A DNA stretch of 64,000 bases from Candidatus Bathyarchaeia archaeon. Lineage in GTDB: Archaea > Thermoproteota > Bathyarchaeia > 40CM-2-53-6. The stretch is taken from positions 608,001 through 672,000 of the forward strand of contig JBEKVV010000001.1 in assembly GCA_049513715.1 (NCBI GenBank), written 5' to 3'. This document shows positions 1-64,000 of this stretch, one piece after another (the stretch's first letter is position 1; every line of letters begins with the position of its first letter). The notes below the pieces were generated by a model. The model had not been told where the DNA came from. It made no database searches and saw only the letters and a program-made list of their open reading frames with translations. The translations under genes and the position numbers were made by a program.

Positions 1-10
1 TGAGATTTCG

Positions 11-1231
11 ATGGCAAAGCCCGATGTTGTGCTGTTCTGCGACATCGGCAGCGGCTATCTAGACCTGATTGGGACTCGGCTTGACGCCAAGGCCAGCTTG
101 GTCATGGACCATCATCCGCCAAACGCTACTGTTCCAAGCAAAACGCTTCAACTCAACCCACATGAGTTCGGGATTGATGGCGCGAGGTTAGTGAGCGCTG
201 CTGGCGTGTGTTACCTCGTGGCTAGAGAAGTATCGGACCAGAACAAGGACCTGAGCGCCATGGGGATCGTCGGCGCGCTGGGCGATATGCAGGACAAGAA
301 TGAGAAGAGGTCGCTCATGGGCCTAAACGAGCTTCTCGTAGAAGATGCCGTTTCCTCGGGAAACGTTCGGATTGATACAGATTTGGTCATCTACGGAAGA
401 GAGACGCGGCCTATTCATCGGGCCCTCGCCTATACAACCACACCTTACTTGCCAGACCTTAGCGGCCGGGAAGACAATTGCTTGACTCTCCTCACAAACA
501 ACGGAATCGCAGTGAAAGATGGGGACCGTTTTCGCACTCTGGCGGATTTGACACAAGATGAAAAACAGAAACTGCTGAACGCAATAATCGCCCACCTGAC
601 CTCGATCGGCTTTCAGTCCAGTGTTGTCCTCGATTTGGTTGGCACGGTGTATACTCTGGTCAAGGAACCACAAGGCAGCCCGACTAGGGACGCTAGAGAG
701 TTCTCGTCTTTGCTCAACGCATGCGGCAGAACTGGTAATCCTTCGATTGGCGTCAGTGTGGGGCTAGGAGACAGGAAGACTGCTCTGGATGAGGCCAACG
801 ACGTGGTCACAACCTACAGGAAGACGCTGGCATCATACATGGAATGGCTGACCAAATCACCCGAAGCAATCCAAAAGCTCAACTCAATCTGGATAATTCG
901 CGGCGAGAACATGATTCAAGAAAGCATGACTGGGGCCTTCTCCTCTGTGATATCCTCAGCCGGAAACCTCTCCCCTGACCACGCCATATTCGTTCTTTCC
1001 CGTTCAAAGGACGGTGGAATCAAACTCTCAGGAAGAGCACCGCCGAAACTGCTCAAAATGGGTGTTAACCTAGGTGCAGCGCTCAGTGCAACTGCCCCGA
1101 AATACTCGGGCTTCGGGGGAGGGCACAATGTGGCAGCCGGTGCCCACATCAAAGTACAAGACCCCAACGACTTCCTTCAAGATCTAGACTCGGCAATAAC
1201 GGCGCAGATGAAGCAAAGCAATGGAAGCTGA
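11..1231 (+). CDS. DHH family phosphoesterase, RecJ/GAN-like (probably 5'-truncated by the window edge)
   Basis: Motifs CDIGSG, DHH, GALGD and DHHA1 GGGH; conserved position upstream of pcc1-rps3ae. Confidence 0.9.
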   Translation: MAKPDVVLFCDIGSGYLDLIGTRLDAKASLVMDHHPPNATVPSKTLQLNPHEFGIDGARLVSAAGVCYLVAREVSDQNKDLSAMGIVGALGDMQDKNEKRSLMGLNELLVEDAVSSGNVRIDTDLVIYGRETRPIHRALAYTTTPYLPDLSGREDNCLTLLTNNGIAVKDGDRFRTLADLTQDEKQKLLNAIIAHLTSIGFQSSVVLDLVGTVYTLVKEPQGSPTRDAREFSSLLNACGRTGNPSIGVSVGLGDRKTALDEANDVVTTYRKTLASYMEWLTKSPEAIQKLNSIWIIRGENMIQESMTGAFSSVISSAGNLSPDHAIFVLSRSKDGGIKLSGRAPPKLLKMGVNLGAALSATAPKYSGFGGGHNVAAGAHIKVQDPNDFLQDLDSAITAQMKQSNGS

Positions 1232-1475
1232 AATCAAACTCAAATACCGATCTCCGTTGTTTGCAGAAAGCGTGAAGAACGCTCTGAATCCGGACAACAA
1301 GTTGATGGGGGGAGGCATGAGGATTGCTGCCCGCACTCACGGGCGAATCGTAAGCATAACTATCAGAGGCTGTAGCAGAGTTGAGACGCTTCAAGCAACA
1401 GTCCAAGATGTTTTCCGCTGCCTTCGCGCCGCAGAATCATCGCTTTCGCGACTGGAGCAACGCAAGAGAGCATAG
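1221..1475 (+). CDS. pcc1: KEOPS complex subunit Pcc1-like
   Basis: 84 aa; ALNPDN and 'TLQATVQDVFRCL' pattern; synteny between DHH and S3Ae. Confidence 0.75.
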   Translation: MEAEIKLKYRSPLFAESVKNALNPDNKLMGGGMRIAARTHGRIVSITIRGCSRVETLQATVQDVFRCLRAAESSLSRLEQRKRA

Positions 1476-1553
1476 CGCTATTGTTGCTGTGAACTCTTTA
1501 AATAGCGCTCAAATGGTACGTTCACAAAAATCCGAAGCGATAGTGGAAATCAC

Positions 1554-2186
1554 TTGTCAAAGGCCACAAGAAAAGTCAGAGACAAATGGCGACTGAAAGA
1601 ATGGTACGATGTCTACAGCCCATCATACTTCGGTGAGATGGTAGTCGCAAGCATTCCTTGTGAAGACCCAAGCGCCATCATTGGGCGAGTTGTCGAAACA
1701 ACCCTTTACGACATTACGAATGATTTCGCCCACCAATCAATCAAACTCTACTTCCTAGTCGTGAACACGAAGGAGCACAGAGCGGAGACAATTCTCAAGT
1801 CGCATGAATATGCTACTGACTACTTGCGCAGCCTGGTAAGGCGCGGAAGCACTAGGATGGACGGCATCTTCAACGCCACTACAACGGACCAATTCTCAAG
1901 TAGAATATCCGTTGTAGCGTTTACGCGGGATCGGATAAAGGCCTCCCAGGAGCACGGCATTCGCCAGATGATGAGACAAGTGGTGGAAGAGAAAGCTGCA
2001 TCGCTAAGCTACGAGCAACTCTCTCACGAAGCAGTCCTGGGCAAGCTTGGGTCAGACATTTACAACATGGCAAAGAAGATAGCTCCTTTGAGGCATGTTG
2101 GCGTTAGGAAGTCGAGGCTCATATCGATTCCTGCTGGTGTCATCGCTACACCGGCGCAGGTTATCGAGCAGGCCAAAGCAGCCTAG
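1554..2186 (+). CDS. rps3ae: 30S ribosomal protein S3Ae (eS1)
   Basis: RKVRDKWRLKEWY, GRVVETTLYDIT, DYLRSLVRRGS, KKIAPLR. Confidence 0.97.
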   Translation: MSKATRKVRDKWRLKEWYDVYSPSYFGEMVVASIPCEDPSAIIGRVVETTLYDITNDFAHQSIKLYFLVVNTKEHRAETILKSHEYATDYLRSLVRRGSTRMDGIFNATTTDQFSSRISVVAFTRDRIKASQEHGIRQMMRQVVEEKAASLSYEQLSHEAVLGKLGSDIYNMAKKIAPLRHVGVRKSRLISIPAGVIATPAQVIEQAKAA

Positions 2187-2321
2187 TTCATAGGAACAGT
2201 ACGGCGACCGGGATTTTTGATTCTCACTTCGCAAAAGTGGACAGCAAGAAAATGCGGTGTTTCACGCTACAAGTTTTCTGCGAGATTCATCAGACTAAGT
2301 AGACGGCGTCGAACCCAAAGG

Positions 2322-2627
2322 TTACCGGGCAGATCTCTTGTACATCTTCCGAATCTCCGCATGAATTTCGTCTAGGTCTTTCTGAAGACTGTCAACATCC
2401 GGAGGCAAAGCCTCGTCTGGTCTGGAACTGCCCGGAGTCGCTCGACTAGAGATTCTTTCCACTTCTTTAGATAGGCGTCGAATCTTTTCCTGCAGGTCAG
2501 CGGTCCTCTCAAGGCTGTGCAGGAGACCTGCCAATCCTCCCGTTATGATTCCTGCTGCAACGCCCGCTATGAACGAGACTACGTCGAAAGCCATGGCGAA
2601 TCCAAACCACACAAGTAGCTTTGGCAT
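2322..2627 (-). CDS. hypothetical small protein with N-terminal TM helix and coiled coil (likely start at internal MAFD)
   Basis: Gly/Ala-rich hydrophobic helix followed by a heptad-like charged region. Confidence 0.6.
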   Translation of the reverse strand: MPKLLVWFGFAMAFDVVSFIAGVAAGIITGGLAGLLHSLERTADLQEKIRRLSKEVERISSRATPGSSRPDEALPPDVDSLQKDLDEIHAEIRKMYKRSAR

Positions 2628-2849
2628 ATATGCTAATAAACAGCCGACAGTTAGTGGCTTTAATTAGCTGACGACGCGTTTGAAATGCGCTGTTTCCGCA
2701 CGCCTACTCTTTGAGAGCTAATTAGTTCGACATTTTCTGCTAAACAGCGTTTTTTGATGTCGCAATTCCACGTAACTAAGAGACAAGAGGGGAAGGATTT
2801 TGAGGGCTCAAGATTAGTCAACACTTGCATGAATGGAGATCGGGTCCAA

Positions 2850-3746
2850 TTACAGACGATTTCGCAGAGCTTGCCGTTCTTTGGCGACCTCTTCCCTGAA
2901 TTCAGGTATAGCCTTCATGAGTGACGATTGCTTTCTATTGAGCTGGCGAATAATCCACCTTTGAGTTCTCTCGGGTCGTAATTGCCATATCGGGAGCTGT
3001 TCGTCCCACGCAAGGATTTGGTTATAGGTGACTTCGGCGGTGGCATAGAACCCCTCTGTCGTCTCAAGATAACGATTTGTAACCAAGAGTTCCAATGAAG
3101 GCAGCTTGAAGCGGGAAGTCACAAAGTGCCACTTTTTCGAGTCCGGCGTTTTTTCATTGTAACGAGCACTTTTCGTGATTAGCGATAGCACCTGCTCGTT
3201 CCGCGCTAATTCGGTCAAAACGGCTCCGAGTCTGCGGTCTGTTTCTTCGTGATGAATCACCTCGTAGATTGTGCCACGACCTGAAATTGCTTGTATGACA
3301 TGGCTGTCAGGTCGTTTCGGATTATCAAGGCAATCTTTGATTGCGGCGCGGAATCTGCTTTCGAACTTCTTCATACTTGCACTTTGTTTTGGTGAATACC
3401 GTAATGTTCCTTTAATCCCAAGGTCAAATGGAAGTTCTTGGTCAGATTCCAAAATGGTTATAGTACGATGAGCAAAGCTTTGTCGAACGCCCAATTCCCA
3501 GTATACGTTGGGATTTGCATCAGTCAGGTCCGCAACCACTATTTCTGAACTAATCAAGTCCGCTATTATTTGATTCAATATGTCACCACGCAAGGCTTCG
3601 GAACGATGTGCATCAATCGCATTGTCTTCTTCTATGAGCGGCTTCAAGAAGTCTTCGTAGAACTCAGTCCAGTATTCGGCTGTGTGTCTGATTGTCGTGC
3701 CACTAAAAGGCATAATCACAAAACATTTCGCTTTCGACTGTGACAA
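2850..3746 (-). CDS. nucleoside 2-deoxyribosyltransferase-like (NDT/TIR-like) domain protein with helical C-terminus
   Basis: CFVIMPF...IVVADLTDANPNVYWELG...LPFD motifs. Confidence 0.8.
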   Translation of the reverse strand: MSQSKAKCFVIMPFSGTTIRHTAEYWTEFYEDFLKPLIEEDNAIDAHRSEALRGDILNQIIADLISSEIVVADLTDANPNVYWELGVRQSFAHRTITILESDQELPFDLGIKGTLRYSPKQSASMKKFESRFRAAIKDCLDNPKRPDSHVIQAISGRGTIYEVIHHEETDRRLGAVLTELARNEQVLSLITKSARYNEKTPDSKKWHFVTSRFKLPSLELLVTNRYLETTEGFYATAEVTYNQILAWDEQLPIWQLRPERTQRWIIRQLNRKQSSLMKAIPEFREEVAKERQALRNRL

Positions 3747-3774
3747 TTGTGATTTTTCCCTCTTTGACGTTCGT

Positions 3775-4461
3775 TCACTTGAGCGGCGGTTTTCCCGCGT
3801 CTGCTAGTTTTTGATTGATGGCTGCTTTTTTCTGCTTTAGGCGTTCAGGTTGGACGTAGTAGTGGTCGAAGAGGCCATCTAGGACGTCGAGATTCGACTC
3901 GGCCTCTCCGGCTTCAACCTCAACGATCTCCCCAGAGGACTTAGATTTTATGGGGTGTGTAGCGAAGTTGCCAACGACCCTTATTGCATCTACTATTTCT
4001 CGTAGGCTGCTTGGGAGTGTGGGCAACACTTCGTCAATCTGCTGTGACAATTCCTTCGACTTGGTGTGCGCCGCTTGTGTCAAGACTGTTTGCAGACACC
4101 TTCTTGACAATGCGGCGCTTGCCATTGGACTTATGGCAAGCACTTCAGCCGACTCCCGGTATACCGTCCTGACGTGCTCAGGAACTTCAGGCGGAACAGG
4201 CCTGACTGCTCCTCCCCGCGGCCAAATGAACCAATTTTGAGTCACCTTTTCCTTATAGTCAGTGCCTGCAGGTGTAGCGACCACACATGTAACTACGAGT
4301 CGCTGGCAATTCGGGCAACTTTCGAAGTCCACGGCGATTCGTTCCGAATCACTCCTGCCTTCAAGGGCATTGACCCCCCAGTCTGTGGTTGTTCCAACTG
4401 GACCAACGCTTTGAGGTTTGAAGTACACATCGTGAAGGCAATGCGGACACTTTCCTCTCAT
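3775..4461 (-). CDS. DUF4145 (HEPN-like) protein with N-terminal Zn ribbon
   Basis: CPHC/CPNC; ASAALSRRCLQ; IRVVGNFATH. Confidence 0.85.
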   Translation of the reverse strand: MRGKCPHCLHDVYFKPQSVGPVGTTTDWGVNALEGRSDSERIAVDFESCPNCQRLVVTCVVATPAGTDYKEKVTQNWFIWPRGGAVRPVPPEVPEHVRTVYRESAEVLAISPMASAALSRRCLQTVLTQAAHTKSKELSQQIDEVLPTLPSSLREIVDAIRVVGNFATHPIKSKSSGEIVEVEAGEAESNLDVLDGLFDHYYVQPERLKQKKAAINQKLADAGKPPLK

Positions 4462-4485
4462 TTCCTAACCGCCAACTTAGACTCC

Positions 4486-5454
4486 TTAGCTTCCGTGTCG
4501 TACGATATTCGTGATATATGCGAGTAATGACAAGAAACTAAGCAGGATTCCCACCGTCGGGGCATATCTGTTCAGGAGCTCCACCCCAGTAGCTAGACGG
4601 TTTTTTCTCTCAAAATCAAGAACGGCTAGACCGTGATCGGGGTCGAGTCGGAATAGGACAGGGTCAAGCGACCTGTCGGCTATGAGCCTGCTAGCAAGAC
4701 TTCTTAGCAGTGGGTCATGGCCTTTCTCTCGAAAAAGCGGAGTGACCATGAGACGAGCAACTGTATCTTTCTTAATGGCATGTCCCGCTTTCGTTGACAA
4801 ATAGTCGCTCATATGTGCCGCCCCTCTTTCAATCCACTTGACCTTCGAGAATTTGCTTTTCTCTATCATTGCACGACGCAGACATAGAGCAGCAAGTGTC
4901 CTTGAATTGAATATCCCCGTATAAACCGAAAAGGTCAACCCCCACACAAATGACGTCACCAGACTCAGAAAAATCAAATTGACGAGAGAATCCGAAATAA
5001 CGAATCCCCCAAATATCACCGTCAATTGACGCAACAGAAGGAAGAATATCATTAGAAGGATGGAATACTTCCATATGATTTCCGATCCTTCCATAATCCT
5101 GTAGTATACACCAAAATCCACTCTGCGATAGAACTGTGACATACCCACCGACGGAACAAGACCGACGAGTAACGAGGAAGCAACTGCAGCGTACGAAACG
5201 AAAATGGCTGCTGAACTTAGAAGATGTTGAAGGATCGTTCCGACGACGCTGACAACCAACACGATTGAAAAAAGCGACGACATAATGAACGCCAACCCGA
5301 CGACACCAGTTACCCACCACGTTTCGAGTTTTGCGAACCGTCCCTCCTTTCTGCCTAGTGGAACCCTGAGGTCAGAAAAACAGTAATCCGTCATTCGTTT
5401 TTTCAATTCCGTGCTACCACAAACACATGATTCCTCTGCCATCCTCGTGTTCAA
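4486..5454 (-). CDS. hypothetical multi-pass membrane protein (start uncertain)
   Basis: About 5 hydrophobic segments in a long ORF. Confidence 0.6.
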   Translation of the reverse strand: MNTRMAEESCVCGSTELKKRMTDYCFSDLRVPLGRKEGRFAKLETWWVTGVVGLAFIMSSLFSIVLVVSVVGTILQHLLSSAAIFVSYAAVASSLLVGLVPSVGMSQFYRRVDFGVYYRIMEGSEIIWKYSILLMIFFLLLRQLTVIFGGFVISDSLVNLIFLSLVTSFVWGLTFSVYTGIFNSRTLAALCLRRAMIEKSKFSKVKWIERGAAHMSDYLSTKAGHAIKKDTVARLMVTPLFREKGHDPLLRSLASRLIADRSLDPVLFRLDPDHGLAVLDFERKNRLATGVELLNRYAPTVGILLSFLSLLAYITNIVRHGS

Positions 5455-5523
5455 GCAATTTCCGAGTCATTGTCCCTGCTCGATGTCATGGTTTCATCAG
5501 CCAAGAGGAGCCTGTTGTGCTTC

Positions 5524-5694
5524 TTATTTTTTTGTATCAATTGTCGGTTGCGCTGGAAGTTCGCCTAACGGCTGCTCAAAGTCATTGCCGCAGCCTTCGC
5601 AGTAGTAGGTGAACCTGCAGATTTCGCCCTGCTGAGTCCAAATGCGTTCACAAGATTGAAGCGTCACGTTCGATTTGCAGTAGGGGCACCTCAA
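5524..5694 (-). CDS. 56-aa CPxC Zn-ribbon micro-protein (not in ORF track)
   Basis: TTG start; MRCPYCKSNVTLQSCERIWTQQGEICRFTYYCEGCGNDFEQ...KK*. Confidence 0.65.
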   Translation of the reverse strand: MRCPYCKSNVTLQSCERIWTQQGEICRFTYYCEGCGNDFEQPLGELPAQPTIDTKK

Positions 5695-5826
5695 TAGAAG
5701 TCACTGGCCTTCTCTGAGCGGCAAACATAGATAGCGGAAATGTTGTTTGCAGAGTGTACGCTCTGAGTTGACTCAAACTATTGAAGAAACAGACGAAAGC
5801 TCTCTCAATTATTGGTTCTCGCAATC

Positions 5827-6837
5827 CTATTTTTTCTTCTTTCTACTAACGACTAGAGAGGCGAATGCCGTCGTTACCGCGATTTCGGCATAGAATACCA
5901 TTTCAACCAAGCTGAGCTGTGGCGGAAGCAGTTGAACTGCACCGACGACGAAAGGCAACGTGCCGATTCCTATGCCGACAAATAGAGTAAGACCCTCTGA
6001 AACCTCAAGCACTTCGACCCTGCTGATTGCCACTATGATAAGTCCCAAGAAGAGCAGTGATGGAACCCAGAAAGCGAGTGTTCCTCGCAAGACTTCATCG
6101 GACGGACGCAGAAAGGAGACTTTCAAGGAATAGAAGTCATCGAATGACGAGAAGTTGACTGTATAATTCGCTGGTCCTTGATAGTAATTCCGCACTAAGT
6201 CAGCAGGAAGAGAGGACCCGAGCTTTACGAAATTCTGAGAAATCCTCCAGCTGTCGGCTATGCTTGGTGACGCTGAGACGTATGAAGTTAAACCCACGAG
6301 ATTGAGAGTCCTATTGAAACCGAACAAGAACGTAAGTGAATAGGCATCCCATGGGTATTCGCCCTCATGCTTCAGAGGCCATTCATGAGGTCTGGCACCT
6401 TTCTCAGGATAAGTCGGAAGCGGCCAATATCCACCTCGCTCCGGGCTAGAGAAGTCCCAGGTTCCATTCGAGAGCGTCGTTGGATGCCCCAAGATGTATT
6501 GGAAGTCTTTCGGAGACCATGAAAGAACGGAGTTGAATGACTTATTGTCGAGCGTTTGAAAATCCACTTGGAAAGAACTAGTTCGGAGAACGGTTCCCTT
6601 CACATCTAACTCAAGTGACTCTAGGGTAAATGCTGCGGACGCCTGCCCATTGGTAATGCCGAATGGTCCAAATGTGTAGTACGGTTTGCTCACGACCGGA
6701 TAGGATACGGCTGAGGCCCCGACGAACAAAACCGCTCCTGTGATGAGCACTAGCAAGGTTATGTGAATGGAATGTACGACAAACCATCTCCAACTCGATT
6801 GAAGATACGATTTCAGAGAGCCGATCAATTTGGGCAT
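5827..6837 (-). CDS. hypothetical membrane protein (N-terminal TM, soluble beta domain, 3 C-terminal TMs)
   Basis: Hydropathy pattern; YPWDAYSL motif before the TM bundle. Confidence 0.65.
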   Translation of the reverse strand: MPKLIGSLKSYLQSSWRWFVVHSIHITLLVLITGAVLFVGASAVSYPVVSKPYYTFGPFGITNGQASAAFTLESLELDVKGTVLRTSSFQVDFQTLDNKSFNSVLSWSPKDFQYILGHPTTLSNGTWDFSSPERGGYWPLPTYPEKGARPHEWPLKHEGEYPWDAYSLTFLFGFNRTLNLVGLTSYVSASPSIADSWRISQNFVKLGSSLPADLVRNYYQGPANYTVNFSSFDDFYSLKVSFLRPSDEVLRGTLAFWVPSLLFLGLIIVAISRVEVLEVSEGLTLFVGIGIGTLPFVVGAVQLLPPQLSLVEMVFYAEIAVTTAFASLVVSRKKKK

Positions 6838-7036
6838 CTCGTGGCTTCACAACTCTCAATACTAATAGACGATATCTCGTGCTAGAATTTTTCGGTTGAT
6901 TCCCGACCAAGCTCGTAATCCAATCATCTTGATCTGAAGAAGTAATCAGCTACTTCTACAAGAATAAGGGAGACATCGACAATCCTTGAGTACACCCAAA
7001 GTTTCACTATGGAACGGTTGTGTGGCTAGCCGCGAT

Positions 7037-8383
7037 TCATAGAGGGTCTCCGCGGGGATTTGTGGCAGGTGTGCCGCAATTCATGCAAATGAGGTCTGTC
7101 CATGGGAATTCTGCGCCGCAATACTGGCACTTATTTCTAATCTCATTTCTGGATTGAGCTGGAGAGAGGGCAATGAATCCATCCAATTCCTGAGGCTCAA
7201 ACATTGACACGTCTGTCGCGATGCGAAACTGCGAATAACCAATTGCCCCTGCATACAGGTCATAGACACCGGGAGCAACGTCTAGAGAATAGCGGCCCTT
7301 ATCTCTGGAGGACAAATAGCAAGCGGACATGACCTTTCTGCCGGTTGACTGATGCGTTGAAGGGACCGCCGCGGTACCGCTTGCTATGACAACCGCCGGC
7401 AGGGTCAGCGGATTGCCTTTCGATAGATACAATGTCCCTGACAGACTCCAAGTCACATATTCCCCCTTGACCGCGATAGGGTGAAAATCAAATTGGGATG
7501 CTGGGGGGGTCGCCCCGACGACTGATATCTCATCGCTGCCGTAGAACCGGTAGGTTCCTGCTATTTTGGGAGCGACCACGTCCGAAAGCCTGAAACTGAA
7601 CCATCCCCCTTTCAATGAAGACTGAGCCTCGGGGAATCTGAGTGTGGTCTTCACAACCCAGAATCTTGGGTAGTTCGGATCGTTCTCTGGGTTCACTGTA
7701 ACCATTATGTCGCCTGCAGAAACCAGCAAATCCGTATGGATCTCTTCAGCGGGATTGTTCGCCGCCGCTGTCAAGTCAAAGTCCCGCGGAATGTAGACGG
7801 TTATGACCTCGTCTCCGTGAAGAACCTGATGAGGCCTAACCGCCACCAGCACTCTAACTTTGTTCTGGTGGTCGTCCGTAGATGTCAGAACCTCTGTTCC
7901 TTCAATCGGATACCGTGAGTCTTGATGAGCGCGGTAACCCCAAGGTTGAGGTGAAATCGCAACGACCCCATACGTTTGAAGGGCGGCCTCGGCTGTGAAT
8001 TCTGCTGCAATTTCAGCAAGCAACTTCCGCAACTCAACAGTATTTGATTTGGAAAACCTATGGTACTTACAAACCAGAGGAAGAATTCCCTTGACTTTAG
8101 AGACCGCTTCCTCAACCAGGCCATAGATCGGCTTTCTATCTCCAAACGCCATGTAAGCCATACCGAGCTCGTTCTGAATCCAATCGCTCTCATCTGAAGT
8201 AATCACTGCCAAGAACCCGTTAGATGCCTGTATCCTGTTCACTATGACAGGGAGCGGGGGGGTCTTGGAAATCTCTTGGGCAATAATGCACTCGATCCCA
8301 TGAACGCTCAACTCGCTTCTGATGACCTCCACCAACAATTCATCCCCCTTGGCGAAGCTTATCGAAAGAAACAGTTTGCCCAG
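7037..8383 (-). CDS. TIR-like domain fused to beta-sandwich/carboxypeptidase-regulatory-like domain and double Zn ribbon
   Basis: Frame extends to a CTG at 8383, adding KLFLSISF; FLAVIT..SDWIQNELGMA; DVAPGVYDLYAGAIGY; CQYC..CMNC. Confidence 0.7.
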   Translation of the reverse strand: MGKLFLSISFAKGDELLVEVIRSELSVHGIECIIAQEISKTPPLPVIVNRIQASNGFLAVITSDESDWIQNELGMAYMAFGDRKPIYGLVEEAVSKVKGILPLVCKYHRFSKSNTVELRKLLAEIAAEFTAEAALQTYGVVAISPQPWGYRAHQDSRYPIEGTEVLTSTDDHQNKVRVLVAVRPHQVLHGDEVITVYIPRDFDLTAAANNPAEEIHTDLLVSAGDIMVTVNPENDPNYPRFWVVKTTLRFPEAQSSLKGGWFSFRLSDVVAPKIAGTYRFYGSDEISVVGATPPASQFDFHPIAVKGEYVTWSLSGTLYLSKGNPLTLPAVVIASGTAAVPSTHQSTGRKVMSACYLSSRDKGRYSLDVAPGVYDLYAGAIGYSQFRIATDVSMFEPQELDGFIALSPAQSRNEIRNKCQYCGAEFPWTDLICMNCGTPATNPRGDPL

Positions 8384-8735
8384 AATTCAGCACCTGTCCG
8401 CCTCGGATTAGAGCATATTACCGCATAAGGGCGTTTGGGGGAACTCGAAGTTCACAGGTCGAGAGTGAGTTAAGAGTTTGGAGTATCTGGATTATCGCAG
8501 GAAAAGGTTGAGCCAGGCCGTGGGTTTTCGATGCCGATTGCCATTATATTATCTATGTCAATGGTTTCCATCGCGAGTTTTCTTTTCCCTGGCGTGTTCC
8601 CCAGCTCAGCAGAACAAGCAGGATGTCATCTCTGGAACGACCGTCGAGTATTTGTGACAGACCAAGTGTCTTGGCGGCTTCAAGATTGAGCAGGTCTATC
8701 CACTTTCTCGGGTCATTCCCAGCTCCAGCTTTCTC

Positions 8736-8770
8736 GAATGTGTGCGCACCACTAAGGGCACACACAAATG
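8736..8770 (+). repeat. degenerate TIR|TSD|TIR junction copy
   Basis: gaatgtgtg|CGCACCACTAaggg|cacacacaaat. Confidence 0.7.
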
Positions 8771-9056
8771 ACCGCGGCAGGGATTCGAGAGATTGGTGAA
8801 AAGTTCTGGTTTGGACATGTTGGAAAAGAATCGAGTTCAGGCATTAACGTGAGCCGCATCATCGCGTGTGCACAATTACGTTCACAACCGAAAACTCCAC
8901 AAGGCAAGACAAGTCCTACTATGGACCGCAGGATAACGCGAATGGGTGTGAGCCACAATAGAACGATCTAAGAATTACCACCGGCCATCGCCAGAGTTTG
9001 ATCTTCTACGAGAGGGCGCTCGTGCATTTAGTCGATGCGACCCGGACAAAGTCGAA

Positions 9057-10091
9057 TTGCTGATTCAGTCGTGCTATGAGAATTTCTTGGAGCTCAATCT
9101 TCAACACCCTCGGCTATTCGCCAAAGCAAAAGAAGATCACCTTGATTCCCAGAGTCTCCTGAAACGAGTGCTGGTGATTGCAATTCCACCAAAAACCGAA
9201 ACCAAGTGGGGCCAGAAGATTCTCTGCCTATTTATGTCATTTCAATATGCGGTTGAGGCAGTCATCGTCGCGCACCTCGAAATGAGGAAAGCCTGGCAGA
9301 AGTCTCTCTCTCGAAAGCATTTTTGGGAGATTGTTGATGATTACCGCAGGCGACTGCTGGACCTTTTCGGAGAGGTTGGGTTTGATCGTTCCGACGTCCA
9401 TTTTTTCATTAAGGGAGACGAGGTTGTGTGGCCCGTTAATGTCTCTGAGGTAGAAGCTCTCGACTATGTCGACGCGAATCTGCAGGCTGGCTTATGGGCA
9501 AAACTCAATGACGTTTTTGGCCTTTTTACCGTTCAGGCCTATGAGGCGGCGGAGATTGTTCGAAATAAAGGCGCCTTGTTTAAGGCATTATTCGATGGAA
9601 TACCGACTCGGTTCTTTGCTTCAAGGAGAAGTGTCAAGAAAAGCACTAGCGTGCGCACTGAAGAACGCAATAAACTACCAAAAATCGGACTCGTTCTCGG
9701 TCGAATCACTACAACAAGTTATGTCAAAGACGTTCCAAGTAGTTGGAGCGTCCCATTCACATTCAGAAATCACGATAAAGATGTGTTAGGAAGAGTGAGC
9801 AAGTCCAAGATATCTGTCGTTGTCCGACCCTATGTTTCAGGAATCATTCCCGAACGACACGGATTCGGCCCTGGCGAACTCGACGACTTTCTCATTCCAC
9901 CAGGTCGCACGGTCGTTGGTGTAGCAAATATCGGCATTCAGCCTTTGTTTGCGAGAAACAATTGGGAGGACGAGTATAGTCAAGCTTTCAATACAGGTGA
10001 TCTCAAAATCAAACTGCAAATCAGTTACGTAATAAGTGACGAGTTTGGTAGGATCAAGAAAGCTAGAGAGCGTAGACTTCGCGTTTCTTAG
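9057..10091 (+). CDS. hypothetical protein
   Basis: 344-aa ORF, no recognised motif. Confidence 0.6.
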   Translation: MLIQSCYENFLELNLQHPRLFAKAKEDHLDSQSLLKRVLVIAIPPKTETKWGQKILCLFMSFQYAVEAVIVAHLEMRKAWQKSLSRKHFWEIVDDYRRRLLDLFGEVGFDRSDVHFFIKGDEVVWPVNVSEVEALDYVDANLQAGLWAKLNDVFGLFTVQAYEAAEIVRNKGALFKALFDGIPTRFFASRRSVKKSTSVRTEERNKLPKIGLVLGRITTTSYVKDVPSSWSVPFTFRNHDKDVLGRVSKSKISVVVRPYVSGIIPERHGFGPGELDDFLIPPGRTVVGVANIGIQPLFARNNWEDEYSQAFNTGDLKIKLQISYVISDEFGRIKKARERRLRVS

Positions 10092-10099
10092 TCACTGGT

Positions 10100-10717
10100 T
10101 CAAATACCTAAGTATCTCCGAACAAAATCTATGATGACCTCAGCTGCTGGCGGACCTAACCTTGTCGCCATTTCCTTCACCCTGTTCAAACGACTAGGTC
10201 TGAGAAGATCCTTACCTTTCTCCTTCTCAAGGAGACGGAGCTCTTCTTTGATGGTGGCAGTTTGGTCTTTTGAAACAATTCTATCCAAATAGTCTTCGAG
10301 GTCTTTCAGCGAATTTACGGTGGTCGTTTGGTTCTGAGTTATGATTCCTCCAGAAGCTATCTGCCCACCGCTCACAGGTCCATTGACATTAATGATGTTA
10401 AAGTTAACAGCGAGATTCCCGCGTGCACGTCCCTCAACCGCCTCAATCCCGAAACTTGTTAAGCCAAGTAGGTGCGACCATTTCTTCGTCGTTCCAATTG
10501 ATCCTGTGGACTGACCCTTTACTAGATTTGAATCGATTAAATATTCGATGTTGAACTCTGCTAGTTCTTCGCTTATGGCAAGAAGTTTAGCGTATTCTGA
10601 AGGTTTTGTAAGAATCTCAGCTCCCAGCTGTTTCTTGTTGTACAATTCCTCAAGAATCTTGGCTCTGATGTCCTGATTGCTCAGACCTGACAAAGCCCTT
10701 ATGCACTGGCCGTCCAT
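10100..10717 (-). CDS. hypothetical protein with N-terminal winged helix
   Basis: IRAKILEELY...FNIEYLIDSNLV...LTSFGIEAVE wHTH pattern. Confidence 0.65.
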   Translation of the reverse strand: MDGQCIRALSGLSNQDIRAKILEELYNKKQLGAEILTKPSEYAKLLAISEELAEFNIEYLIDSNLVKGQSTGSIGTTKKWSHLLGLTSFGIEAVEGRARGNLAVNFNIINVNGPVSGGQIASGGIITQNQTTTVNSLKDLEDYLDRIVSKDQTATIKEELRLLEKEKGKDLLRPSRLNRVKEMATRLGPPAAEVIIDFVRRYLGI

Positions 10718-10835
10718 CCTACGAGCTCAGATTTGAACCGCTTGGTGTGTTATTGTGCGCACCACGATACCCACACACACAAATCAAAGCCTGAACGACC
10801 GTTGAAATTCCGTCCCCCGAGCGATGCCTCGACTT

Positions 10836-11112
10836 CTATTTCGTCAAGCCACCCTGCTTCCGGAGTCTCTCCACCAGTTCCCGGTATCGGGGGTCAGCCC
10901 TTGCCTTAGCGAAGAGAGGCGCGTGCATCACGGTTGAGGCAATTATCGTATGGGCTTCGAGCGCCTTGTTCATGTACTCGAAGTAGGAGTCGAGGTCTCC
11001 GAGGGCGTGGTAGACGTACGCAATGAAGTTGAAGCCGATCGGACCTATGTTGGCGGTCTCGATCTTCTTGATTGCGAGGAGCGCCCGTTCCCTGTCGCCT
11101 TCCAGAGCCGCG
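10836..11112 (-). pseudogene. C-terminal fragment of a TPR protein (adenylate/guanylate cyclase-TPR type tail)
   Basis: ALGDLDSYFEYMNKALE...PLFAKARADPRYRELV; visibly higher GC than flanks; no native start. Confidence 0.7.
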
Positions 11113-11280
11113 TTCAGCAAAATTAACCTCGCGAGCGCTTCCCATCAAGAAACGACTCAGTTCAGTCGCCTTCAGTTCGATAATAGTATCCCACTTCCAC
11201 CTGCGGCCCTTGTAGTTTACGCCTGAATTGAAGTGTTGACGGAGAAGATTGATGAACCGTTGCTTGCCTTCCGCTTCGAG
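11113..11280 (-). pseudogene. cas1: casposase-type Cas1 C-terminal remnant (56 codons, mostly outside the ORF track)
   Basis: LEAEGKQRFINLLRQHFNSGVNYKGRRWKWDTIIELKATELSRFLMGSAREVNFAE resembles the FN..V.Y.G...W..II..K..EL..YL.G....DF pattern of archaeal solo/casposon Cas1. Confidence 0.7.
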
Positions 11281-11423
11281 AGATTCGCTAGACTACTTTC
11301 AAGGTCACATATTCAACCGTAGAGAGGCCTGGTAGGTGAGGCAGGCACGTTGACCCTCGCCTGCGAGATATATTCTGTATATTGGCAACCATTAAACCGA
11401 CTTGACGATTTGTACTCGGTTCT

Positions 11424-11624
11424 ATGAGCCACCATTGTAAATTGTGTCACCCACCTAAGATATTTCGATCAATCGACCGACTGCATGAACATCATTGGAC
11501 GACTCATCGACGATGGTGCTGCAATGTTTGTCATCATTTGAGTCGACTTCACTCAGGATTCCATGGCTGTGCAGTCTGTGGTTGCCGATACTCGAAGAAG
11601 CAGCAAGAGCGCCTTCGTGACTAG
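11424..11624 (+). CDS. small C2H2/Cys-His-rich zinc-finger protein
   Basis: CKLC..F...L..H....H followed by CNVC.H and CAVC. Confidence 0.6.
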   Translation: MSHHCKLCHPPKIFRSIDRLHEHHWTTHRRWCCNVCHHLSRLHSGFHGCAVCGCRYSKKQQERLRD

Positions 11625-11696
11625 AACTCCTTCAGGGCGTCGGAAGTTGCTTATTCGAGTGTGAGTGCTATGTTGTATCTGAGAGGTGACTAATGT

Positions 11697-11813
11697 ATGG
11701 CAAAGCAAAGTAGGGGAGCTAAGAAAGCGTGGACGGCTGCTAGAGATAAGAAGGTGACGAAAGCACGCGAGAAGAAGAAAGAACGCAAAGCCGCCCTTTC
11801 CACGTATCAATAG
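11697..11813 (+). CDS. 38-aa highly basic micro-protein
   Basis: GAGGTGA RBS upstream; MAKQSRGAKKAWTAARDKKVTKAREKKKERKAALSTYQ*. Confidence 0.45.
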   Translation: MAKQSRGAKKAWTAARDKKVTKAREKKKERKAALSTYQ

Positions 11814-11919
11814 GAACGCGCTGTTCTGACTTGAACCGTTTTTTCCGTTTCGGCAGACTCATTCTGAAAATGATGTGAATAACGGGTAACAGATCAAGAA
11901 GGGTAACGTAGCGGGACGC

Positions 11920-12009
11920 TTGTGAGGAGTATCACTGGTGCGAGCATCGCAATTTGAACTACCAATTTTGTGTGTGTGGGTATAGTGGTGCGGGCAACAG
12001 AATTTGAAC
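11920..12009 (-). repeat. two tandem ~50-bp tRNA-3'-end mimic + TSD + TIR-start units
   Basis: Minus strand GTTCAAATTCTGTTGCCCGCACCACTATACC-CACACACACAAAA, then GTTCAAATTGCGATGCTCGCACCAGTGATAC. Confidence 0.75.
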
Positions 12010-12115
12010 CATCGTCGTTCAGGCGTTATTTTGTGTGTGTGCGCACCACTAGACCCGCCCTATCGGAAAAATACGAGTGAACAGTTGGGGTTTGGTGCTG
12101 TTTGTGGCTGAGTGG

Positions 12116-12147
12116 TTTGTGTAGTAGTGTTTAGTGGCGCGCGCAAC
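12116..12147 (-). repeat. additional degenerate target+TIR copy
   Basis: 24/32 ungapped identity to 11967-11998. Confidence 0.6.
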
Positions 12148-12192
12148 TCCACTAGACGCAGCTGCATTTAGTCAATCTTTGGCAAAGTGAAA

Positions 12193-13719
12193 CTAGAGCT
12201 TTCGTTTGCGTGACTGGTTTGGAACGAAGCAAGCGATCAAGGCCACTGAATCTATGGCTGTGGCGATAGGAATCCACATCACAACTATGCTAGGATAGCT
12301 GGTTATCGGTGATTCGAACCCCATTCTTAGGGGTAATAGGATCAACGCCCCAACGATCAAGAAATAGGAGCAGACCAACGCCGCCAGCAGCCTCAGCCCG
12401 AGCACATCAGTCGGCCTTCCGATAATGAAAACCATCAAAGTGAGGATAGCACCGATGAGCAAAGGCGTTAGAGAGAGCATCCAAGCATTCACAGAATGCG
12501 GAAAAATCGAAGCCCACGGCACTATAGGAAGGTGAAGACTGAGACTTCTGAGAAGAAAGCCAAGGTCGCTGAAATAGCCATACACTACAAAATAGGAAAG
12601 CCCAGCAAAGCCCAACACTCCGAAACAAAACCGGTCGCGGCGTCTGACCAGTGTCCTCATGAAGTGGGCAACAAAGAATAACGAGCCGAAGGTAGCGAAA
12701 ATTGCAGGGGCAATTGCTATGAACGGAAACAAGACAAGCACGGCAGCAGACCAAATCGAGAAGAACGCAATGCCAGCTTTGCCAAAGATACATGTCTGAA
12801 ACTGAAGCCAATTCGCTTGTACAACGATTGCCACACGAATAACAGCAGCAACCGAAGAGGAGAGAGGAAGGAGTTGCTTGAGGACCACCTTAACTATTCT
12901 AGCGAACGTTTCAGAGCTGTTTGGCGCAGTGTCGTTTCTCACCTTCCAGGACTCCGCTTCGTAGATGATAGCGGGAGCAATTGCGGCGAAGAATAGAAAT
13001 TCTACATAAGCAACGTAGGGGGTAAGAACAGATGGCGTGCTCGGCTGACAGGCCAATATGCTCGCAGGCCAGATGCTGTAGTATATTCCTGTCAACATCA
13101 CGAGCCCATAAAGCAAGCCGTAATTTACAAAGACATGAATTAACTCCGTCCTATTGTTCGCCTCCCAGAAAAATGAGACCGATGGGAGTCTAATCTTCTT
13201 CCAAGCTCCATAGACTCGCACCCTGAGTCCATTCATCCGTTCATAGACTCTTACCAAGAGTCCATTCGTCAACGGGACAATTGCTATCAAAAAGATACCC
13301 AAAGCGGCGCCAAAAAGGAGTCCCTGCGCGGCATCGTTTAGGATTCCGTTTGCCAGCGATACAGTCGGTGGATAATCCCAGACAGAAATGCCCTGGATGC
13401 CGAGAAGGATTTCTTCTTTGGCTAGCGCGATCCAGTACACACCAACGAGACCACCGAAGAAAAGGAATCCTGAAGAAATCCACAGCGCTGTTCGTGCTGC
13501 AAATCGACCGATTTTTCCGATTCGTCGTGAGCGATACAAAAGTAGAAGTGGCATTTCAGGGACCAACGGAAGAGTCATCAGAGGTACGACCAGTACTGGA
13601 GGGAAGCCGAAATTGAACAACGAGAAAGAATAAGCGAATGGTGCGATTACGAACGCGAGATAAAGAACCAGGGAGACAGCGTAAAGCCAAAATTCACTGA
13701 GACGAAGCTGAATCCTCAT
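12193..13719 (-). CDS. hypothetical polytopic membrane protein
   Basis: 508 aa, more than 10 hydrophobic segments. Confidence 0.7.
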   Translation of the reverse strand: MRIQLRLSEFWLYAVSLVLYLAFVIAPFAYSFSLFNFGFPPVLVVPLMTLPLVPEMPLLLLYRSRRIGKIGRFAARTALWISSGFLFFGGLVGVYWIALAKEEILLGIQGISVWDYPPTVSLANGILNDAAQGLLFGAALGIFLIAIVPLTNGLLVRVYERMNGLRVRVYGAWKKIRLPSVSFFWEANNRTELIHVFVNYGLLYGLVMLTGIYYSIWPASILACQPSTPSVLTPYVAYVEFLFFAAIAPAIIYEAESWKVRNDTAPNSSETFARIVKVVLKQLLPLSSSVAAVIRVAIVVQANWLQFQTCIFGKAGIAFFSIWSAAVLVLFPFIAIAPAIFATFGSLFFVAHFMRTLVRRRDRFCFGVLGFAGLSYFVVYGYFSDLGFLLRSLSLHLPIVPWASIFPHSVNAWMLSLTPLLIGAILTLMVFIIGRPTDVLGLRLLAALVCSYFLIVGALILLPLRMGFESPITSYPSIVVMWIPIATAIDSVALIACFVPNQSRKRKL

Positions 13720-13813
13720 AAGAACGGCATCTCAAAGCAAAGGAACACACCAGGGATAGTAACAGTTAGTTTTTTACCTGTAGAATGTAACCACAATATC
13801 GGTGTTTTGTCCA

Positions 13814-13909
13814 GTGGCACGATGTAATGGTATTACAGCAGACGGAACTCGCTGTAAGAAGAATGTAGCTGGGCGGAAAAAACTCTACTGCGAAGATCAC
13901 GGTGGCTAA
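13814..13909 (+). CDS. 31-aa CCCH zinc-finger micro-protein (DUF5763/HGGxSTG-like)
   Basis: GTG start; MARCNGITADGTRCKKNVAGRKKLYCEDHGG*. Confidence 0.6.
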   Translation: MARCNGITADGTRCKKNVAGRKKLYCEDHGG

Positions 13910-14013
13910 CGTCTCTCAGCTGTTTGAGACCTATCATTCACTTTCGGTCAACTCAGCCGGTTAACCTCGCCATTCTCACGTGCTAAGTTCGACCAAACCT
14001 GCAAAGCTTGCTT

Positions 14014-14172
14014 ATGCAATGCCCGCATTGCTCCAAGCCAATGTATCTGCTAAGTCAGGCCCAACAATGGCGTTTGGAACGTTGGGTTGTGACTGAGAAA
14101 TTTGTCTGTTCCGATTGTCAGCTCATATCCACAAGAGAGGGGGACAAGATATGGATAACCGAGGGATTTTGA
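14014..14172 (+). CDS. 52-aa CPxC Zn-ribbon micro-protein
   Basis: MQCPHCSKPM...FVCSDCQL...EGF*. Confidence 0.65.
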   Translation: MQCPHCSKPMYLLSQAQQWRLERWVVTEKFVCSDCQLISTREGDKIWITEGF

Positions 14173-14423
14173 CACCCACCCTCCCGGAAGGCCAATCCCT
14201 CGCATCCAAGGACGATGTAAGCAACACGCGCTTCCATGACATTATTGAAATGCTTGCGGAGCACTTATGAGAACGCAGACTAGGACCGGCCACGTTTTTC
14301 CATCTGATGGCAAAATGCCCCTCTGATGGTTCTCACTTTTCACGAGATTTAGACAGTATTCGCCGCTCATGCGGAAATCGTAAAAGACTGTCAGTTATAG
14401 AATCACAATCGCAAGCGGCGGAC

Positions 14424-15944
14424 ATGGGAAGGATTATCGGCCCATCGCGAGCGGTCATACTACTGTTCTTTCTGTTCGTCTTTATAGTGAACTCTTCCAA
14501 TTATCCGAAGGCAAAGGGGCAGTCGTCTTACAACCTGTCGATCACCGCTCAGACGTCTAGCACCGAGATGGGGTCCGCAGTTGACTTGAATGGGCAATTA
14601 ACTCCCTTGCCCCCTGTGCCCACCAATGTCTGCGTCCCGGCCTGCGTGAGGCTCCAATTGCAGGAGATGAACCTAGATTCACAAATCTGGAATGACCTCG
14701 AACAATACACTGAGATTTGTGGACCCGGCGTTACTGGTACAGGTTGTCAAGACTTCCATAGCGATGGAAGCTTTCGAATAGTCTGGACTCCGGATATGGC
14801 TGGCAAATTCATGGTAAGAACCAAGCTTGTTTCTTGGACCCTTGTTTGCAACGGTGGACAGATTTGCACATCGCAGCGGAACGTGCTGGCGACAAGCAAC
14901 GACCTGGGGTGGTTCGAAGTGCAACCAAGGTCTTTCGTCGGCATCCCAATCTACTCCAACTCGGAATGGAACATGGCCGTCGGGTTTGGTTGGGTTGGCC
15001 TATTCTTCGGTTCCATCGGTGTGCTGCTCTGGGCCGTAAGTAGACGACAAAATCCTTTTCGAAAAGAAACCGGTCCGAGCATGCGTGTTACGGCTAAACT
15101 CAAAAGCACTGACGATAGCCCGGACGATTTAGTTGGTGGTCTAACTGAAGTCAAGAAAGCTCTTGCTGAAGCAATTGAGCTGCCGCTAATGCGGCCAGAT
15201 CTCTTTGAGAGGTACCGTGTGGTGCCCCCTACCAAAGGACTGCTTCTGTACGGTCCACCCGGCTGCGGCAAGACACTTCTTGCAAAATCTATCGCGGCTA
15301 AAGGAAAGATAGCGTTCGTCTATTGTCGCTCCACAGACATATTCACGAAATACTACAGTGAAAGCGCCACGCGCGTAAGGGAGTTGTTTGAAAACGCACG
15401 GAAGAAGGCCCCGTGCGTGCTGTTCTTCGACGAGATTGATGCTCTCGTTCCAACTAGAGGCTATTCAGACGACGCGACAGCGCGAGAAGACGTCAGAGTA
15501 ACTAGCGAATTCCTCGCGCAGATGGATGGTCTTACTCCACTTGAGCGCGTGATCGTGATTGCTGCAACGAACCGTCCTGATGCCATAGACCCAGCCCTTA
15601 TGAGGCCAGGAAGATTCGATAGGATATTATACGTTCCACCTCCCGATTTGGAGGCACGCACTGCCATCTTGCGAAATAGTATGCATGGTGTACCGAAAAA
15701 TGATGACGTGAATCTCAATGAGATTGCCCGAAGTACTGATGGCTACTCTGGAGCGGACCTCGTAGCTCTTTGCCGCGAGGCCAAGATGCGCGCGATGAAA
15801 GCAGAAGTTGAAGGCTCACCGCGCCCTGTCATGCCAAGAGATTTCGCAGATGCTCTGACTGTTGTGAAACCTAGCATCTCGCAAGCAATGCTTGAGAAAT
15901 TTGAAGCTTTTGTGAACTCGTTTAGAAGGTACAGAGAGAGCTAG
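14424..15944 (+). CDS. membrane-anchored AAA+ ATPase (Cdc48-like domain) with Cys-rich predicted ectodomain
   Basis: Signal/TM helix, Cys-rich beta region, second TM, GPPGCGKT, LFFDEID, ATNRPDAIDPALMRPGRFD. Confidence 0.85.
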   Translation: MGRIIGPSRAVILLFFLFVFIVNSSNYPKAKGQSSYNLSITAQTSSTEMGSAVDLNGQLTPLPPVPTNVCVPACVRLQLQEMNLDSQIWNDLEQYTEICGPGVTGTGCQDFHSDGSFRIVWTPDMAGKFMVRTKLVSWTLVCNGGQICTSQRNVLATSNDLGWFEVQPRSFVGIPIYSNSEWNMAVGFGWVGLFFGSIGVLLWAVSRRQNPFRKETGPSMRVTAKLKSTDDSPDDLVGGLTEVKKALAEAIELPLMRPDLFERYRVVPPTKGLLLYGPPGCGKTLLAKSIAAKGKIAFVYCRSTDIFTKYYSESATRVRELFENARKKAPCVLFFDEIDALVPTRGYSDDATAREDVRVTSEFLAQMDGLTPLERVIVIAATNRPDAIDPALMRPGRFDRILYVPPPDLEARTAILRNSMHGVPKNDDVNLNEIARSTDGYSGADLVALCREAKMRAMKAEVEGSPRPVMPRDFADALTVVKPSISQAMLEKFEAFVNSFRRYRES

Positions 15945-16118
15945 GAATTTAGGAATGAAAAATAAGTCATCGATCATTGCCTCAGCACGCGACCGGACCT
16001 GATGTCCATCGTTTTCTACACATACCTCTTTGTCAAGGCTGAATAACCGACTCTGCCCGATCAGGCATGCTTTATCTTGGCATTGATTTTCTTCCATTGC
16101 GGCAAGGCGTCCTACCAC

Positions 16119-16400
16119 TCAGTCTCCTTTTCCGCGACTAACGCTCTTTGCCCTCTCCGCTTCTTGCACGCAATTCCACCCCAATTCCTGTATTCGGGCG
16201 GTATGGGGATTCTCATTTTTCATGATGTTCAGAAGTGGTTGCGTTGCGGAGATCAAAGCGCTCTCCACCTGGTCAACATCACCGTCATAGGAAACAAAGC
16301 TTACTTCCAAGTTCTTGTCCGTGCTTGATTCTAGTGTTGATGCGTTCTTGTGGTTCAATGCCGTGACTGTCAAGGTTGCTAAAACGATTCCTGCAAACAA
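16119..16400 (-). CDS. hypothetical small protein
   Basis: 93-aa ORF with hydrophobic N-terminus. Confidence 0.35.
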   Translation of the reverse strand: MFAGIVLATLTVTALNHKNASTLESSTDKNLEVSFVSYDGDVDQVESALISATQPLLNIMKNENPHTARIQELGWNCVQEAERAKSVSRGKGD

Positions 16401-16428
16401 GGTGGCGAATGTCTCAGAACGTTACGTT

Positions 16429-17352
16429 TCATGTTAGGCCGATGGAATTGCAGAGACTTTCTCTGTAAATAGACTCTGTGAGCTGCTGACATCGATGAAG
16501 GAACTCGTTTTCGTCGGTTGGTTTGTTCCCTCCGTGGAATATTTGATTTCTCACCACGAATAGACAAAGGCCAACCAATCTTAATGTGGACCTGACGTCC
16601 GACTTTCTCGCAAGATCGTTTAGCTCATCACTGTAGTTCTTCTGGCCGTGCCAGTCTGTCAATCCCCGCGAACCAGTTCTTTGACAGTTTGGTCGTAGAC
16701 TCTAAGGATTTCCTTAATCGGTGCTCGGATGTGCGTTGATGAGATTCCCAATTGCAGTCAAATCGCCCTTCTTTTGTGGATCGAAAATGCCATAAAACGA
16801 GTTGAACGCAATCCACTGCATCACGAAACTGTCAACGGCATTGTCCGCATCTCTTGCTTTCCTAAACCATCCTATACTTCTCTCAATCATGGGACCCTCT
16901 TTATGCGCTTGCAGTTTCTTCATGAACCTGGCTAATGCCTCAAAGTTTGCGATTGGAAGTAACAGGCGAATCGAGAACGACGAAAATGGACTTTATGAAG
17001 CTAGAATTCTCCGAACTTCCTTTTCCGTAAGATTACCTTCCTCGATTGTTCGGTCGGGCAGAAAGTAAGAGAGCCTTTTCGGGTCCAAGCAACGCCCTTC
17101 ATAAAGAGCATAATGAATCGTGTTTCTATGTTTGATAGCGTAATCTTGTGCTCTCGTGACTTCTGTTGTCCCTGCCGCTACCATAGCATCCTTGCCGGTG
17201 GCTTGGGTTCTCGCAAGCTTCAGATACAATCTATCGACAAGCGCCATCATCTCGTGCATTTTTTGTTTGGCTTCTGGATCGCCGGTGTCCACCCATCGTG
17301 TCAACTCCAGCGATTCATTTGGCGTGTTTTTGAATGCCACAATTACGGGCAC
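16429..17352 (-). pseudogene. disrupted HEPN (ApeA/MauJ-like) protein
   Basis: Three same-frame ORF pieces; WFRKA..DSFVMQWIAFNSFY and RNQIFHG; TAA at 16993-16995 and compensating frameshifts at ~16670-16716. Confidence 0.75.
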
Positions 17353-17416
17353 AAGGTTCCACCTATCTTCCTCTAATTATTATAGCACGGATTAGCAAAA
17401 TAAATCAGCAGGTAAC

Positions 17417-18553
17417 ATGTTGAGCGATGACAGGCTAAGGGAGCGTATTGCCCTTATCACACGTTATTTCTGGTTGGATGACCTATTCAAGATAGGAAAC
17501 GAACTCAATTTAGATTATTTCAGGAAGTATTCGAGTCCATGGGAGACAAACCAGTATCAAGCGGCAACTGAGATTGCGAGAAACATAGATGATGACAAGC
17601 TGATCGGATTATGCAAGAAGTATGTGCCGAAATACGGACTTTCATTGGGTGGGTTCCATGGGAAATACTACACGGCGTCGACAACCGGCGAACTGAGGCT
17701 TCAGGATTCGTGGGAACTCATTCGTAAGAATGTCCGAAAGGCGTTGAGCAAATGGAGTGACCAGTCGTACGGTACCCTCCAGGCCCTGATAAACAAGAAC
17801 GGAAAAGCTGCTTACTTCGATCTATTAGATGAGATCGAAAAGGTTCTGGGTTATGAGTTCACTCCTTCGTATCTTCTTCCAAGGCTGAGACCGCTCAATC
17901 TCGTCTTCAAGACTGGCAGTAACAAGTATCCTGAGTGGACCATGCCGTCCGAAATCATTCCTGTTGTCGAAGAAGAAATTCACGGCTTCAAACGACCATC
18001 TCAGCCCTCTCATGGGAAACGGTCGTTCAGCGAGAGTTTGCTGAAGCAACTCAGAGAATTCGATTCCCTTGGAAACGGCATAGTAGATGCGAGAAGAAAT
18101 CTGAACGTAGTCTTCGAGCGCAGGTTTGGTACTGCCCTGTTGAAGCAGAATGAAATGGCAACAAACGATTTGAGAAAGCCCTGTAGTAACGAGGAAGAGT
18201 TCAACAACAGAATCCTTACACTCGCTTTACTCATCGATGGAATTGAAGCAGACAGGATTTCAAAATTAGTCAAAAGCGGCACACAAGGTGGGTCGGTGAA
18301 CCTGCTAGAGAAATTTCTAGAGGAGCACGTGGAACAATATGACAAGACTGCCATCAAGAATCTAAGGATGACAGTAACCCTGCGCAGCAAAAGATATCCA
18401 GTCCACAAGGACGACCCTCAGTATCTGAATGCACTGAGTTACTTTGGATTCACGGAGTTGCCACCGGACTGGCAAGATCTGTGGGAGACTCTTCTGAACA
18501 GATACCTGGAAACTCTTCAGTCACTCATTAGCTCCATCATCCGGATTCAGTGA
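17417..18553 (+). CDS. hypothetical protein, wHTH-like middle and HEPN-like C-terminus
   Basis: 378 aa; LRSKRYPVH (R-x6-H) in a helical C-terminal domain. Confidence 0.65.
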   Translation: MLSDDRLRERIALITRYFWLDDLFKIGNELNLDYFRKYSSPWETNQYQAATEIARNIDDDKLIGLCKKYVPKYGLSLGGFHGKYYTASTTGELRLQDSWELIRKNVRKALSKWSDQSYGTLQALINKNGKAAYFDLLDEIEKVLGYEFTPSYLLPRLRPLNLVFKTGSNKYPEWTMPSEIIPVVEEEIHGFKRPSQPSHGKRSFSESLLKQLREFDSLGNGIVDARRNLNVVFERRFGTALLKQNEMATNDLRKPCSNEEEFNNRILTLALLIDGIEADRISKLVKSGTQGGSVNLLEKFLEEHVEQYDKTAIKNLRMTVTLRSKRYPVHKDDPQYLNALSYFGFTELPPDWQDLWETLLNRYLETLQSLISSIIRIQ

Positions 18554-18613
18554 AATTCTGCACTGTGAAATTGTGGCATGAAATCCAACGAACGCTCATT
18601 ATACTCACTGTAG

Positions 18614-19402
18614 ATGATGAGTATATGCGAGAAGAATCGAAGGGAGGGGTCCAACATGTCCGCATTACCTTACAATGCTTGGGTTGACGAAGACAAGTAC
18701 ATGCTAGAAATGGCGAGGATGCACAAGCTACAGCCGAAGCTCGATGTCATAGACGTACTGCGAGAGGAGTTTGATGGATTGAAGGCTGACACGAATTACA
18801 AGCCTGGATTCATAATGGAGAGAAGGTCGTGGCTGGTTGCCTCGCTCTCGGCGCAAATACTCGCTCTCTCATTGGAATTGACGGATGATCTTGCAGCGGT
18901 GTGCTTGGCGTACCTAGAGACCTTGGACAGGCGGGACACCGCATTCATCGAACATCTTTCAACTTTCACGTCAAAGGATGGGCATCGGTTCTACGAGACG
19001 GTTTCGAAGGACGTCAACGAGGCGGCGAAAGCAGTTGGTTTTGACCCAGAATCCGCACCTTCTCATGAAATTGAAATCGTGAGGCAGAAGTTTGTTGAAA
19101 TTAGGGACATGAGAGACCTGTTCTGGGGCTGGTACATCGGTTACAAGCATGGGCAATTTGCGACGCCAATAGTTCTGACATTTAGCGCTCCGGGGACCGA
19201 GCCGAAACAAGAATGGGGGCTCTACCTTATTCCGCGACCGTTCAGGAGGGACGCGATAACCGGGAAGTTGCACACGGAAGACCGATTCATCAACACTGTC
19301 GACAATGTGGGAGCATTTCATAAAACGGCGGTCGAATGCGTCAGTCTGTCAATACAGACTAGAGACCGACAGTATCCGAAAATATACGGAACGTGGACTT
19401 AG
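18614..19402 (+). CDS. hypothetical protein, possible divergent HEPN
   Basis: Helical protein with RDLFWGWYIGYKHG. Confidence 0.55.
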   Translation: MMSICEKNRREGSNMSALPYNAWVDEDKYMLEMARMHKLQPKLDVIDVLREEFDGLKADTNYKPGFIMERRSWLVASLSAQILALSLELTDDLAAVCLAYLETLDRRDTAFIEHLSTFTSKDGHRFYETVSKDVNEAAKAVGFDPESAPSHEIEIVRQKFVEIRDMRDLFWGWYIGYKHGQFATPIVLTFSAPGTEPKQEWGLYLIPRPFRRDAITGKLHTEDRFINTVDNVGAFHKTAVECVSLSIQTRDRQYPKIYGTWT

Positions 19403-19448
19403 AAGGATGAAATGAAAAGCGGCTTGAAGCCTATTGTGGGAGAGAACA

Positions 19449-19715
19449 GGTGGACACCGATCTTGGCAAGGAATTGGCAAAGAACCTCGAACTGACACGG
19501 CGGTTATGTGTGGAATGAATGCGAAACTGAAGTTCGACATTCAACGAATGGACGGAATTATTAAAAACATAACTTTCCTGTACGGTTCAGAGGCAATCAT
19601 TTTGCAGAATAGCAAATTCGACCCCAAGTTTGACTATGACTTTCGCGAAGCCCTCGGCGAGCTAAATCGGCAGTTCATGGTCCTGAGAAAAGACATACAG
19701 ACCATGACCAATTAG
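19449..19715 (+). pseudogene. small frameshifted hypothetical gene
   Basis: GTG-started MDTDLGKELAKNLELTRRLCVE frame shifts into the NAKLKFDIQRMD... frame near 19515. Confidence 0.35.
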
Positions 19716-20371
19716 GAGTGAGCGTTACACGCCCACGAAAGTCGGTTACCGCAGGGCGATCTACACTGGCGAATATCCGCGAATTGACGCAATACTGTCA
19801 GAAAGTTTGGATGATATTCGTGCCGAAACTTGTAAGAGGGCGGTTCGACTGCCGATGACAAATCGTTTTTCGAAACCGCATCGGATTTAGCCTTAACGTT
19901 GATTGTCCGCGATCGCGACAAAACGTTGAAAAGAATCAGAAGTCGACCCAAGAGTTCTGAAAGCCCATGTCATCCACGGGTTAAGAGAGCGTGGAATACG
20001 GGAGTAATAGCCATCGGTCCACAGCCTTTGGCGGACCTTGTCGTAGAACCCCAAGGGGGGATTGTTGGAGAAACGAGTCTTGGTCTAAGACTTCTGCCTT
20101 TGCTTAGACCAATCGTGATATGCTCCTAGCTGTCTCTCAATTAAGAAGTTGCCCGATCATGGAAAATGTTATGACAGTATTCGTTCTTTGAGTCTTGATG
20201 AAGCGTATTCTTGAAACCATTCTTTGAGCTTTCTGAACTACAGAGCGAGGTAGAACGACTCAAGGCCAAACAATTGTACAAAGAAAAGGGAATCTGGCAA
20301 TACGAAAGACACATGAGCAAAGTAAGGACCAAGAATCCCTGAAGTTTGAAATAACGAAGGCGGGACGATTT

Positions 20372-22843
20372 ATGAACCGGCGACACGAATCAAGTTTCCG
20401 AATACGTTCTCGCATACAGGCCTGGCGCCGGATGATGCATGGCCGGTTGCAACTCGAATATGGATTAAGACTTTCGAGATCATACCGGAGAATACTGCGG
20501 AATCTGCAGGCGATTCATTTCTGGGTGTTGAAGAGAATCTGGGCAGGTCGTGAATGGAAGCGCTTCCAGCTAGAATCGATGGAAATCATTGGCAGCTTGT
20601 TGCGTGCTGTTATCGGGCAAATGCTTTTTGCAATATTACTCGTAACGGCAATGGAATTACTCGGTCCCTTCGCAGTCGCATATACGGTTCAAATCCATGT
20701 AGACTCCACGCAATACTTCGGCATACTGAGCGGACTCATCCAACTATCCGGAGTATTCATAGGGCTTTATTTCACGGCTGTTAGCGTCGTTGCAACCACA
20801 GCTTACAGAGACGCATCCGCTGGCGTGCGTTCCCTCTTGATACGTGAAAAGATAAGCAGTCGTTACTTCCGAATCGTTGCATTACTAGGCGGAACGTCAC
20901 TGATGATTCTAGTGATGCAAACTCTCGGATACCCGCCTAGTATCCTGAATCTCGCGATGGTTAGTGTTCTTGGGGCTCTGGCGATCTTCAGCTTCGTCGT
21001 CATGGGACTAAAAATGATCGACTTCTTGGACCCTTCTCAGCTCACCAGATATCTTGCTAATGAGACGATTGAATCGATCAAGTCGGTGAGTCCCTCAGGA
21101 TTCATGTGGAAAAACAATGTAATTCAGAGTCTTCACCAACGCGTGGCTGAGAGGGCACTTTCAACCTACCAAAACATCATCAAACTCGCCACATCGAGAG
21201 AGAGTCAAGTTTCAGGGATAGATCTCGCTGCTCCCGCCCTTGCAGTTCTGCGCGTATACGCTGATGCTAAACCCCGAATTCCCACTGAGAGCTACTGGTT
21301 CAAACGGTCCTACGGACATCAGGATTGGTTGACCGCAGATTTCACGCGACTAGATCTGGCGTTAAGAACTAGCACCTCCCTTCTGCCAGATCTCATTCCG
21401 AACCTATCTTGGTTTGAGAAATACCTAGGTGAGATTTTTGTGATGATTTTGAGAGCCGTCATAAACAAACAACATAGTCAGGAAATCATCGAGCTCAGTG
21501 AGTGGATCAATCAATCTCTTACAATAATGGCAGAGGACTTCGAGCTCACTGAAGCGGTGTATTTGCTGCACATTTTGAGTCCCGTGGTCCGTGGAGCCAT
21601 ATATGCAAACTCCAAAGACTACTCTCATCCTGGATTGTTGGATGCTTGGATGAGGTGGCCGATTAGCATTTTGCTCGGCTTTTCCAGAAATTTCTTGACC
21701 ATTACTTCAGAATCCATTCATCAGCAAATGAACAATATCGCTTGGGATAAACTAGAAACCCTGTATGCGACGAAAATGCCGCGCGACGCTGTCAAGAAGC
21801 TAGAGTATTTGCTAAAGACCATACAATTCGAGCAAGCAGTCGAAGGTCAAATCATTACACCTTTGTGGTACTGGGAAGAAATCATCGGTTCTTCACTTCT
21901 ACTGAGTATTTCAGAAAGTATAGAGGCACTCATTGAGATTTTCAAGATGTTTCCGACCGAAGCAGCAAGTCTCATAGAGGATAAACAATACGAACTCGCA
22001 GCCGCGGCAATACAAAGGGGATTGGAGGCATGTGAGAAGTTTGAATACCATCTTGGAAACGGAAGCCAACTTGCTGAAAGTTTGGCGGACCTTCATCGGA
22101 CTGCGGACATTCCTTGGCCAAAGCCTGACTGGAGTAAGTTCAAAGGCGAAATTGATGCCTGCCGTGGTAATCTGGCATCTTCTCTCGCTCGGGTAGTCAA
22201 CAATATCGGTCTTCTACCTCAATTGGAAGGGCAACCCGATTACTTCGGGCAAGCTTACACATTTCTCGCTGAGCAATCTTACACCGCAATGTTGACAGGT
22301 AATCATAAATTGTTTGAGCAGATTTTCCCCTCTTTCTTCCAGTCCTGTTTTATTGCCAGACAAAGAGTTATGAAACGAACAAAACCTATGGCCGGTTCGA
22401 TGGATGCAGCGCTTGTGCTGAGCACCGAACCCATCCTAGATTTACTGGAACTATCAGGATATGCAATACTGTTTTCTGAATTGGGAGACAAGGAACTCTG
22501 GCATATTACGAACAAACTATGGGATAGCTTCTTGTCTAGAGCGGCTGATTCGAAGATAAGATTGATTTCCGCTATAGCAGAGTATCGAGATGGGGTCTTT
22601 GGAGTTACACCGCGTGACTTTGTACGAACGAAATGGCAACAAACATTTGAACAAAAGCTTCGCGAATCTGGTTTGCTTAGCGAATACGGCGAACCCCTTA
22701 AGAAAGTTCACAAAAGTGCCATAATCAAAATAATAACTCGTACAGGCCACCTATTCGACCGTCCTCGTGACATATTTCAAGCTCTATATTTGTCTAGAAA
22801 GTCGAAGGCGCGGGGAATCAAATGGCGTCGAAGTGTTCAATAA
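20372..22843 (+). CDS. large membrane protein (DUF2254-like N-terminal TM bundle plus long helical domain)
   Basis: GVFIGLYFTAVSVV..., about 5 TMs, then ~600 aa helical region. Confidence 0.7.
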   Translation: MNRRHESSFRIRSRIQAWRRMMHGRLQLEYGLRLSRSYRRILRNLQAIHFWVLKRIWAGREWKRFQLESMEIIGSLLRAVIGQMLFAILLVTAMELLGPFAVAYTVQIHVDSTQYFGILSGLIQLSGVFIGLYFTAVSVVATTAYRDASAGVRSLLIREKISSRYFRIVALLGGTSLMILVMQTLGYPPSILNLAMVSVLGALAIFSFVVMGLKMIDFLDPSQLTRYLANETIESIKSVSPSGFMWKNNVIQSLHQRVAERALSTYQNIIKLATSRESQVSGIDLAAPALAVLRVYADAKPRIPTESYWFKRSYGHQDWLTADFTRLDLALRTSTSLLPDLIPNLSWFEKYLGEIFVMILRAVINKQHSQEIIELSEWINQSLTIMAEDFELTEAVYLLHILSPVVRGAIYANSKDYSHPGLLDAWMRWPISILLGFSRNFLTITSESIHQQMNNIAWDKLETLYATKMPRDAVKKLEYLLKTIQFEQAVEGQIITPLWYWEEIIGSSLLLSISESIEALIEIFKMFPTEAASLIEDKQYELAAAAIQRGLEACEKFEYHLGNGSQLAESLADLHRTADIPWPKPDWSKFKGEIDACRGNLASSLARVVNNIGLLPQLEGQPDYFGQAYTFLAEQSYTAMLTGNHKLFEQIFPSFFQSCFIARQRVMKRTKPMAGSMDAALVLSTEPILDLLELSGYAILFSELGDKELWHITNKLWDSFLSRAADSKIRLISAIAEYRDGVFGVTPRDFVRTKWQQTFEQKLRESGLLSEYGEPLKKVHKSAIIKIITRTGHLFDRPRDIFQALYLSRKSKARGIKWRRSVQ

Positions 22844-22899
22844 TTTACAGAATCCTTGAAGCGTGAAGAATCAGGAAATCGAAGCAGGAGGGTGTCAAG

Positions 22900-23874
22900 T
22901 TGAGCCGAAATACAGAACGAAATCTTCGCTTGTCACAGAGCTCGGTCTTCTACTACACACAAGGGCTAGACGATCCGGTCTTGAAACGGACCCCTGACTA
23001 TTCCACAGATCTCTATCCTAGCATGTTGATTACAGATGTTCAAAACGAGATCATGCCGTATACTCTTCACAAGGAGAGTAGCCTTAGCGTCTACGTTTCG
23101 CCTTCTGATCCAAGAACCGAAGAACTCGTAACAATAGCTCTCAAAAGACGTAATCATGCCTCGGACCTTCAATCAGCAGTCTCTGATTTCTTGAGAGAGT
23201 GTGTTCAAGTCATTATGACTTACGGGTTAGCCGCATACGAGGTAGCGTATCTGGTTGAAAAGAAAACAGAAACTGAGGTTGGGTTTCGATTGAGCCTAGT
23301 ACCGCCAAAGGCATTGATTCATGATGGCAAGTTGCGGCAATATGTCCCACCTGATATCGCGGAGAAGTTGAACGTATCTCAATATATCGACCTGCCAAGA
23401 GAAAACGTGTTTTTATTTGAACATCCAAGCTTCACGGCGTCAAAGATTACTCAAATGATGAACTCTTTGTCTCTTTTGAGCAAAGCTGTCCCCAGCTTGT
23501 TACTGGGAGGATTTTCTGGTACGTCGGGTAAGCCATTTGATGTAGGAGTGCCATCGCCATCTTTAGAGAAATCCGTTTTGGCGCAGGTTACAAGACTCAT
23601 TGGATGGAACGCCAGAGGCTTGTTTAATGAAGAGATTTCCGAATTCTATCAGTTTCACCGACTGCTGCTTTTCCACAAATTCGTCACTGAATTGCGAAAC
23701 GCACTACTGTCGAAAATGAACGATAGTTTCCGCGTTGCCGGAGGCAGGCTCGGATTTTCAGTCGAGCTGAGGATTGAGGGGTTACCTACAATACAAGATT
23801 TGGAAGAGGCGATATCTAGACTAACTGCTGGAGGTTACCCCTTCGGCGAATTTGTAACCAAATTCGGTGCTTGA
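22900..23874 (+). CDS. hypothetical protein with phage-portal-like segment
   Basis: FLRECVQVIMTYGLAAYEV...LSLVPP...Q Y..LPRENVFLF; TTG start after GGAGG. Confidence 0.6.
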   Translation: MSRNTERNLRLSQSSVFYYTQGLDDPVLKRTPDYSTDLYPSMLITDVQNEIMPYTLHKESSLSVYVSPSDPRTEELVTIALKRRNHASDLQSAVSDFLRECVQVIMTYGLAAYEVAYLVEKKTETEVGFRLSLVPPKALIHDGKLRQYVPPDIAEKLNVSQYIDLPRENVFLFEHPSFTASKITQMMNSLSLLSKAVPSLLLGGFSGTSGKPFDVGVPSPSLEKSVLAQVTRLIGWNARGLFNEEISEFYQFHRLLLFHKFVTELRNALLSKMNDSFRVAGGRLGFSVELRIEGLPTIQDLEEAISRLTAGGYPFGEFVTKFGA

Positions 23875-23921
23875 TGAATTGGTCAAATTCCACAAATCTC
23901 GACTCCCACGAGTTTAGCTAA

Positions 23922-24287
23922 AATCAGGCCAGAGGTATCTTTGAGAAAATTGGAGATCCATCAGCAGTAGCGAGAACACTTGAACAACTCTCCATCATTG
24001 AACACCGCAGAGGAAGGTACGATGATGCCAGACGGCTATCCAATCAGGCTAGAGAAATCTTCGAGAGACTCCAAGACTCGTCGGGAATAGCAGCAGCACT
24101 ATACCAGTTGGCGATGATAGAACACCGCAGAGGGAACTATGATGAAGCGAGTAATCTGTACAACAAAACTCTGCAGATAAGGCAGAGACTTGGTGACCAG
24201 TCGGGAATAGCCAACACTATCGGCCAACGTGCATTTCTAGTCTGGTCCGTGATAACGCTCATTTGTCACGGTTGGCCATGCGAGTGA
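23922..24287 (+). pseudogene. start-less TPR-repeat fragment (40-aa repeats)
   Basis: GDPSAVARTLEQLSIIEHRRGRYDDA / QDSSGIAAALYQLAMIEHRRGNYDEA / GDQSGIANTIGQ; GAACACCGCAGAGG repeated with a 120-bp period. Confidence 0.8.
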
Positions 24288-24516
24288 ATCTCTCTTTGGT
24301 CTTTGGGGGTGACGCGGAAGCGACCTCCGCATCGAACATTACATGGACTACCTGACCGGTTACAACAACCTCATCGTCTTTGTGAGTGATTGTGTCCAAT
24401 TCAATTTCACATGTTGGACCGTAGGATTTGCGCATGTCTGAGAGAAGCTTCCTTCGATTAGGTTCTGAGTTCTGAGATCGCAATCGGAGATCATATGGAC
24501 CGTGGCTCTCCAACAA
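24259..24516 (-). CDS. hypothetical small protein
   Basis: Overlaps the upstream gene in operon fashion. Confidence 0.45.
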   Translation of the reverse strand: MLESHGPYDLRLRSQNSEPNRRKLLSDMRKSYGPTCEIELDTITHKDDEVVVTGQVVHVMFDAEVASASPPKTKERFTRMANRDK

Positions 24517-25027
24517 ACATTCTCTGCCTGGCTCGCTGCCTCAGAACATGCTTGTCTTTGGGCTGTGGTTTCGGTGGAACTTCAACTACCCTGTGATATC
24601 CTGCTTTCTGAAGTTTCATCAGTTCGCTCACCTTGATGAACCCTATCTCGGTGGCTTTCGCTTTGATAGCCCTGATTTCTCCCATATTGAAGTCAGGTAA
24701 TTGAATGCGGAATACGATTTCGTTTGGGAGCGATTCAATCTTCATTGAGATTATGTCGTAGTCCTCAGCGATGCTTTGGAGTCTGCGGAAGATTCGTGTC
24801 TTATCGGTTGGTTCGACAATTTCTTTCTTCTCGACTTCAGTTTGGTCGCAGGTTTCGCAGTACCATTGTAATTCCTTGATGTAGACGGGTGGAACCTTAG
24901 GCTCTGGTGCTGCTGTGTACCTGCATGACACCGCTGTTTGGGCTGTAATGGTTTTGCATTGGTTGCAGTGTCGTTTGGCGCGGAGGCTGTAGTGTTTACC
25001 GCCGTGCGTGAAGGGCATAGAAATCAT
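24491..25027 (-). CDS. Zn-ribbon protein
   Basis: HCNQC...YCETC. Confidence 0.6.
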   Translation of the reverse strand: MISMPFTHGGKHYSLRAKRHCNQCKTITAQTAVSCRYTAAPEPKVPPVYIKELQWYCETCDQTEVEKKEIVEPTDKTRIFRRLQSIAEDYDIISMKIESLPNEIVFRIQLPDFNMGEIRAIKAKATEIGFIKVSELMKLQKAGYHRVVEVPPKPQPKDKHVLRQRARQRMFVGEPRSI

Positions 25028-25410
25028 TCATCTTAGGCTTGATTTCTGTTAGGTCGGGCGGCTTCGCCAATAACTCACCCTCTTCGAGGACGTATTCTTG
25101 ATGGCACCAGTCGCAGCTCAACCCAAAAATGCCCAACTCCACTTGTAATTGGGCCTCCGCAGGTCGGACATCGGCGACTAACCGAATTCCCGAGTTCAGC
25201 TTTGCCGATTGCGGTCGTTTCACCTCTAGGATCTTTTGAAGATGGTTTTTCGGTGAATTGGTTGTCTTTGAATTGGTAAGTGCAGTTGCAAGCTCTGCAC
25301 CCAAAGTTAAACTCGTGAATCTCTGTTTTCTCCCAGCGTGTGCTGTGGCTTATCCAAGTTAACGGTTTCTGGCAGTTGGGGCATTGCGTGGATTTGTCTT
25401 CGACCTGCAA
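24996..25410 (-). pseudogene. double Zn-ribbon protein split by a frameshift
   Basis: CPNC..CRAC, then CPTC in one frame and its partner CDWC in the other; shift near 25135. Confidence 0.6.
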
Positions 25411-25413
25411 GTG

Positions 25414-25569
25414 TCATTTCGCCCCGACAAGCCTCACAAATGCATCAAGTTTCAGAGGAACGATTTGACCGTCAATTTGCCGTTCAAACCAGCATTGGCA
25501 ACTGTCACAGCGATAAAGCGGGAATCCGTTTTGACCCAGCAAACTCAAACCGCAATACGGGCAATCCAT
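25414..25569 (-). CDS. CPxCG Zn-ribbon micro-protein
   Basis: MDCPYCG...YRCDSC. Confidence 0.65.
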   Translation of the reverse strand: MDCPYCGLSLLGQNGFPLYRCDSCQCWFERQIDGQIVPLKLDAFVRLVGAK

Positions 25570-25701
25570 CTTTAACCCTGATTCTTGCCGTGGCCGATTC
25601 AATCGAATAAGGCACAGGGTGACATCAGACCTCAGGCTCAGACATCAAGCAAAGTGAATCTCGGCAATCGCCCTAGATCTGAGTCAGGTTATTGTTCGTG
25701 A

Positions 25702-26340
25702 CTAGGATTGATACGCATACCCATCAATTTCGAAACCTGATTTGCTAAGGGCCCTGACGAAAGCACCTTTGGAAGGAGTTGACACATGCCTTCTGGCTTC
25801 TGTCCATCGTGAAAGCCAGAAATATAGCTCCGCCAGTTTTTCGTCCCGCGTTTTCCGTCCCGCGTCTTCCATTGGCTGGGCGAAATCAGGGTCCGACATC
25901 ATACCAACAATGGTTGCATCTAGATCGGTTATGATATCTGCGAAACGTAGCTTTCTCAGCAACTCAAACGGGTGTTCGCCGATTAGGATCGTCAAATAGT
26001 CTCGGACAAAGTCTCGGAACGAAGCTTTGTCAAGAACGTCCGCAGCAAGCGTGTGTCCGCCCCCCTGTTCAAGTAGTTCAATCTGAGGCAAGCGCAAAGC
26101 GCGCCGGATTGTGATGCTAATGAGCTGGTTCCAGTTTATCTCATAGTTTCTTTGCTTCCCAACCCGCTTACCTAGTCTTACGATTCTGGCTCGAATGAGC
26201 CGCTGAAGTTGGTCTATGACGCTTGGAGGCTTGAGATCTAGTTCGCTAGCGATTGTCATCGGACTGGTTTTTCCCCGGACAAGTAGAAACAGCACTTGGG
26301 AAGTGCCCGTGTTGTTCAAGGGGTCAAAAGTCGGAGGCAT
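25702..26340 (-). CDS. ArsR-like winged-helix transcriptional regulator
   Basis: SPMTIASELDLKPPSVIDQLQRLIRARIV...GKQRNYEI. Confidence 0.8.
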   Translation of the reverse strand: MPPTFDPLNNTGTSQVLFLLVRGKTSPMTIASELDLKPPSVIDQLQRLIRARIVRLGKRVGKQRNYEINWNQLISITIRRALRLPQIELLEQGGGHTLAADVLDKASFRDFVRDYLTILIGEHPFELLRKLRFADIITDLDATIVGMMSDPDFAQPMEDAGRKTRDEKLAELYFWLSRWTEARRHVSTPSKGAFVRALSKSGFEIDGYAYQS

Positions 26341-26382
26341 TGCTGATTGCCGGCATTGTCGTGAATCATTCTCGTAAATAAA

Positions 26383-26431
26383 GATTAGGTATAAGCCTTA
26401 CTGATAGCCTTAGTAAGGCATATGACTAATC
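26383..26431. promoter_or_regulatory. 20-bp-arm inverted repeat between divergent genes (candidate operator)
   Basis: GATTAGGTATAAGCCTTACT-9nt-AGTAAGGCATATGACTAATC, 17/20 complementary. Confidence 0.65.
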
Positions 26432-26452
26432 GATATCAGGAAGTGAGCCGCT

Positions 26453-26800
26453 TTGAGAATTCCCGTAAAAAAGGCAATTCTCTCTCGCATGAACATACTT
26501 GAAGTCGAGGCCGGGACGAACGGTTATCATGGCGGAGATTCTGGTGGGGGTAGCCGAACCTACTTAGCTTTGAGAGACCGCGGTGCGACGACATGGCGGC
26601 TCAGGGTGAGAGACCGGTGTGGAAAGGACTGGATTTTCGAGCAGCCGGTCTCAGTTGAGATTACCGTGGGTGGCGACAGCGAACTTGACACTTTTCTCGA
26701 CGCCTTGAAGTTCTCCGCTCAAGCCCTAACAGATTTACTACGCCTTGAACACGCCGACAAGCCCACGCATGACGTATTCCACGACGTCGAGGTGGAGTAG
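26453..26800 (+). CDS. hypothetical MGE protein
   Basis: AGTNGYHGGDSGGGSRTY...GGDSELDTFLDALKF; abuts the prim-pol gene. Confidence 0.65.
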   Translation: MRIPVKKAILSRMNILEVEAGTNGYHGGDSGGGSRTYLALRDRGATTWRLRVRDRCGKDWIFEQPVSVEITVGGDSELDTFLDALKFSAQALTDLLRLEHADKPTHDVFHDVEVE

Positions 26801-26804
26801 TGGA

Positions 26805-29093
26805 TTGTCGAGTATGTTGCGCCTTGGGATGGCTGCGCTGCGCAAAGCGCTGAACCTATGGGCATACGACGACTACGTACAATTCTACGTTGATAACGAT
26901 TTTTGCATAATACCGATTATCCCCGAAACCAAGAAGCCGAACCTGAACGAATGGAAAGAGTTCCAGCAACGAAAGCCGAGTCCCGACGAAATTCAAGAAT
27001 GGTTCGGTGCGAAAGAGAGCCAACGCCGACCGAGCATTGCCGTAATTGCAGGTCGCATTTCAGATAACTTAGTGATAATTGACTTCGACGAACTGGAATG
27101 GTATTCAAAATTCTTTGCAGCGCCGTTCTTGACCACCGCTGAGATCGAAAGCACCACGTTAGTCGACAAGACAAGCCGTGGCGTGCACGTTTTCCTTCGC
27201 TCATACGTGCCAATGAAAAGCTACAACATTCCAGAACTGCACGTGAATGTGCAAAGCGAAGGCCGTTATGCGCTCGTGCCGCCAAGCATTCACCCGTCCG
27301 GTGCGCAGTACACATTTCTGACAGAACCAAGAGCACCCCGCCTAATCGAAAACCTGCCAGACGTTTTGAAGAACCGCATAGAAGGCATGAATTTCCAAGT
27401 GCCAGCGGTCTTAGACCCTATTGCTGAAGGCAACGTTCAGGTTCACGTTCGCCCTTGGCGACGTTTCCCGCCGCAAGTACAAGCGTACTTCGTTGACACG
27501 GAGATTGGAGATCGCCACCATAGGGCGGTCGGCATTGCTTCCACAATGCTGAACGAATGGAAATTCCCGCTAGAAATGGCAAGACAATGGTTGTATGAAT
27601 GGAACGACCTTGTGTTGAAGCGACCAATTCCCGTCGCCGATATTGACCACGCATTACACGAAGCACAAGCGAAAGGCTACGTGTACGGCAAACAAACCAT
27701 TCAACCGGCAGCACTGACCGACGACGAACAAAAGGCCAGCGAAGCCCTAGCGAAAGACCCAGCACTGTTATTCAAAGTGAAAACTGCACTTGGCGGCCTA
27801 GTGGGCGAAGACAACAACCGCTTGCTGCTATTCGTACTGAACCTTGCCAAGCAAAGCGTCGAAATTTCGGGGCAAAGCGCAGGCGGCAAAAGAACATTGG
27901 TCGACGAAGTGCTGCGGGGCTTCCCTGACGACTCATATCAGAAAGTAACGGGCGTCACTGACAAGGCGCTGCGCTATCTTGCTGAAAGCATTCGCACGCT
28001 TTACATTGCTGAACGTGGTGCGCTCGAATCACACGGCGAAGAAACAACTGCGGCGTTCGACGCCAAGATGGTCATTTCAGAAGGCAAACTAAGCATTCTC
28101 GTGCCAGAGAAAGACGAAGAAACAGGCAAAATAAAGTCGACCACGATTGAGACCAAGATCGAGAACATTATTTCCACTAGCACGCAACTGTCGCTGCCTG
28201 AAGAACTAGAAAATCGACTGTGGCGCACGAGCATTGACGACAGCGAAGGCCAGAACGCTAAGGTTCGTGATTACCTACTTGATTCGGCGGCGCAGGCCAA
28301 CGACGACAAGCCTGATTTTGCCCCGCAGAAACAGCAAGTACAAAGTCTCGTCAAACTGATTGAGGTTGAAGCACCGAAGGCCGTTATTGTTCCTTTCGCA
28401 CCGGCTCTGAAGTCGCTGTTACCGAGCGACAAAACACGGGTACGACGAGACACTACGAAGTTGCTTGCCCTGGTGCGATACATTGCTATTCTTCACTACA
28501 AGCAACGCCCAAGTTTCACAGGCAAGAAAGGCATTGTGCATGTCGTTGCCCTTCCCGCCGACCTTTACGCTGCGCTAAGAATTGGTTATGCGGCGTTCGT
28601 TGAAACTCGAACCGGTTTCAATGCCTCAATTCGTCGTGGTTACGAGATAGCAAAGACGCTTTCAGAAATTACCACGGAAGCCGTTCAAAATGCTGGGGGC
28701 GTTAGCGACCGCACTGCCATACGGTACGTCAAGGCACTCAGGAAGCAAGGCATTCTTATTGAATCTGAGAAACGGGGACGAATCCCAATTTATACATTGG
28801 CGCCAAATGCGGCGAAACTTGTCGTCGTCGAAAAGGCGGACGTTCTGGGCCGTTTTGATTGGAAGGAGCTTGAATTAGCCTGCGAAATGGTCGCCGCCAC
28901 GGGGTCCGTAAAATCGCCGGTCATCGACCCGTTGACTGGCGACCTCGTGGACCTGATTGGCGGCGATCATAATTCCAAGGCTGAAACGGCGGACAATCAA
29001 GAAACAACCCAAGAAATGCACTCAGAAATGGCCGCCAAGCCACTTGACGACTTTTCGGCGTTGGCGGCGACGAACACGAGCATTGGGAAGTAG
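26805..29093 (+). CDS. bifunctional primase-polymerase fused to AAA+ helicase-like domain and wHTH (start uncertain; ORF open from 26745)
   Basis: IIPI..TKKP..WKEFQ, IIDFD, TSRGVHVF, ALVPPSIHPSG; GQSAGGK, LYIAE, ELENR, RVRRD. Confidence 0.88.
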   Translation: MSSMLRLGMAALRKALNLWAYDDYVQFYVDNDFCIIPIIPETKKPNLNEWKEFQQRKPSPDEIQEWFGAKESQRRPSIAVIAGRISDNLVIIDFDELEWYSKFFAAPFLTTAEIESTTLVDKTSRGVHVFLRSYVPMKSYNIPELHVNVQSEGRYALVPPSIHPSGAQYTFLTEPRAPRLIENLPDVLKNRIEGMNFQVPAVLDPIAEGNVQVHVRPWRRFPPQVQAYFVDTEIGDRHHRAVGIASTMLNEWKFPLEMARQWLYEWNDLVLKRPIPVADIDHALHEAQAKGYVYGKQTIQPAALTDDEQKASEALAKDPALLFKVKTALGGLVGEDNNRLLLFVLNLAKQSVEISGQSAGGKRTLVDEVLRGFPDDSYQKVTGVTDKALRYLAESIRTLYIAERGALESHGEETTAAFDAKMVISEGKLSILVPEKDEETGKIKSTTIETKIENIISTSTQLSLPEELENRLWRTSIDDSEGQNAKVRDYLLDSAAQANDDKPDFAPQKQQVQSLVKLIEVEAPKAVIVPFAPALKSLLPSDKTRVRRDTTKLLALVRYIAILHYKQRPSFTGKKGIVHVVALPADLYAALRIGYAAFVETRTGFNASIRRGYEIAKTLSEITTEAVQNAGGVSDRTAIRYVKALRKQGILIESEKRGRIPIYTLAPNAAKLVVVEKADVLGRFDWKELELACEMVAATGSVKSPVIDPLTGDLVDLIGGDHNSKAETADNQETTQEMHSEMAAKPLDDFSALAATNTSIGK

Positions 29094-29179
29094 AAAAAAA
29101 TTTTTGGCGTTCACGTGCACACCCATGCAGCCAGAAGCGGGTTTTCACCGCTCTTATTCTACGCTCGTTCCTTGGGTGC

Positions 29180-29338
29180 TTAGACCTTGATTTTTCTAAC
29201 TCGTATTTCACTGTCAGTCAAGCTAAGCCCTAAGGTGTCGCCTTCCTTCAGACCGAGCGCTTCGGCGATCTCCTTCGGAACTGTGACTCTGAGGCTGTGA
29301 CCTATCATAACCAGTTTCATTTTGAATTCAATGGGCAT
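29180..29338 (-). CDS. AbrB/MazE/SpoVT family DNA-binding protein (52 aa, not in ORF track)
   Basis: MPIEFKMKLVMIGHSLRVTVPKEIAEALGLKEGDTL... Confidence 0.85.
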   Translation of the reverse strand: MPIEFKMKLVMIGHSLRVTVPKEIAEALGLKEGDTLGLSLTDSEIRVRKIKV

Positions 29339-29358
29339 GTGCCTTCAACCAAGCATAG

Positions 29359-29418
29359 AGTATAATCAAAAGCTATACTTAAGTATGTGTATAGTGCTAG
29401 ACTATACGTGGTATAGTC
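29359..29418. promoter_or_regulatory. divergent promoter region with palindromes
   Basis: ATACTTAAGTAT (29375-29386); GACTATAC-gtg-GTATAGTC (29400-29418); repeated CTATAC/GTATAG. Confidence 0.6.
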
Positions 29419-29420
29419 CT

Positions 29421-29795
29421 ATGCAAACACAACGCCCATTCGAAACCGAAGGGCAATATTCCGAGAGATTCCAACGAGAGAATCAAGTTCTCGGCGAATG
29501 GTTAAGCAGCATTCCACCTGAGTTCAAGAAAGAACCCGTTCGAACCTTAGACATAGATTCTCTGAAGGGGCGGGTCTCATATTTCGCTTGGTTTGCAGAA
29601 CACGGCTATACGCTCAAAATGCGGAGCGCATACAAACGGAAACTGGACGAAGCTCAGGAAGCTTTGCGATTGGTCCATGAATGCGCTTGCTGCGGAATTC
29701 TCCTAACTGAGACTCAGGATTCAGTTGGCCCTGAATGCGCCAAGCACCCTGCCAGGTTCCCTTGTAACGCACACAGGGGAATGGGCGTGAATTGA
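29421..29795 (+). CDS. DUF6011-like Zn-finger protein
   Basis: CACCGILLT...SVGPECA; ATG directly after the palindromic promoter. Confidence 0.65.
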   Translation: MQTQRPFETEGQYSERFQRENQVLGEWLSSIPPEFKKEPVRTLDIDSLKGRVSYFAWFAEHGYTLKMRSAYKRKLDEAQEALRLVHECACCGILLTETQDSVGPECAKHPARFPCNAHRGMGVN

Positions 29796-31196
29796 ATGCC
29801 TCAAGGCACCGGAATTCTTTGTGGCGATCTGAAAATGTCGCCTCCCTGGGCGCAGTGGGAAAAAGAGGACGACGATTTTCACCGGTGGTTTGCCGCACTC
29901 AAAAGCGACACGACTCGAAAGGTGTACTGGTACGCCATAAGCAACGTGCACCGTGCCTTGAACCTGCGACCAAAACAGATCGTGGCCGCCTACAAGGCCG
30001 GTGGGCAAACCAAGCAAGACTTTGTCGACCGCCTTGACGAACACATTCAGGAATTGAAAGCAGCCGACAAAGTGCCCACTGCGAAAGGCCAATGGATTGC
30101 CGTCGTTAGCCTCTTAGATTATCGGGGCGCAATCAAAAGCGCCAAGGAATTCGAAATAAAACAGCCCGAAGACGAAACCATAGCGCCACAGCACATTCCA
30201 ACCCAAGAAGAATACGAAGCCATGCTGCGCCACGGCGCAAGCGCACGAGACCGTTTTCTCATGAGTTTCCTACGTTGGGCAGGCGGCCGCAGAGGCGTAG
30301 CTAACGACCCTGAACCAATGCGCCTGCGCCACTTGGTTGACCTAGACATTTCAGCGCTCAAGCAGGGCACCGTTACGTTCACACACAAAACGACCTGCGC
30401 GGTGCTCATGTATGCTGGCCTAAAAGACGGCGAGATTGTACGTTACAAGGAAACCTACGTTTCGTTCTTCCCACAGGAAACCATGCAACTACTCAGCGAA
30501 TACCTGCAGGCTAGAATGCGAGAAGGCGAGCAAATCACCGCTGACAGCTACTTGTTCACCTACGACCGCAACAGCGTGGTCAAGAAACCGTTCGCCCCAA
30601 TCACCAACCAAACGGTCAGCCGCATAGTCAGCGACGCTTCAATGACTGCAGGCTACATCATTCAATCAAAGCACCGCAAGAAACCCAAGGCCAAGTTCAC
30701 CGCCCATTCACTACGCCGCCTAATGTACAATTCACTCGCAGGCATTGACGACGTCGACAAAGAAGCCTTAGACGGCCACGTAAAAGGCGTTAAGGCCCGC
30801 TACCACGGCAGCGTCGACGATCTCGTGAAAGTAATAGAATTCATGCGGGGCAAATACGAATTCGGCATGCGCCACCACTTAGGCACCGAAGGCGCTGATT
30901 TACGCAAGCAAATGATTCTTGACTTCGCCAGAACACAGGGTCTGAAAGACGACGAAATAGCGACTATTCAGAAAGGGCTTGGTATGGCAGCAGACGTAGA
31001 AGCTCTACGTGAAGCAATCGTCGCCGCAGTGAAAGCCAAGCAACCAATAACCATACGCACAGCACAGGACGGCGGCACCCGCCCGCTCGACGCCCTACTA
31101 ATCAACGAAACCGACCTATGCGAGCACTTGGCGCTTGGCTGGGAAGTAGTACGGGAATTGAGCGACGGGAAGATTGCGATAAGGAGAAACCATTAG
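29796..31196 (+). CDS. tyrosine recombinase/integrase
   Basis: RDRF...AGGR, FTAHSLRR, LDGH.....RY catalytic pattern. Confidence 0.88.
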   Translation: MPQGTGILCGDLKMSPPWAQWEKEDDDFHRWFAALKSDTTRKVYWYAISNVHRALNLRPKQIVAAYKAGGQTKQDFVDRLDEHIQELKAADKVPTAKGQWIAVVSLLDYRGAIKSAKEFEIKQPEDETIAPQHIPTQEEYEAMLRHGASARDRFLMSFLRWAGGRRGVANDPEPMRLRHLVDLDISALKQGTVTFTHKTTCAVLMYAGLKDGEIVRYKETYVSFFPQETMQLLSEYLQARMREGEQITADSYLFTYDRNSVVKKPFAPITNQTVSRIVSDASMTAGYIIQSKHRKKPKAKFTAHSLRRLMYNSLAGIDDVDKEALDGHVKGVKARYHGSVDDLVKVIEFMRGKYEFGMRHHLGTEGADLRKQMILDFARTQGLKDDEIATIQKGLGMAADVEALREAIVAAVKAKQPITIRTAQDGGTRPLDALLINETDLCEHLALGWEVVRELSDGKIAIRRNH

Positions 31197-31380
31197 CTGA
31201 AAAAGCGCGCGCTTTCGGGTTCTGTTAAGACTTCGGGTGATGTTTTTTCTGTTAAGCATCGGGTCTTGTGCCTATTGAGTGCATTCTGTATCGTGGATAT
31301 CGTGGACGCCATAATCCTAACCTCACGCTAACTCGTATCTCCATAGACCCAACCAAATAAGTCAGAACGCAAAAAGTAGT

Positions 31381-31674
31381 TCAGTCTAGTTCGGGGTCTC
31401 TGTTTTCCGAGAAATCTTTCAAAATCGTTGAGAAATCCCAAACCCAAAATCGCTGATTATCCGCTCTCCGCAGGTATCTCCACCAGAACCACAAATTCAC
31501 TGAGAGAACGAACAGAGTAAGGGCTGTCAGCAAAACTGCGAATCTCGCGAACTCCCACGGTGAACTCAAATATTCTGGGTGCAGCGATAGAACAAAGAAA
31601 CCGACCCCGTCAATGAGAGCCACAACTGAAAGCACACGCAGGAAGAGGTGTTCTTTGCTCGTTAATCCTTTCAA
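31381..31674 (-). CDS. small 2-TM membrane protein
   Basis: Two hydrophobic helices; GGAGG upstream. Confidence 0.55.
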   Translation of the reverse strand: MKGLTSKEHLFLRVLSVVALIDGVGFFVLSLHPEYLSSPWEFARFAVLLTALTLFVLSVNLWFWWRYLRRADNQRFWVWDFSTILKDFSENRDPELD

Positions 31675-31695
31675 CTTTCTTCCCTCCTAACGCAC

Positions 31696-31902
31696 TTAGA
31701 GTACGCCGTATCTCCAGAGGACGAACCAAATGTTAATGAGGAGCGGTACCAGCGTAACAACAATGACTAAGAACGCCAGTACACCATAGCCGAATCTCAT
31801 TACCTTCTGGCTCTTTATGGATATCAAGTAAAATATGATTGCGTCGGTAAGAGCAACAATGATGATTACACGAAGAGTCAAATCATAAAGTAACGAAAAC
31901 AT
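31696..31902 (-). CDS. small 2-TM membrane protein
   Basis: Two hydrophobic helices; abuts the upstream gene. Confidence 0.55.
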   Translation of the reverse strand: MFSLLYDLTLRVIIIVALTDAIIFYLISIKSQKVMRFGYGVLAFLVIVVTLVPLLINIWFVLWRYGVL

Positions 31903-32094
31903 TCAACTCATCTCCTCTCGTTTCGGCTTTGATGGATTCGATTGACGAGGCTTGACAAGGATAACTATTTCCCCACCTTGAGCCCGCATCTTCCATTCCA
32001 GTCGGTCGCCTTCACTTAGTCCGAATTGTCGAACGATTCCTATTGGAAGCGTTGACCGTAGGGACTTGCTCTTAGAGGTAGCCATCGTGAGCAC
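31903..32094 (-). CDS. AbrB-like DNA-binding protein (5' end at the TIR)
   Basis: SKSLRSTLPIGIVRQFGLSEGDRLEW. Confidence 0.75.
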   Translation of the reverse strand: MLTMATSKSKSLRSTLPIGIVRQFGLSEGDRLEWKMRAQGGEIVILVKPRQSNPSKPKREEMS

Positions 32095-32233
32095 CGTGAC
32101 TTAACAGAACCCGCTTTCGACAACAAACTACCTCGCCCGTCGATATACAGCCACTACCTACACGACGTATGCTAATTTAAAGCGCTAAGGGGTGCATAGG
32201 TCATAATAGAATCTAAACCCAAGGTGGCGTTGG

Positions 32234-33508
32234 ATGCGGGGGGCAATTCTTGCAGCTGGTGAGGGCTCCCGAATGTGGCCCTTGGCTGAAAGCAAACCGA
32301 AGCACTTACTGCCCGTGGGCGGAAGGCCAATTCTTTCGCACATTCTTGAAGCGCTCAAGCAGAATTCAATCCGCGAAGTCTACATGGTCGTTGGATACCG
32401 AGCTGAAGACATTCGAACCGCATTTGGCGACGGAGCCAAACACGGCCTGCATATCGAATATTTGGACCAACCAAAATGGACTGGAACCGCCTCTGCCATG
32501 AAGGTTGCGTACAACGCCGTTGGACGGGAACCCTTTCTGGCTATCTATGGCGATTTGTGGGTTAACTCTTCAGCTGTGCAAGCGGTTATTGAAGAAGCTG
32601 ACAACTGCCCGAGAGTCATGGGTGTTGCCCAAGTTTCGAACCCAACAGAATTTGGCGTCGTTGAGCTCGCTGGAGACAGGCTGGCAAGAATCAATGAGAA
32701 ACCTACAGGAAAAATGCTAACGGAAGGTTGGGTCAATACCGGCATCTACGTTTTGGACGGAGAAGTCTTCAACGCGATCGACAAGACCGCGGCCTCGAAA
32801 AGGGCAGAGTATGAACTTACTACGTCCCTCCAACACCTGCTTGACGAAGGCAAGGAAATCCGAAGCGCCATTGTTGACCGCGAGGATTGGATGGATGTTG
32901 GACGACCTTGGGATTTGCTGGAAGCGAATGAGCGCTCTCTCGAAAACCTCTCACACCGAGTGAAGGGCGCGGTTGAGCAGGGCGCAGTCTTGAAAGGCCC
33001 AGTGTGGCTTGAAGAAGACTCTGTCGTGAAATCAGGCTCGTACCTAGAGGGGCCTGTCTACGTTGGTAGAGGTAGTAGAATTGGGCCCAACGCCAGAATT
33101 CGTCCTTCGACAGCAATTGGGGACGGAGTCACTATCGGAACTTCATGCGAGATCAAGAACTCGGTTGTGATGAACGGAACTAGGATTCCACACCTTTCCT
33201 ACGTTGGTGACAGCGTCATTGGGGAAGACTGCAACCTGGGCGCGGGAACGATAACTGCAAACATTCGTTTCGACGAAAGACCACTGAGGATGAAGGTCAA
33301 AGGTCGCATGCAGGAGACAGGAAGGCGAAAGATAGGAACCATTATGGGTGATAGGGTTCAGACGGGCATCAACACGAGCATACTGCCCGGCGTGCGAATA
33401 GGGTCCGATTCTTGGATTGGCCCCGGCCTCGTATTAACCAAGGATGTTCCATCAAAGCGAACGGTCTTAACAAAACAGGTAACGACGATTAGGCCACGCA
33501 GGCACTGA
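32234..33508 (+). CDS. glmU: bifunctional sugar-1-phosphate nucleotidylyltransferase/acetyltransferase
   Basis: ILAAGEGSRM..KPK, PHLSYVGDS, hexapeptide repeats. Confidence 0.92.
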   Translation: MRGAILAAGEGSRMWPLAESKPKHLLPVGGRPILSHILEALKQNSIREVYMVVGYRAEDIRTAFGDGAKHGLHIEYLDQPKWTGTASAMKVAYNAVGREPFLAIYGDLWVNSSAVQAVIEEADNCPRVMGVAQVSNPTEFGVVELAGDRLARINEKPTGKMLTEGWVNTGIYVLDGEVFNAIDKTAASKRAEYELTTSLQHLLDEGKEIRSAIVDREDWMDVGRPWDLLEANERSLENLSHRVKGAVEQGAVLKGPVWLEEDSVVKSGSYLEGPVYVGRGSRIGPNARIRPSTAIGDGVTIGTSCEIKNSVVMNGTRIPHLSYVGDSVIGEDCNLGAGTITANIRFDERPLRMKVKGRMQETGRRKIGTIMGDRVQTGINTSILPGVRIGSDSWIGPGLVLTKDVPSKRTVLTKQVTTIRPRRH

Positions 33509-33516
33509 ACTTGCTG

Positions 33517-34728
33517 CTACGCGTGTCTCTTAGTGCTCGTTATTGAGACTACGTCATTGTCTTTCAGCACGTATTCGTCAGACATCCGCATTTTCGACCT
33601 GGCCTCTGTTGCGTAGAGGAAGCCTTCGGCAAGGTCTGAATGAATCATGCCCGCAAAAGTCTTAGCAGTGGTTCCGAAGGGTACAAGGTATGCGTCGGGT
33701 AGAACTCTGCCTTTGTGGTCTGTGAGCTTCTCAGCGTCCTCCACTGGGTACACAGTAATCATTTGAAGTAACTCGAAGAAGGCGAGGTTGAGTGCATCTT
33801 GGACGCCTGTGGACCCAAAGGGTAGAAGCACTTTTTCCTTTATTCTTGTCAGGGCGTTTGTCTGCTCAGGTGTTGAAGGGCGCGCTTCGTTCATTTTGAA
33901 ATTGCCGTCGCCTGGCACGTAGGAAATCATTTGCTTCTCGCCAGCCCGCCTAAGGGCGAGCTCGGCTTCTGCACAGCAGGGCACCACCATGTAGCCCATG
34001 GCTTGAAGCGTTTCCAGATTCTTCTCAGCCGGGGGGACATCCATCTTGTTGGCGGCGATCAAGAGCGGTTTCGAATATTTGCGTAATTCGGAGACAAACT
34101 TCAGTAATTCGTCGTCTGACCATGCGCTGGGCCTCTCGAAGTTTAGGCTCGTTTTGGCTTTTGCTTTGACGAGATGGTCCCTTCTTATCCCAAGACCACT
34201 CACTTTCTCCTCTATGATTGGAAGCAGTTCTTCCTTGGCGCCCTCGACCAGTCTTACCGCCTTGTCCCATTCTTTCTTGACGATCTGAAGAAGCCACATG
34301 TCCAGTTCGTGTTCTAGGAATCGGACGTCCTCGCGCGGGTCATGCGTGCCGGGGTCACACGGTTTACCTTCCGAGTCGGTGGAGCCAGAAGCGTCCACGA
34401 CGTGAATTAGGGCATCTGCCTGCCTAATCTCATCGAGGAACTGGTTACCCAGCCCGCGTCCCTGCCACGCGCCCGGGACCAGACCTGCACAGTCAACCAG
34501 TTCAACTGGAACAAGTCGGGTTCCGTCTATGCATGTTGAATTTCCAGGTGTATCTGTTACGTTGAATTCGCGGCAAACGCAGTGTGCGCGGACGTACCCC
34601 ATGCCAACGTTGGGTTTGATTGTTGTGAAGGGGTAGTTGGCGATGGCGACGTGCGCTAGGGTTGCTGCGCTGAAGAAGGTGCTCTTTCCAACGTTCGGTT
34701 TGCCGACAACGCCTACTATGCGTGGCAA
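33517..34728 (-). CDS. ychF: OBG-family ATPase YchF
   Basis: [23 protein letters not shown] domain. Confidence 0.95.
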
Positions 34729-34748
34729 GTTTCCTGTTCCGGAGGTGG

Positions 34749-35438
34749 CTACTTATGGGCTATTGGGAGTCCTGTGATTCTGATGCCTGCACCAGTCACT
34801 TTGTACCTGATATTGATTCCAATGAGTAGGGCAGTGATCTGCTCAACGATGCGTGAGTTCTCCAACCGTCCGCCGTCAATGGCTCTGACGCCGGGTATTT
34901 CTTCGGCCAGCTGCATCACGGTCTGTTTGCTTTCTTTGGAATCGCCACAGACGAAGATATCGCAATCAATCTCCTTCGACAAGTCTTGAAGAGAATCCGC
35001 GACGACGTTGTGGAACGCTGAGGCGATTTGGGTCTTGGGTGGTAGCAGCTTGCGTGCTTGTTGGGCTGTTGAGCCTTCCCAAACACCAAGGGCGGTTGTT
35101 GCGCCTCCACCCACAGCGGTTGAAAGGGGAACGACAACATCAACGAATATGTCGTCTGGTTTGACATTGTCCGCGACGGACTTGATCATATCCACATGAG
35201 CGGCGAACGGGACGGACATCACAATGATGTCTGCAGCCGCTGCAGCCTTCGGGTTCTCCATTCCGGAGACTGCCCCTTTGCCGCCTAGAATTCCAAGTGC
35301 TTTCTTTGCAGCGTCCTCGGCTTTCTGCTGCACGCGAGATCCGATTATGACGTTCTCCCCTGCCTTAGCCCAACGCAGGACTAAACCGAAGCCTTGGTCG
35401 CCAGTGCCACCTATTACAGCAATTGTGGGTTTCGGCAT
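34749..35438 (-). CDS. npdG: NADPH-dependent F420 reductase
   Basis: IGGTGDQGFGL..RWA, GSR, SAFHNV. Confidence 0.9.
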   Translation of the reverse strand: MPKPTIAVIGGTGDQGFGLVLRWAKAGENVIIGSRVQQKAEDAAKKALGILGGKGAVSGMENPKAAAAADIIVMSVPFAAHVDMIKSVADNVKPDDIFVDVVVPLSTAVGGGATTALGVWEGSTAQQARKLLPPKTQIASAFHNVVADSLQDLSKEIDCDIFVCGDSKESKQTVMQLAEEIPGVRAIDGGRLENSRIVEQITALLIGINIRYKVTGAGIRITGLPIAHK

Positions 35439-35453
35439 AAGTCATCACATATT

Positions 35454-36788
35454 TCAGGTTGGAAAATCCTGAATGAATCCGCTTCTCATTAAGTATCTGG
35501 CCTGGTCCCGCGATCGTTTAATGATGGAACGGGCAGATTCATACAATTCCTCCCGGGGTCGTTTGATTCTTGCAACACCCTGCTCGATCGCCTTCTCCGC
35601 AACAGCTGTGGCTTCGCGCGGGAATACCTCCCAATCATCCATCGTGGGAATGATGTTTTTCGGTGAAAGACCTCGTTCCTCGGCGAGTTTGGCAAGCTCG
35701 GAAGCTGCAGCCAGACACATTTCGTCCGTAATGGTTCGAGCCCTAACGTCGATGGTGCCCCTGAATATTCCTGGAAACCCGAGGGAATTGTTGAGCTGGT
35801 TGGGAAAATCAGACCTGCCTGTTGCGATCACCTTTGCTCCAGCTTCCTCAGCCTCCCATGGCCAAATCTCCGGGATAGGGTTTGCACAAGCGAAAACTAT
35901 GGCATCATCGCTCATGATTTCGACCTGCTCCTTCTTTATTACTCCTGGACCTGGGGTTGACAAAGCAACGCAAACGTCAGTTCCCTCTATCGCTGAATTC
36001 ATACCGCCAACTTTTCCATCCAAATTTGTTGTCTGGCACAGCTTCCATTTCTTGGGGGAAGTGTGTTCCAAGTCCTTTCGATCGCGGTGAAGTATGCCTT
36101 TGCTGTCCACCAGAATCAGGTTTCCCGGCTTGGCCCCGGCGAGGGTCAGCAAGCGGGCCAAGGTAACGTTTGCAGCTCCCGCTCCGATCATAGATACTTT
36201 CACGTTAGAAATCTTCTTCTCAACGACTTTCAAAGCGTTAAGGAATCCTGCGAGAACAACGGTGGCCGTTCCCTGCTGGTCATCATGCCAAACCGGAATG
36301 TCAAGTTGGCTTTGCAAGGTGTCGAGTATCTGAAAGCATTTCGGCTGAGCGATATCTTCGAGGTTGATGCCGGCGAAAGAAGGCTGAATCCATTTCACGG
36401 CGGAGACAATTTCGTCTGGGTTCTTTGTTCCAAGGCAAATCGGGAATGCATCAACTCCTCCAAGATACTTATACAACAGGGCCTTTCCTTCCATTACTGG
36501 TAGGCCGGCTTCTGGGCCAATATCGCCCAACCCTAGGACACGCGAACCGTCAGTTACGATTGCAACTGTATTCCATTTGTTTGTGTTCTCGTAAACTGCT
36601 TCTGGCCGCGCTTTAATCGCGTTGCAGGCTTCCGCAACGCCCGGCGTATACCAGATCGCAAAGTCGTCGAAGGAGTGGATGGGGCATTTGGGAACAATCT
36701 CGATCTTGCCCCTGTAGAACGGGTGATATTTCATTGCTAACTGCGCGGGAAGGAACGCCTTTCTCAGAGCGTCGTCGGTTGATTTCAT
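35454..36788 (-). CDS. NAD(P)-dependent malic enzyme
   Basis: YTPGVA, VMEGKA, HDDQQGT, ATGRSDFPNQ. Confidence 0.95.
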   Translation of the reverse strand: MKSTDDALRKAFLPAQLAMKYHPFYRGKIEIVPKCPIHSFDDFAIWYTPGVAEACNAIKARPEAVYENTNKWNTVAIVTDGSRVLGLGDIGPEAGLPVMEGKALLYKYLGGVDAFPICLGTKNPDEIVSAVKWIQPSFAGINLEDIAQPKCFQILDTLQSQLDIPVWHDDQQGTATVVLAGFLNALKVVEKKISNVKVSMIGAGAANVTLARLLTLAGAKPGNLILVDSKGILHRDRKDLEHTSPKKWKLCQTTNLDGKVGGMNSAIEGTDVCVALSTPGPGVIKKEQVEIMSDDAIVFACANPIPEIWPWEAEEAGAKVIATGRSDFPNQLNNSLGFPGIFRGTIDVRARTITDEMCLAAASELAKLAEERGLSPKNIIPTMDDWEVFPREATAVAEKAIEQGVARIKRPREELYESARSIIKRSRDQARYLMRSGFIQDFPT

Positions 36789-36917
36789 GATTCAACTTCC
36801 TATCTTATTTTGCAAGCCACTTAAATAGCAGCGGTGCTTTTTCACTGCGCAACCTCAAAGACTGTCATCGTCTTAAGGTTAAGCTTCAACACGAAATTGG
36901 TTGCGGTCGGAATAACA

Positions 36918-37349
36918 ATGGGAGTTCAAAAGTACCTAGTCCAGACTTGGAATGATCGAGAGAAATCGGGTCTGCAGCGACACATGCGCGGAGCCTTAAT
37001 CAAGTGGCGTAGAGATCCTACGGTGACTAGAATTGAGCATCCGACGAGGCTCGATCGCGCTAGAGCTCTGGGATACAAAGCCAAACAGGGCTACGTCGTA
37101 GTCCGAGTCAGAATCAGAAAGGGAGGGGCAAGGAAGATTCGTCCACGCGCGGGACGAAGGCCGAGGGCCCTCGGTGTCACAAAGTTCACGCGCTCGATAA
37201 GCCTCAAAAACATAGCAGAGCAAAAGGCGCAGAAAAAGTTCCCCAACCTCCGTGTCCTGAACTCATACTATGTTTCGGAGGATGGGACAAACCACTGGTT
37301 CGAAACAATCATGAAAGATACACACAACCCATCCGCAGCAGATTCCTGA
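36918..37349 (+). CDS. rpl15e: 50S ribosomal protein L15e (short form)
   Basis: PTRLDRARALGYKAKQG, FPNLRVLNSY. Confidence 0.95.
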   Translation: MGVQKYLVQTWNDREKSGLQRHMRGALIKWRRDPTVTRIEHPTRLDRARALGYKAKQGYVVVRVRIRKGGARKIRPRAGRRPRALGVTKFTRSISLKNIAEQKAQKKFPNLRVLNSYYVSEDGTNHWFETIMKDTHNPSAADS

Positions 37350-37414
37350 TCGCAGAAAGGGCGAAAGGCCCTCGCCTCGGTCGAAGTGGGCCTGACATAC
37401 GGCAAGCGACCAAC

Positions 37415-38215
37415 TTGCGAAAGCCTCTAATTGTAATCAAAGTGGGCGGGTCCGCTCTCACCGACAAGAATAAGAAATACGCGCCACGCCCACACAGCAT
37501 TCGGCAAGCAACAAGGCAAATCGCAGCAATCTGCAGGGTGTATTCACTAGTCTTGGTTCATGGCGCTGGTAGCTTTGGCCATATTCCAGTTGAAAAGTAT
37601 CGACTGGCGCATGGTTTCAATGATTCCAGGCAGCTAAAAGGACTGGCCGTCACTAAATCAAAACTCCTTGAATGGGAGATGATTCTGGACAAAGCCCTCC
37701 TCAAACAGAAAGTACCGCTTGTTCCATTTCTCGCCTCAGATTTCATCGTCACTCGCAAGGGCAGAATCTTTTCATCCGACTTGAGACCTCTCCAAAACTG
37801 GCTGCGGCTCGGCTGTGTTCCAACAGTCGGGGGAGACATCGTCCCTGACTCTCATCAAGGGTTCTCAATTCTGTCTGGTGATCAGCTAGCTGTGCATTTG
37901 GCGCTAAAACTCAAAGCAAAACGCCTCATCTTCGCGACAGATGTCGATGGAATTTTCGATTCGGACCCAAAACTCAACCCTGAAGCCAAGCTGCTGACGA
38001 ATTTGACTAATTCAATAGCTTCGAGGCTTGTCGCGAAGGCAACCTCACTGACAACGCCGGACGTAACAGGTGGGATGGCAGGAAAAATCGGGGAAGCCCT
38101 GGTCGCGGCTCGCGCTGGCGTACTCGTCGAGTTCGTGAACCTGACAAAGGACGACAGGCTTCTGAAGGCAGCGCTGGGTGGACATGTGGTCTCGTCCAGA
38201 ATTTCGCGTTCTTGA
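37415..38215 (+). CDS. ipk: isopentenyl phosphate kinase
   Basis: KVGGSALTDK, VHGAGSFGH, SGD, DVTGGMAGK. Confidence 0.92.
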   Translation: MRKPLIVIKVGGSALTDKNKKYAPRPHSIRQATRQIAAICRVYSLVLVHGAGSFGHIPVEKYRLAHGFNDSRQLKGLAVTKSKLLEWEMILDKALLKQKVPLVPFLASDFIVTRKGRIFSSDLRPLQNWLRLGCVPTVGGDIVPDSHQGFSILSGDQLAVHLALKLKAKRLIFATDVDGIFDSDPKLNPEAKLLTNLTNSIASRLVAKATSLTTPDVTGGMAGKIGEALVAARAGVLVEFVNLTKDDRLLKAALGGHVVSSRISRS

Positions 38216-38222
38216 CTGGGTG

Positions 38223-38585
38223 CTACAGGAGTGGTAGCTCGCCAGTTATTTTGTCGACGAGTTCACCGGGAGCGGGTCCAATGCCTACGCATGTAGCTGT
38301 TCCAGGATCTACTTGGGTAAGCCCCCTGTCATGTATTATCGCGGACCCTAGGCCAAGGTCATCGGCCTGCCTTTTCAGGTCGTCTAGGTCACTTTCAGAG
38401 TTGACCTTGACCACGACCTTGCACTGGCCTTCATTGAACCAATTCTTCCACCATTCAGGGTGAACGCGACGAGTTTCCTCAGATGCCGTAATGGTAGCAT
38501 GCCCCACCTGTACCGCGATCTTACCCTTGCCCATCTCCAAATCGCGCCTGACGGCTATGACCAGCTTGTACTTGAAATCCGTAAG
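38223..38585 (-). CDS. pth2: peptidyl-tRNA hydrolase Pth2 (start non-canonical or uncertain)
   Basis: YKLVIAVRRDLEMGKGKIAVQVGHA, DRGLTQV. Confidence 0.93.
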   Translation of the reverse strand, partial: LTDFKYKLVIAVRRDLEMGKGKIAVQVGHATITASEETRRVHPEWWKNWFNEGQCKVVVKVNSESDLDDLKRQADDLGLGSAIIHDRGLTQVDPGTATCVGIGPAPGELVDKITGELPLL

Positions 38586-38644
38586 CCAACCCCGACTTTA
38601 TCTTAAGCATCTACCGACAAATAAGCCCAAGTGGCAAGAGCGCG

Positions 38645-39097
38645 GTGGATTTGTTGAACGAGGGGGTTGTTCACTCTATCGAGATAAGCACTATCGCGCA
38701 CGCAACCGACGACTTGGAGAAAGTCCAAACAGCTCTAAACCACATTCTACCAGACTCCCTACTTGGGCGTCAAGTCTTCACGAGGCGATACATGGAGGGC
38801 CATCACGGCAATCCCATAGTGACCTTCGAAGCGAAACTCACAAAACCCAATGATGTCATGGAATTCACAGAACATTTCCTGAAACAGTTTTCCAGGAGCG
38901 AGAGGCTTAGAGTTGAGAGGGATTTGGATCTGCATTCAGATGAGGACGGCAACCTCTTCATCCGGTTGGACAAGCAACGAGCTTACCTTGGCGCAATGGA
39001 GCTGGCGGACGAAGACCCGATAAGAGTCCGCCTCAAATTCAGTAAACTGAAGGGAGACGCAAAGAATCTCATGCGCCAGATTTTGGAGGTGGAGTAA
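38645..39097 (+). CDS. exosome-operon RNA-binding protein (COG1325-like)
   Basis: HATDDLEKV, GHHGNPI, FIRLDKQ. Confidence 0.85.
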   Translation: MDLLNEGVVHSIEISTIAHATDDLEKVQTALNHILPDSLLGRQVFTRRYMEGHHGNPIVTFEAKLTKPNDVMEFTEHFLKQFSRSERLRVERDLDLHSDEDGNLFIRLDKQRAYLGAMELADEDPIRVRLKFSKLKGDAKNLMRQILEVE

Positions 39098-39098
39098 A

Positions 39099-39809
39099 CT
39101 GCCGAAATTCACAGATCTACACGTCATTCCGCGGGTTGAAGACGAAAAATCATGCAAAGAACTGGCTGGGATGCTGAAACTTGCAGGATACTCCGTCGTA
39201 GGTTTGACTCTCCCCACTGGGCTTTTTCAGGAACGGGTTGCATTCCTTCGCCGTGTTTTCCTCGAAGCAGGGTTGGAAACAGCGCTTAGAATTGACCTGA
39301 CCTCAACCTCAAGAACGGACCTGCTTCGTCTCTTGAGGAGATTCAGAAATTCCTATGACATCATAGCCGTGAAATGCACCAACCAAGCGGTATCTACAGT
39401 GGCATGCAGAGATAGGCGAGTTGACCTCGTGTTCTTCGACTCACGCAATCCCAGAGCCAGATTCAACCATTCCTTCGCAAGTCTTCTCGGAGGGGCGCTG
39501 GAATTCAACTTGGTCTCATCGTTGCTCAAGGAGTCAAGAACAGAAATCGTCTCCAGAATCGTCAAAGAGGCAGGAATCGCCCGTCGTCATCGAACCAAGG
39601 TTGTTCTGTCAAGTGGTTGCACGACCCCAGACATGGTTAGAAGCCCCAACCAAATTGAGGCATTGGGAGGGGCTGTAGGTCTAACGTCCAAGCAGACCTC
39701 AAGCGGAATATCTAACGTCCCAATATCGATCGTTGCTCGAAACTTCGAACGGCGCTCTAGGCAATATGTCGAAGAGGGAGTGAAAGTCGTGCTCCCTAAG
39801 GCAGAGTAG
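39099..39809 (+). CDS. rnp3: RNase P protein Rpp30 (probable CTG start)
   Basis: FTDLH N-terminus, DRRVDL, VLSSG...RSP; operon position. Confidence 0.85.
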   Translation: MPKFTDLHVIPRVEDEKSCKELAGMLKLAGYSVVGLTLPTGLFQERVAFLRRVFLEAGLETALRIDLTSTSRTDLLRLLRRFRNSYDIIAVKCTNQAVSTVACRDRRVDLVFFDSRNPRARFNHSFASLLGGALEFNLVSSLLKESRTEIVSRIVKEAGIARRHRTKVVLSSGCTTPDMVRSPNQIEALGGAVGLTSKQTSSGISNVPISIVARNFERRSRQYVEEGVKVVLPKAE

Positions 39810-39815
39810 AGCCCA

Positions 39816-40124
39816 ATGACAAGACGTTACTTCTTGGTCGAAGTAGTCTCCGGCCGTGCACTGTCTGGTGAAGAATTCGGTAGGGCTTTAGCGGAGGTAG
39901 TGCAGAAACATTTCGGGCTGTTTGGCCTCAGTCGAATTGATCCAAGGTTGATTCGTTTCGATGCCGCGCAATCGCTCGCAATTGTTGGGTGCGCAAAGGA
40001 GGGGGCGCAGGATTTGCAAGCTGCTATGGCGCTGATGTCGGATGTTTCAGACTCGCCGGTTGCCCCAATAACTCTTCGCGTCTCGGGGACCATTAAAGGA
40101 CTGCGAAGCAAGAAGTCACGGTAA
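39816..40124 (+). CDS. rnp2: RNase P protein Pop5/Rpp14
   Basis: RRYFLV, VSGTIK; operon position. Confidence 0.85.
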   Translation: MTRRYFLVEVVSGRALSGEEFGRALAEVVQKHFGLFGLSRIDPRLIRFDAAQSLAIVGCAKEGAQDLQAAMALMSDVSDSPVAPITLRVSGTIKGLRSKKSR

Positions 40125-40156
40125 CCTTTTTCATTGACGCTAACTCATCCAGCTGC

Positions 40157-40228
40157 GGGGATGAAGAAGCCAGTCCCAGTCAGATCTCATTGCTGAAGAT
40201 ATGACGACCTCAGCGACGGGCCGACCCC
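40157..40228 (+). ncRNA. candidate C/D-box sRNA
   Basis: GGGG/CCCC stem; C ATGAAGA, D' CTGA, C' ATGACGA, D CCGA. Confidence 0.65.
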
Positions 40229-40381
40229 AAAATCTTCGGTCAGCTTCGGATCATTGTCTTGAATTTCAGAGTGACTTGGTGTGACAGAACCCAGTCACGT
40301 TTTCGTCGGTTGTAGGGAACATGTAAAGAGTTTTATTAGGGAGTCCCACTGGAAGGGCAATTTCATTCAGGTGAATCTGTA

Positions 40382-41128
40382 TTGTCAATGTTTGCCGTTC
40401 CGGGCGCGTACGACCGTGCGATCACTGTGTTTTCTCCAGACGGGCGTCTGTTTCAGGTTGAGTACGCATCCGAGACCGTGAAAAGAGGCGCAACCGTACT
40501 CGGAATAGCCTGCCCGCAAGGCGTTGTCCTAGCGGCCGAGGAAAGAGCAACATCCAAACTTCAAGATCCAACATTCATGTGGAAAATCTTCCAGATCGAC
40601 GAACATGTCGGCGCGGCAGTAGCTGGGCTCAGCTGCGACGCCCACATCCTAGTCGACCAAGCAAGAGTTTACGCACAATCAAACCGCCTTCTCTACGATG
40701 AACCAATCGACGTCGAAATCCTAACGAGAAGGATAGGAGAAATCAAACAACTCTACACGCAACACGCAGGTGTCCGACCCTTTGGCATTTCGATGCTATT
40801 CGGTGGCATAGACCGCAAAGGGAGCCGATTGTTCTGGACCGACCCAAGTGGAGCATTCTTGGCATACAAGGCATGGGCAATCGGAGCCGGCGGGGACGCG
40901 GCCAACGAAATCCTCGAGGCAGACTACAAAGACGAGATAAGCCTAGATGATGCAGTGCTCCTGGCACTCAAGTGCATGAGCAAAGTATTGGAGGAGAAGT
41001 TGGACGCACAGAAGATTCGCATTGCAACAGTAACAGCGGCCACGAAGAAATTCGGAAAACTGACGCAAGAAGAAGTAGAGAAATATCTCAAACGGCTAGA
41101 TTCCTCCAAAAAGGCCGTTAGCCGATGA
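40382..41128 (+). CDS. psmA: proteasome alpha subunit
   Basis: YDRAITVFSPDGRLFQVEYA. Confidence 0.98.
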   Translation: MSMFAVPGAYDRAITVFSPDGRLFQVEYASETVKRGATVLGIACPQGVVLAAEERATSKLQDPTFMWKIFQIDEHVGAAVAGLSCDAHILVDQARVYAQSNRLLYDEPIDVEILTRRIGEIKQLYTQHAGVRPFGISMLFGGIDRKGSRLFWTDPSGAFLAYKAWAIGAGGDAANEILEADYKDEISLDDAVLLALKCMSKVLEEKLDAQKIRIATVTAATKKFGKLTQEEVEKYLKRLDSSKKAVSR

Positions 41129-41814
41129 GTGAAAAGTTCACCACAGCTCGCATTGCAAAAAGCGGAGAAAAATTCGAAATTCTAGTCAAACCCGATGAGG
41201 CACTAGACTACAAGATGGGAAAGCAGCTTGGGATCTCCCAACTGCTTGTTATCGACGAGATATACAGCGACGCCAACAAGGGCACGCACGCTTCCGAAGA
41301 GAAACTGCAGAAAGCATTCGGAACCACAGACCCTGTCAAAATTGCAGAGGAGATAATGAAGCACGGTGAGCTGCAACTCACCACGGATCAGAGACGACAA
41401 CTCGTCGAGGACAAGAGAAAGCAGATAGTAGCATTTATCGCCAGAAATTGCATTGACCCAAGAAGCGGAACACCTCACCCCCCCATCAGAATCGAGCAGG
41501 CTCTGAATCAGGTCAAGTACTCAATTGACCCCTTTAAGACCGTAGAGGAGCAAGCCAAGGAAATAATCGAGGAACTACGGTCCATAATTCCAATCAAAAT
41601 TGAGCAGATGCGAGTCGCAGTCAAGATTTTCGCGGAGCACTCAGCCAAGGGATATGGTGCACTGAAAAACTACGGAACAATCACTCGCGAAGAGTGGCAG
41701 GCCGACGGAGCTTTAGTTGCTGTCATTGAGATGCCGGCCGGGGTCTACGGCCCATTTCTTGAGCGCTTGGGCAAGATCACTCAGGGCACAATCCAAACAA
41801 AGATTCTAAAGTAG
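41125..41814 (+). CDS. sdo1: ribosome maturation factor SBDS
   Basis: GEKFEILV, PHPPIRIE. Confidence 0.95.
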   Translation: MSEKFTTARIAKSGEKFEILVKPDEALDYKMGKQLGISQLLVIDEIYSDANKGTHASEEKLQKAFGTTDPVKIAEEIMKHGELQLTTDQRRQLVEDKRKQIVAFIARNCIDPRSGTPHPPIRIEQALNQVKYSIDPFKTVEEQAKEIIEELRSIIPIKIEQMRVAVKIFAEHSAKGYGALKNYGTITREEWQADGALVAVIEMPAGVYGPFLERLGKITQGTIQTKILK

Positions 41815-41904
41815 CCCGAACTGAGTCTGCGGGGAAACGGATAGGCTAAAGTAGCAGTTTCTTGGTTGTTCCACGCCTTCAGTCATGTACATGGGTTGGA
41901 ACAA

Positions 41905-42609
41905 TTGACTGTCCACGCAGAACACAAGCAGCTAGTGGGCCCCGGTGAACTTCTCGCAGAGGGCCCATACTTTGCAGGCGAAAACACCTACCGCGAAGGC
42001 ACGAAGATATTTTCGTCGCGCATAGGATTGGCCGAAGTGATTGGGAACAAACTAATCGTTGTCCCAATCAAAGGCGCATACATTCCACGCCTAGATGACA
42101 TTGTTGTCGGTCGCGTGACAGACATAGGGATGTCAGGTTGGCAAGTAGACATCTGCGGACCGTACCCCGCGATGTTGCCGGCGTCGGAGACTTCAATGTC
42201 ACGTGGGCGAGATTCGGGCCGGCGCGACTTGAGTCAGATCTACGTGGTCGGTGACATTATGCTTGCTCAGATCATAGCCTTCGATCGAACCCGTGACCCC
42301 CTTCTAACCACGAAGGGACGTGGGTTGGGCAAGATCACTTCGGGCCGTGTGGCGCGAATAACGCCTGCTAAGATACCACGCATAATAGGAAAGACGGGTT
42401 CAATGATAACAATGTTGAAGAAGGAGACCGGAACCGATATCATCCCCGGTCAAAACGGTGTTATCTTGGCAACTGGTGGAACGCCAGACCAAGAGAGAAT
42501 CGCTGTAGAAGCCGTTTACATGATTGATCGAGAAGCTCACACAACAGGACTAACTGACCGTGTGAAAGCGATGATACAAGGGAAAATGAAGGTAAAGACT
42601 AATGGGTAA
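41905..42609 (+). CDS. rrp4: exosome RNA-binding subunit Rrp4 (start uncertain)
   Basis: [12 protein letters not shown]1 domain; [12 protein letters not shown] domain; GQNG. Confidence 0.95.
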
Positions 42610-43366
42610 AGAAAAGACTGTTAAATTAATGGACGAAAACGGCCTTCGAGTTGACGGCCGACGAGTCGACGAACTCAGGCCACTCAAATTGGAAGTTGGC
42701 ATCTTAGACAAAGCCGACGGCTCAGCGTACATAGAACACGGCAAGAACAAAATCCTAGCAGCAGTGTACGGGCCCAGAGAAGCACATCCAAAACATATCG
42801 CCCTGGCTGATCGCGCAGTTGTCAGGTGCCGCTACCACATGGCACCCTTCTCCACTACGGAAAGAAAATCACCTGCCCCATCACGACGCGAGTTAGAGCT
42901 CTCGAAAGTGATCAGGGAAGCGTTGGAGCCTGCTATCATGTCGGAGTATTTTCCAAGAGCCACAATAGACATCTTCATCGAAGTTCTAGAAGCGGATGCC
43001 GGAACCAGATGTGCCGGCATCACCGCAGCATCGTTGGCACTGGCCGATGGAGGCATACCAATGCGCGAGCTTGTTGCAGCCTGTGCGGCCGGCAAAGTCG
43101 AAGGGCAAGTTGTCCTCGATTTGTCTAATATGGAAGACCAGCAGGGCGAAGCTGACTTGCCAGTCGCACTCATGCCAAAGTCAAACGTGATTACCCTGCT
43201 TCAGATGGACGGCTCTCTCACAGAGGATGAGTTCAAGCGCGCTCTGGACCTTAGCACAGACGCCTGCAGGAAGATACATGAAATGCAACGGGAAGCGCTC
43301 AGGCAGAAGTACCTGGTTGCACGGGACGAAAGTGAAAAGAAGGAAGTGGAGGAGGTAAAGGCATAA
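42602..43366 (+). CDS. rrp41: exosome nuclease Rrp41
   Basis: [16 protein letters not shown]. Confidence 0.97.
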
Positions 43367-43368
43367 AC

Positions 43369-44184
43369 TTGTCTACAACTCGCCAACACTCCCCGGTCGC
43401 AAAACTCGAACAAAAGACTATCGTAGATCTAATCACCAAAGGGAAGCGACTCGATGAGCGAGGCCCGCTCGATTATAGGCCGCTCACAATAACTTTAGGC
43501 ATAATCGAGAAAGCCAACGGTTCAGCTCAAGTATACTTAGGAAAAACGAAAGTCGTAGCCGGTATCAAAGTTGAACAAGGGACCCCATTCCCAGACACTC
43601 CGAACGAAGGTATTCTCACCGTCAACTCGGAGTTCGTGCCAATGGCCTCACCCACATTCGAAGCTGGGCCTCCGGACGAGAACTCGATTGAACTGGCACG
43701 TGTTGTCGACAGGGGGATAAGGGAATCCAAAGCGATCGACCTGAAAAAGCTCTGCATAGAACCCGGAAAGAAGGTCTTCATGGTCTTCGTAGATATTTAC
43801 ATCTTGGACCACGACGGCAACCTCATTGATGCTGCAGCGATGGCCGCACTAGGCGCGCTTGCAAACGCCAAGATGTTTGAATTCGAAGTAAAAGATGGCG
43901 AGGCCAAATTCAAAGACAAGCAAATGCCACTGCCAATGCAGAACTACCCCGTTCCAATAACAACAGCGAAGATCGATGGCACAATGGTCCTAGATCCTTG
44001 CTTGGAAGAAGAGTCTGTGATGAGTTGCCGGTTGACCGTCACCACAGACCAAAAAGACAGGATTTGTGCTATGCAGAAGGGCGGCTTAGGCGCCTTCACA
44101 CCAGAAGAAATCAAACAGGCCGTTTCGATAGCGATTAGCAAATCCAGGGATTTGCGAAAGAAGATATTGTCAGGCGTAAACTAG
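43369..44184 (+). CDS. rrp42: exosome subunit Rrp42
   Basis: PFPDTPNEG, ELARVVDRGIRES, DHDGNLIDA. Confidence 0.97.
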   Translation: MSTTRQHSPVAKLEQKTIVDLITKGKRLDERGPLDYRPLTITLGIIEKANGSAQVYLGKTKVVAGIKVEQGTPFPDTPNEGILTVNSEFVPMASPTFEAGPPDENSIELARVVDRGIRESKAIDLKKLCIEPGKKVFMVFVDIYILDHDGNLIDAAAMAALGALANAKMFEFEVKDGEAKFKDKQMPLPMQNYPVPITTAKIDGTMVLDPCLEEESVMSCRLTVTTDQKDRICAMQKGGLGAFTPEEIKQAVSIAISKSRDLRKKILSGVN

Positions 44185-44185
44185 C

Positions 44186-44602
44186 ATGGGAAGGACATAC
44201 AAAGTCGGCCCCTCAGGCAGCTTCGGCGCACGCTATGGAACAGTGCCCAGAAAGAGATACTCAACCGTCATAACTGAAATGAGAGCTCCACACGAATGCC
44301 CCCAATGCCACATTCCAGCTGTTAAACGGCTGTCGGTCGGAATTTGGCTTTGCGACAGATGCGGATTCAAGTTCGCAGGGGGAGCCTACACACCCACAAC
44401 AAAGCTAGGACAAATCGCTGAAAGGGCAGCCCGCGCAGGCGTAGCATCAAGCCTGATGCAAGAACTGAAAGCCGAAAAGGCGCGAGCCGCCGAGAAGGAA
44501 GCTAAAGCTAAAGCACCCAAACGTCGACGCCGCAGGGCACAACCGACAGCAGAAGAGAAGGCATCAGACGCTCCTCCAACGCCTGAAGAAAAACCTGCAT
44601 AA
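44186..44602 (+). CDS. rpl37ae: 50S ribosomal protein L37Ae with long C-terminal tail
   Basis: FGARYG, CPQC, GIWLCDRC, AGGAYTP. Confidence 0.95.
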   Translation: MGRTYKVGPSGSFGARYGTVPRKRYSTVITEMRAPHECPQCHIPAVKRLSVGIWLCDRCGFKFAGGAYTPTTKLGQIAERAARAGVASSLMQELKAEKARAAEKEAKAKAPKRRRRRAQPTAEEKASDAPPTPEEKPA

Positions 44603-44690
44603 GGCTCCCTGTAACAATCGAAATTACAGATGCCAATTATGAGACTTTACAAGCACTGTCACAGCTCAAAACTCTGGACACATCGAATTC

Positions 44691-45032
44691 ATGGCGAGTC
44701 CGAGCTATGATTTGACCATGCAGCCAAAAGCAACCGGAAAGGTACGCCTCTCTTTCACTTCCAAAAGACAGCTAAATGCGATAGCTGAATCCCTCAAGGC
44801 TGAGCTTGCCCACCCTGCCGGCACAAAAGCTCGTGCTTCTCTAGGCGTGCGACCGCGAATACTCGAATTACGATTTGAGGCAGTAGATTCAACTGCCCTA
44901 AGAGCTATCCTCAGTTCATACCTGAGGTTGCTCGCGGCAACCCTGAACGTCAGTAATGCTCTAATTCACCTTGACAACTCAGGAGCAGAGGAAACCAAGA
45001 CGAGAAAAGCCATGCGGCCAAAGGCACTGTGA
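44691..45032 (+). CDS. KEOPS Pcc1-family protein (second paralog)
   Basis: LRFEAVDSTALRAILSSYLRLL; position after L37Ae. Confidence 0.75.
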   Translation: MASPSYDLTMQPKATGKVRLSFTSKRQLNAIAESLKAELAHPAGTKARASLGVRPRILELRFEAVDSTALRAILSSYLRLLAATLNVSNALIHLDNSGAEETKTRKAMRPKAL

Positions 45033-45043
45033 GTTGCAGATGA

Positions 45044-46261
45044 ATGATTGGTGATCTAGACCGAGAAATGAAGAAACGCGGAGTGCAAGCCATTGTTGTG
45101 CATGGCTATACGACCCTCGGAGACCCGGATCTGGCGTACGTTGTTGGCGGGGCTTTAGCAAGAGGTGGCACCTACATCAAGAAGATCGGCCACCAACCGC
45201 TGCTGGTCACCAGCAACTTAGACCTCGGGACCGCCAGAAAGTGGGGCCGAGTGACACGAATTCAAACATACACCGATTGGGGGTTGGAGAAGCTTTCAAC
45301 AAAATACGGGCGCGGAAAAGCCTTGCCCCACATGCTCGCTATGATCATGAAGAAAGAGGGCGTAAAGGGTAAGGTCAACTTGTACGGGCGGAACGACTTG
45401 GCGTCAGGAATATTCATGGTTGACCAATTAAGACGACTTCGAATCAAAATAGTGGGAGAACACCCCCCGACGGTACTAGATGCGGCGCGGGAGACGAAAG
45501 CCTCAACCGAGATTCGAGAACTTCGTCACGTTGCCGCCAAGACGGCTAAAGTCGTAAACGCAGTAACTGACGCGCTTCGGAGTTTAAAGCGAAAGCGTGC
45601 TGCACTCTATCTGGGTGGAAAGCGCGCCACCGTTGGGCTTGTCAAATCCTTGATATCATCCACCCTTGCTGCTGAAGGTTTGATCGCCCCCGAGGGAACG
45701 ATTTTCGCCATCGGCTCTTCAGGTGCCGACCCACATAACTCCGGCGTGCCAAGCAATCCCATTAAAGAAGGCAGGTTGATTGTGTTCGACATATTTCCGC
45801 AGGCTGAATCGGGGTACTGGGCCGACATGACCCGGACGTTTGTCGTTGGACGGGCGGAAGCGAAGGCGAAACGCCTCTACGAAGCTGTTCTGGACGCCCA
45901 AACTTCTAGCTTAGACTTCATTCGTCCTGGGGTGACGGGTGAAGAGGCTATGGTCAGGGCGTGCGACATAATAGAGGACCATGGCTTTCACACTGTCAGG
46001 GAAGTATTCGAAGGGAAATCCACGGGCATTTCATCCGGGTTTAATCACTCGCTCGGACATGGGGTTGGCCTTACGATAGGGGAAGGGCCGTACCTCTCAT
46101 TCCTGAGCAAAGAACGGCTGAAGGCGGCAGAAGTTGTGACAGTTGAGCCAGGCGTGTATCTTCCCGGCTACGGTGGAGTGAGGATTGAAGACACAGTGGC
46201 CATCACCTCGAGGGGTATAGAAAACTTAAGCCCCGTAGAGAAAGAACTAGAGCTAACCTAG
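45044..46261 (+). CDS. M24 family Xaa-Pro aminopeptidase
   Basis: [29 protein letters not shown]. Confidence 0.93.
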
Positions 46262-46268
46262 GAGGATT

Positions 46269-46757
46269 GTGAATGTGGAAACGAAAGTAATTGACGTTCC
46301 AGTAGCTGAAGGACTGAACGCAATTCTGGGTCAGAGCCACTTCATCAAAACCGTCGAAGACATTTACGAAGCTTTGGTCAACGCGGTGCCAGGCATAGCT
46401 TTCGGAGTTGCATTCTGTGAATCAAGTGGACCATGCTTGGTTCGCGTTGAAGGAAACGACGCCGAACTGAAAAGACTCGCCACTAATACTGCCCTGCAAG
46501 TTTCAGCAGGGCATAGCTTCATCATTTTCATGCGAAACGCCTATCCGATTAACGTGCTCGACAAAGTAAAGGCAGTTCCAGAGGTCTGTAACATCTATCT
46601 GGCAACCGCAAACCCGTTTCAGGTCATAGTGGCTGAGACGGAGCAAGGACGCGGGATACTGGGGGTGATCGATGGATTCGCTTCCAAGGGAATGGAAACG
46701 GAGCGAGACGTGGTGGAGCGGAAGGCATTTCTGCGGAAGATAAGTTACAAGCTCTAA
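46269..46757 (+). CDS. adenosine-specific kinase / AMP-binding protein (DUF355)
   Basis: ILGQSHFIKTVED, ATANP, GRGILGVIDG. Confidence 0.88.
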   Translation: MNVETKVIDVPVAEGLNAILGQSHFIKTVEDIYEALVNAVPGIAFGVAFCESSGPCLVRVEGNDAELKRLATNTALQVSAGHSFIIFMRNAYPINVLDKVKAVPEVCNIYLATANPFQVIVAETEQGRGILGVIDGFASKGMETERDVVERKAFLRKISYKL

Positions 46758-48193
46758 ATTGCCTTCGCGGGCGCCTTTGAGGAAGCTACGTACCACCGGG
46801 CACCAGCGGCTGTATCCTCCAATCCGAGCCCCAGTTCCGTTAGGCTGTTCCGGATGGTGTCGGCTGTCGCCCAATCTCCTCTCTTCCTCGCCTCCTCCCG
46901 AATTTTCAAGAGGAGATTCAAGAGGCCGTCGAAGGCTATGTCTTGTTGATTGTCCATGGGTCTAAAGATCCCAAAGATGCCCCCGAAGTAATCGAATGTC
47001 TGCAGAATCCTCTCCACAGAACTTCTTCCAATGTTCTTGGTAGCATATGGTTCCGTTTCTTTCGCGAACGATATCATCGCTGCCAAAGCCCTTGGCGTGT
47101 TGAAATCGTCGTCCATAGCAGCATCAAAACTATCCTTCGCCTCCGATGTCACCTTCTCGATTGTTACGGTCGCGCTTTCGTTTTGATTTGTGGCGGTTGT
47201 TGCTTCAAGTGAGCGGAATTGGTTGTACACAGATCGGAGCTTGTCCAGTACTTGTTCTGCTTGGTATACGTTTGATTCGTCGTAGTCGAGTTGGCTGCGG
47301 TAGTGGCTCATCGCGTAGTAGAGTCGAAGGGCTTCAACGTCATGTTTCGATAATGCTTCCTTGATCGTGACAAAGTTGCCCATTGATTTGCCCATGCGAG
47401 TCCCGCTTATCATGAGCAGCCCACTGTGTATCCAGTAACGAACTAGGGGGCTGAACCCGGTCGCGGCTTCGGCCTGTGCGATCTCGGCCTCATGGTGCGG
47501 AAAGACGAGGTCCAATCCGCCGCCGTGGAGGTCGTATTGCGGGCCAAAGTAAGTCGTAGTTATGGCTGTGTCTTCGATGTGCCATCCAGGCCTACCTTTC
47601 CCCCATGGGCTATCCCAAGCGGGTTCGCCCGGCTTCTGACTCTTCCACAGGGCGAAGTCAACGACGCTCTTCTTTCGAGGGTCCGGGTCGATTCGGTGGG
47701 TTGTCAGTTGCTCAATATTCTGCCCGGAAAGCTTTCCATAATCGCCGAACTTGGAAACATCGTAGTAGACGTCGTTATCTACCTTGTATGCGAAGCCTCG
47801 CTGTATGAGCGTTGAGATCTGCGCGATTATTTCTGGAATGTGCTCTGATGCCTTCGCGTAGAGATTTACGCTTGATATTCCGAGCCCTTCCATGTCGTTG
47901 ATGAATTCCTTAGCGAATCGGTCGGCTAGTCTCAGGGGGTCGTCGCCAGATTCCCGTGCCTTGTTGATTATTTTGTCCTCGACATCAGTTATGTTCATGA
48001 GGTAGAACAAGCTGTACCTTTTCGACCTCAGATACCGTGCAATTATGTCGTATGCGAGGTAGGTTCTGGCGTGCCCAACGTGACTGTGGTCGTAGACCGT
48101 GGGGCCGCACACAAACATGTAGACTCTATTACCATGGGATGGTTTGAAGTCCTCAACAGATCGTGTTCTAGTGTTGTATACTCTCAAAACCAA
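46754..48193 (-). CDS. cysS: cysteine--tRNA ligase
   Basis: [27 protein letters not shown]. Confidence 0.97.
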
Positions 48194-48464
48194 AAGAAGA
48201 ATCACCCACACTGGACCTGAGTTGCGGAGTTAGATTCGCTTGACTACTTATCAGTCGCAAGAGACTGGGTTCCTTCGCAAACGCGTTCACCCATTGCACT
48301 CGCCGTCTCGAGGAAACCACGTCACAATATCTAATTAACGTTGTCATATCGGACTTGCCACAGTGGGATATGTGTTCCAGCTCTATGCGATGTCGACTGG
48401 AGATATGTGTGGTCGATCACCCTTACACATATATTGAACCACTTCGTCCCAATCGGCAAAACGG

Positions 48465-49748
48465 ATGATTACTAGCATGGCACAAGCGGTCCTCAAACCG
48501 GAAAGGAAAGGCGACGAACCAGTCATTCAACCTGAAGTTAACATTGGAACCCTTGGCCATGTAGACAACGGAAAGAGCACGCTCGTTCAGGCTCTAACTG
48601 GTGTATGGACTGCTCGGCACTCTGAAGAACTCAGACGAGGAATCACGATCCGGATTGGTTACGCTGATGCTTTCATTTACAAATGCCCCAAATGCAAGGC
48701 CCCGAGCAACTACAGCGCCAAACCAAAATGCCCCAACTGCGGCAGCGAAGCGAAACTCAAACGAGTCATAAGTTTCGTCGACTGCCCCGGACACCATAGC
48801 CTAATGGTAACAATGCTCTCAGGTTCATCCCTCATGGACGGTGCGCTCTTCGTTCTGGCGAGCAACGCAAAGTGCCCACAAGCGCAGGATAGAGAACATC
48901 TCCTAGCAGCTCAAAGCGTCGGGATCAAGAACCTCGTAATCGTACAAAACAAGGTCGATGTGGTCCCCAAGGAAAGAGCGCTCGAAAACTACAAGGAAAT
49001 CAAATCCTTCATCAAAGGAACAATAGCAGAAAATGCGCCAATCGTCCCAATTTCCGCTCAACACGGCACAAACATCGACATCCTACTCAGAGAGATCGAA
49101 GAGAGAATTCCCACGCCAAAACGAGACCTCACCGCTTCAGCCCGAATGTTTGTTTTGAGATCCTTTGAAGTAAACAAACCTGGAACAGAAGTGGATGAAC
49201 TATTGGGCGGCGTGGTAGGGGGTTCTGTTGTTCAAGGAATCTTTCGGATTGGTGACGAGATCGAAATAAAACCCGGAATCCCTCTTCAGGAAGGCGGAAA
49301 AACAAAGTACGAGCGGCTCGTCACAACCGTGAGAAGCCTCAACGTGAGCAGAGGGGCCGTCCAAGAGGCCACAAGCGGCGGCTTGGTCGGCATAGGAACC
49401 GACCTAGACCCTTCACTGACGAAATCAGATGGGCTCGTCGGCAGTGTGGCAGGGAAAATCGATACGCTTCCACCAACACTCGCAAAGATCACATTGGATG
49501 TCAAGCTTTTTGACAAAGTGGTGGGAACAGAACTGGCAGTTCCTGTGGAAAAGATACGAACGAACGAGGCGTTGGTTCTAAACGTAGGAACAACAGTCAC
49601 ATCTGGCTTGGTGACGTCCGCGCGCGAGGACCTAGTCGACATTGGACTCAAGAAACCGGCCTGCGCGGAGGCTGGTTCCAAAGTGGCTATTAGTCGCCGA
49701 ATTGCCGATAGCTGGCGGCTGATTGGATTCGGTTCATTGAGGGCATGA
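48465..49748 (+). CDS. eif2g: translation initiation factor 2 gamma
   Basis: GHVDNGKST, EELRRGITIRIGY, DCPGH, WRLIGFG. Confidence 0.98.
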   Translation: MITSMAQAVLKPERKGDEPVIQPEVNIGTLGHVDNGKSTLVQALTGVWTARHSEELRRGITIRIGYADAFIYKCPKCKAPSNYSAKPKCPNCGSEAKLKRVISFVDCPGHHSLMVTMLSGSSLMDGALFVLASNAKCPQAQDREHLLAAQSVGIKNLVIVQNKVDVVPKERALENYKEIKSFIKGTIAENAPIVPISAQHGTNIDILLREIEERIPTPKRDLTASARMFVLRSFEVNKPGTEVDELLGGVVGGSVVQGIFRIGDEIEIKPGIPLQEGGKTKYERLVTTVRSLNVSRGAVQEATSGGLVGIGTDLDPSLTKSDGLVGSVAGKIDTLPPTLAKITLDVKLFDKVVGTELAVPVEKIRTNEALVLNVGTTVTSGLVTSAREDLVDIGLKKPACAEAGSKVAISRRIADSWRLIGFGSLRA

Positions 49749-50158
49749 ACATGCCGGTCAAGGTTATTCTTGATTCGAATTTTCTCATGATACCCTTCCA
49801 ATTTAATTTGGATGTCTTTCAGGAAATCGAGTACCTTCTTCAGCGAAAGGTGGACTTCATAGTTCCTTCGTTAGTGAAGAGCGAACTAACAGGTATCTCC
49901 ACTAGAGGGGGCGAAGGTGCGCCCGAAGCGTCTCTCGCCCTGCAACTGGCTTCTCGATGCCGAGTCGTGGAAGTTGCACTGAACCCGGGCGAGACGGTTG
50001 ATGACGCGATTGTGAAGGCCTCACAGAAATTGGGTGCGGTTGTTGCAACCACTGATATCGAGCTCAAGAAGAGGCTCAGAGATGTTAATATCCCAGTTGT
50101 GTACCTGCGAGACAAATCTAAATTAGAAGTTGATGGAGTAGAGCCAGCCTACTTCTGA
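49745..50158 (+). CDS. PIN-domain protein (Fcf1/Utp24-like)
   Basis: ILDSNFL, VDDAI, VATTD; synteny. Confidence 0.9.
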   Translation: MNMPVKVILDSNFLMIPFQFNLDVFQEIEYLLQRKVDFIVPSLVKSELTGISTRGGEGAPEASLALQLASRCRVVEVALNPGETVDDAIVKASQKLGAVVATTDIELKKRLRDVNIPVVYLRDKSKLEVDGVEPAYF

Positions 50159-50194
50159 AAAGTCTAACTAATGGTTACTAGGTGTGGAAGGCAA

Positions 50195-50770
50195 ATGTTC
50201 AGGTTAGTCACAGTTGAGGACATAGTACGAATTCCGCCGAAAAGCTTCGGCCATCCAATCGACAAGGCCGCCAAGGAACAAATTAAGCTGAAGTATGAGA
50301 ACGTAGTCGACGAGGAGCTTGGTTATGTCATACTCGTAGTAGACGTGGATGTTGACCCCGTGGGAAAGATACTGCCAGGTGACGGGTCAACATACCACAA
50401 AGTGAACTTCAAACTCTTATCGTTCTACCCAGAGATGCATGAAATCGTGGAAGGCGAGGTAGTAGAAGTCACCGATTTTGGTGCTTTCGTGAGGATTGGT
50501 CCAGAAGATGCGCTCTTGCATGTTTCTCAAATCATGGACGATTTCATTTCCTTTGACGAGAAGCACGGAGTCCTCGTGGGCAAAGAATCACAACGGAAAC
50601 TCGGCAAAGGGGATATGGTGAGGGGAAGGATAATTGCTGTCAGTTTTCCACGTGGTGGGACCGGCGGGAAGATTGGCATCACCATGCGCCAACCCTTCCT
50701 GGGGAAAATAGAATGGATTGAAGGCGACATAAAGAAAACGAAGGTTGTCCATGAGGAGAAGGCAACTTGA
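50195..50770 (+). CDS. rpoE1: RNA polymerase subunit E' (Rpo7)
   Basis: FGAFVRIGP.DALLHVSQ, TMRQPFLGK. Confidence 0.96.
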   Translation: MFRLVTVEDIVRIPPKSFGHPIDKAAKEQIKLKYENVVDEELGYVILVVDVDVDPVGKILPGDGSTYHKVNFKLLSFYPEMHEIVEGEVVEVTDFGAFVRIGPEDALLHVSQIMDDFISFDEKHGVLVGKESQRKLGKGDMVRGRIIAVSFPRGGTGGKIGITMRQPFLGKIEWIEGDIKKTKVVHEEKAT

Positions 50771-50952
50771 CGGACAAGGCCTGCAAGAACTGCAGGTTCA
50801 TTAGCAGTGGCCCAATCTGCCCGAATTGCAAGTCCAACAACTTAAGCGACGATTGGAGTGGTCTGATAATCATAATCGACCCATCGACTTCCGAGGTAGC
50901 AAAACGGATGGCAATTACAGCGGCTGGACGCTACGCCCTTAGGGTCCGATAA
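50767..50952 (+). CDS. spt4: transcription elongation factor Spt4 (RpoE'')
   Basis: ACKNC..CPNC, GRYALRV. Confidence 0.95.
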   Translation: MTDKACKNCRFISSGPICPNCKSNNLSDDWSGLIIIIDPSTSEVAKRMAITAAGRYALRVR

Positions 50953-50986
50953 GATCCGTCGCCTGCATTTTGCAAGATGTTTTTTT

Positions 50987-51505
50987 GTGCCTGTATTCAT
51001 TCTCAATGAAGCACAAAGAGAGAAACTGAAGGCCCCGCTCGGCGAACTAGTCACCGGCGACTTGGCTAGCTGTATTAGCGTGCTGAAAAGCGTTCTAGAG
51101 GTTGAAAAACCGGTACGGCTCATCCTTGTGGGAGATACAATCTCTAGAACGGCACTCCAATCCGGAATCCGCCCCTCAGTCATCATCATTGACGGAAAAG
51201 AGAAGAGGCAACCCGCAACCAATTTTCCCGTTCATGCCGCGGAAATTCTCCGGGCGCGAAACAAGCCCGGCTCCATTGAACCAGCCGCATGGAAAATGGT
51301 TGAGCGAGCAATTGAAAAGGGCAACGATGCTGTTTTAGTTGACGGCGAGGAAGATCTCCTAACCCTCCCCGCAATCATAGCGGCACCGTCAGGGTCACTC
51401 GTGGTTTACGGACAACCAAATGAAGGAATAGTGTTAGTCCGCGTGACCCCTGAGAAGCAGAAAGAGGTTCATGCACGCCTTGGTTTGATGGAATCTAAAG
51501 AATGA
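50987..51505 (+). CDS. GTP-dependent dephospho-CoA kinase (DUF359)
   Basis: LKAPLG, VGD, VDGEEDLL, YGQP. Confidence 0.9.
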   Translation: MPVFILNEAQREKLKAPLGELVTGDLASCISVLKSVLEVEKPVRLILVGDTISRTALQSGIRPSVIIIDGKEKRQPATNFPVHAAEILRARNKPGSIEPAAWKMVERAIEKGNDAVLVDGEEDLLTLPAIIAAPSGSLVVYGQPNEGIVLVRVTPEKQKEVHARLGLMESKE

Positions 51506-51507
51506 AA

Positions 51508-51711
51508 CTACTTCTTCGCTTTGACGTAATCAGTGAAGCTGCACGATCCGCATGTCCATCGCTCGACAGGCGTCTTGTGGAATGCCATTATGTTGCCACA
51601 ACGCGGGCACTTGCGGTTCTTCAGTTTGATCGTTGACTTCTCAGCGTCAACTTCATAGAGGCTTCCTAAATTCCGAGACTTCCGCGGCTTCGCGGGGGGT
51701 TTCTCGCTCAC
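51508..51711 (-). CDS. rps27ae: 30S ribosomal protein S27ae
   Basis: CPRCG..MAFH...RWTCGSC. Confidence 0.95.
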   Translation of the reverse strand: MSEKPPAKPRKSRNLGSLYEVDAEKSTIKLKNRKCPRCGNIMAFHKTPVERWTCGSCSFTDYVKAKK

Positions 51712-52205
51712 TTAGCCTCGCTCTCCTTTCCTTTCTTTGGTGCATCAGCGGGCGGCTTTTGCTCAGTTTTTCCTTCTGGTTTAGGCTTCTCTTCTGACTT
51801 AGCCGGAGCTGGCTTCTGCTCCTCTTTGCCTTTCGTTTTCTCAGCCTTCGGTTTTGCTTCTTCCTTCTTCTCTTCTTTCTTGGCCGCGCTCTCTTTCTCC
51901 TTCTCCCGTACTTGCTTTCTTTCGTCCGGTGGGAGGTTGCGGGTTTGGATATATTTGGCTACAATACGTTTGCCGGTCTCAGCATCGTCATAAACCTGTA
52001 CCTCGCAGATCGCGCTCTGAGTACCTGTTTTTGTTCCCATGTCAACGATGTACACGTTTTCAGGTTTGGTTCCGTATTTTGTGGCCACAGCCTTTCTTAG
52101 GTCAATGTGGGACGGTGTTCCTGCGCCATCGTGGTCAACTTCTACGGACACCTCTTTCCTTTTCAGAAGGGCGTTGTAGTTGTCCTGTCTTATCTTGAGG
52201 TCCAA
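51708..52205 (-). CDS. rps24e: 30S ribosomal protein S24e with long K/E/P tail
   Basis: NALLKRKEV, GTPS, T.TG, VYD. Confidence 0.9.
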   Translation of the reverse strand: MDLKIRQDNYNALLKRKEVSVEVDHDGAGTPSHIDLRKAVATKYGTKPENVYIVDMGTKTGTQSAICEVQVYDDAETGKRIVAKYIQTRNLPPDERKQVREKEKESAAKKEEKKEEAKPKAEKTKGKEEQKPAPAKSEEKPKPEGKTEQKPPADAPKKGKESEAK

Positions 52206-52215
52206 TTTGATTCGC

Positions 52216-52710
52216 CTACTTTGCTTTCTTCGCGGGTTTCTTGGGTGCCTTTACAGGCGCCTTCTTGGGTTTTGGTTTCTCCGGAGTTTTCTCTTTCGGT
52301 TTCACTGGTTTGGGCGCTTCAGTGGCCGGCTTAGGTTCAGCGGGAACTGGTGCTGGCCCTTCGCCCTCCTTTCTTACGGTGAAATTGATTTGGAAAGTCT
52401 CATCTGTTATTACTCGGCCGCGCACAAGCTTCCTTTTTCTCTCTCCATGCCTCTTGGGGCGAAACCCGGGCCCATCGGAAAGAACAATGTACTTCTTGAC
52501 TCCGCCGTGGACATCGCCACGCATCGGAATGCCGTTCTTGTCGCAGCCGCCCGAGATCAGGATTCGGCCTGAGTAGATTCCTAGGGCTGAGCCGTCAATC
52601 GTTTCCCCAAGTGAGCGACCCACCAGTGCTTGTGCACGTGATCCTTCCACTTCACTTGCTGTAGCCTTACCAGTTGCTGGGTCGGAAATTATGAGTTTGA
52701 ATTTCGCCAT
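52216..52710 (-). CDS. rps6e: 30S ribosomal protein S6e with K/P tail
   Basis: FKLIISDP, ISGGCDKNGIPM, GERKRKLVRG. Confidence 0.96.
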   Translation of the reverse strand: MAKFKLIISDPATGKATASEVEGSRAQALVGRSLGETIDGSALGIYSGRILISGGCDKNGIPMRGDVHGGVKKYIVLSDGPGFRPKRHGERKRKLVRGRVITDETFQINFTVRKEGEGPAPVPAEPKPATEAPKPVKPKEKTPEKPKPKKAPVKAPKKPAKKAK

Positions 52711-52790
52711 TTCGCTGACCTTTTCTTAGGCGCGAAGCGATACTGCCTTGAACGCCTTTTATTAAGGTTGCCAGAATCGGCTCATCGAAG

Positions 52791-53156
52791 TCAGCGACAT
52801 GGATGAGTTCGAAAATGAGATTTCAGCTCAGCAATGCTCAGGAAGCCCAGCTCTTTCTTGGTTGAACCTCCTGATTCCAACCAGATGTGTTTGGCCTTCT
52901 TACCCTCGATACTCTGAAGAAATTGGTCAACGGTGAGGATATGAATGGATTCAGGCATCTCCCCTGCAGATATACTGCCCACTAGTTCCACCCTACCTTC
53001 CCTGACGAGCTTACCTTCGACTCTGAAGCAGCTCAGCTTGTCATTAGCCGACCGCACGAGGCCAAGCGTGGCTTCGTCCCGCAACTCAATCAAAAGCATT
53101 GAATATTGATGGATCTCGCTGATGATTTGCAGCACGTCATTCGCGGAGATCATCAT
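52791..53156 (-). CDS. hypothetical protein
   Basis: 121-aa ORF filling the gap between S6e and L7Ae. Confidence 0.5.
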   Translation of the reverse strand: MMISANDVLQIISEIHQYSMLLIELRDEATLGLVRSANDKLSCFRVEGKLVREGRVELVGSISAGEMPESIHILTVDQFLQSIEGKKAKHIWLESGGSTKKELGFLSIAELKSHFRTHPCR

Positions 53157-53382
53157 GAATCAATATCCGGTATCGCGCTGGGACGTAGATTCTCAGGGCA
53201 AAAGTACCTATTCAAGTTTCACCGATTTCGTTTCATATGGAGGAACTGAGCAAAATCATGAGTTCTTGTTCCAGCAGACGACGGGTCTCTCGAAAAATCT
53301 CGGACGACGGAACGATTTTGTCAAGCAGAAACCTTCATAAAAGGCACACCCGTGATTACGCTAGCCAATTGGCAAATGTGCC

Positions 53383-53784
53383 GTGAAGCGAATGCCAAAA
53401 CCATTCTACGTTAAGTACGAAGTACCGAAGGAACTGGCCGATAAGGCCTACCAACTTGTGCAAGTAGCAAAGGATTCGGGCAAAGTCAGGAAGGGAACCA
53501 ACGAAAGCACCAAAGCCATTGAACGTGCGGTAGCGAAGCTCGTTCTTATAGCCGAGGACGTTGACCCACCCCAAGTCGTCGCCCACTTACCCATATTGTG
53601 CGAGGAACGAAAGATCTCATACCTTTTCGTCCCAAGCAAGCTCGAATTGGGGAGATCTGCAGGCATAGATGTTGGTTGCGCCGCGATCTCCATCCTAGAT
53701 GGCGGCGAAGGTTCCAAGACTTTAAAAGAAATCATTGATGCCACTGAGCAGCTGAAGAAGAGCGGGGCTAAAGCCCAGACATGA
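53383..53784 (+). CDS. rpl7ae: 50S ribosomal protein L7Ae
   Basis: [23 protein letters not shown]. Confidence 0.98.
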
Positions 53785-54005
53785 GCTCTGCGAAGGAACG
53801 CGCGGAGGAAGCAATTACTCCCGCTGAGGTCACCCAGATAATTGGGCGAACCGGCGTAACAGGAGAGGTCATTCAAGTACGCGTCCGAATACTAGAGGGA
53901 AGGGACAAGGGTCGGGTTATCACACGAAACATCAAAGGCCCAATTCGAACCGGCGACATTCTGATGCTAAGGGAAACCGAAAGAGAGGCCAAGAAAATTA
54001 GGTAG
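53781..54005 (+). CDS. rps28e: 30S ribosomal protein S28e
   Basis: [21 protein letters not shown]. Confidence 0.98.
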
Positions 54006-54022
54006 GTTAAGGCGTCTGCGAC

Positions 54023-54217
54023 TTGCCCAGAACCTATACCTGTTCATTCTGCGGAAAAGACTTCCCGCAAGCGACTGGACTGATGTTCGTGCAGAATGAC
54101 GGCGCAATTCTCTATTTTTGCTCGACGAAGTGCAGAAAGAGCCTAATGGTTTACCGCAGAGACCCTCGAAAGTTGAAGTGGACTGTATACTACGGTAAGA
54201 AGGAAAGAGGAAAGTAA
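54023..54217 (+). CDS. rpl24e: 50S ribosomal protein L24e
   Basis: CSFCG, FCSTKC, PRKLKWT. Confidence 0.97.
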   Translation: MPRTYTCSFCGKDFPQATGLMFVQNDGAILYFCSTKCRKSLMVYRRDPRKLKWTVYYGKKERGK

Positions 54218-54228
54218 GGGCAATTGTA

Positions 54229-54687
54229 TTGCAGACCGAGCAGACTTTCTCCTTCTTGAAACCCGAGAGCGTCATGCGCGGGCTAATTGGCGAGATTATC
54301 GCACGATTTGAAAGAAAGGGACTCATCCTCGTCGCGGGAAAACTACTCCTCATGTCTCCTGAGCAAGCTCAGAGGTTGTATGAAGTCCACAAAGGGAAAC
54401 CGTTCTTCCAGGAGCTCGTTTCACACGTCACATCGGGGCCAGTGTTCGCTATGGTTTGGGAAGGTCCTAGCGCGGTGACCGTGGGCCGAAATCTGGTCGG
54501 TGCCACCAACCCGACTTTGGCGGCACCAGGCACGGTTCGGGGCGACTATGCTCTCTCTATCACTGCGAACGCGATACACGCCGCCGATTCACTTGAAAAC
54601 GCCAAACGTGAAATGTCCATATTCTTCGCGAGTAGTGAAATCACAAAGTACACGAAGCCTACCGAACGAGAGTTTCTGTTGAAGTAG
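54229..54687 (+). CDS. ndk: nucleoside diphosphate kinase
   Basis: HKGKPFF, GATNP, PGTVRGD, NAIHAAD. Confidence 0.97.
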   Translation: MQTEQTFSFLKPESVMRGLIGEIIARFERKGLILVAGKLLLMSPEQAQRLYEVHKGKPFFQELVSHVTSGPVFAMVWEGPSAVTVGRNLVGATNPTLAAPGTVRGDYALSITANAIHAADSLENAKREMSIFFASSEITKYTKPTEREFLLK

Positions 54688-54688
54688 C

Positions 54689-56476
54689 TTAGAAGCCCCA
54701 GACGGGGTTCTCGCGTCTTTTGATTTGAATCAACTCGTTTATGGTCTGGCGGTCGTCGTCAGTTAGCTCCGCCGGGAATTTGGTCAAAAACGTCTTGATG
54801 TGTCGTTCGGGAACATCCGTATACACGACATCTCCCTCGGAGATGTTGCGTCCGATTACACCATCCTCTATTGAAACCGCCACTTGCATTCCTACCCCAG
54901 CCTCCTTAATGTCCTCGCCTTTATCCTGGATGCGCAGCACCTCGCCCAACTTCTTCCCGGAAGCGCTTACGACCGGATACTTCGGTTTGAGATGTCCTGA
55001 TGTAACTTCGACACCCACGATTGCAGGTTTGCTTCTCCTGAAAATGAATCCAGCAAGAACCTTTGCTTTACACGGGCGGACCAGAAGGTTGAGTTCGGCC
55101 TTGACTCCTGCAGTGCGTTGTTCCTCGCTCCACCTTAGGTAGTCCTCAATCATGTGGTATATTATGTCGGATTTGAAAATCGGAATCCCAGCAGCCTCCG
55201 CCTCCTCCTGAGCGTCAGGAAGAATCTTCACATTGAACGCGAGAACAACGGCCAATAATCTATCCTGAGCGCTGAAGGCTTCAACCTCCGCAATGTCTCG
55301 CTTTGAAACGTCACCAATGTCGGCGGTGCGTATCTGGACGCCGTGACGGGAGATGGCTTCGGTTACAGCTTCCAAAGATCCCAACGTATCCGTTTTGAGA
55401 ACGACGCCGGATTTCTCGGTTTTTATTCGCAGCTTCTCAACTTCGTCTTCAACTATTCGGACATATTCCTTGACGTTCTTCGCTTTCGGAACGGCGTAGA
55501 GCGTCGAGCCAGCAAGCGCACTTTCCAGGTTCGGCGCGGCGATTTTGACCCCTGACGCCGCTGCGACTCGCTTAACGCTCGTGAATTTGTCTCTCGGGTC
55601 TCTGATTTCATCAAGCGGCTTTGGTAATAGTATTGCTCTGACCTCGGTCACGATGGGTTTATCGCGCCCCCCTATGACGATTGTATCATCAACTTTCAAC
55701 GCGCCGTCGTAGATGATTGCGTTTATCGTAGTGCCCAATCCGGGTTCATCTTTCACTTCAAGAACAGTACCTCTGGCTGGGCCTGAGGTAGTTTGAAGCA
55801 CCTTTGACAAGTAGGCTTGCGTTAGTCCCGTCAGTATTGCAAGAAGTTCTGGAATTCCCTCCCCCGTCTTGGCGCTAACAGGCACGATTGCCACATTCTC
55901 AGTGAATGATGAGATTCGGTCGAATCGGTCGGCTCGGAAACCGAGTCTGGACAGGGTCCCCATGACTGTGTAGATTCGGTTGTCGAGGTCCGTTTGGACT
56001 TCCGGAAATTGTGCTTTAATGGAATTGATGAATTGCATCTCAAGCTGGGTTTTCCAGCCTGGAATTGCGTCTACCTTGTTCGCTGCAACAATGAAAGGTG
56101 TCTTTCTGCTCTTGAGAATGTTGATCGATTCGACGGTTTGCGGTTCCACGCCCTTCGTTACATCAATCACGAGGATGGCTATGTCAGCTGCTGACCCTCC
56201 TCTTCTCCGGAGATTTGAGAAGGTTTCATGGCCTGGGGTGTCGATGAAAAGGAGCCCCGGTACTTTGACGTCGAAGTGAAATTGTTCCAGTAAGCTCCCG
56301 CAGATCTTCTCGATTGTTTTGCTGGGAAGGAGGCTGGCTCCAATCCACTGCGTTATTTGGCCGGGCTCATGCTTTGCAACCGTTGTCCCCCTCAACTTGT
56401 CTAAGAGGGTGGTTTTACCATGGTCGACATGGCCTAAAACGACGACGATTGGTTGGCGGAGGGTCAATGTTTTCAC
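54689..56476 (-). CDS. infB: translation initiation factor aIF5B (IF-2)
   Basis: LRQPIVVVLGHVDHGKT, DTPGHE, NKVD. Confidence 0.98.
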   Translation of the reverse strand: MKTLTLRQPIVVVLGHVDHGKTTLLDKLRGTTVAKHEPGQITQWIGASLLPSKTIEKICGSLLEQFHFDVKVPGLLFIDTPGHETFSNLRRRGGSAADIAILVIDVTKGVEPQTVESINILKSRKTPFIVAANKVDAIPGWKTQLEMQFINSIKAQFPEVQTDLDNRIYTVMGTLSRLGFRADRFDRISSFTENVAIVPVSAKTGEGIPELLAILTGLTQAYLSKVLQTTSGPARGTVLEVKDEPGLGTTINAIIYDGALKVDDTIVIGGRDKPIVTEVRAILLPKPLDEIRDPRDKFTSVKRVAAASGVKIAAPNLESALAGSTLYAVPKAKNVKEYVRIVEDEVEKLRIKTEKSGVVLKTDTLGSLEAVTEAISRHGVQIRTADIGDVSKRDIAEVEAFSAQDRLLAVVLAFNVKILPDAQEEAEAAGIPIFKSDIIYHMIEDYLRWSEEQRTAGVKAELNLLVRPCKAKVLAGFIFRRSKPAIVGVEVTSGHLKPKYPVVSASGKKLGEVLRIQDKGEDIKEAGVGMQVAVSIEDGVIGRNISEGDVVYTDVPERHIKTFLTKFPAELTDDDRQTINELIQIKRRENPVWGF

Positions 56477-56579
56477 GCAGTGTTTGCGTTTTCGTGTTCC
56501 TGTACACGAACCTTGGCCCTTAAACTTTCGTTGAGCTTTTTACATTCGGACCAATAGGTTCACGCGGCGCTCTGTTAGG

Positions 56580-59447
56580 ATGGTCCTTGAACAACCCACC
56601 GTTTTCGACGATCTCGCGAAACCGATACGCGAGGCCCTCACGGAGCGCGGCTTCATTTCCCCCACTGACCCCCAAATGAAAGCCATCCCAGAGATCCTAG
56701 CTGGCAAGAATGTTCTGCTGATTTCACCCACGGCTTCGGGAAAGACTGAGGCGGCGGTTCTTCCAGTCCTAAGCATGTACATAACAAACCGAGCTCAGGA
56801 ACCGGGTATTAAGATACTGTACATTACCCCTTTGCGGGCACTGAATCGAGATATGCTTGACAGGCTTGAGTGGTGGGGAAAGCGGCTTGACCTAAAGATC
56901 GCCGTAAGGCATGGGGATACGGAGACCAAAGAACGAACGTTTCAGGCGAAAAGCCCTCCTGACATGTTGATCATAACTCCAGAAACTCTCCAGGCAATAA
57001 TGACCGGAAGGCTGATGAAACGACACCTGCAAGCTGTAAAGTACATCATCATCGATGAAGTGCACGAGCTGGCCGAAAATAAACGAGGCAGCCAGCTAGC
57101 ATTGGCACTGGAAAGGTTACGCTGGGCGACGATGCATGAGTTCCAATTAATTGGGCTCTCTGCAACGATTGGCACACCAGAGAAGGTGGCTGCATTTCTC
57201 GTTGGTCAGGGCCGACAAGCGACGATAGTTCATGTTCCTGTAGGCCGTCAAATACACTTAGAGGTCACGTGCCCTCAACCTGGACCCGCAGATGTTGCAC
57301 TGGCCTCGAGGTTGTATACGCACCCAGAAGTTGCCGCGCGCCTAAAACAAATGCGCGGCCTGATCGAAAGCCACCGCTCCGTAATCCTCTTCACAAACAC
57401 GAGGGCGATTGCAGAGATCCTCGCAAGCCGAATGAAAGTCTGGGACGTGGACTTCCCAATATCCATCCATCACGGCTCACTAGCCAAACCCTCCAGAATC
57501 AGCGCGGAGAGAGGATTGAAGGATGGCCAATTGCGAGGGCTGGTGGCAACATCGTCCTTGGAGCTGGGAATTGATGTAGGGTCGGTGGACTTCGTCATCC
57601 AATACATGAGCCCCAGACAAGTCACGCGCCTCATACAACGTGTGGGAAGAAGCGGCCACAGAATCGGAAGAACTGCCGACGGCGTTGTCGTTGCGCTTGA
57701 CTCCGACGACACATTAGAGGCGATGGTGATCGCCAGACGAGCCTTGGAAGAAACCCTAGAGCCTGTTTCCATACCGTACAAACCTCTAGATGTGCTCGCG
57801 CACCAATTGGTAGGCCTACTAATACAGAAAGGAAGATGGTACATTCACGAAATCATGGAAGTTGTATGCAAAGCATACCCATACCGCGACCTGACCGAAC
57901 AGGACTTGATCGGTGTAATCACGTACATGCACTCCCGATTTCCACGCCTCTGCTGGTTCTCTCAACAGGACAGCATCATTTTGCGACCACGACGCATGGA
58001 ATCACTATTCACTTACTACTTCGGCAAACTCTCAATGATACCTGACGAAAAGCAGTACCTAATCATCGACCAGTCCAACGACGAAGCCGTGGGGGTTTTG
58101 GATGAAGCCTTCGTTGCTGAGTACGGCGAACCCGGAAGGAAATTCATAATCCGTGGAACCCCATGGCAGATGATGAGCATTCGAAGCGATAAAATCTACG
58201 TCAAAGCAATCAGAGACCCAGCAGGCTCAATTCCAAGCTGGGTTGGTGAAGAAATTCCGGTTCCTTTCGAGATTGGCCAAGAAGTCGGATTGATTCGAAG
58301 ACATGTCGAGGAAGGCTTGCGCGCTGGCAAGAGGAACGAAGATCTTGTCGCAGAATTATGTCGAGTTTACCCTGCGAACTCGGATACTATGAGAAGGGCA
58401 CTTGGCGAGACGTTTGAACAAGCCGCGCTGGGGCTAGTGCTGCCAACCGATAGACGGGTCGTTGTTGAGGATTGGGACGAGTTCGTCATCGTTAATGCGA
58501 ACTTCGGTTTGCTAGTAAACCGAACGTTAGCCAGACTGGTAGGGCATGTTCTGTCAGAAGAACTAGGGTTGACCATCGGTGTCCAACAAGACCCTTACCG
58601 ATTCGTCATCCAAACCTCCGGTCAAGCTAACAGTGCCAAGATTGTTCAGGTTCTCAAGCAACTGCGCACTATGAATGTTGACGCCTTGGTGGTCGAGTCT
58701 TCTAAGAAAACGGGCCTGTTCAAGCGCCGGCTGGTTCATGTCGCGAGAAGGTTCGGGGCAATTACAAAGTGGGTCGAGTTGGGCAGCGTCAACCTGCGCC
58801 AATTAATGAGAAGCTTCGAAGGGACGGTGATTATGGAGGAGGCGTTGAAAGAGACGCTTGAAAGAGACTTGGACGTTTCGAACACGATCAAGGTCCTGGA
58901 GCAGCTGGGCGGATCAATAGAAGTTGTAGTGTCACCTAGCACGGCAGAGGCTACACCCATCGCTAGGGTGGGCATCGAGAGAATAAGCCGGAAGACGGAT
59001 TTGATACCTCCAGAAAAACTGAAGCGAATCCTGCTAGAGTCCACCAAAGTCAGAATACTAAACGAGTGCAGGACTCTGGCCTGCCCCAAATGCTTTGAGT
59101 CCTCGAAGATCGTGAGAATCAAAGACATCCCGGAGAACCTCACTTGCCCATCATGCGGAAAAGGGCAACTTGGGCTCACTATAGAAACGCCTGACTTCAT
59201 TGACAAGATTCACCGAAAACACGGCCGAAACTTGTCACAAGCAGAACGGAAAATCAGTGAAGACCTCAAAGCCACGTCCCTTCTCCTTCGCAAGCATGGA
59301 AGAGTTGCTGCTTGCGTCTTGGCTGGAAGGAGGATAGGGCTGGGCGAGGCCAAGGCAGTCCTGCGTACACATCACAAATTCTCGGACAAACTGTTTGAAT
59401 CAATTATGGCTGCTGAAAGAAGGGTGCTTCGGCGCCGGTTTTGGTAA
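56580..59447 (+). CDS. lhr: Lhr-type DEAD/DEAH helicase
   Basis: PTASGKT, DEVH, SAT, HHGSL, QRVGRSGH; C-terminal Zn ribbon. Confidence 0.93.
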   Translation: MVLEQPTVFDDLAKPIREALTERGFISPTDPQMKAIPEILAGKNVLLISPTASGKTEAAVLPVLSMYITNRAQEPGIKILYITPLRALNRDMLDRLEWWGKRLDLKIAVRHGDTETKERTFQAKSPPDMLIITPETLQAIMTGRLMKRHLQAVKYIIIDEVHELAENKRGSQLALALERLRWATMHEFQLIGLSATIGTPEKVAAFLVGQGRQATIVHVPVGRQIHLEVTCPQPGPADVALASRLYTHPEVAARLKQMRGLIESHRSVILFTNTRAIAEILASRMKVWDVDFPISIHHGSLAKPSRISAERGLKDGQLRGLVATSSLELGIDVGSVDFVIQYMSPRQVTRLIQRVGRSGHRIGRTADGVVVALDSDDTLEAMVIARRALEETLEPVSIPYKPLDVLAHQLVGLLIQKGRWYIHEIMEVVCKAYPYRDLTEQDLIGVITYMHSRFPRLCWFSQQDSIILRPRRMESLFTYYFGKLSMIPDEKQYLIIDQSNDEAVGVLDEAFVAEYGEPGRKFIIRGTPWQMMSIRSDKIYVKAIRDPAGSIPSWVGEEIPVPFEIGQEVGLIRRHVEEGLRAGKRNEDLVAELCRVYPANSDTMRRALGETFEQAALGLVLPTDRRVVVEDWDEFVIVNANFGLLVNRTLARLVGHVLSEELGLTIGVQQDPYRFVIQTSGQANSAKIVQVLKQLRTMNVDALVVESSKKTGLFKRRLVHVARRFGAITKWVELGSVNLRQLMRSFEGTVIMEEALKETLERDLDVSNTIKVLEQLGGSIEVVVSPSTAEATPIARVGIERISRKTDLIPPEKLKRILLESTKVRILNECRTLACPKCFESSKIVRIKDIPENLTCPSCGKGQLGLTIETPDFIDKIHRKHGRNLSQAERKISEDLKATSLLLRKHGRVAACVLAGRRIGLGEAKAVLRTHHKFSDKLFESIMAAERRVLRRRFW

Positions 59448-59507
59448 AGTCAGTCGCTCCTGCAAACTGCCACAATAACGATAAGCGGGGATGGCATATC
59501 AAATCTC

Positions 59508-59567
59508 GGGCGATGACGAAAGCTGGTATTGGAGTAACCTGTGATCGAAGAAACCAGACCTGAGCCC
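59508..59567 (+). ncRNA. candidate C/D-box sRNA guiding 16S rRNA helix 18
   Basis: GGGC/GCCC stem; C ATGACGA, D CTGA; guides AGCTGGTATT and GAAACCAGAC. Confidence 0.75.
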
Positions 59568-59714
59568 AAAACCGTCCGCTATCAGAACGAAGTGCTCTGA
59601 CTTAGAATTCCCAGGTTTGAAAGTACTTGCTTCGCATATTCGATTTGTGGGAGCTTTTATATGTCCAGATGGGTGCTCTTTGCAGTACCGAAACATTGGA
59701 GGAAAATTGTGTAA

Positions 59715-61403
59715 ATGTCAACTGAAGCTAAACCTAAACCTAAACGAACAACCACTTACATCGCCGCTGCGGTACTAATCATAATCATGGTAGCTGGCGC
59801 TGGATACTACTTCTATCAATCATCGATGATGCCACCAACGCCAACGACAACGACGCCAACGACGTCAGCAGGTCCGCAATACAAGGACACAATCGTCGTT
59901 GGGACCACAGACTCGGTCCAGACCACCCTCGATCCAGCCGACGCTTATGACTACTTCGCGAACGATGTGGTCATGTACAACGTAGGAGGAGGGCTAGTGG
60001 ACTATGCGCCAGGAACGACCACGATCGTCCCCAACCTTGCAACATCTTGGACCGTTAGCTCAGACGGCCTTACTTGGACATTCAACCTTAGGCAAGGCGT
60101 CAAATTCGCAGACGGAACAGCATTCGATGCCAACGTTGTGAAATACTCAATAGACCGACAAATGGCTATCGATGAACCTGAAGGCCCATTCGCAGGGGTA
60201 GGACTCGATACCTTGATTAACAAAACCGTCGTGACCGGACCGCTTCAAGTTCAATTCGTGTTGAACCAGCCATTCTCAGCATTCCTAGCCATGGTTGCTT
60301 TCAACGCGATGTTTCCAGTGAACCCGAATGTTGCGCCAATGCATGCGATCGTCAACTATACTGGTACTGTGAACACTGAGGTACCGAATGATATTGGGCC
60401 TTACATGCTGAGCAACTGGCAGAGAACAGCTGGCAAGGACGTGGAAATGGACTTTGTTCCAAATCCGAACTGGTGGAACGTGTCAAGTGGGTATCCGAAA
60501 ACTAAAAACATAATCTACAAGTTCTATTCGGACTCCACAACCCTCAATTTGGCATTGCAAAGCGGATCCATCGACATCGCATACAGACAACTCGCTCCCG
60601 CAGACATTCAATCATACCAATCGAACACCAAATTCAAAGTGTGGCAAGGACCTGGTCAATTTATCCAGTACCTTGTCTTCAACGAAAAACAGGCACCGTT
60701 CGACAAGGTGGATGTGAGGAAGGCAATCGCAACCGCTCTCGACAGGTCCCTCATAACCAATACAGTATTCCTTGGACAGACTGTTCCATTATACAGTATG
60801 GTACCTATCGGGATGTCGTACCACACAGATTCGTTCAAAACCATGTACGGCGACGCTGACACAGCAAAAGCAACTTCTCTTCTGCAAAGTGCAGGCTACA
60901 GCACATCGAACCCATTGAAGTTCACCCTAACCTACCCAACTGGACACTACAGCTCAACCGACGGAATCGCCTCAGCCCTCAAGCAAGCGCTTGAGAAAAC
61001 AGGGGTGATTCAGGTCACACTTGCCAACGAGCCTTGGGCAAACTACAAAGCAAGCACAGGGGCCGATCAATTGCAGGTATACATCTACGGTTGGTATCCT
61101 GACTTCATTGATCCATACGACTACACTTATCCATTCCTGCCCCCGGACGGAGTTGGTTTCTTGCATACGCACTACCTCAGCCCAACCATGTCGCAACTCT
61201 TGCACCAAGCAGCAGGGAACACGGACCCGACTGCTTTTCCAAAGATCTACACACAAATTCAGGACCAGGTTGCAACTGACGTCCCGATGGTGCCCTTGTT
61301 CCAAGGAACCACAATCGTCATCACGAACCCGGCGGTTGGCGGGATCGTTCTAGACCCAACAACGATTTTCAGACTGTACCTGATGTGGGAAACGGCGTCT
61401 TAG
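59715..61403 (+). CDS. peptide/nickel ABC transporter substrate-binding protein (family 5)
   Basis: N-terminal TM plus Thr linker; LDPA; PNLATSWTVSSDGLTWTFNLRQGVKFADG. Confidence 0.95.
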   Translation: MSTEAKPKPKRTTTYIAAAVLIIIMVAGAGYYFYQSSMMPPTPTTTTPTTSAGPQYKDTIVVGTTDSVQTTLDPADAYDYFANDVVMYNVGGGLVDYAPGTTTIVPNLATSWTVSSDGLTWTFNLRQGVKFADGTAFDANVVKYSIDRQMAIDEPEGPFAGVGLDTLINKTVVTGPLQVQFVLNQPFSAFLAMVAFNAMFPVNPNVAPMHAIVNYTGTVNTEVPNDIGPYMLSNWQRTAGKDVEMDFVPNPNWWNVSSGYPKTKNIIYKFYSDSTTLNLALQSGSIDIAYRQLAPADIQSYQSNTKFKVWQGPGQFIQYLVFNEKQAPFDKVDVRKAIATALDRSLITNTVFLGQTVPLYSMVPIGMSYHTDSFKTMYGDADTAKATSLLQSAGYSTSNPLKFTLTYPTGHYSSTDGIASALKQALEKTGVIQVTLANEPWANYKASTGADQLQVYIYGWYPDFIDPYDYTYPFLPPDGVGFLHTHYLSPTMSQLLHQAAGNTDPTAFPKIYTQIQDQVATDVPMVPLFQGTTIVITNPAVGGIVLDPTTIFRLYLMWETAS

Positions 61404-61469
61404 AAACAACATCCTAGTGGGAGAATGTCTGGGTAAGTTTAAAGCCCAGCCACGTTCCCTCCTTTTTTT

Positions 61470-62504
61470 ATGGCCCTTCGCGATTACATCGTAACGCGAA
61501 TTTTGCTCACTATACCTATGATCATGATATTGTTGACGATCGTTTTCATAGTCATGCGGGTCTTGCCCGGTAACCCTGTTCAACTTAGATTCGAGAAGAA
61601 CGCTGACCCCGCACTTGTTGCTGCTTTCACTCATCGCCTCGGATTGGATCGGCCGCTTTACCAGCAGTTTTTCGATTATTTGTGGGGGCTACTACTCCAC
61701 GGTGATTTTGGTACATCTATGGCAGGGTCCTTCGAACCGGTTGGCCCTCAGATTCTTTCCCGTTTCCCTGCGACACTCGAACTCACCATGTACTCCTTCA
61801 TCGTCGCCGTAGTGGTGGGTGTGCTCTTCGGAGCATTTGGAGCTCGCAAAGGTGGGGTTCCAGACGAAGGAGTAAAAGTCTTTGGCATTCTGATCTACGC
61901 GTTTCCAGTATTCTTTCTTGGTATGTTACTTCAACTTATTTTTGGGGTCTGGTTTCACTTCCTACCTGTAACTGGAAGACTTGATGCAGGCGTCCTCCCG
62001 ACAAGTTTGGCAATAGGAAGTTTTCATTTTGAGACGGGCCTTTACACGGTGGACAGCCTGCTCTCAGGAAATATCAGGGAATTCATTGACGCGGTCAAAC
62101 ATCTGATCCTTCCCTGCACCGCCTTGGGGCTGGTGATATCCGGAGTCTTCGTGAGAATGACAAGGGCAAACATGATGGAAACAATGAGGGCGGATTTTGT
62201 GACCGCCGCTCGCGCAAGGGGACTGAGGGAGAAGACTGTGGTTTACGCATATGCCCTGAGAAATGCATTACTCCCGATCGTGACAATCATGGGGTTGCAG
62301 TTTGCTCTGCTACTAAGCGGGGCCATTCTCACGGAGACCGAATTTAGCATGCTTGGATTGGGAACATACCTTGTGGACAGGGTAAACTTTAGGGACTATA
62401 CCGCCGTACAAGGAACTGTGGTGTTTCTTGCCTTACTGATTTCCTCAATCAGCCTAATTGTTGACATCCTCTACGCTTACTTGGACCCTAGGGTAAGATT
62501 ATGA
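61470..62504 (+). CDS. peptide ABC permease (DppB/OppB-like)
   Basis: TAARARGL EAA loop, RNALLP. Confidence 0.95.
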   Translation: MALRDYIVTRILLTIPMIMILLTIVFIVMRVLPGNPVQLRFEKNADPALVAAFTHRLGLDRPLYQQFFDYLWGLLLHGDFGTSMAGSFEPVGPQILSRFPATLELTMYSFIVAVVVGVLFGAFGARKGGVPDEGVKVFGILIYAFPVFFLGMLLQLIFGVWFHFLPVTGRLDAGVLPTSLAIGSFHFETGLYTVDSLLSGNIREFIDAVKHLILPCTALGLVISGVFVRMTRANMMETMRADFVTAARARGLREKTVVYAYALRNALLPIVTIMGLQFALLLSGAILTETEFSMLGLGTYLVDRVNFRDYTAVQGTVVFLALLISSISLIVDILYAYLDPRVRL

Positions 62505-63382
62505 AGCGAACCAATTCAAGTCAGCAAACCTTCTCTTTAATGGGAAGGGTGCTTGCTCCACTCGTTGGTAAGGGTCACGGAAGAGCCCTGATGTTGGTTG
62601 GTCTTAGTATAGCCGTGTTCATTGCCGTGATGAGCGTCTCCGCCCCATACATATCCCCACATGATCCTACGACGATTGGCTTAGGACCCGTGAACTCGCC
62701 CCCAAGCGAGCGCTTTCCACTCGGAACCGACATCTACGGCAGAGATTTGTTGAGTCGCACAATTTGGGGTGGAAGGTTCTTGCTTCTCGTTGCTTTGACT
62801 GCGGTTTTGATTTGTATGGCAATTGGGGTACCAATAGGGCTCGTCTCAGCATACAATGGAGGAAATTTAGATAGAAGTATCGCGCTCGTCATGGACAGCA
62901 TTTACGCTTTTCCAAGCCTAGTGCTCGCCATAATGATAATCAGCGTTTTTGGCGTTTCGATAATTAACGAGGCAATGGCAATCGCGGTCGTTTACATACC
63001 CAGCTACTTCAGGATCGTCAGAAGTCAGGTGCTCGCGGTAAAGGAAATGCCTTACGTCGATGCGGCAAAATCTGTGGGCGCAAGCAGTCCCGCTATTCTA
63101 CTGAAATATGTTCTGCCTAACGTTATCTCTTCAATTATCGTAATGGGCGGCGTGAATTTTGCTGACTCCATCCTCACAACCGCAGGTCTCGACTTCATAG
63201 GCCTAGGCCTTCCAGTCAACCTTCCTGATTGGGGAATCGATCTCACGTATGGGCGGCAATCACTGCCTACAGGTGTTTGGTGGACCATATTCTTCTCAGG
63301 GTTTATGATCCTGATGGCAGCACTTGCCTTTTCGCTGATAAGCGAAGGCTACTCCGAAAGGACCAATCCGAAGTTGCGGTGA
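62501..63382 (+). CDS. peptide ABC permease (DppC/OppC-like)
   Basis: LGTD.YGRD, YVDAAKSVGA, LPN. Confidence 0.95.
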   Translation: MKRTNSSQQTFSLMGRVLAPLVGKGHGRALMLVGLSIAVFIAVMSVSAPYISPHDPTTIGLGPVNSPPSERFPLGTDIYGRDLLSRTIWGGRFLLLVALTAVLICMAIGVPIGLVSAYNGGNLDRSIALVMDSIYAFPSLVLAIMIISVFGVSIINEAMAIAVVYIPSYFRIVRSQVLAVKEMPYVDAAKSVGASSPAILLKYVLPNVISSIIVMGGVNFADSILTTAGLDFIGLGLPVNLPDWGIDLTYGRQSLPTGVWWTIFFSGFMILMAALAFSLISEGYSERTNPKLR

Positions 63383-63386
63383 GACC

Positions 63387-64000
63387 TTGGAGTCATTTCT
63401 GAACATCAAATCTCTTTCAGTCGAGTTCCGTACTGGAGAAGGCGCGGCAAAGGCCGTGGAAGACGTATCGCTTGAACTCAGAAAGGGCGAGACGCTCGGG
63501 CTAGTTGGAGAATCAGGCTCAGGCAAGTCAACCATGGGCCTAGCAATAATGGGTCTGATACAAGCTCCAGGCCGGGTTACCTCGGGGCGCATTTTCTTCG
63601 AAGGAACCGACTTGAGAGAACTCAGCAGCGAGGAGATGCGAGCAATGAGAGGGAAAAGGATTGCAATGATTTTCCAAGACCCCATGACCTCGCTGAACCC
63701 AGTCAAGAAGATCGGGCATCATTATGTAGAGTATATCCAAGCTCACGACCCTCAAGCCACGAAAAACAAAGCTAGGTCAATGGCAGGAGAGGTTCTTGAA
63801 GATCTTGGGATCCCTGCCTCAAGGATCGATGATTACCCGCATCAGTTTAGTGGTGGAATGAGGCAGCGAGTCATGATTGGGCTGGCTTTGACGCTTAGGC
63901 CTTCTCTAATCATTGCAGATGAACCAACAACAGCTCTCGATGTAATTGTGGAAGCCCAAATACTGAGCTTAATGAGAGATTTGAAGAAGAAATACTCACT
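63387..64000 (+). CDS. peptide ABC ATP-binding protein (DppD/OppD-like), runs off the window
   Basis: GESGSGKS, FQDPMTSLNP, YPHQFSGGMRQR, IIADEPTTALD. Confidence 0.95.
   Translation, partial: MESFLNIKSLSVEFRTGEGAAKAVEDVSLELRKGETLGLVGESGSGKSTMGLAIMGLIQAPGRVTSGRIFFEGTDLRELSSEEMRAMRGKRIAMIFQDPMTSLNPVKKIGHHYVEYIQAHDPQATKNKARSMAGEVLEDLGIPASRIDDYPHQFSGGMRQRVMIGLALTLRPSLIIADEPTTALDVIVEAQILSLMRDLKKKYS

What the first reader, a model, noticed from the sequence alone, without database searches (positions are those of the whole stretch)
8736..12160. Array of target-site copies separating cargo cassettes: candidate Cas1-built gene-cassette array
Seen: the 14-mer recurs on + at 8745, 10758 and 12042, each preceded by GTG-ending TIR-like sequence (gaatgtgtg; gatttgaacc..gttattgtg; the full TIR). 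At 8745 and 10758 it is followed by CACACAC(AC)AAAT. Minus-strand copies lie near 11930, 11979 and 12128. The segment 8759-10757 between two copies holds only two unrelated hypothetical genes. Inference: repeated integration at one target gave a repeat-cargo-repeat structure like a CRISPR array with gene-sized spacers, functionally integron-like.
Basis: partly seen in the sequence, partly recalled or inferred. Interest (0 to 1): 0.82.

Follow-up and report, generated by a model that had tools for sequence, protein, structure and literature searches.

The report
Decayed casposon cassettes sharing 14-base target copies
This stretch of a peat-soil archaeon holds two worn-out mobile gene cassettes separated by copies of one 14-base insertion site, a scar pattern typical of transposons that use a Cas1 enzyme, and the same small cassettes occur dozens of times across this group of archaea.

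Summary
The 14-mer (CGCACCA plus 7 variable bases) lies on + at 8745, 10758 and 12042 and on - at 11979. A partial copy lies at 11929; the one near 12128 is weak. CACACAC-type ends abut the copies.

This is not a local duplication. The same junction occurs 22 times in this genome and in 21 of 22 other genomes of the genus.

The 14-mer equals the last 7 bases of a tRNA gene (probably tRNA-Gly) plus 7 downstream bases. It begins with CGCA, like the 14-bp target duplication of Methanosarcina mazei casposons.

This genome has no intact Cas1. However, cassette E2 (10772-12041) carries a casposase gene fragment, and relatives carry intact ~405-aa casposases (E 4e-70 to the M. mazei casposase). These sit in elements with perfect 14/14 duplications and inverted ends. 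One pair of such elements is in tandem and shares the 14-mer. No PolB gene was found in them.

Best reading (about 0.7): a fossil array of casposon-type insertions, mostly small Cas1-less cargo cassettes. The "Cas1-built" idea is largely supported. "Integron-like function" is not shown.

The scan met this repeat before on another contig of this genome (e1-7819922, enzyme then unknown).

Novelty: a new variant of a known kind.

The parts
8736..8744 (+). GTG-ending terminus (GAATGTGTG) of a left neighbour whose other end was not found
   Evidence: no further junction upstream in the window
8745..8758 (+). target copy T1, CGCACCACTAAGGG
8759..10757 (.). cassette E1 (1999 bp). Left end CACACACAAAT (8759-8769). 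Right end is a degenerate repeat arm (about 10716-10757) with a GGTTCAAATC-type tRNA mimic read on the minus strand.
   Evidence: The termini align poorly (26 identical of 47 columns). No DNA homologue in 40 relatives.
9057..10091 (+). E1 cargo ORF, 344 aa, no family match
10100..10717 (-). E1 cargo ORF, 205 aa, no family match. Its start abuts the right repeat arm.
10758..10771 (+). target copy T2, CGCACCACGATACC, shared by E1 and E2
10772..12041 (.). cassette E2 (1270 bp): a decayed casposon-type element with inverted terminal repeats, flanked by T2 and T4 (12 of 14 identical)
   Evidence: (I2)
10772..10834 (+). E2 left terminal inverted repeat: the CACACACAC end, then a degenerate tRNA-3'-end mimic
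   Evidence: 46 identical of 66 aligned columns to the reverse complement of 11979-12041
10830..11112 (-). 3' fragment of a TPR-protein gene (ORF 10836-11120, 94 aa)
   Evidence: 81-85% DNA identity to the 3' end of a 487-aa TPR gene (L018:1213-2676) and to other copies
11104..11280 (-). casposase (Cas1) gene fragment, residues about 288-346; the alignment may run on to 11011
   Evidence: tblastn: 68% identity to L020 Cas1, E 2.5e-19. G000:C1:619011-619280, E 4.6e-16. DNA match to Cas1 3' parts in relatives.
11301..11862 (+). conserved mobile module, 96% identical to G004:C8 and 90% to G014:C3. It holds a 66-aa Cys/His-rich ORF (11424-11624) and a 38-aa basic ORF (11697-11813).
   Evidence: The 182-bp core 11421-11602 is multi-copy across the genus.
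11929..11942 (-). partial target copy (CGCACCAGTGATAC on the minus strand)
11943..11978 (-). 36-nt solo or nested terminal repeat
   Evidence: (D4, D18)
11979..11992 (-). target copy T3 (CGCACCACTATACC on the minus strand); it is the inner target mimic of the right repeat arm
   Evidence: (I1, I14)
11993..12041 (-). E2 right terminal repeat arm (49 nt). Its inner 30 nt mimic the T-arm and acceptor end of the tRNA.
   Evidence: 41 identical of 59 columns to the tRNA 3' end plus its downstream bases.
12042..12055 (+). target copy T4, CGCACCACTAGACC, followed by non-repeat sequence
12056..12160 (-). 89-nt C/A-rich terminal remnant plus a degenerate target copy (about 12145-12160)
   Evidence: local alignment to G000:C5:180270-180392; weak

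Best explanation
The region is a fossil array made by repeated casposon-type (Cas1/casposase) insertion into one 14-bp target.

The target is CGCACCA plus 7 bases. It copies the CCA end of a tRNA gene plus 7 downstream bases. Each insertion duplicates the 14 bp, so neighbouring elements share one copy: T1-E1-T2-E2-T4.

The elements end in CACACAC...GTGTGTG inverted termini. The longer terminal repeats also contain a mimic of the tRNA T-arm and acceptor end followed by another 14-mer. In this way an inserted element brings a new landing site with it. This would explain the nested terminal repeats at 11929-12041 and the arrays seen elsewhere.

Shown:
- the anatomy of the region;
- the genome-wide and genus-wide spread of the junction;
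- the native tRNA site;
- perfect 14-bp duplications around some elements;
- casposase genes inside such elements in relatives;
- a casposase fragment inside E2.

Inferred:
- that the casposase moved the Cas1-less cassettes in trans;
- that the tRNA mimic in the terminal repeat serves as a target;
- that the array in this genome is no longer mobile.
For: 1. The target matches the casposase signature. It is 14 bp and starts with CGCA. At G000:C3:86166-86290 the tRNA ends ...CGCACCA, then CTGGACC, then CACACACAAAAT. In M. mazei the duplication is 14 bp, begins CGCA, overlaps the tRNA-Leu end, needs about 30 bp of upstream tRNA, and is shared by tandem casposons; solo terminal repeats lie next to CGCA (passages of PMC4779613; PMC6977970).

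2. Perfect 14/14 direct duplications with inverted ends were found in 7 pairs from 13 Cas1-bearing loci screened. Examples:
- G004:C45 (L023 8578-15736): 7144 bp, ends 20 of 24 identical, intact 405-aa Cas1.
- G013:C3 (L040): three identical 14-mers bounding two tandem elements of 7995 and 8615 bp with CACACAC ends. One has an intact 410-aa Cas1, the other a truncated one.
- Own genome: C5:167020-168046, a 1027-bp single-gene cassette (0 mismatches), and C4:201846-204645.

3. The Cas1 of relatives matches the M. mazei casposase 6OPM over residues 4-401, E 4e-70.

4. The own genome holds only C-terminal casposase fragments, at five places in the tblastn (six matches at five places), one of them in E2.

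5. One cassette sits at two places (C5:175026-175801 and C6:4217-5000). Its interior is nearly identical, its flanking 14-mers differ, and the sequence beyond is unrelated. This is what a target-derived flank predicts.

6. Spread: the 26-nt junction pattern occurs 22 times in G000 and 0 times in the reversed control. It is in 24 of 41 genomes, including 21 of 22 other genomes of the genus. 18 of those 24 have a casposase-like hit, against 3 of 17 pattern-free genomes, and those 3 hits are distant. The genomes are related, so this is not an independent test.

7. At the orthologous tRNA site, 7 of 12 genomes have a CACACAC-like element start exactly 7 nt after CCA; 5 of 12 do not. The tRNA-to-flank distance runs from about 0.1 to 30 kb.
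Against: - There is no intact Cas1 in this genome: Pfam PF01867 gives 0 matches.
- The window's own duplications are imperfect: E1 9 of 14, E2 12 of 14.
- Across the 25 adjacent end pairs of this genome, only 4 have 1 mismatch or fewer in the variable 7-mer, against a background rate of 7.9%. This enrichment is weak.
- Several elements have near-identical flanks in inverted orientation: window T2/T3, C2:6130/8827, and the Cas1 element in L022. A simple staggered-cut insertion does not give this.
- For 4 of the 7 Cas1 loci examined in detail (L017, L019, L020, L021) I found no matching second end with a direct duplication.
- Some boundaries between homologous copies do not fall at the 14-mer: the left edge of the 11301-11862 module and the left edge of the C5/C6 copy.
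- Autonomous elements carry two end types, (CCG)n and CACACAC. Whether one enzyme serves both is unknown.
Confidence: 0.72

Rival explanations
1. The cassettes are moved by an unidentified transposase other than Cas1 that also makes a 14-bp duplication. The casposase genes are merely cargo or a second element family using the same hot spots.
For: Most cassettes lack Cas1. This genome has dozens of junctions but no intact Cas1. The cleanest Cas1 element has (CCG)n ends rather than CACACAC ends.
Against: The G013:C3 tandem elements have CACACAC ends, perfect 14-mers and Cas1. No recurrent transposase-like family was found among 399 ORFs within 3 kb of the repeats; the recurrent families looked at are surface, KaiC-like, nitroreductase and membrane proteins. 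No resolvase was found; TnpB copies lie elsewhere. A 14-bp duplication starting CGCA at a tRNA end is the published casposase signature.
Confidence: 0.12
2. The repeats are attachment-site scars of elements that integrate into the tRNA gene by a tyrosine recombinase. Repeated integration piled up displaced tRNA 3' fragments.
For: The repeats mimic a tRNA 3' end. Longer tRNA-like pieces with an anticodon-arm-like hairpin occur before some 14-mers. The genome has tyrosine recombinases, one at C5:218585-219544 within about 3 kb of the nearest repeat. The tRNA site also holds insertions without CACACAC ends.
Against: The elements have inverted ends and short 14-bp direct flanks rather than 30-50-bp direct att repeats. 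The flanking 14-mer differs between two copies of one cassette. No integrase lies in the window's array or in the single-gene cassettes. Only 2 clear PF00589 genes exist for about 100 junctions.
Confidence: 0.08
3. The copies are chance matches or come from one local duplication.
For: The 11-mer alone is not enriched in the window.
Against: The composite motif is enriched. There are 22 junctions genome-wide and 0 in the reversed control, and the family is genus-wide with unrelated cargo.
Confidence: 0.01

Closest known systems
Family 2 casposons of Methanosarcina mazei (MetMaz elements; casposase structure 6OPM)
   Same: A 14-bp target duplication that begins with CGCA and overlaps the 3' end of a tRNA gene. 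Upstream tRNA sequence forms part of the target. Tandem elements share one duplication, and solo terminal repeats lie next to CGCA. The casposase has a C-terminal HTH region (E 4e-70, aligned over residues 4-401).
   Different: No PolB gene in the three Cas1 elements whose ORFs I scanned. Many small (1-3 kb) Cas1-less cargo cassettes, with dozens of junctions per genome. The ends are CACACAC or (CCG)n. The terminal repeats contain a tRNA-end mimic plus a further 14-mer. The host is Bathyarchaeia (taxon as named in earlier scan notes, not tested here). The TIR and TSD tables and figures of PMC4779613 were not seen.
AciBoo-C1 casposon of Aciduliprofundum boonei
   Same: Site-specific insertion at a tRNA 3' end, with a leader-plus-duplicated-segment logic (passage in PMC6977970; abstracts of PMC5137440 and PMC6614799).
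   Different: It targets tRNA-Pro and has PolB, HNH and HTH genes. No cassette arrays are reported in what I read.
Integrons (IntI tyrosine recombinase, attI, attC cassettes)
   Same: Arrays of small, mostly promoter-less-looking gene cassettes separated by a recurring recombination site. The cargo is highly variable between relatives.
   Different: No IntI is present. The sites are not attC-like. The cassettes have inverted ends and a duplicated 14-mer. Cassette orientation is not uniform, and no common promoter was shown.
CRISPR arrays
   Same: A short repeated unit made by Cas1-type duplication of the target. Short inserts of 36-49 nt (solo terminal repeats) sit between 14-mers at 11929-12055.
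   Different: The repeat is 14 bp rather than 24-47 bp. The inserts are transposon ends or gene cassettes. There is no Rfam CRISPR hit above threshold. No Cas2 or effector genes were seen beside the Cas1 genes examined.
Tandem islands at tRNA genes built by tyrosine integrases
   Same: The same kind of hot spot, with displaced tRNA-like 3' fragments.
   Different: See the second rival explanation: inverted ends, 14-bp flanks, and no integrase in the cassettes.

Membership tests
Casposon | Encodes a Cas1-family casposase | tested here: inconclusive
   The window has only a fragment (11104-11280, minus strand), and no PF01867 match exists in the whole genome. Intact 404-410-aa casposases lie in elements with the same junctions in relatives.
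Casposon | Terminal inverted repeats | tested here: met
   E2: 46 identical of 66 columns (I2). E1 is poor (26 of 47). The G004:C45 element has 20 of 24 at the tips and about 65 bp at 88%.
Casposon | Target site duplication of 14-15 bp | tested here: inconclusive
   Window: E2 12 of 14 and E1 9 of 14 identical. Perfect 14/14 flanks occur elsewhere. The genome-wide excess of matching flanks is weak, and some flanks are inverted.
Casposon | Family B DNA polymerase (self-synthesizing) | tested here: not met
   No PolB was found among the window ORFs scanned up to 54687; five ORFs beyond 54689 were not scanned. No PolB in the G004:C45 or G013:C3 Cas1 elements. PolB hits in 5 relatives are not next to Cas1, except one conserved chromosomal gene.
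Casposon (family 2 type) | Site-specific target with 5' CGCA at a tRNA 3' end | tested here: met
   compared with passages of PMC4779613 and PMC6977970.
Integron | IntI integrase with attI, and attC sites bounding cassettes | tested here: not met
   No tyrosine recombinase in or beside the array. The repeats have CACACAC ends and a 14-mer, not attC-like imperfect palindromes.
CRISPR array | Direct repeats of 24-47 bp with unique spacers, beside cas genes | tested here: not met
   The repeat is 14 bp. The only CRISPR-family Rfam match lies at 10204-10242, outside the repeats and below the curated threshold (21.6 vs 39 bits). There are no cas genes in the genome by PF01867.
tRNA-targeting integrase element | Element-encoded tyrosine or serine recombinase and direct att repeats | tested here: not met
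   No recombinase in 8736-12160. No resolvase in the genome.

The most novel reading that the evidence does not exclude
In this genus the casposase runs a gene-cassette system. Small cargo cassettes without Cas1 or PolB, bounded by CACACAC ends, are moved in trans into a tRNA-end-like 14-mer. Because the terminal repeats carry a copy of that landing site, arrays extend themselves. This would be a Cas1-based counterpart of the integron. Its runs of 14-mers separated by 36-49-nt solo terminal repeats would be a living example of the step proposed between casposons and CRISPR arrays.
Probability: 0.35. Interest if true: 0.85.

Novelty: new variant of a known kind. Interest (0 to 1): 0.66.

Why it matters
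Casposons are known as rare, large transposons that carry their own polymerase, and they are thought to have given rise to the CRISPR adaptation machinery.

Here a whole genus of peat archaea carries dozens of junctions of a casposon-type target. The elements are mostly 1-3 kb cargo cassettes without Cas1, and the three autonomous elements whose ORFs I scanned lack PolB. If the casposase moves these cassettes in trans, three things follow:
- Cas1 enzymes would act as general gene-cassette vectors.
- Terminal repeats that mimic the tRNA target would be a simple way to build arrays.
- Short arrays of a Cas1-duplicated repeat with solo terminal repeats between them would make the proposed casposon-to-CRISPR transition directly testable.

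It would also name the enzyme for a repeat that this scan had earlier flagged as enzyme-less (e1-7819922).

I found no description of natural Cas1-less or PolB-less casposon cassettes. In those papers 'mini-casposon' means a laboratory construct.

Tried and rejected
- **tRNA or other RNA gene reading.** ARAGORN finds no tRNA in the window. Rfam finds nothing at gathering score, and only two sub-threshold chance hits in 8000-13000. The repeat is tRNA-like only in its 3' part.
- **Hairpin or attC-like reading.** The two inverted 14-mers around one repeat arm do not co-vary between copies (alignment of 21 copies), so I dropped it.
- **IS200/IS605, TnpB, resolvase, SSV-type integrase.** TnpB hits lie at other places, the four strongest on contigs C6-C8 (two of them at contig ends). 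There are no resolvase or PF16795 hits.
- **Clustering for a recurrent enzyme.** Clustering 399 ORFs within 3 kb of the repeats found only cargo-type families among those I read. The ORFs were not scanned against Pfam as a set.
- **Presence/absence of the window's own cassettes.** E1 and the genes flanking the array have no DNA homologue in 40 relatives, so no empty site could be sought there.
- **Empty site for the G004:C45 casposon.** The genus search found none.
- **Reads.** 24 runs hold the stretch; they may include the source sample. Contigs of 4 runs show the same arrangement. The listed joints have sides of 24-33 letters and fit other copies of the repeat, so there is no support for an excised form. 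Contigs cannot show rare variants.
- **G018 versus G021 at the tRNA site.** This is a replacement without CACACAC ends, not a clean insertion.
- **Cargo function of E1.** Nothing in Pfam, PADLOC or NCBIfam.
Full report
**1. What is in the sequence**

The window lies at G000:C1:608001-672000 of a 2.79-Mb, 11-contig archaeal genome (99.4% complete, 8.8% contamination). Earlier scan notes call the organism a peat Bathyarchaeia archaeon; I did not test that.

- T1 at 8745-8758;
- T2 at 10758-10771;
- T4 at 12042-12055, all on the plus strand;
- T3 at 11979-11992 on the minus strand;
- a partial copy at 11929-11942 on the minus strand.

The copy 'near 12128' is weak. Only CGCACCA and the last one or two bases are conserved.

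T1 and T2 are followed by CACACAC(AC)AAAT. T2 and T4 bracket a 1270-bp segment, E2, whose ends are inverted repeats (46 identical of 66 columns).

The 11-mer alone is no commoner than chance. The composite 14-mer-plus-CACACA motif is: 3 found against 0.11 expected, and 0 of 100 shuffles reach 3.

**2. It is one family, genome-wide and genus-wide**

BLAST and nhmmer over the whole genome give 85 hits at E of 0.01 or better, some of them the same site on both strands. The hits are clustered, and many lie near contig ends.

A scan for 14-mer-plus-CACACAC gives 136 candidate ends, a few of them spurious.

The 26-nt junction pattern occurs 22 times in G000 and 0 times in the reversed control. It is present in 24 of 41 genomes sampled: 21 of 22 other genomes of the genus, and 2 genomes of other genera. 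This rules out a single local duplication.

**3. The 14-mer is a tRNA end**

At G000:C3:86166-86290 (minus strand) a tRNA gene ends ...CGGCCGCACCA. It is followed by CTGGACC and then CACACACAAAAT.

ARAGORN calls this gene Val(CAC) with an intron. My own reading of the anticodon arm, after removing an intron, gives GCC (Gly). This is an inference.

The inner 30 nt of the 49-nt repeat arm, the next 14-mer and the next CACACAC start align to this tRNA end with 41 identical of 59 columns. So the longer terminal repeats carry a mimic of 'tRNA end plus 14-mer'.

Across 12 genomes at the orthologous tRNA, 7 have a CACACAC-like start exactly 7 nt after CCA and 5 do not. The distance from the tRNA to the conserved downstream gene runs from about 0.1 to about 30 kb.

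**4. The Cas1 link**

Pfam Cas1 finds nothing in G000. It does find matches in 12 of 23 genomes of the genus, up to 11 in one genome.

These are proteins of about 405 aa. They match the M. mazei casposase 6OPM over residues 4-401 with E 4e-70, and the VEG, GFLH and DLQEPFR motifs align. That these motifs are the catalytic ones is my recollection. The neighbouring genes examined include no Cas2 and no PolB.

tblastn with these proteins shows that G000 keeps only C-terminal fragments, at five places. One of them is window 11104-11280 on the minus strand, inside E2 (68% identity, E 2.5e-19).

E2 also holds:
- the 3' end of a TPR gene (10830-11112);
- a 560-bp module (11301-11862) that is 96% identical to one in G004.

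**5. Elements with perfect duplications**

I screened 13 Cas1-bearing loci for 14-mers with at most 1 mismatch in direct orientation and inverted ends inside them. This gave 7 pairs, all 14/14.

The clearest cases are:
- **G004:C45.** 7144 bp, (CCG)n ends with 20 of 24 tip positions identical and about 65 bp at 88%, an intact Cas1, no PolB. It is preceded on its own strand by a GGTTCAAAT-type mimic.
- **G013:C3.** Three identical 14-mers bound two tandem elements of 7995 and 8615 bp with CACACAC ends. One has an intact casposase and the other a truncated one, with varied cargo and no PolB.

In G000 itself:
- C5:167020-168046 is a 1027-bp single-gene cassette between two identical 14-mers.
- C4:201846-204645 is a 2.8-kb composite between identical 14-mers.
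- One cassette occurs twice (C5 and C6). Its interior is nearly identical, its flanking 14-mers differ, and the sequence beyond them is unrelated. This fits a target-derived flank.

**6. Comparison with print**

Passages of PMC4779613 and PMC6977970 describe, for M. mazei:
- a 14-bp duplication beginning CGCA that overlaps the tRNA-Leu end;
- a need for about 30 bp of upstream tRNA sequence;
- tandem casposons separated by a shared duplication;
- solo terminal repeats beside CGCA;
- the idea that such solo repeats could be a step toward CRISPR arrays.

PMC6563490 states that all four casposon families carry PolB, and gives PolB, Cas1, HNH and HTH genes as the family 2 set.

The present system shares the target logic and the enzyme. 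It differs in several ways:
- it lacks PolB in the elements examined;
- it is dominated by small Cas1-less cargo cassettes;
- its ends are different;
- its terminal repeats carry the tRNA mimic.

I found no paper describing natural cassettes of this kind (searches; passages).

**7. What speaks against, or stays open**

- The window's own flanks are imperfect (E1 9 of 14, E2 12 of 14).
- E1's ends are poor, and E1 has no homologue in 40 relatives.
- Among 25 adjacent end pairs in G000, only 4 have 1 mismatch or fewer in the variable half, against a 7.9% background.
- Several flanks are near-identical but inverted: window T2/T3, C2:6130/8827, and the Cas1 element of L022.
- The G014:C3 Cas1 element has outward-facing 14-mers in inverted orientation. 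I have no tested explanation; recombination between inverted ends or intramolecular transposition are guesses.
- Some homology boundaries do not fall at the 14-mer.
- The tRNA site also holds insertions of other kinds.
- Contigs of four metagenome runs show the array unchanged, with no clean excised form. This says little, because contigs hide rare variants and the runs may include the source sample.

**8. Verdict**

The best explanation (0.72) is a fossil array of casposon-type insertions sharing copies of a 14-bp tRNA-end target, in a genome that has lost its casposase.

Its 'integron-like function' is not shown.

It is a new variant of a known kind. The lineage-wide system, more than this worn example, deserves follow-up.

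Noticed in passing
window 2300-31700: The array sits in a roughly 29-kb block of mostly unannotatable genes between rpS3Ae (1554-2186) and an NTP-transferase gene (32234-33508). The block includes a PrimPol-type protein (26745-29093) and an AAA ATPase (14307-15944) that matches PADLOC IetA models. It looks like a large integrated element or variable island. No integrase was seen in it.
   Followed up: partly
window 11424-11624: A 66-aa Cys/His-rich (zinc-finger-like) ORF. Its 182-bp core is multi-copy, with many hits at 79-90% identity across the genus and in G000:C4:240090-240271. Two copies lie in one array in G004:C8.
   Followed up: partly
G000:C3:77949-79829 (L025:3949-5829): A 626-aa family B DNA polymerase gene lies inside the 11.7-kb variable region behind the tRNA gene. 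Homologues occur in many relatives, three copies in G012, but not next to Cas1. It may be a remnant of a polymerase-carrying element.
   Followed up: no
G000:C5:166950-167005, C5:168085-168115, C5:175040-175100; L022:8530-8620: A second kind of sequence precedes some 14-mers: a GGGG-ATTTTGA-CCCC hairpin, about 40 nt, then the GGTTCAAAT mimic. It looks like the 3' two-thirds of a tRNA and could be an old integrase attachment scar re-used as a casposon target.
   Followed up: no
L017:12066-12096 and L018:1109-1136 (G014:C3): A 9-kb Cas1 element with (CCG)n ends is flanked by 14-mers in inverted, outward-facing orientation rather than as a direct duplication. Its left neighbour (5604 bp) has a perfect 14/14 duplication.
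   Followed up: partly
L017:14401-14898 and 16396-17160; L040:1258-8344: Genes around casposases in relatives include an HNH nuclease, a TIR-domain protein, an AAA ATPase, DUF4365 and Hypoth_Ymh proteins. This cargo looks defence-related.
   Followed up: no
G000:C3:421836-422045: Behind a tRNA-Pro(TGG) gene lie a short inverted terminal repeat and a 14-mer, so a second tRNA end may also be used as a target.
   Followed up: no
window 7037-8338: The 433-aa ORF left of the array has a 78% identical DNA paralogue at G000:C1:491578-492933.
   Followed up: no
G000 contig ends (C1:896018-896222 and C10:20043-20247; C7:1-443 and C11:8586-9027; C3:527584-528358 and C4:240677-241451): Near-identical segments with repeat junctions lie at contig ends. 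The repeat family probably breaks the assembly, or marks strain variants (contamination is 8.8%).
   Followed up: partly

Follow-up and report, generated by a model that had tools for sequence, protein, structure and literature searches.

We found that a 1.27-kb unit within a 64,000-nucleotide stretch of a Bathyarchaeia contig (referred to here as the window) can with good probability be read as a decayed, non-autonomous composite from PolB-less, family-2-like Bathyarchaeia casposons. The locus is a relic of an abundant, PolB-less casposon family that is apparently undescribed, and its value lies in direct sequence evidence linking the repeat family of the source genome (G000) to a casposase. 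Features of the unit and of its left neighbour are listed in Table 1.

Table 1. Features of the unit and of the adjoining cassette, in window coordinates.
Feature	Position	Strand	Description
Outer border of neighbouring cassette	8745..8758	+	14-bp core CGCACCACTAAGGG, then CACAC end; cassette is 8759-10757
Worn end of left neighbour cassette	10728..10757	-	Decayed CA run and GGTTCAAAT; read from sequence
Left 14-bp target core, putative TSD	10758..10771	+	CGCACCACGATACC
Left TIR	10772..10810	+	28 bp, CACACACACAAA...GCCTGAACGAC, then worn T-loop-like GTTGAAATT at 10801-10809
3' tail of TPR-ended cargo gene	10830..11112	-	94-aa frame 11120-10836
Casposase (Cas1) remnant	11113..11280	-	168 bp, no start codon; residues ~288-343 of ~405
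Conserved cargo module	11301..11862	+	96% nt identity to G004 over 11301-11862; 90% to G014 over 11301-11830
66-aa Cys/His-rich microprotein	11424..11624	+	No Pfam, NCBIfam or PHROGs match
38-aa lysine/arginine-rich microprotein	11697..11813	+	Behind GAGGTGA ribosome-binding-like motif
Inner target mimic 2	11929..11960	-	Leader AGTTCAAATT-N8 and core CGCACCAGTGATAC (11942-11929); no TIR after core
Second, nested TIR end	11965..11978	-	CACACACACAAAAT
Inner 14-bp core, used target	11979..11992	-	CGCACCACTATACC; inverted relative to outer pair
Target mimic 1 leader, tRNA T-loop/acceptor-like	11993..12010	-	GGTTCAAATT-CTGTTGCC
Right (outer) TIR	12014..12041	-	Inverted-repeat match to left TIR
Right 14-bp core	12042..12055	+	CGCACCACTAGACC; most frequent core of the genome, 12 of 115 ends

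The outer ends stood as originally predicted. The TIRs at 10772-10799 and 12014-12041, both starting CACACACACAAA, were complementary at 25 of 28 positions, and the 14-mers CGCACCACGATACC and CGCACCACTAGACC directly abutted them with 12 of 14 bases identical, and CGCACCACTATACC was present on the minus strand at 11992-11979. The right end was observed to be a stack, reading inward as TIR (12041), mimic, core (11992), TIR (11978), mimic and core (11942). Within mimic 1, TCAAATT occupied -15 to -9 from the core, the position given in the main text of PMC6614799. The inner pair of cores, at 10758 and 11992, was identical at 13 of 14 positions and inverted. Position 10758 is probably a junction common to two units, because the degenerate end of the left neighbour abuts it. 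This neighbouring cassette (8745-10757), with a fourth core and a worn end, carries genes of 344 and 205 aa, neither assigned to a family above cut-off. ARAGORN finds no tRNA in the window, so the unit does not sit at a tRNA gene. A stretch of ~77 bp with a T-loop-like piece (11830-11906) was missing from locus L067 and from lower-depth contigs of three runs, and its presence or absence is a strain-level indel. The boundaries proposed in the original prediction are plausible.

A start-less frame inside the unit had been claimed to resemble Cas1, and this likeness held, with the frame on the minus strand; judged from its sequence, the 56-aa peptide is a true casposase remnant. A search of the PDB placed 6OPM first (E=0.0076) and the Cas1 entry 4N06 third (E=0.27) among six matches at E<=10; the search output labels 6OPM just 'Cas1', and we take it to be the M. 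mazei casposase structure. The peptide was 55-71% identical to ~405-aa casposases of same-genus genomes, aligning to their residues 288-343, and a 406-aa protein named Cas1 spanned it at 64% identity. Matches were observed in 11 of the 22 same-genus genomes, many inside open frames of 400-440 aa. NCBIfam reported TIGR00287 cas1 at E=0.0074, below its cut-off, and Pfam gave no Cas1 match for the peptide, only AAA_7 at E=0.022. Neither the catalytic residues nor the C-terminal HTH are included in the peptide. The remnant points toward the left TIR, and the order of cas1, cargo and end is that of L049 and L050. A translated cas1-TPR fusion was ruled out, as the frames differ and there is no start codon.

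Five cas1 fragments were observed in the source genome, all from the 3' half of the gene, and for four of them the nearest end is at most 1.8 kb away. An intact casposase was not found there, Pfam Cas_Cas1 giving zero matches on the whole genome. A 5'-truncated cas1 with one to three cargo genes after it and a site beyond them was also observed at L034-L038 and at C1:893791, C3:524391 and C5:10949 of the source genome, and from this recurrence we conclude that one arm has been retained repeatedly.

The original prediction of a single internally deleted element was not supported. Besides the nested ends on the right, the interior is, as read from its similarities, a chimera of three unrelated pieces joined together: the tail of a TPR gene, 168 bp of cas1 and a two-microprotein module. 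The TPR tail frame matched NF047558 TPR_END_plus in NCBIfam at E=1.2e-6, under cut-off. At the nucleotide level the tail is 74-84% identical to three paralogues in the source genome and 81% identical to a further one, in L067; of the four, those at C5:22549 and in L067 adjoin a CACAC end. The cargo module was matched in part or whole in 15 of the 22 same-genus genomes and is 90-96% identical in its closest relatives, against about 72% for the cas1 piece. Both chimeric junctions were spanned by difference-free contigs in three runs and tiled in a fourth, all of which may be the source sample.

The claim of microprotein cargo was upheld by frame conservation in relatives, and the cargo is real as predicted from these frames. 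The 66-aa frame was open in 11 of 13 distinct readable homologous stretches, with one more at a locus edge, and the 38-aa frame in 12 of 12, with the start region changed in four. Changes by codon position were 64/37/89 for the 66-aa frame and 20/13/33 for the 38-aa frame, from rows that are non-independent; this third-position bias is mild, so the coding claim leans mainly on frame conservation. The 66-aa microprotein is likely zinc-binding. It belongs to a family of 64-66 aa Cys/His-rich proteins (C4:240074-240268 in the source genome; 11424-11624 in the window) that is widespread in the genus and matched nothing in Pfam, NCBIfam or PHROGs. These databases likewise gave no family above cut-off for the TPR tail, for the microproteins or for most genes of the island.

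The unit lies within a larger island of mostly unannotated genes (2300-31200) between rps3ae (1554-2186) and a nucleotidyltransferase (32234). The island holds a Prim-Pol gene (26745-29093, PF09250), a DUF4145 gene (3775-4461) and an AAA ATPase whose N-terminal region is long (14307-15944), and no tRNA was found at its borders. The casposon debris may be nested inside another integrated element.

Casposon-type ends and a 14-bp target logic at tRNA 3' ends had also been claimed, and both gained support from a tRNA site and from the leaders of the source genome. The tRNA gene at C3:86163-86290, called by ARAGORN at relaxed settings as Val with an intron, ends in CGCACCA, and a CACAC end follows 7 bp later, exactly 14 bp from CGCACCA. 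Among 45 leaders picked by core and TIR only, the consensus at -18 to -9 was GGTTCAAATT, and TCAAAT was observed at -15 to -10 with at most one mismatch in 29. As the main texts of the published studies describe, the A. boonei casposase depends on a TCAAATC motif located 8 bp upstream of its TSD and accepts variation at the far end of the TSD (PMC6614799), while M. mazei TSDs are 14 bp, start with CGCA and need upstream tRNA sequence (PMC4779613, PMC6977970). Residues R191 and R192 contact CGCA in the M. mazei structure, according to the main text of PMC6977970, and by residue count they are seemingly not conserved in the alignment of the L053 casposase with 6OPM, which counts against the casposon-decay reading.

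Pairing of the T-stem was decayed in most mimics, with 32 of 51 motif hits retaining at most three of five pairs, and it is therefore the DNA motif, and not the tRNA fold, that is kept. A full internal mimic was observed 32-57 bp inside the terminus at 26 of 115 ends, and in 17 of these 26 another TIR follows. The TIR types CACAC, CCGCCG, CGACGA and GGGG share the same target, as expected for transposon ends. A GGGG-starting end was observed at a like target mimic at L032:3752, 6 kb from a divergent casposase (42% to P0001), so several casposase types may use one target.

We examined 20 casposase loci with a full or near-full gene. Four had inverted ends with identical 14-bp direct flanks: L053 (9,014 bp, CACAC TIRs matching at 22 of 22, at a tRNA-like 3' end), L050 (9,004 bp, CACAC ends), L049 (8,980 bp, CGACGA ends) and L054 (7,144 bp, CCGCCG ends). 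A fifth with identical flanks, L045, comes from the same genus, is 8.6 kb long with short CACAC ends, and its flanks are the 14-mer found in the window at 11992-11979. The intact CACAC-ended elements L045, L050 and L053 encode a full Cas1-family casposase, so the outcome that would have refuted the original prediction, another recombinase in its place, did not arise. No matched end pair with identical 14-bp flanks was found within the DNA examined for 14 of the 20 loci, which counts against the casposon-decay reading. A 9-kb element at L067:6887-15957 has matching CCGCCC TIRs with both ends joined to the 5' side of different, inverted cores, which suggests that one end was re-joined after insertion.

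The L053 casposase aligned with 6OPM over residues 5-401, including the HTH region, at E=1.8e-75, the next Cas1 being at 2.2e-22. Pfam Cas_Cas1 was above cut-off for the full genes of the intact relatives, and the GFLH and DL.EP motifs together with E167 were nearly invariant in relatives of the casposase. L045, L049, L050 and L053 have in common a small basic protein, a ~120-aa DxD...GxH protein and a P-loop ATPase, and an HNH gene was observed in one of six elements (L067). We found the ~120-aa gene at 13 distinct loci, in one case as a fragment, but in none of G000, L054 and L067. Its product looks primase-like, though fold searches gave it no significant match. D14-x-D16, G54-x-H56 and D79/D80 were invariant in 11 sequences, the best Foldseek match was a LigD polymerase domain at a non-significant E=0.019, and the nearest named Atlas cluster was PF24387 at 0.92 (169 features). 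VIA had the best Z at 5.9, with AsfvPrimPol at Z 5.6 (rmsd 3.3, 100 aligned), tied with unrelated folds. Cargo of the intact relatives also included SIR2, TIR-domain, OLD-like TOPRIM and HEPN-like genes.

A relaxed census of the source genome gave 115 such ends in 34 clusters, against five in the reversed genome, and a core-based census gave 88 sites. The pattern CGCACCA-N7-CACACAC was observed 43 times there and was present in all 22 same-genus genomes, with one control match in 41 genomes. Of 251 genomes in the class, 32 contained a stricter end pattern, and 29 of these 32 belong to the same order as the window. Relatives carrying this casposase were titled Bathyarchaeia at 26 of 28 loci, which is the basis for the host assignment. 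In the cores, the first seven bases are nearly fixed, in part because of how they were searched for, and the last seven scatter around CTAGACC. Completeness of the assembly is 99.4%, with a flag for 8.79% contamination, so some ends may be from another strain. Site clusters often sit at or near contig ends (C1, C2, C4, C7, C10, C11), and islands and any intact casposase may therefore be unassembled.

The favored origin, decay of PolB-less casposons into a composite, would run as follows. A ~405-aa casposase with a C-terminal HTH, going by characterised homologues, would join ends of the CACACAC... type to a tRNA-3'-end target, reading it as a linear DNA motif with a GGTTCAAAT leader followed by CGCACCA, and cuts 14 bp apart would duplicate the 14-mer. 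With copies of the target inside the ends, new copies would insert beside and into old ones, yielding TIR-core-TIR junctions and nested ends such as 11929-12041. Deletions and end-mediated rearrangement or single-end re-joining, of which L067 is a likely case, could then scramble orientation and fuse pieces of units. Here a right arm of cas1, cargo gene and TIR would have been trimmed to 168 bp of cas1 and the gene tail and joined to a microprotein cassette. The unit would be mobile only in trans, upon arrival of an autonomous copy, because it lacks an enzyme of its own and the assembly yielded no intact casposase. The core pairs place a burden on this reading: the 21 innermost inward-facing end pairs in the source genome comprised 9 with direct and 12 with inverted cores, one of the 9 direct pairs being identical, and in the relatives' loci two of 13 direct pairs were identical and 6 of 19 pairs were inverted. 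With few identical direct pairs and many inverted ones, casposon decay would need much later rearrangement.

Tentatively, and with the odds somewhat against it, the ends could make up a self-propagating Cas1-driven cassette system, in which the landing pad lies inside the terminus, a visiting casposase inserts, excises and inverts cassettes in trans, and the host acquires a cargo store much like that of an integron. If so, the repeats of 46-71 bp from core to core (11929-12055) would represent a naturally occurring intermediate linking casposons to CRISPR-like leader-repeat arrays. A system of this integron-like kind that is still live, with a casposase in trans excising, inverting and reinserting TIR-bounded cassettes at 14-bp cores while the host keeps arrays for their cargo, we regard as unlikely. 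It would account for the cassette-sized spacing of the ends (adjacent ends are separated by <=2.5 kb in 71 cases, and 32 of these gaps measure 0.4-2.5 kb, room for about one or two genes), for inverted-core pairs being as common as direct ones, including the inner pair, for the end motif in every same-genus genome and for the microprotein module being better conserved than the cas1 piece. The main text of PMC10359463 also describes M. mazei casposons that excise leaving one empty site and mini-casposons that move in trans. Against this, two of the genes in the unit are broken, G000 yielded no intact casposase, contigs of four runs (contigs drop rare variants) showed no long-flanked joint from excision or inversion, and the same layout is explained by nested insertion and decay.

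A simpler history would have one classical PolB casposon insert a single time, generate this TSD and then lose its interior together with polB; this is less probable still. The two outer ends are TSD-compatible in orientation, share one TIR subtype and rank each other within the top four of 114 ends, although neither is the other's best match. The flanking 14-mers, originally taken as one TSD, are not demonstrable as such, given a background of 16.5% of random core pairs in the source genome matching at >=12 of 14 positions and no empty site; since the 14-mer recurs genome-wide, their 12/14 identity is weak evidence of one insertion. The right flank matched none of the 22 genus genomes and the left flank four, over only 30-38 bp at the repeat. 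Contigs of the four runs, which may all be the source sample, gave 13 joints, 12 of them at or near repeats or cargo and with sides of 20-41 nt, and none was accepted as an empty site. That no empty site was found counts against treating insertion at this locus as demonstrated. The interior, moreover, comes from three sources.

The PolB part of this history is largely refuted, as is the loss implied by the original wording of an internally deleted casposon with no PolB, because no PolB was found inside six casposase elements. Searches by tblastn with four host PolB proteins against 48 loci gave matches only outside the delimited elements. Among ORFs of at least 80 aa, Pfam named no PolB in the 49 scanned out of 56 from five elements, the other seven being short or overlapping, nor in the 11 from L045. 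As no PolB was found in the intact relatives either, it was probably never present. A PolB gene at C3:77949 was ruled out as a casposon gene, lying among ribosomal-protein and other host-like genes with no cas1.

That the repeats are attachment sites of a tyrosine integrase targeting tRNA 3' ends, with the cas1 piece a passenger, is highly improbable: the source genome does have two tyrosine-integrase genes that pass the Pfam cut-off, and one of them (C5:218633) is close to both a site cluster and a tRNA end, but none lies in the window, the intact elements that have such ends between identical 14-mers code for a casposase (L045, L050 and L053), and differing TIR types at one target fit transposon ends. 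In the scanned ORFs of the intact elements, Pfam identified neither a DDE transposase nor a tyrosine integrase.

It has been proposed that the CRISPR spacer integrase, leader and repeats derive from casposons. In the family to which we assign this relic, a close relative of the one casposase with a solved structure runs PolB-less elements, with about a hundred ends in one genome and the end family concentrated in one order of Bathyarchaeia. It shows non-autonomous casposons as they occur in nature, along with repeated leader-target units and cargo islands that are the work of Cas1, and offers a testable set of enzyme, end and target. Casposons are described in the main text of PMC6452270 as invariably PolB-carrying. 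In largely open-access main texts we found no description of this Bathyarchaeia family or of target mimics within casposon ends; the supplementary tables of PMC4779613 and PMC9755687 could list PolB-less elements.

Among known systems, several resemble parts of what we observed. Tandem casposons and solo TIRs are already published for Methanosarcina (PMC4779613) and Thaumarchaeota (PMC6563490), by the main texts of these reports. The engineered M. mazei mini-casposon, as the main text of PMC10359463 presents it, has the same arrangement of TSD-TIR-cargo-TIR-TSD without a casposase and was moved in trans; unlike that laboratory construct, the unit here is natural, chimeric and known from sequence alone. 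The proposed 'family 5' casposases of hot springs, described in the main text of PMC9755687 as stand-alone Cas1 with TIRs, mostly without PolB and proposed to be non-self-replicating, are alike in their stand-alone Cas1 with TIRs and in that PolB was not found. They differ in being near type I-A Cas1 and without HTH, whereas an HTH region is present in the enzyme here, which resembles 6OPM much more than it does CRISPR Cas1; the main text of PMC9755687 has no occurrence of Bathyarchaeia or TSDs.

The closest comparison is with family 2 casposons of M. mazei and A. boonei, which by the main texts of PMC4779613, PMC6977970 and PMC6614799 share with this family a Cas1-family integrase with a C-terminal HTH region, TIRs, a 14-bp duplication starting with CGCA, a tRNA 3'-end target with the T-loop leader motif at -15 to -9, tandem insertion at one target and solo TIR remnants. 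Unlike those descriptions, the ends here are short CA repeats with spare target sites inside them, and about a hundred per genome bound cassettes of one or two genes. The universal gene set of family 2 is Cas1, PolB, HNH and two HTH proteins (PMC9939771); the intact Bathyarchaeia relatives depart from it, as they were found without PolB and with HNH in one of six elements, and most have a small primase-like gene and a P-loop ATPase. The likeness to family 2 is one of similarity ranking.

More distant parallels are integron cassette arrays and MITEs, the former with rows of small cargo genes between repeated sites and the latter being non-autonomous elements defined by their ends. Tn7-type islands, compared with casposons in the main text of PMC4779613, likewise pile up at one target. 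Unlike integrons and Tn7, the system described here has Cas1 as its enzyme, and not IntI or TnsB, and its landing site is carried in the element ends.

Follow-up and report, generated by a model that had tools for sequence, protein, structure and literature searches.

Terminal inverted repeats of a decayed casposon in a bathyarchaeal genome probably embed the integration site of a casposase

Why should both ends of a small, repeat-bounded element in an archaeal genome run inwards into a piece of DNA that resembles the 3' end of a tRNA, and why should a second element end begin a few nucleotides beyond one of these pieces? The question is raised by a locus in the window analysed here, a stretch of 64,000 nucleotides (contig 1:608001-672000 of a 2.79-Mb archaeal genome; positions without a contig name are those of the window). 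The original prediction was that the element is a casposon whose terminal inverted repeats (TIRs) contain tRNA mimics, perhaps serving as a built-in landing pad for nested insertion. We consider it probable that the segment from 10772 to 12041 is a decayed, non-autonomous casposon belonging with a casposase family of the family 2 type, and that its TIRs embed a full integration site that could be used again as a target. The case is built on the anatomy of these ends and their exact register, on the association of the same ends with Cas1 genes, and on 14-bp duplications, which include duplications at sites inside terminal repeats.

The element and its ends

Read inwards on the minus strand, from 12041 to 11929, the right end of the element (hereafter element 2) consists of two head-to-tail units, an outer one (D) and an inner one (C), in which a CA-repeat end is followed by a spacer, by GTTCAAAT-N5-N7-A-CCA and by 7 nt, and then by a second CA-repeat end and a second tRNA-tail-like piece. 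The outer unit is the right TIR itself (TIR D, 11986-12041, minus strand), comprising a tip (CACACACACAAAA, 12041-12029), a 19-nt spacer (12028-12010) and a mimic, GTTCAAATTCTGTTGCCCGCACCA (12009-11986), made up of 8 T-loop-like nucleotides, 5 nt, 7 nt, A and CCA. Directly after the mimic comes CTATACC (11985-11979). The resulting CGCACCA+CTATACC (11979-11992, minus strand) is copy C of a 14-nt target segment; it is part of the outer-repeat mimic, and the inner end begins right after it. The inner solo unit (C, 11929-11978, minus strand) has the tip CACACACACAAAA at 11978-11966, a 6-nt spacer, TTGGTA, and the mimic GTTCAAATTGCGATGCTCGCACCA at 11959-11936, after which GTGATAC (11935-11929) completes a 14-nt target segment of its own, CGCACCA+GTGATAC (11942-11929), with no CA-repeat end following it. 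Both 24-mers are spaced like a tRNA 3' end (T-loop, 5 nt, 7 nt, A, CCA). When the minus strand was read again, the succession from the right TIR through the mimic and CTATACC to a fresh CA-repeat end was found just as originally described; the further unit 50 bp inwards does carry a tRNA-like piece at that distance, but is intact, and not decayed as had been thought. A search of the window for a partner end to this inner unit found none.

The left TIR (10772-10828, plus strand) has a tip (CACACACACAAAT, 10772-10784), a spacer (10785-10800) and, from 10801, a degenerate mimic, which on the plus strand reads GTTGAAAT-TCCGT-CCCCCG (10801-10819), as had been reported. The mimics do therefore face inwards on both arms, as predicted, though the left one is degenerate. 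The arms themselves (10772-10799 and 12014-12041) are 89% complementary over 28 nt, and the likeness runs on through the tRNA-like piece. The element is flanked by direct repeats of the 14-nt segment, on the left junction copy B, CGCACCA+CGATACC (CGCACCACGATACC, 10758-10771, plus strand), and on the right junction copy D, CGCACCA+CTAGACC (CGCACCACTAGACC, 12042-12055, plus strand), which are identical at 12 of 14 positions. Chance controls for the window motifs gave an expectation of 0.00, in 100 shuffles, for GTTCAAAT-N5-TGCYCGCACCA with at most one mismatch (two matches in the window) and of 0.10 for CACACACACAAAA with at most one mismatch (three matches).

Element 2 stands in tandem with another element bearing the same type of end. 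Junction copy A, CGCACCA+CTAAGGG (8745-8758, plus strand), has a degenerate end, ...GAATGTGTG, before it and an element end after it; this is the left end, CACACACAAAT (8759-8769), of the 2.0-kb element 1 (8759-10757, plus strand), whose degenerate right end consists of an inverted T-loop motif, GATTTGAACC (10730-10739), and then TGTGTTATTGTG (10746-10757). Neither of the two open reading frames (ORFs) of element 1, at 9057-10091 (plus strand) and 10100-10717 (minus strand), has a Pfam match, and no second copy of the element was found in this genome or in the loci fetched from others. The 7 nt after CCA differ among the window junctions A to D.

What does element 2 contain? Next to its left TIR is an ORF of 94 aa (10836-11120, minus strand) that belongs to no Pfam family and recurs beside CA-repeat ends at C5:22549-22831, C2:55065-55345 and C2:72307-72588, as well as in relatives. 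Then comes a remnant of a casposase (Cas1) gene (11113-11280, minus strand), detected by tblastn, which covers residues from about 290 to 350 of some 404-410, shows 55% identity to a congener casposase and has stop codons upstream. In the remaining interior segment (11301-11928), which includes an ORF for a basic 38-aa product (11697-11813, plus strand), about 530 bp (11301-11830) match a stretch (L021 7812-8369) of a congener's 1.1-kb CA-ended element at 90% identity, and a further short match to that element (11906-11928) reaches right up to the edge, such that the homology ends exactly at 11928/11929, the outer edge of the 14-nt segment of unit C. Judged by these matches, element 2 is a mosaic of the recurrent 94-aa ORF, a casposase remnant and 530 bp of a congener-like CA-tipped element. 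None of 22 congeners has a sequence homologous to the right flank (12056-12800), and no empty site for this locus was found among them.

tRNA-like pieces and tRNA targets

The tRNA-tail pieces of the window are not tRNA genes. Neither ARAGORN nor Rfam detected a tRNA anywhere in the window, and the T-stem halves of the two pieces do not pair: between the 5 nt before and the 5 nt after TTCAAAT there are only one Watson-Crick pair and two G-T pairs in the outer unit, and a single G-T pair in the inner one. Such pieces are common in this genome, in which 59 of 102 tail-like sites have at most three of the five T-stem pairs.

Genuine targets can nevertheless be found, and in this genome they are tRNA-Gly genes, and not genes for tRNA-Leu as had been proposed on the strength of the acceptor sequence. 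The tail of a tRNA-Gly(GCC) gene at contig 3:86163-86290, CGGCGGCCGCACCA (ending in GGTTCAAATCCCGGCGGCCGCACCA), is followed by CTGGACC and then by CACACACAAAA. ARAGORN called this gene Val(CAC), but an Infernal alignment puts CUGCCAC in the anticodon loop, as expected of Gly(GCC). A tRNA tail at contig 1:573334-573357 is likewise occupied by an element end, and the 7 nt after the second occupied tRNA-Gly tail, again CGGCGGCCGCACCA, are CCCAACC. The original prediction had led one to look for a tRNA ending in CGCACCA and followed by CTATACC; the occupied tails are those of tRNA-Gly and precede CTGGACC or CCCAACC, and the mimic acceptor TGCYCGC occurred in no tRNA of this genome among the T-loop and tail pattern listings. 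The CGCA of these sites is also the tRNA-Leu motif of Methanosarcina mazei, even though tRNA-Leu does not hold for the present genome.

The repeat module and its register across the genome

Genome-wide, the repeat module consists of GTTCAAAT, 5 variable nt, TGCY, CGCACCA, about 7 nt (consensus CTAGACC) and CACACAC. Strict rules pick out 80 junctions of the form CGCACCA-N7-tip and 44 of the form tip-CGCACCA, clustered in 32 zones, many of them at contig ends, with end-to-end distances mostly of 0.4-4 kb. The register is tight. CACACAC occurs within the next 72 nt at 37 of the 329 GTTCAAWT sites in the genome, and its offset is exactly 31 in 26 cases, 30-34 in nine and elsewhere in two, while a reversed control motif yielded 0 sites in the same register test; the next element tip begins 14 nt after the C of CGCA. 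The T-loop motif stands in register at 21 of the 43 exact CGCACCA-N7-CACACAC junctions; at 13 others CGCACCA is preceded by a GTGTGTG end (the tandem arrangement), and the remaining nine show neither feature. In the conservation profile GGTTCAAAT, TGC and CGCACCA are kept, and the 5 nt between are variable.

How does this module compare with the sites that casposases are known to use? The casposase of Aciduliprofundum boonei depends on the sequence TCAAATC, located 9-15 bp upstream from where it inserts, and on the first bases of the duplicated segment, and its insertion duplicates 14-15 bp (PMC6614799). In M. mazei the duplication is of 14 bp and starts with an invariant CGCA, the last 4 bp of tRNA-Leu, and integration requires bp 12-17 upstream as well as the bases immediately 5' to CGCA (PMC4779613; PMC6977970). 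In the present module GTTCAAAT lies at -17 to -10 relative to CGCA, and TGC stands immediately before CGCA, so that, from register and profile, the conserved and variable positions coincide with those that experiments have found to be important and unimportant. By this comparison the tRNA-tail piece has the anatomy of a family 2 casposase target, with a T-loop motif 9-17 bp upstream of CGCA and a 14-bp segment beginning at CGCA.

If mimic-like pieces are defined by at most two mismatches and at most three T-stem pairs (n=59 in the genome), a CA tip is present within 50 nt upstream in 31, a tip lies 7±1 nt after CCA in 34, and 21 have both. Solo units of 45-65 bp occur in runs of two or three, split by the 14-nt segment, in the window, at contig 3:516534-516620 and at contig 11:8518-8606. 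The mimic pattern is also conserved outside this genome, as the original prediction would lead one to expect: it was found in 15 of 22 other genomes of the genus. As to cargo, all-against-all BLAST of 275 ORFs from the 32 zones gave small families only. Among ten recurrent ORFs analysed with Pfam there were KaiC-like ATPases, a nitroreductase and Zn-ribbon proteins, with weak sub-threshold similarity in one and nothing in five. A recombinase gene common to the elements of this genome, which had been considered, was seen neither among these small families nor among the ten ORFs analysed with Pfam.

Casposases of the genus

The Pfam Cas1 model has no match in this genome (completeness 99.4%), which has no intact casposase, so no element in it can now be active without outside help. 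The view that the elements are therefore not casposons was overturned by Cas1 genes of congeners and by what tblastn with two congener casposases revealed here, namely five remnants, one of them that of the window (11113-11280). Of the 22 other genomes in the genus, 12 contain Cas1, one of these alone accounting for 11 matches. Across these 22 genomes the mimic pattern and Cas1 are both present in seven, the pattern alone in eight, Cas1 alone in five and neither in two, i.e. there is no association at the level of genomes. Among Cas1 elements in relatives, both ends are clear at two loci only (L019 and L023), and the CA-repeat tips of both are shared with the window element, which itself has terminal inverted repeats.

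The best-delimited autonomous element, in L023, is 8.6 kb long, has CA-repeat ends and encodes, at L023:10167-11399 on the minus strand, a Cas1 of 410 aa (Pfam 5e-52). The best solved relative of this protein is 6opm_A (7e-71; query residues 9-404 of 410 against residues 22-411 of 431 in the chain), and its next best match is a CRISPR Cas1, at 3e-25; 6OPM is the casposase of M. mazei (PMC6977970). Pfam gave no match to an HTH model in the L023 protein. The second such element, in L019, is 2.8-4 kb in length. Intact Cas1 proteins of congener elements with the same ends have 404-410 aa, and we regard these enzymes of about 400 aa, on the basis of their sequence relationships, as predicted casposases of the family 2 type. 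No PolB domain was found among the ORFs of the two delimited Cas1 elements (L019 and L023); PF00136 matches in five genomes look like cellular genes common to the genomes, and a PF03175 match is located 11 kb away from another Cas1. Because the window element has a casposase remnant inside it, and congener Cas1 elements have the same ends, the casposon origin that had been proposed for it is upheld: it is most readily seen as a decayed casposon.

Repeat-borne copies as targets

Further element ends sit, in exact register, at mimics that lie within terminal repeats, and in relatives such mimics flank perfect 14-bp duplications. The claim that elements insert inside older ones holds to this extent; what is usually found within the repeat is a solo inner end, and not a complete nested element. 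On either side of the L023 element stand the same 14 nt, CGCACCACTATACC, the left-hand copy being preceded by a tRNA-tail mimic. Across 28 loci taken from relatives, the flanking 14-mers are identical in 14 of 126 same-strand end pairs (null 2%) and differ by one base in eight (null 7%), counts that are not independent, since the loci were selected for having the pattern or Cas1 and some pairs have an end in common. Of the 14 identical pairs, 11 have a mimic before the left copy, and four of these were flagged as lying inside a terminal repeat. Within the genome of the window the corresponding signal is weak, with at most one mismatch between flanking 14-mers in five of 43 end pairs, against a null of about 5%.

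The clearest case within this genome is on contig 4, where identical copies of CGCACCAGTAGACC at 201832 and 204646 surround 2.8 kb of CA-tipped material, and the left copy follows a tip-spacer-mimic unit. The host sequence is uninterrupted in two congeners, which provide empty sites; neither a tRNA tail nor a T-loop motif was seen around these in the sequence read, and in the present genome the insert as a whole has CCTGTATCGTG to its left and to its right. The simplest reading is that an end unit with its target copy arrived first, and that the copy was then used. Some junction 14-mers are inverted. In vivo work with M. mazei describes excision after which one empty site is left, the formation of tandems, and what appears to be a transfer of an element's own target copy, even in reversed orientation (PMC10359463), and by analogy such transfer could explain the inverted and mismatched 14-mers here.

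A possible mechanism, and other ways of reading the repeats

We suggest that the enzyme at work would be a casposase of the family 2 type (a Cas1 homologue extended at its C-terminus), and that each terminal repeat would comprise a CA-repeat tip, then a spacer whose length varies, then the full integration site in an inward-facing copy, i.e. the T-loop motif GTTCAAAT, 9 bp, and the 14-bp segment from CGCA(CCA) that is duplicated on insertion. The casposase would read this copy as it reads a tRNA-Gly tail and join a new end 14 bp after CGCA. Given a site copy in each repeat, every insertion would bring with it new insertion sites, including in places where there is no tRNA gene, and elements would then pile up, insert into one another and break down to arrays of solo ends and single-gene cassettes. 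The right-repeat site in the window would have been used once (by the end at 11978), leaving a solo end with an unused site of its own, while the rest of the inner element may have been lost by deletion or by excision that made use of the internal site.

Might the true ends consist of the CA tips only? What looks like a repeat with a mimic would then be an older solo end with its target site at an insertion hot spot, the outer tip being sometimes used and the copy carried along as a passenger. We think this rather unlikely, though several observations point towards it. Most tip-spacer-mimic units directly precede another tip (22 of 30 in one listing, and the 34 of 59 mentioned above for the mimic-like set), the terminal repeats of the autonomous L023 element lack the mimic, and solo terminal repeats beside CGCA are known from M. 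mazei (PMC4779613). Against it, tip, spacer and mimic are present on both window arms as an inverted pair, and on the left they lead straight into cargo; a Cas1-bearing element in L020 likewise has tip, spacer and mimic and then its own interior; and several loci, as well as another genome, combine the mimic with the same type of spacer (AAAATAACGCCTGAAC...). A passenger copy would, moreover, act as a target all the same. That the copies have been selected as landing pads, and are not simply a by-product of stacking, is something we infer.

Improbable, in our judgement, is the idea that the mimic is mainly a binding site through which the casposase handles its own ends (in synapsis, excision or replication), using the same DNA-reading domain as for the tRNA tail, so that insertions at the mimic would be incidental. 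It would give a role to the long terminal repeats of casposons, which have none known, some 5 terminal nt being sufficient for integration (PMC6614799), and the C-terminal domain of the casposase is essential and has been proposed as the reader of the upstream motif (PMC6977970). The solo units, too, stop exactly at the edge of the 14-nt segment, as if the internal site took part in cutting. The distances argue otherwise, since that from tip to mimic ranges between 15 and 36 nt, which is unusual for an end-binding site, whereas that from mimic to next tip is fixed, and this combination fits a target better than an end-binding site. A role in end handling would in any case be compatible with one as target.

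It is highly improbable that the tRNA-like pieces are att sites (attL/attR) of tyrosine-recombinase elements, i.e. displaced tRNA 3' fragments left by integrated plasmids or viruses, for, even though tyrosine recombinases are present in the genome and one of them adjoins a second family of tRNA-tail repeats with the ends ATTTACCGGTACATATAA, the CA-tipped elements have inverted ends, 14-nt duplications from CGCA and Cas1 genes or remnants inside, no recombinase was among the ten recurrent cargo ORFs tested, and Phage_integrase has no match in or near the window element. Integron-like attC sites were also considered and rejected; the present sites do not fit their core consensus, GTTRRRY.

Relation to known systems

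The closest known systems are the family 2 casposons, such as AciBoo-C1 of A. boonei and those of M. mazei, which use tRNA-Leu. Common to these and the present elements are a casposase of the Cas1 type, here with a predicted C-terminal extension, the use of a tRNA 3' end for insertion, with a 14-bp duplication from CGCA and a T-loop-region motif 9-17 bp upstream, and the occurrence of tandem insertions and solo terminal repeats. Several features set the present elements apart. PolB, the usual companion gene, is missing from the two delimited Cas1 elements, the target is a tRNA-Gly with an encoded CCA, the terminal repeats have CA-repeat tips and in many copies embed a leader-plus-target copy, and there are dozens of small, non-autonomous derivatives with single cargo genes. 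The 31-nt M. mazei repeat, in the form quoted in PMC10359463, has no TTCAAAT motif. The solo-TIRs of M. mazei (Krupovic et al., 2016; Hickman et al., 2020), which have been proposed as steps towards CRISPR arrays (PMC4779613; PMC6977970), are similar in being isolated ends beside a CGCA-type target, but here the 45-65-bp units carry the upstream recognition motif themselves, and occur in runs of two or three.

The junction between leader and repeat at which Cas1-Cas2 acts in CRISPR offers a second parallel, in that it too combines a homologous integrase with an upstream motif, a duplication of fixed length and additions made beside the leader (the perfectly duplicated flanks in L023 belong to the element adjoining the mimic). 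What is inserted here, however, is a transposon or an end of one, and not a spacer, and the 'leader' is reproduced by the insert itself. Integrative elements whose attP includes the 3' portion of a tRNA and which use tyrosine recombinases, and the cassette arrays of integrons, also have tRNA-tail repeats bordering acquired genes, or arrays of small cassettes; the present case differs in that a Cas1 homologue would bring about transposition with a 14-bp duplication, and that the tRNA tail stays intact and is not rebuilt by the mimic. A search of the supplement to a thaumarchaeal survey (PMC6563490) found neither CGCACCA nor TGGTGCG among its att and repeat sequences.

How much of this is new? 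Tandems, solo terminal repeats beside CGCA and insertion into other mobile elements have already been described for casposons. Among the matches listed in the casposon literature, we found none that describes a terminal repeat containing both the T-loop motif and the duplicated segment, or arrays of casposon derivatives that lack PolB and carry cargo; and we found no description in the literature of casposons in Bathyarchaeia (Bathyarchaeota).

The adaptation module of CRISPR is regarded as descended from casposons. Two open steps in that history are touched upon by the present repeats, namely how a site-specific transposon built arrays beside a leader, and what purpose long terminal repeats serve. 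Where the terminal repeat itself carries both a leader-like motif and the duplicated segment, arrays and solo ends would be a direct consequence of insertion. Taking this a good deal further, we offer the tentative idea, which may well prove wrong, that these ends are self-propagating leader-plus-repeat modules: a solo end of 45-65 bp might seed sites free of any tRNA and recruit insertions beside itself, giving rise to natural arrays of 14-bp repeat, insert and repeat, which would represent a living intermediate between transposon and CRISPR and an integron-like, Cas1-based capture of genes as single-gene cassettes. Quite apart from that idea, a target copy borne on the repeat provides a concrete hypothesis on how Cas1-driven arrays arise and helps to explain why elements pile up as they do, and the findings suggest that an uncultured archaeal genus harbours a large number of undescribed casposon derivatives that lack PolB and carry cargo.

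The contig 4 insertion and single-gene cassettes

The history of one insertion can be approached by comparing its filled site in this genome (contig 4:201790-204700, corresponding to positions 1290-4200 of the extracted locus L001) with the empty sites of two congener loci (L060 1490-1515 and L061 1700-1730). On both sides of the entire contig 4 insert stands the host sequence CCTGTATCGTG, a repeat spanning 11 nt or more that is either shorter than the expected 14 nt or offset from the 14-nt segment. The unit that arrived first at this site would be only about 46 bp long, and it could be either a short end fragment that became integrated or what was left after a full element was precisely deleted.

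A 1.0-kb single-gene cassette of this genome (L006 1540-2440) has a perfect 14-nt duplication, CGCACCAGCTGACC, and in congener locus L019 the neighbours of the Cas1 element are single-gene units with the same junctions as borders (5784-6728 and 11170-12072), whose cargo comprises a gene for an HhH-GPD glycosylase and one of the arginase family.

Other end types

A second family of ends, ATTTACCGGTACATATAA and its inverse, was observed in this genome (contig 5:160033-220140; L006 1440-1500 and 2590-2620). These ends adjoin tRNA tails with the terminus CCCCCGCACCA and a tyrosine recombinase gene (contig 5:218633-219133), and several target mimics of the casposon type are located 4 nt inside them. 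After some CGCACCA-N7 junctions (contig 3:68362-68451, contig 3:523960, contig 4:240370 and contig 3:85257-85270), the CA repeat is replaced by a C-run tip (e.g. CCCCCCAGAAAAC or CACCCCCCCAAAAA), which may be a sister end type.

The tRNA genes of this genome are intron-rich, ARAGORN reporting 9 across the whole genome without its intron option vs. 33 with it; several of the calls have doubtful anticodons (e.g. a Gly(GCC) tRNA reported as Val(CAC)).

Surroundings of the casposon remnants

Between the genes for ribosomal protein S3Ae (window 1554-2186) and an NTP-transferase (32234-33508) lies a stretch of about 29 kb (2300-31500) with mostly unassignable ORFs, which resembles a variable island, or else an element that has integrated, with the casposon remnants inside it. 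Its assignable products include a DUF4145 protein (3775-4461), an AAA/Vps4-like ATPase (14307-15944) and a Prim-Pol protein (26745-29093). A 433-aa ORF on the minus strand (7037-8338) gave a weak CarboxypepD_reg match; it has a paralogue with 80% identity (contig 1:491641-492936) and three distant ones.

A 94-aa ORF (window 10836-11120, minus strand), which belongs to no Pfam family, may be a casposon accessory gene. At the DNA level it shares 82-84% identity with the copies located at contig 5:22549-22831 and at contig 2:55065-55345, but 74% with the one at contig 2:72307-72588, and it was also found in three congener loci; the copies whose neighbourhood was inspected have a CA-repeat tip or tRNA tail nearby.

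In the congener genome G017, which has 11 Cas1 matches in total, a match to PF03175 (PolB of the protein-primed type) and a Cas1 match lie 11 kb apart (contig 4:956660-957331 and 968191-968889). This pair may represent a different, family-1-like casposon within the same genus.
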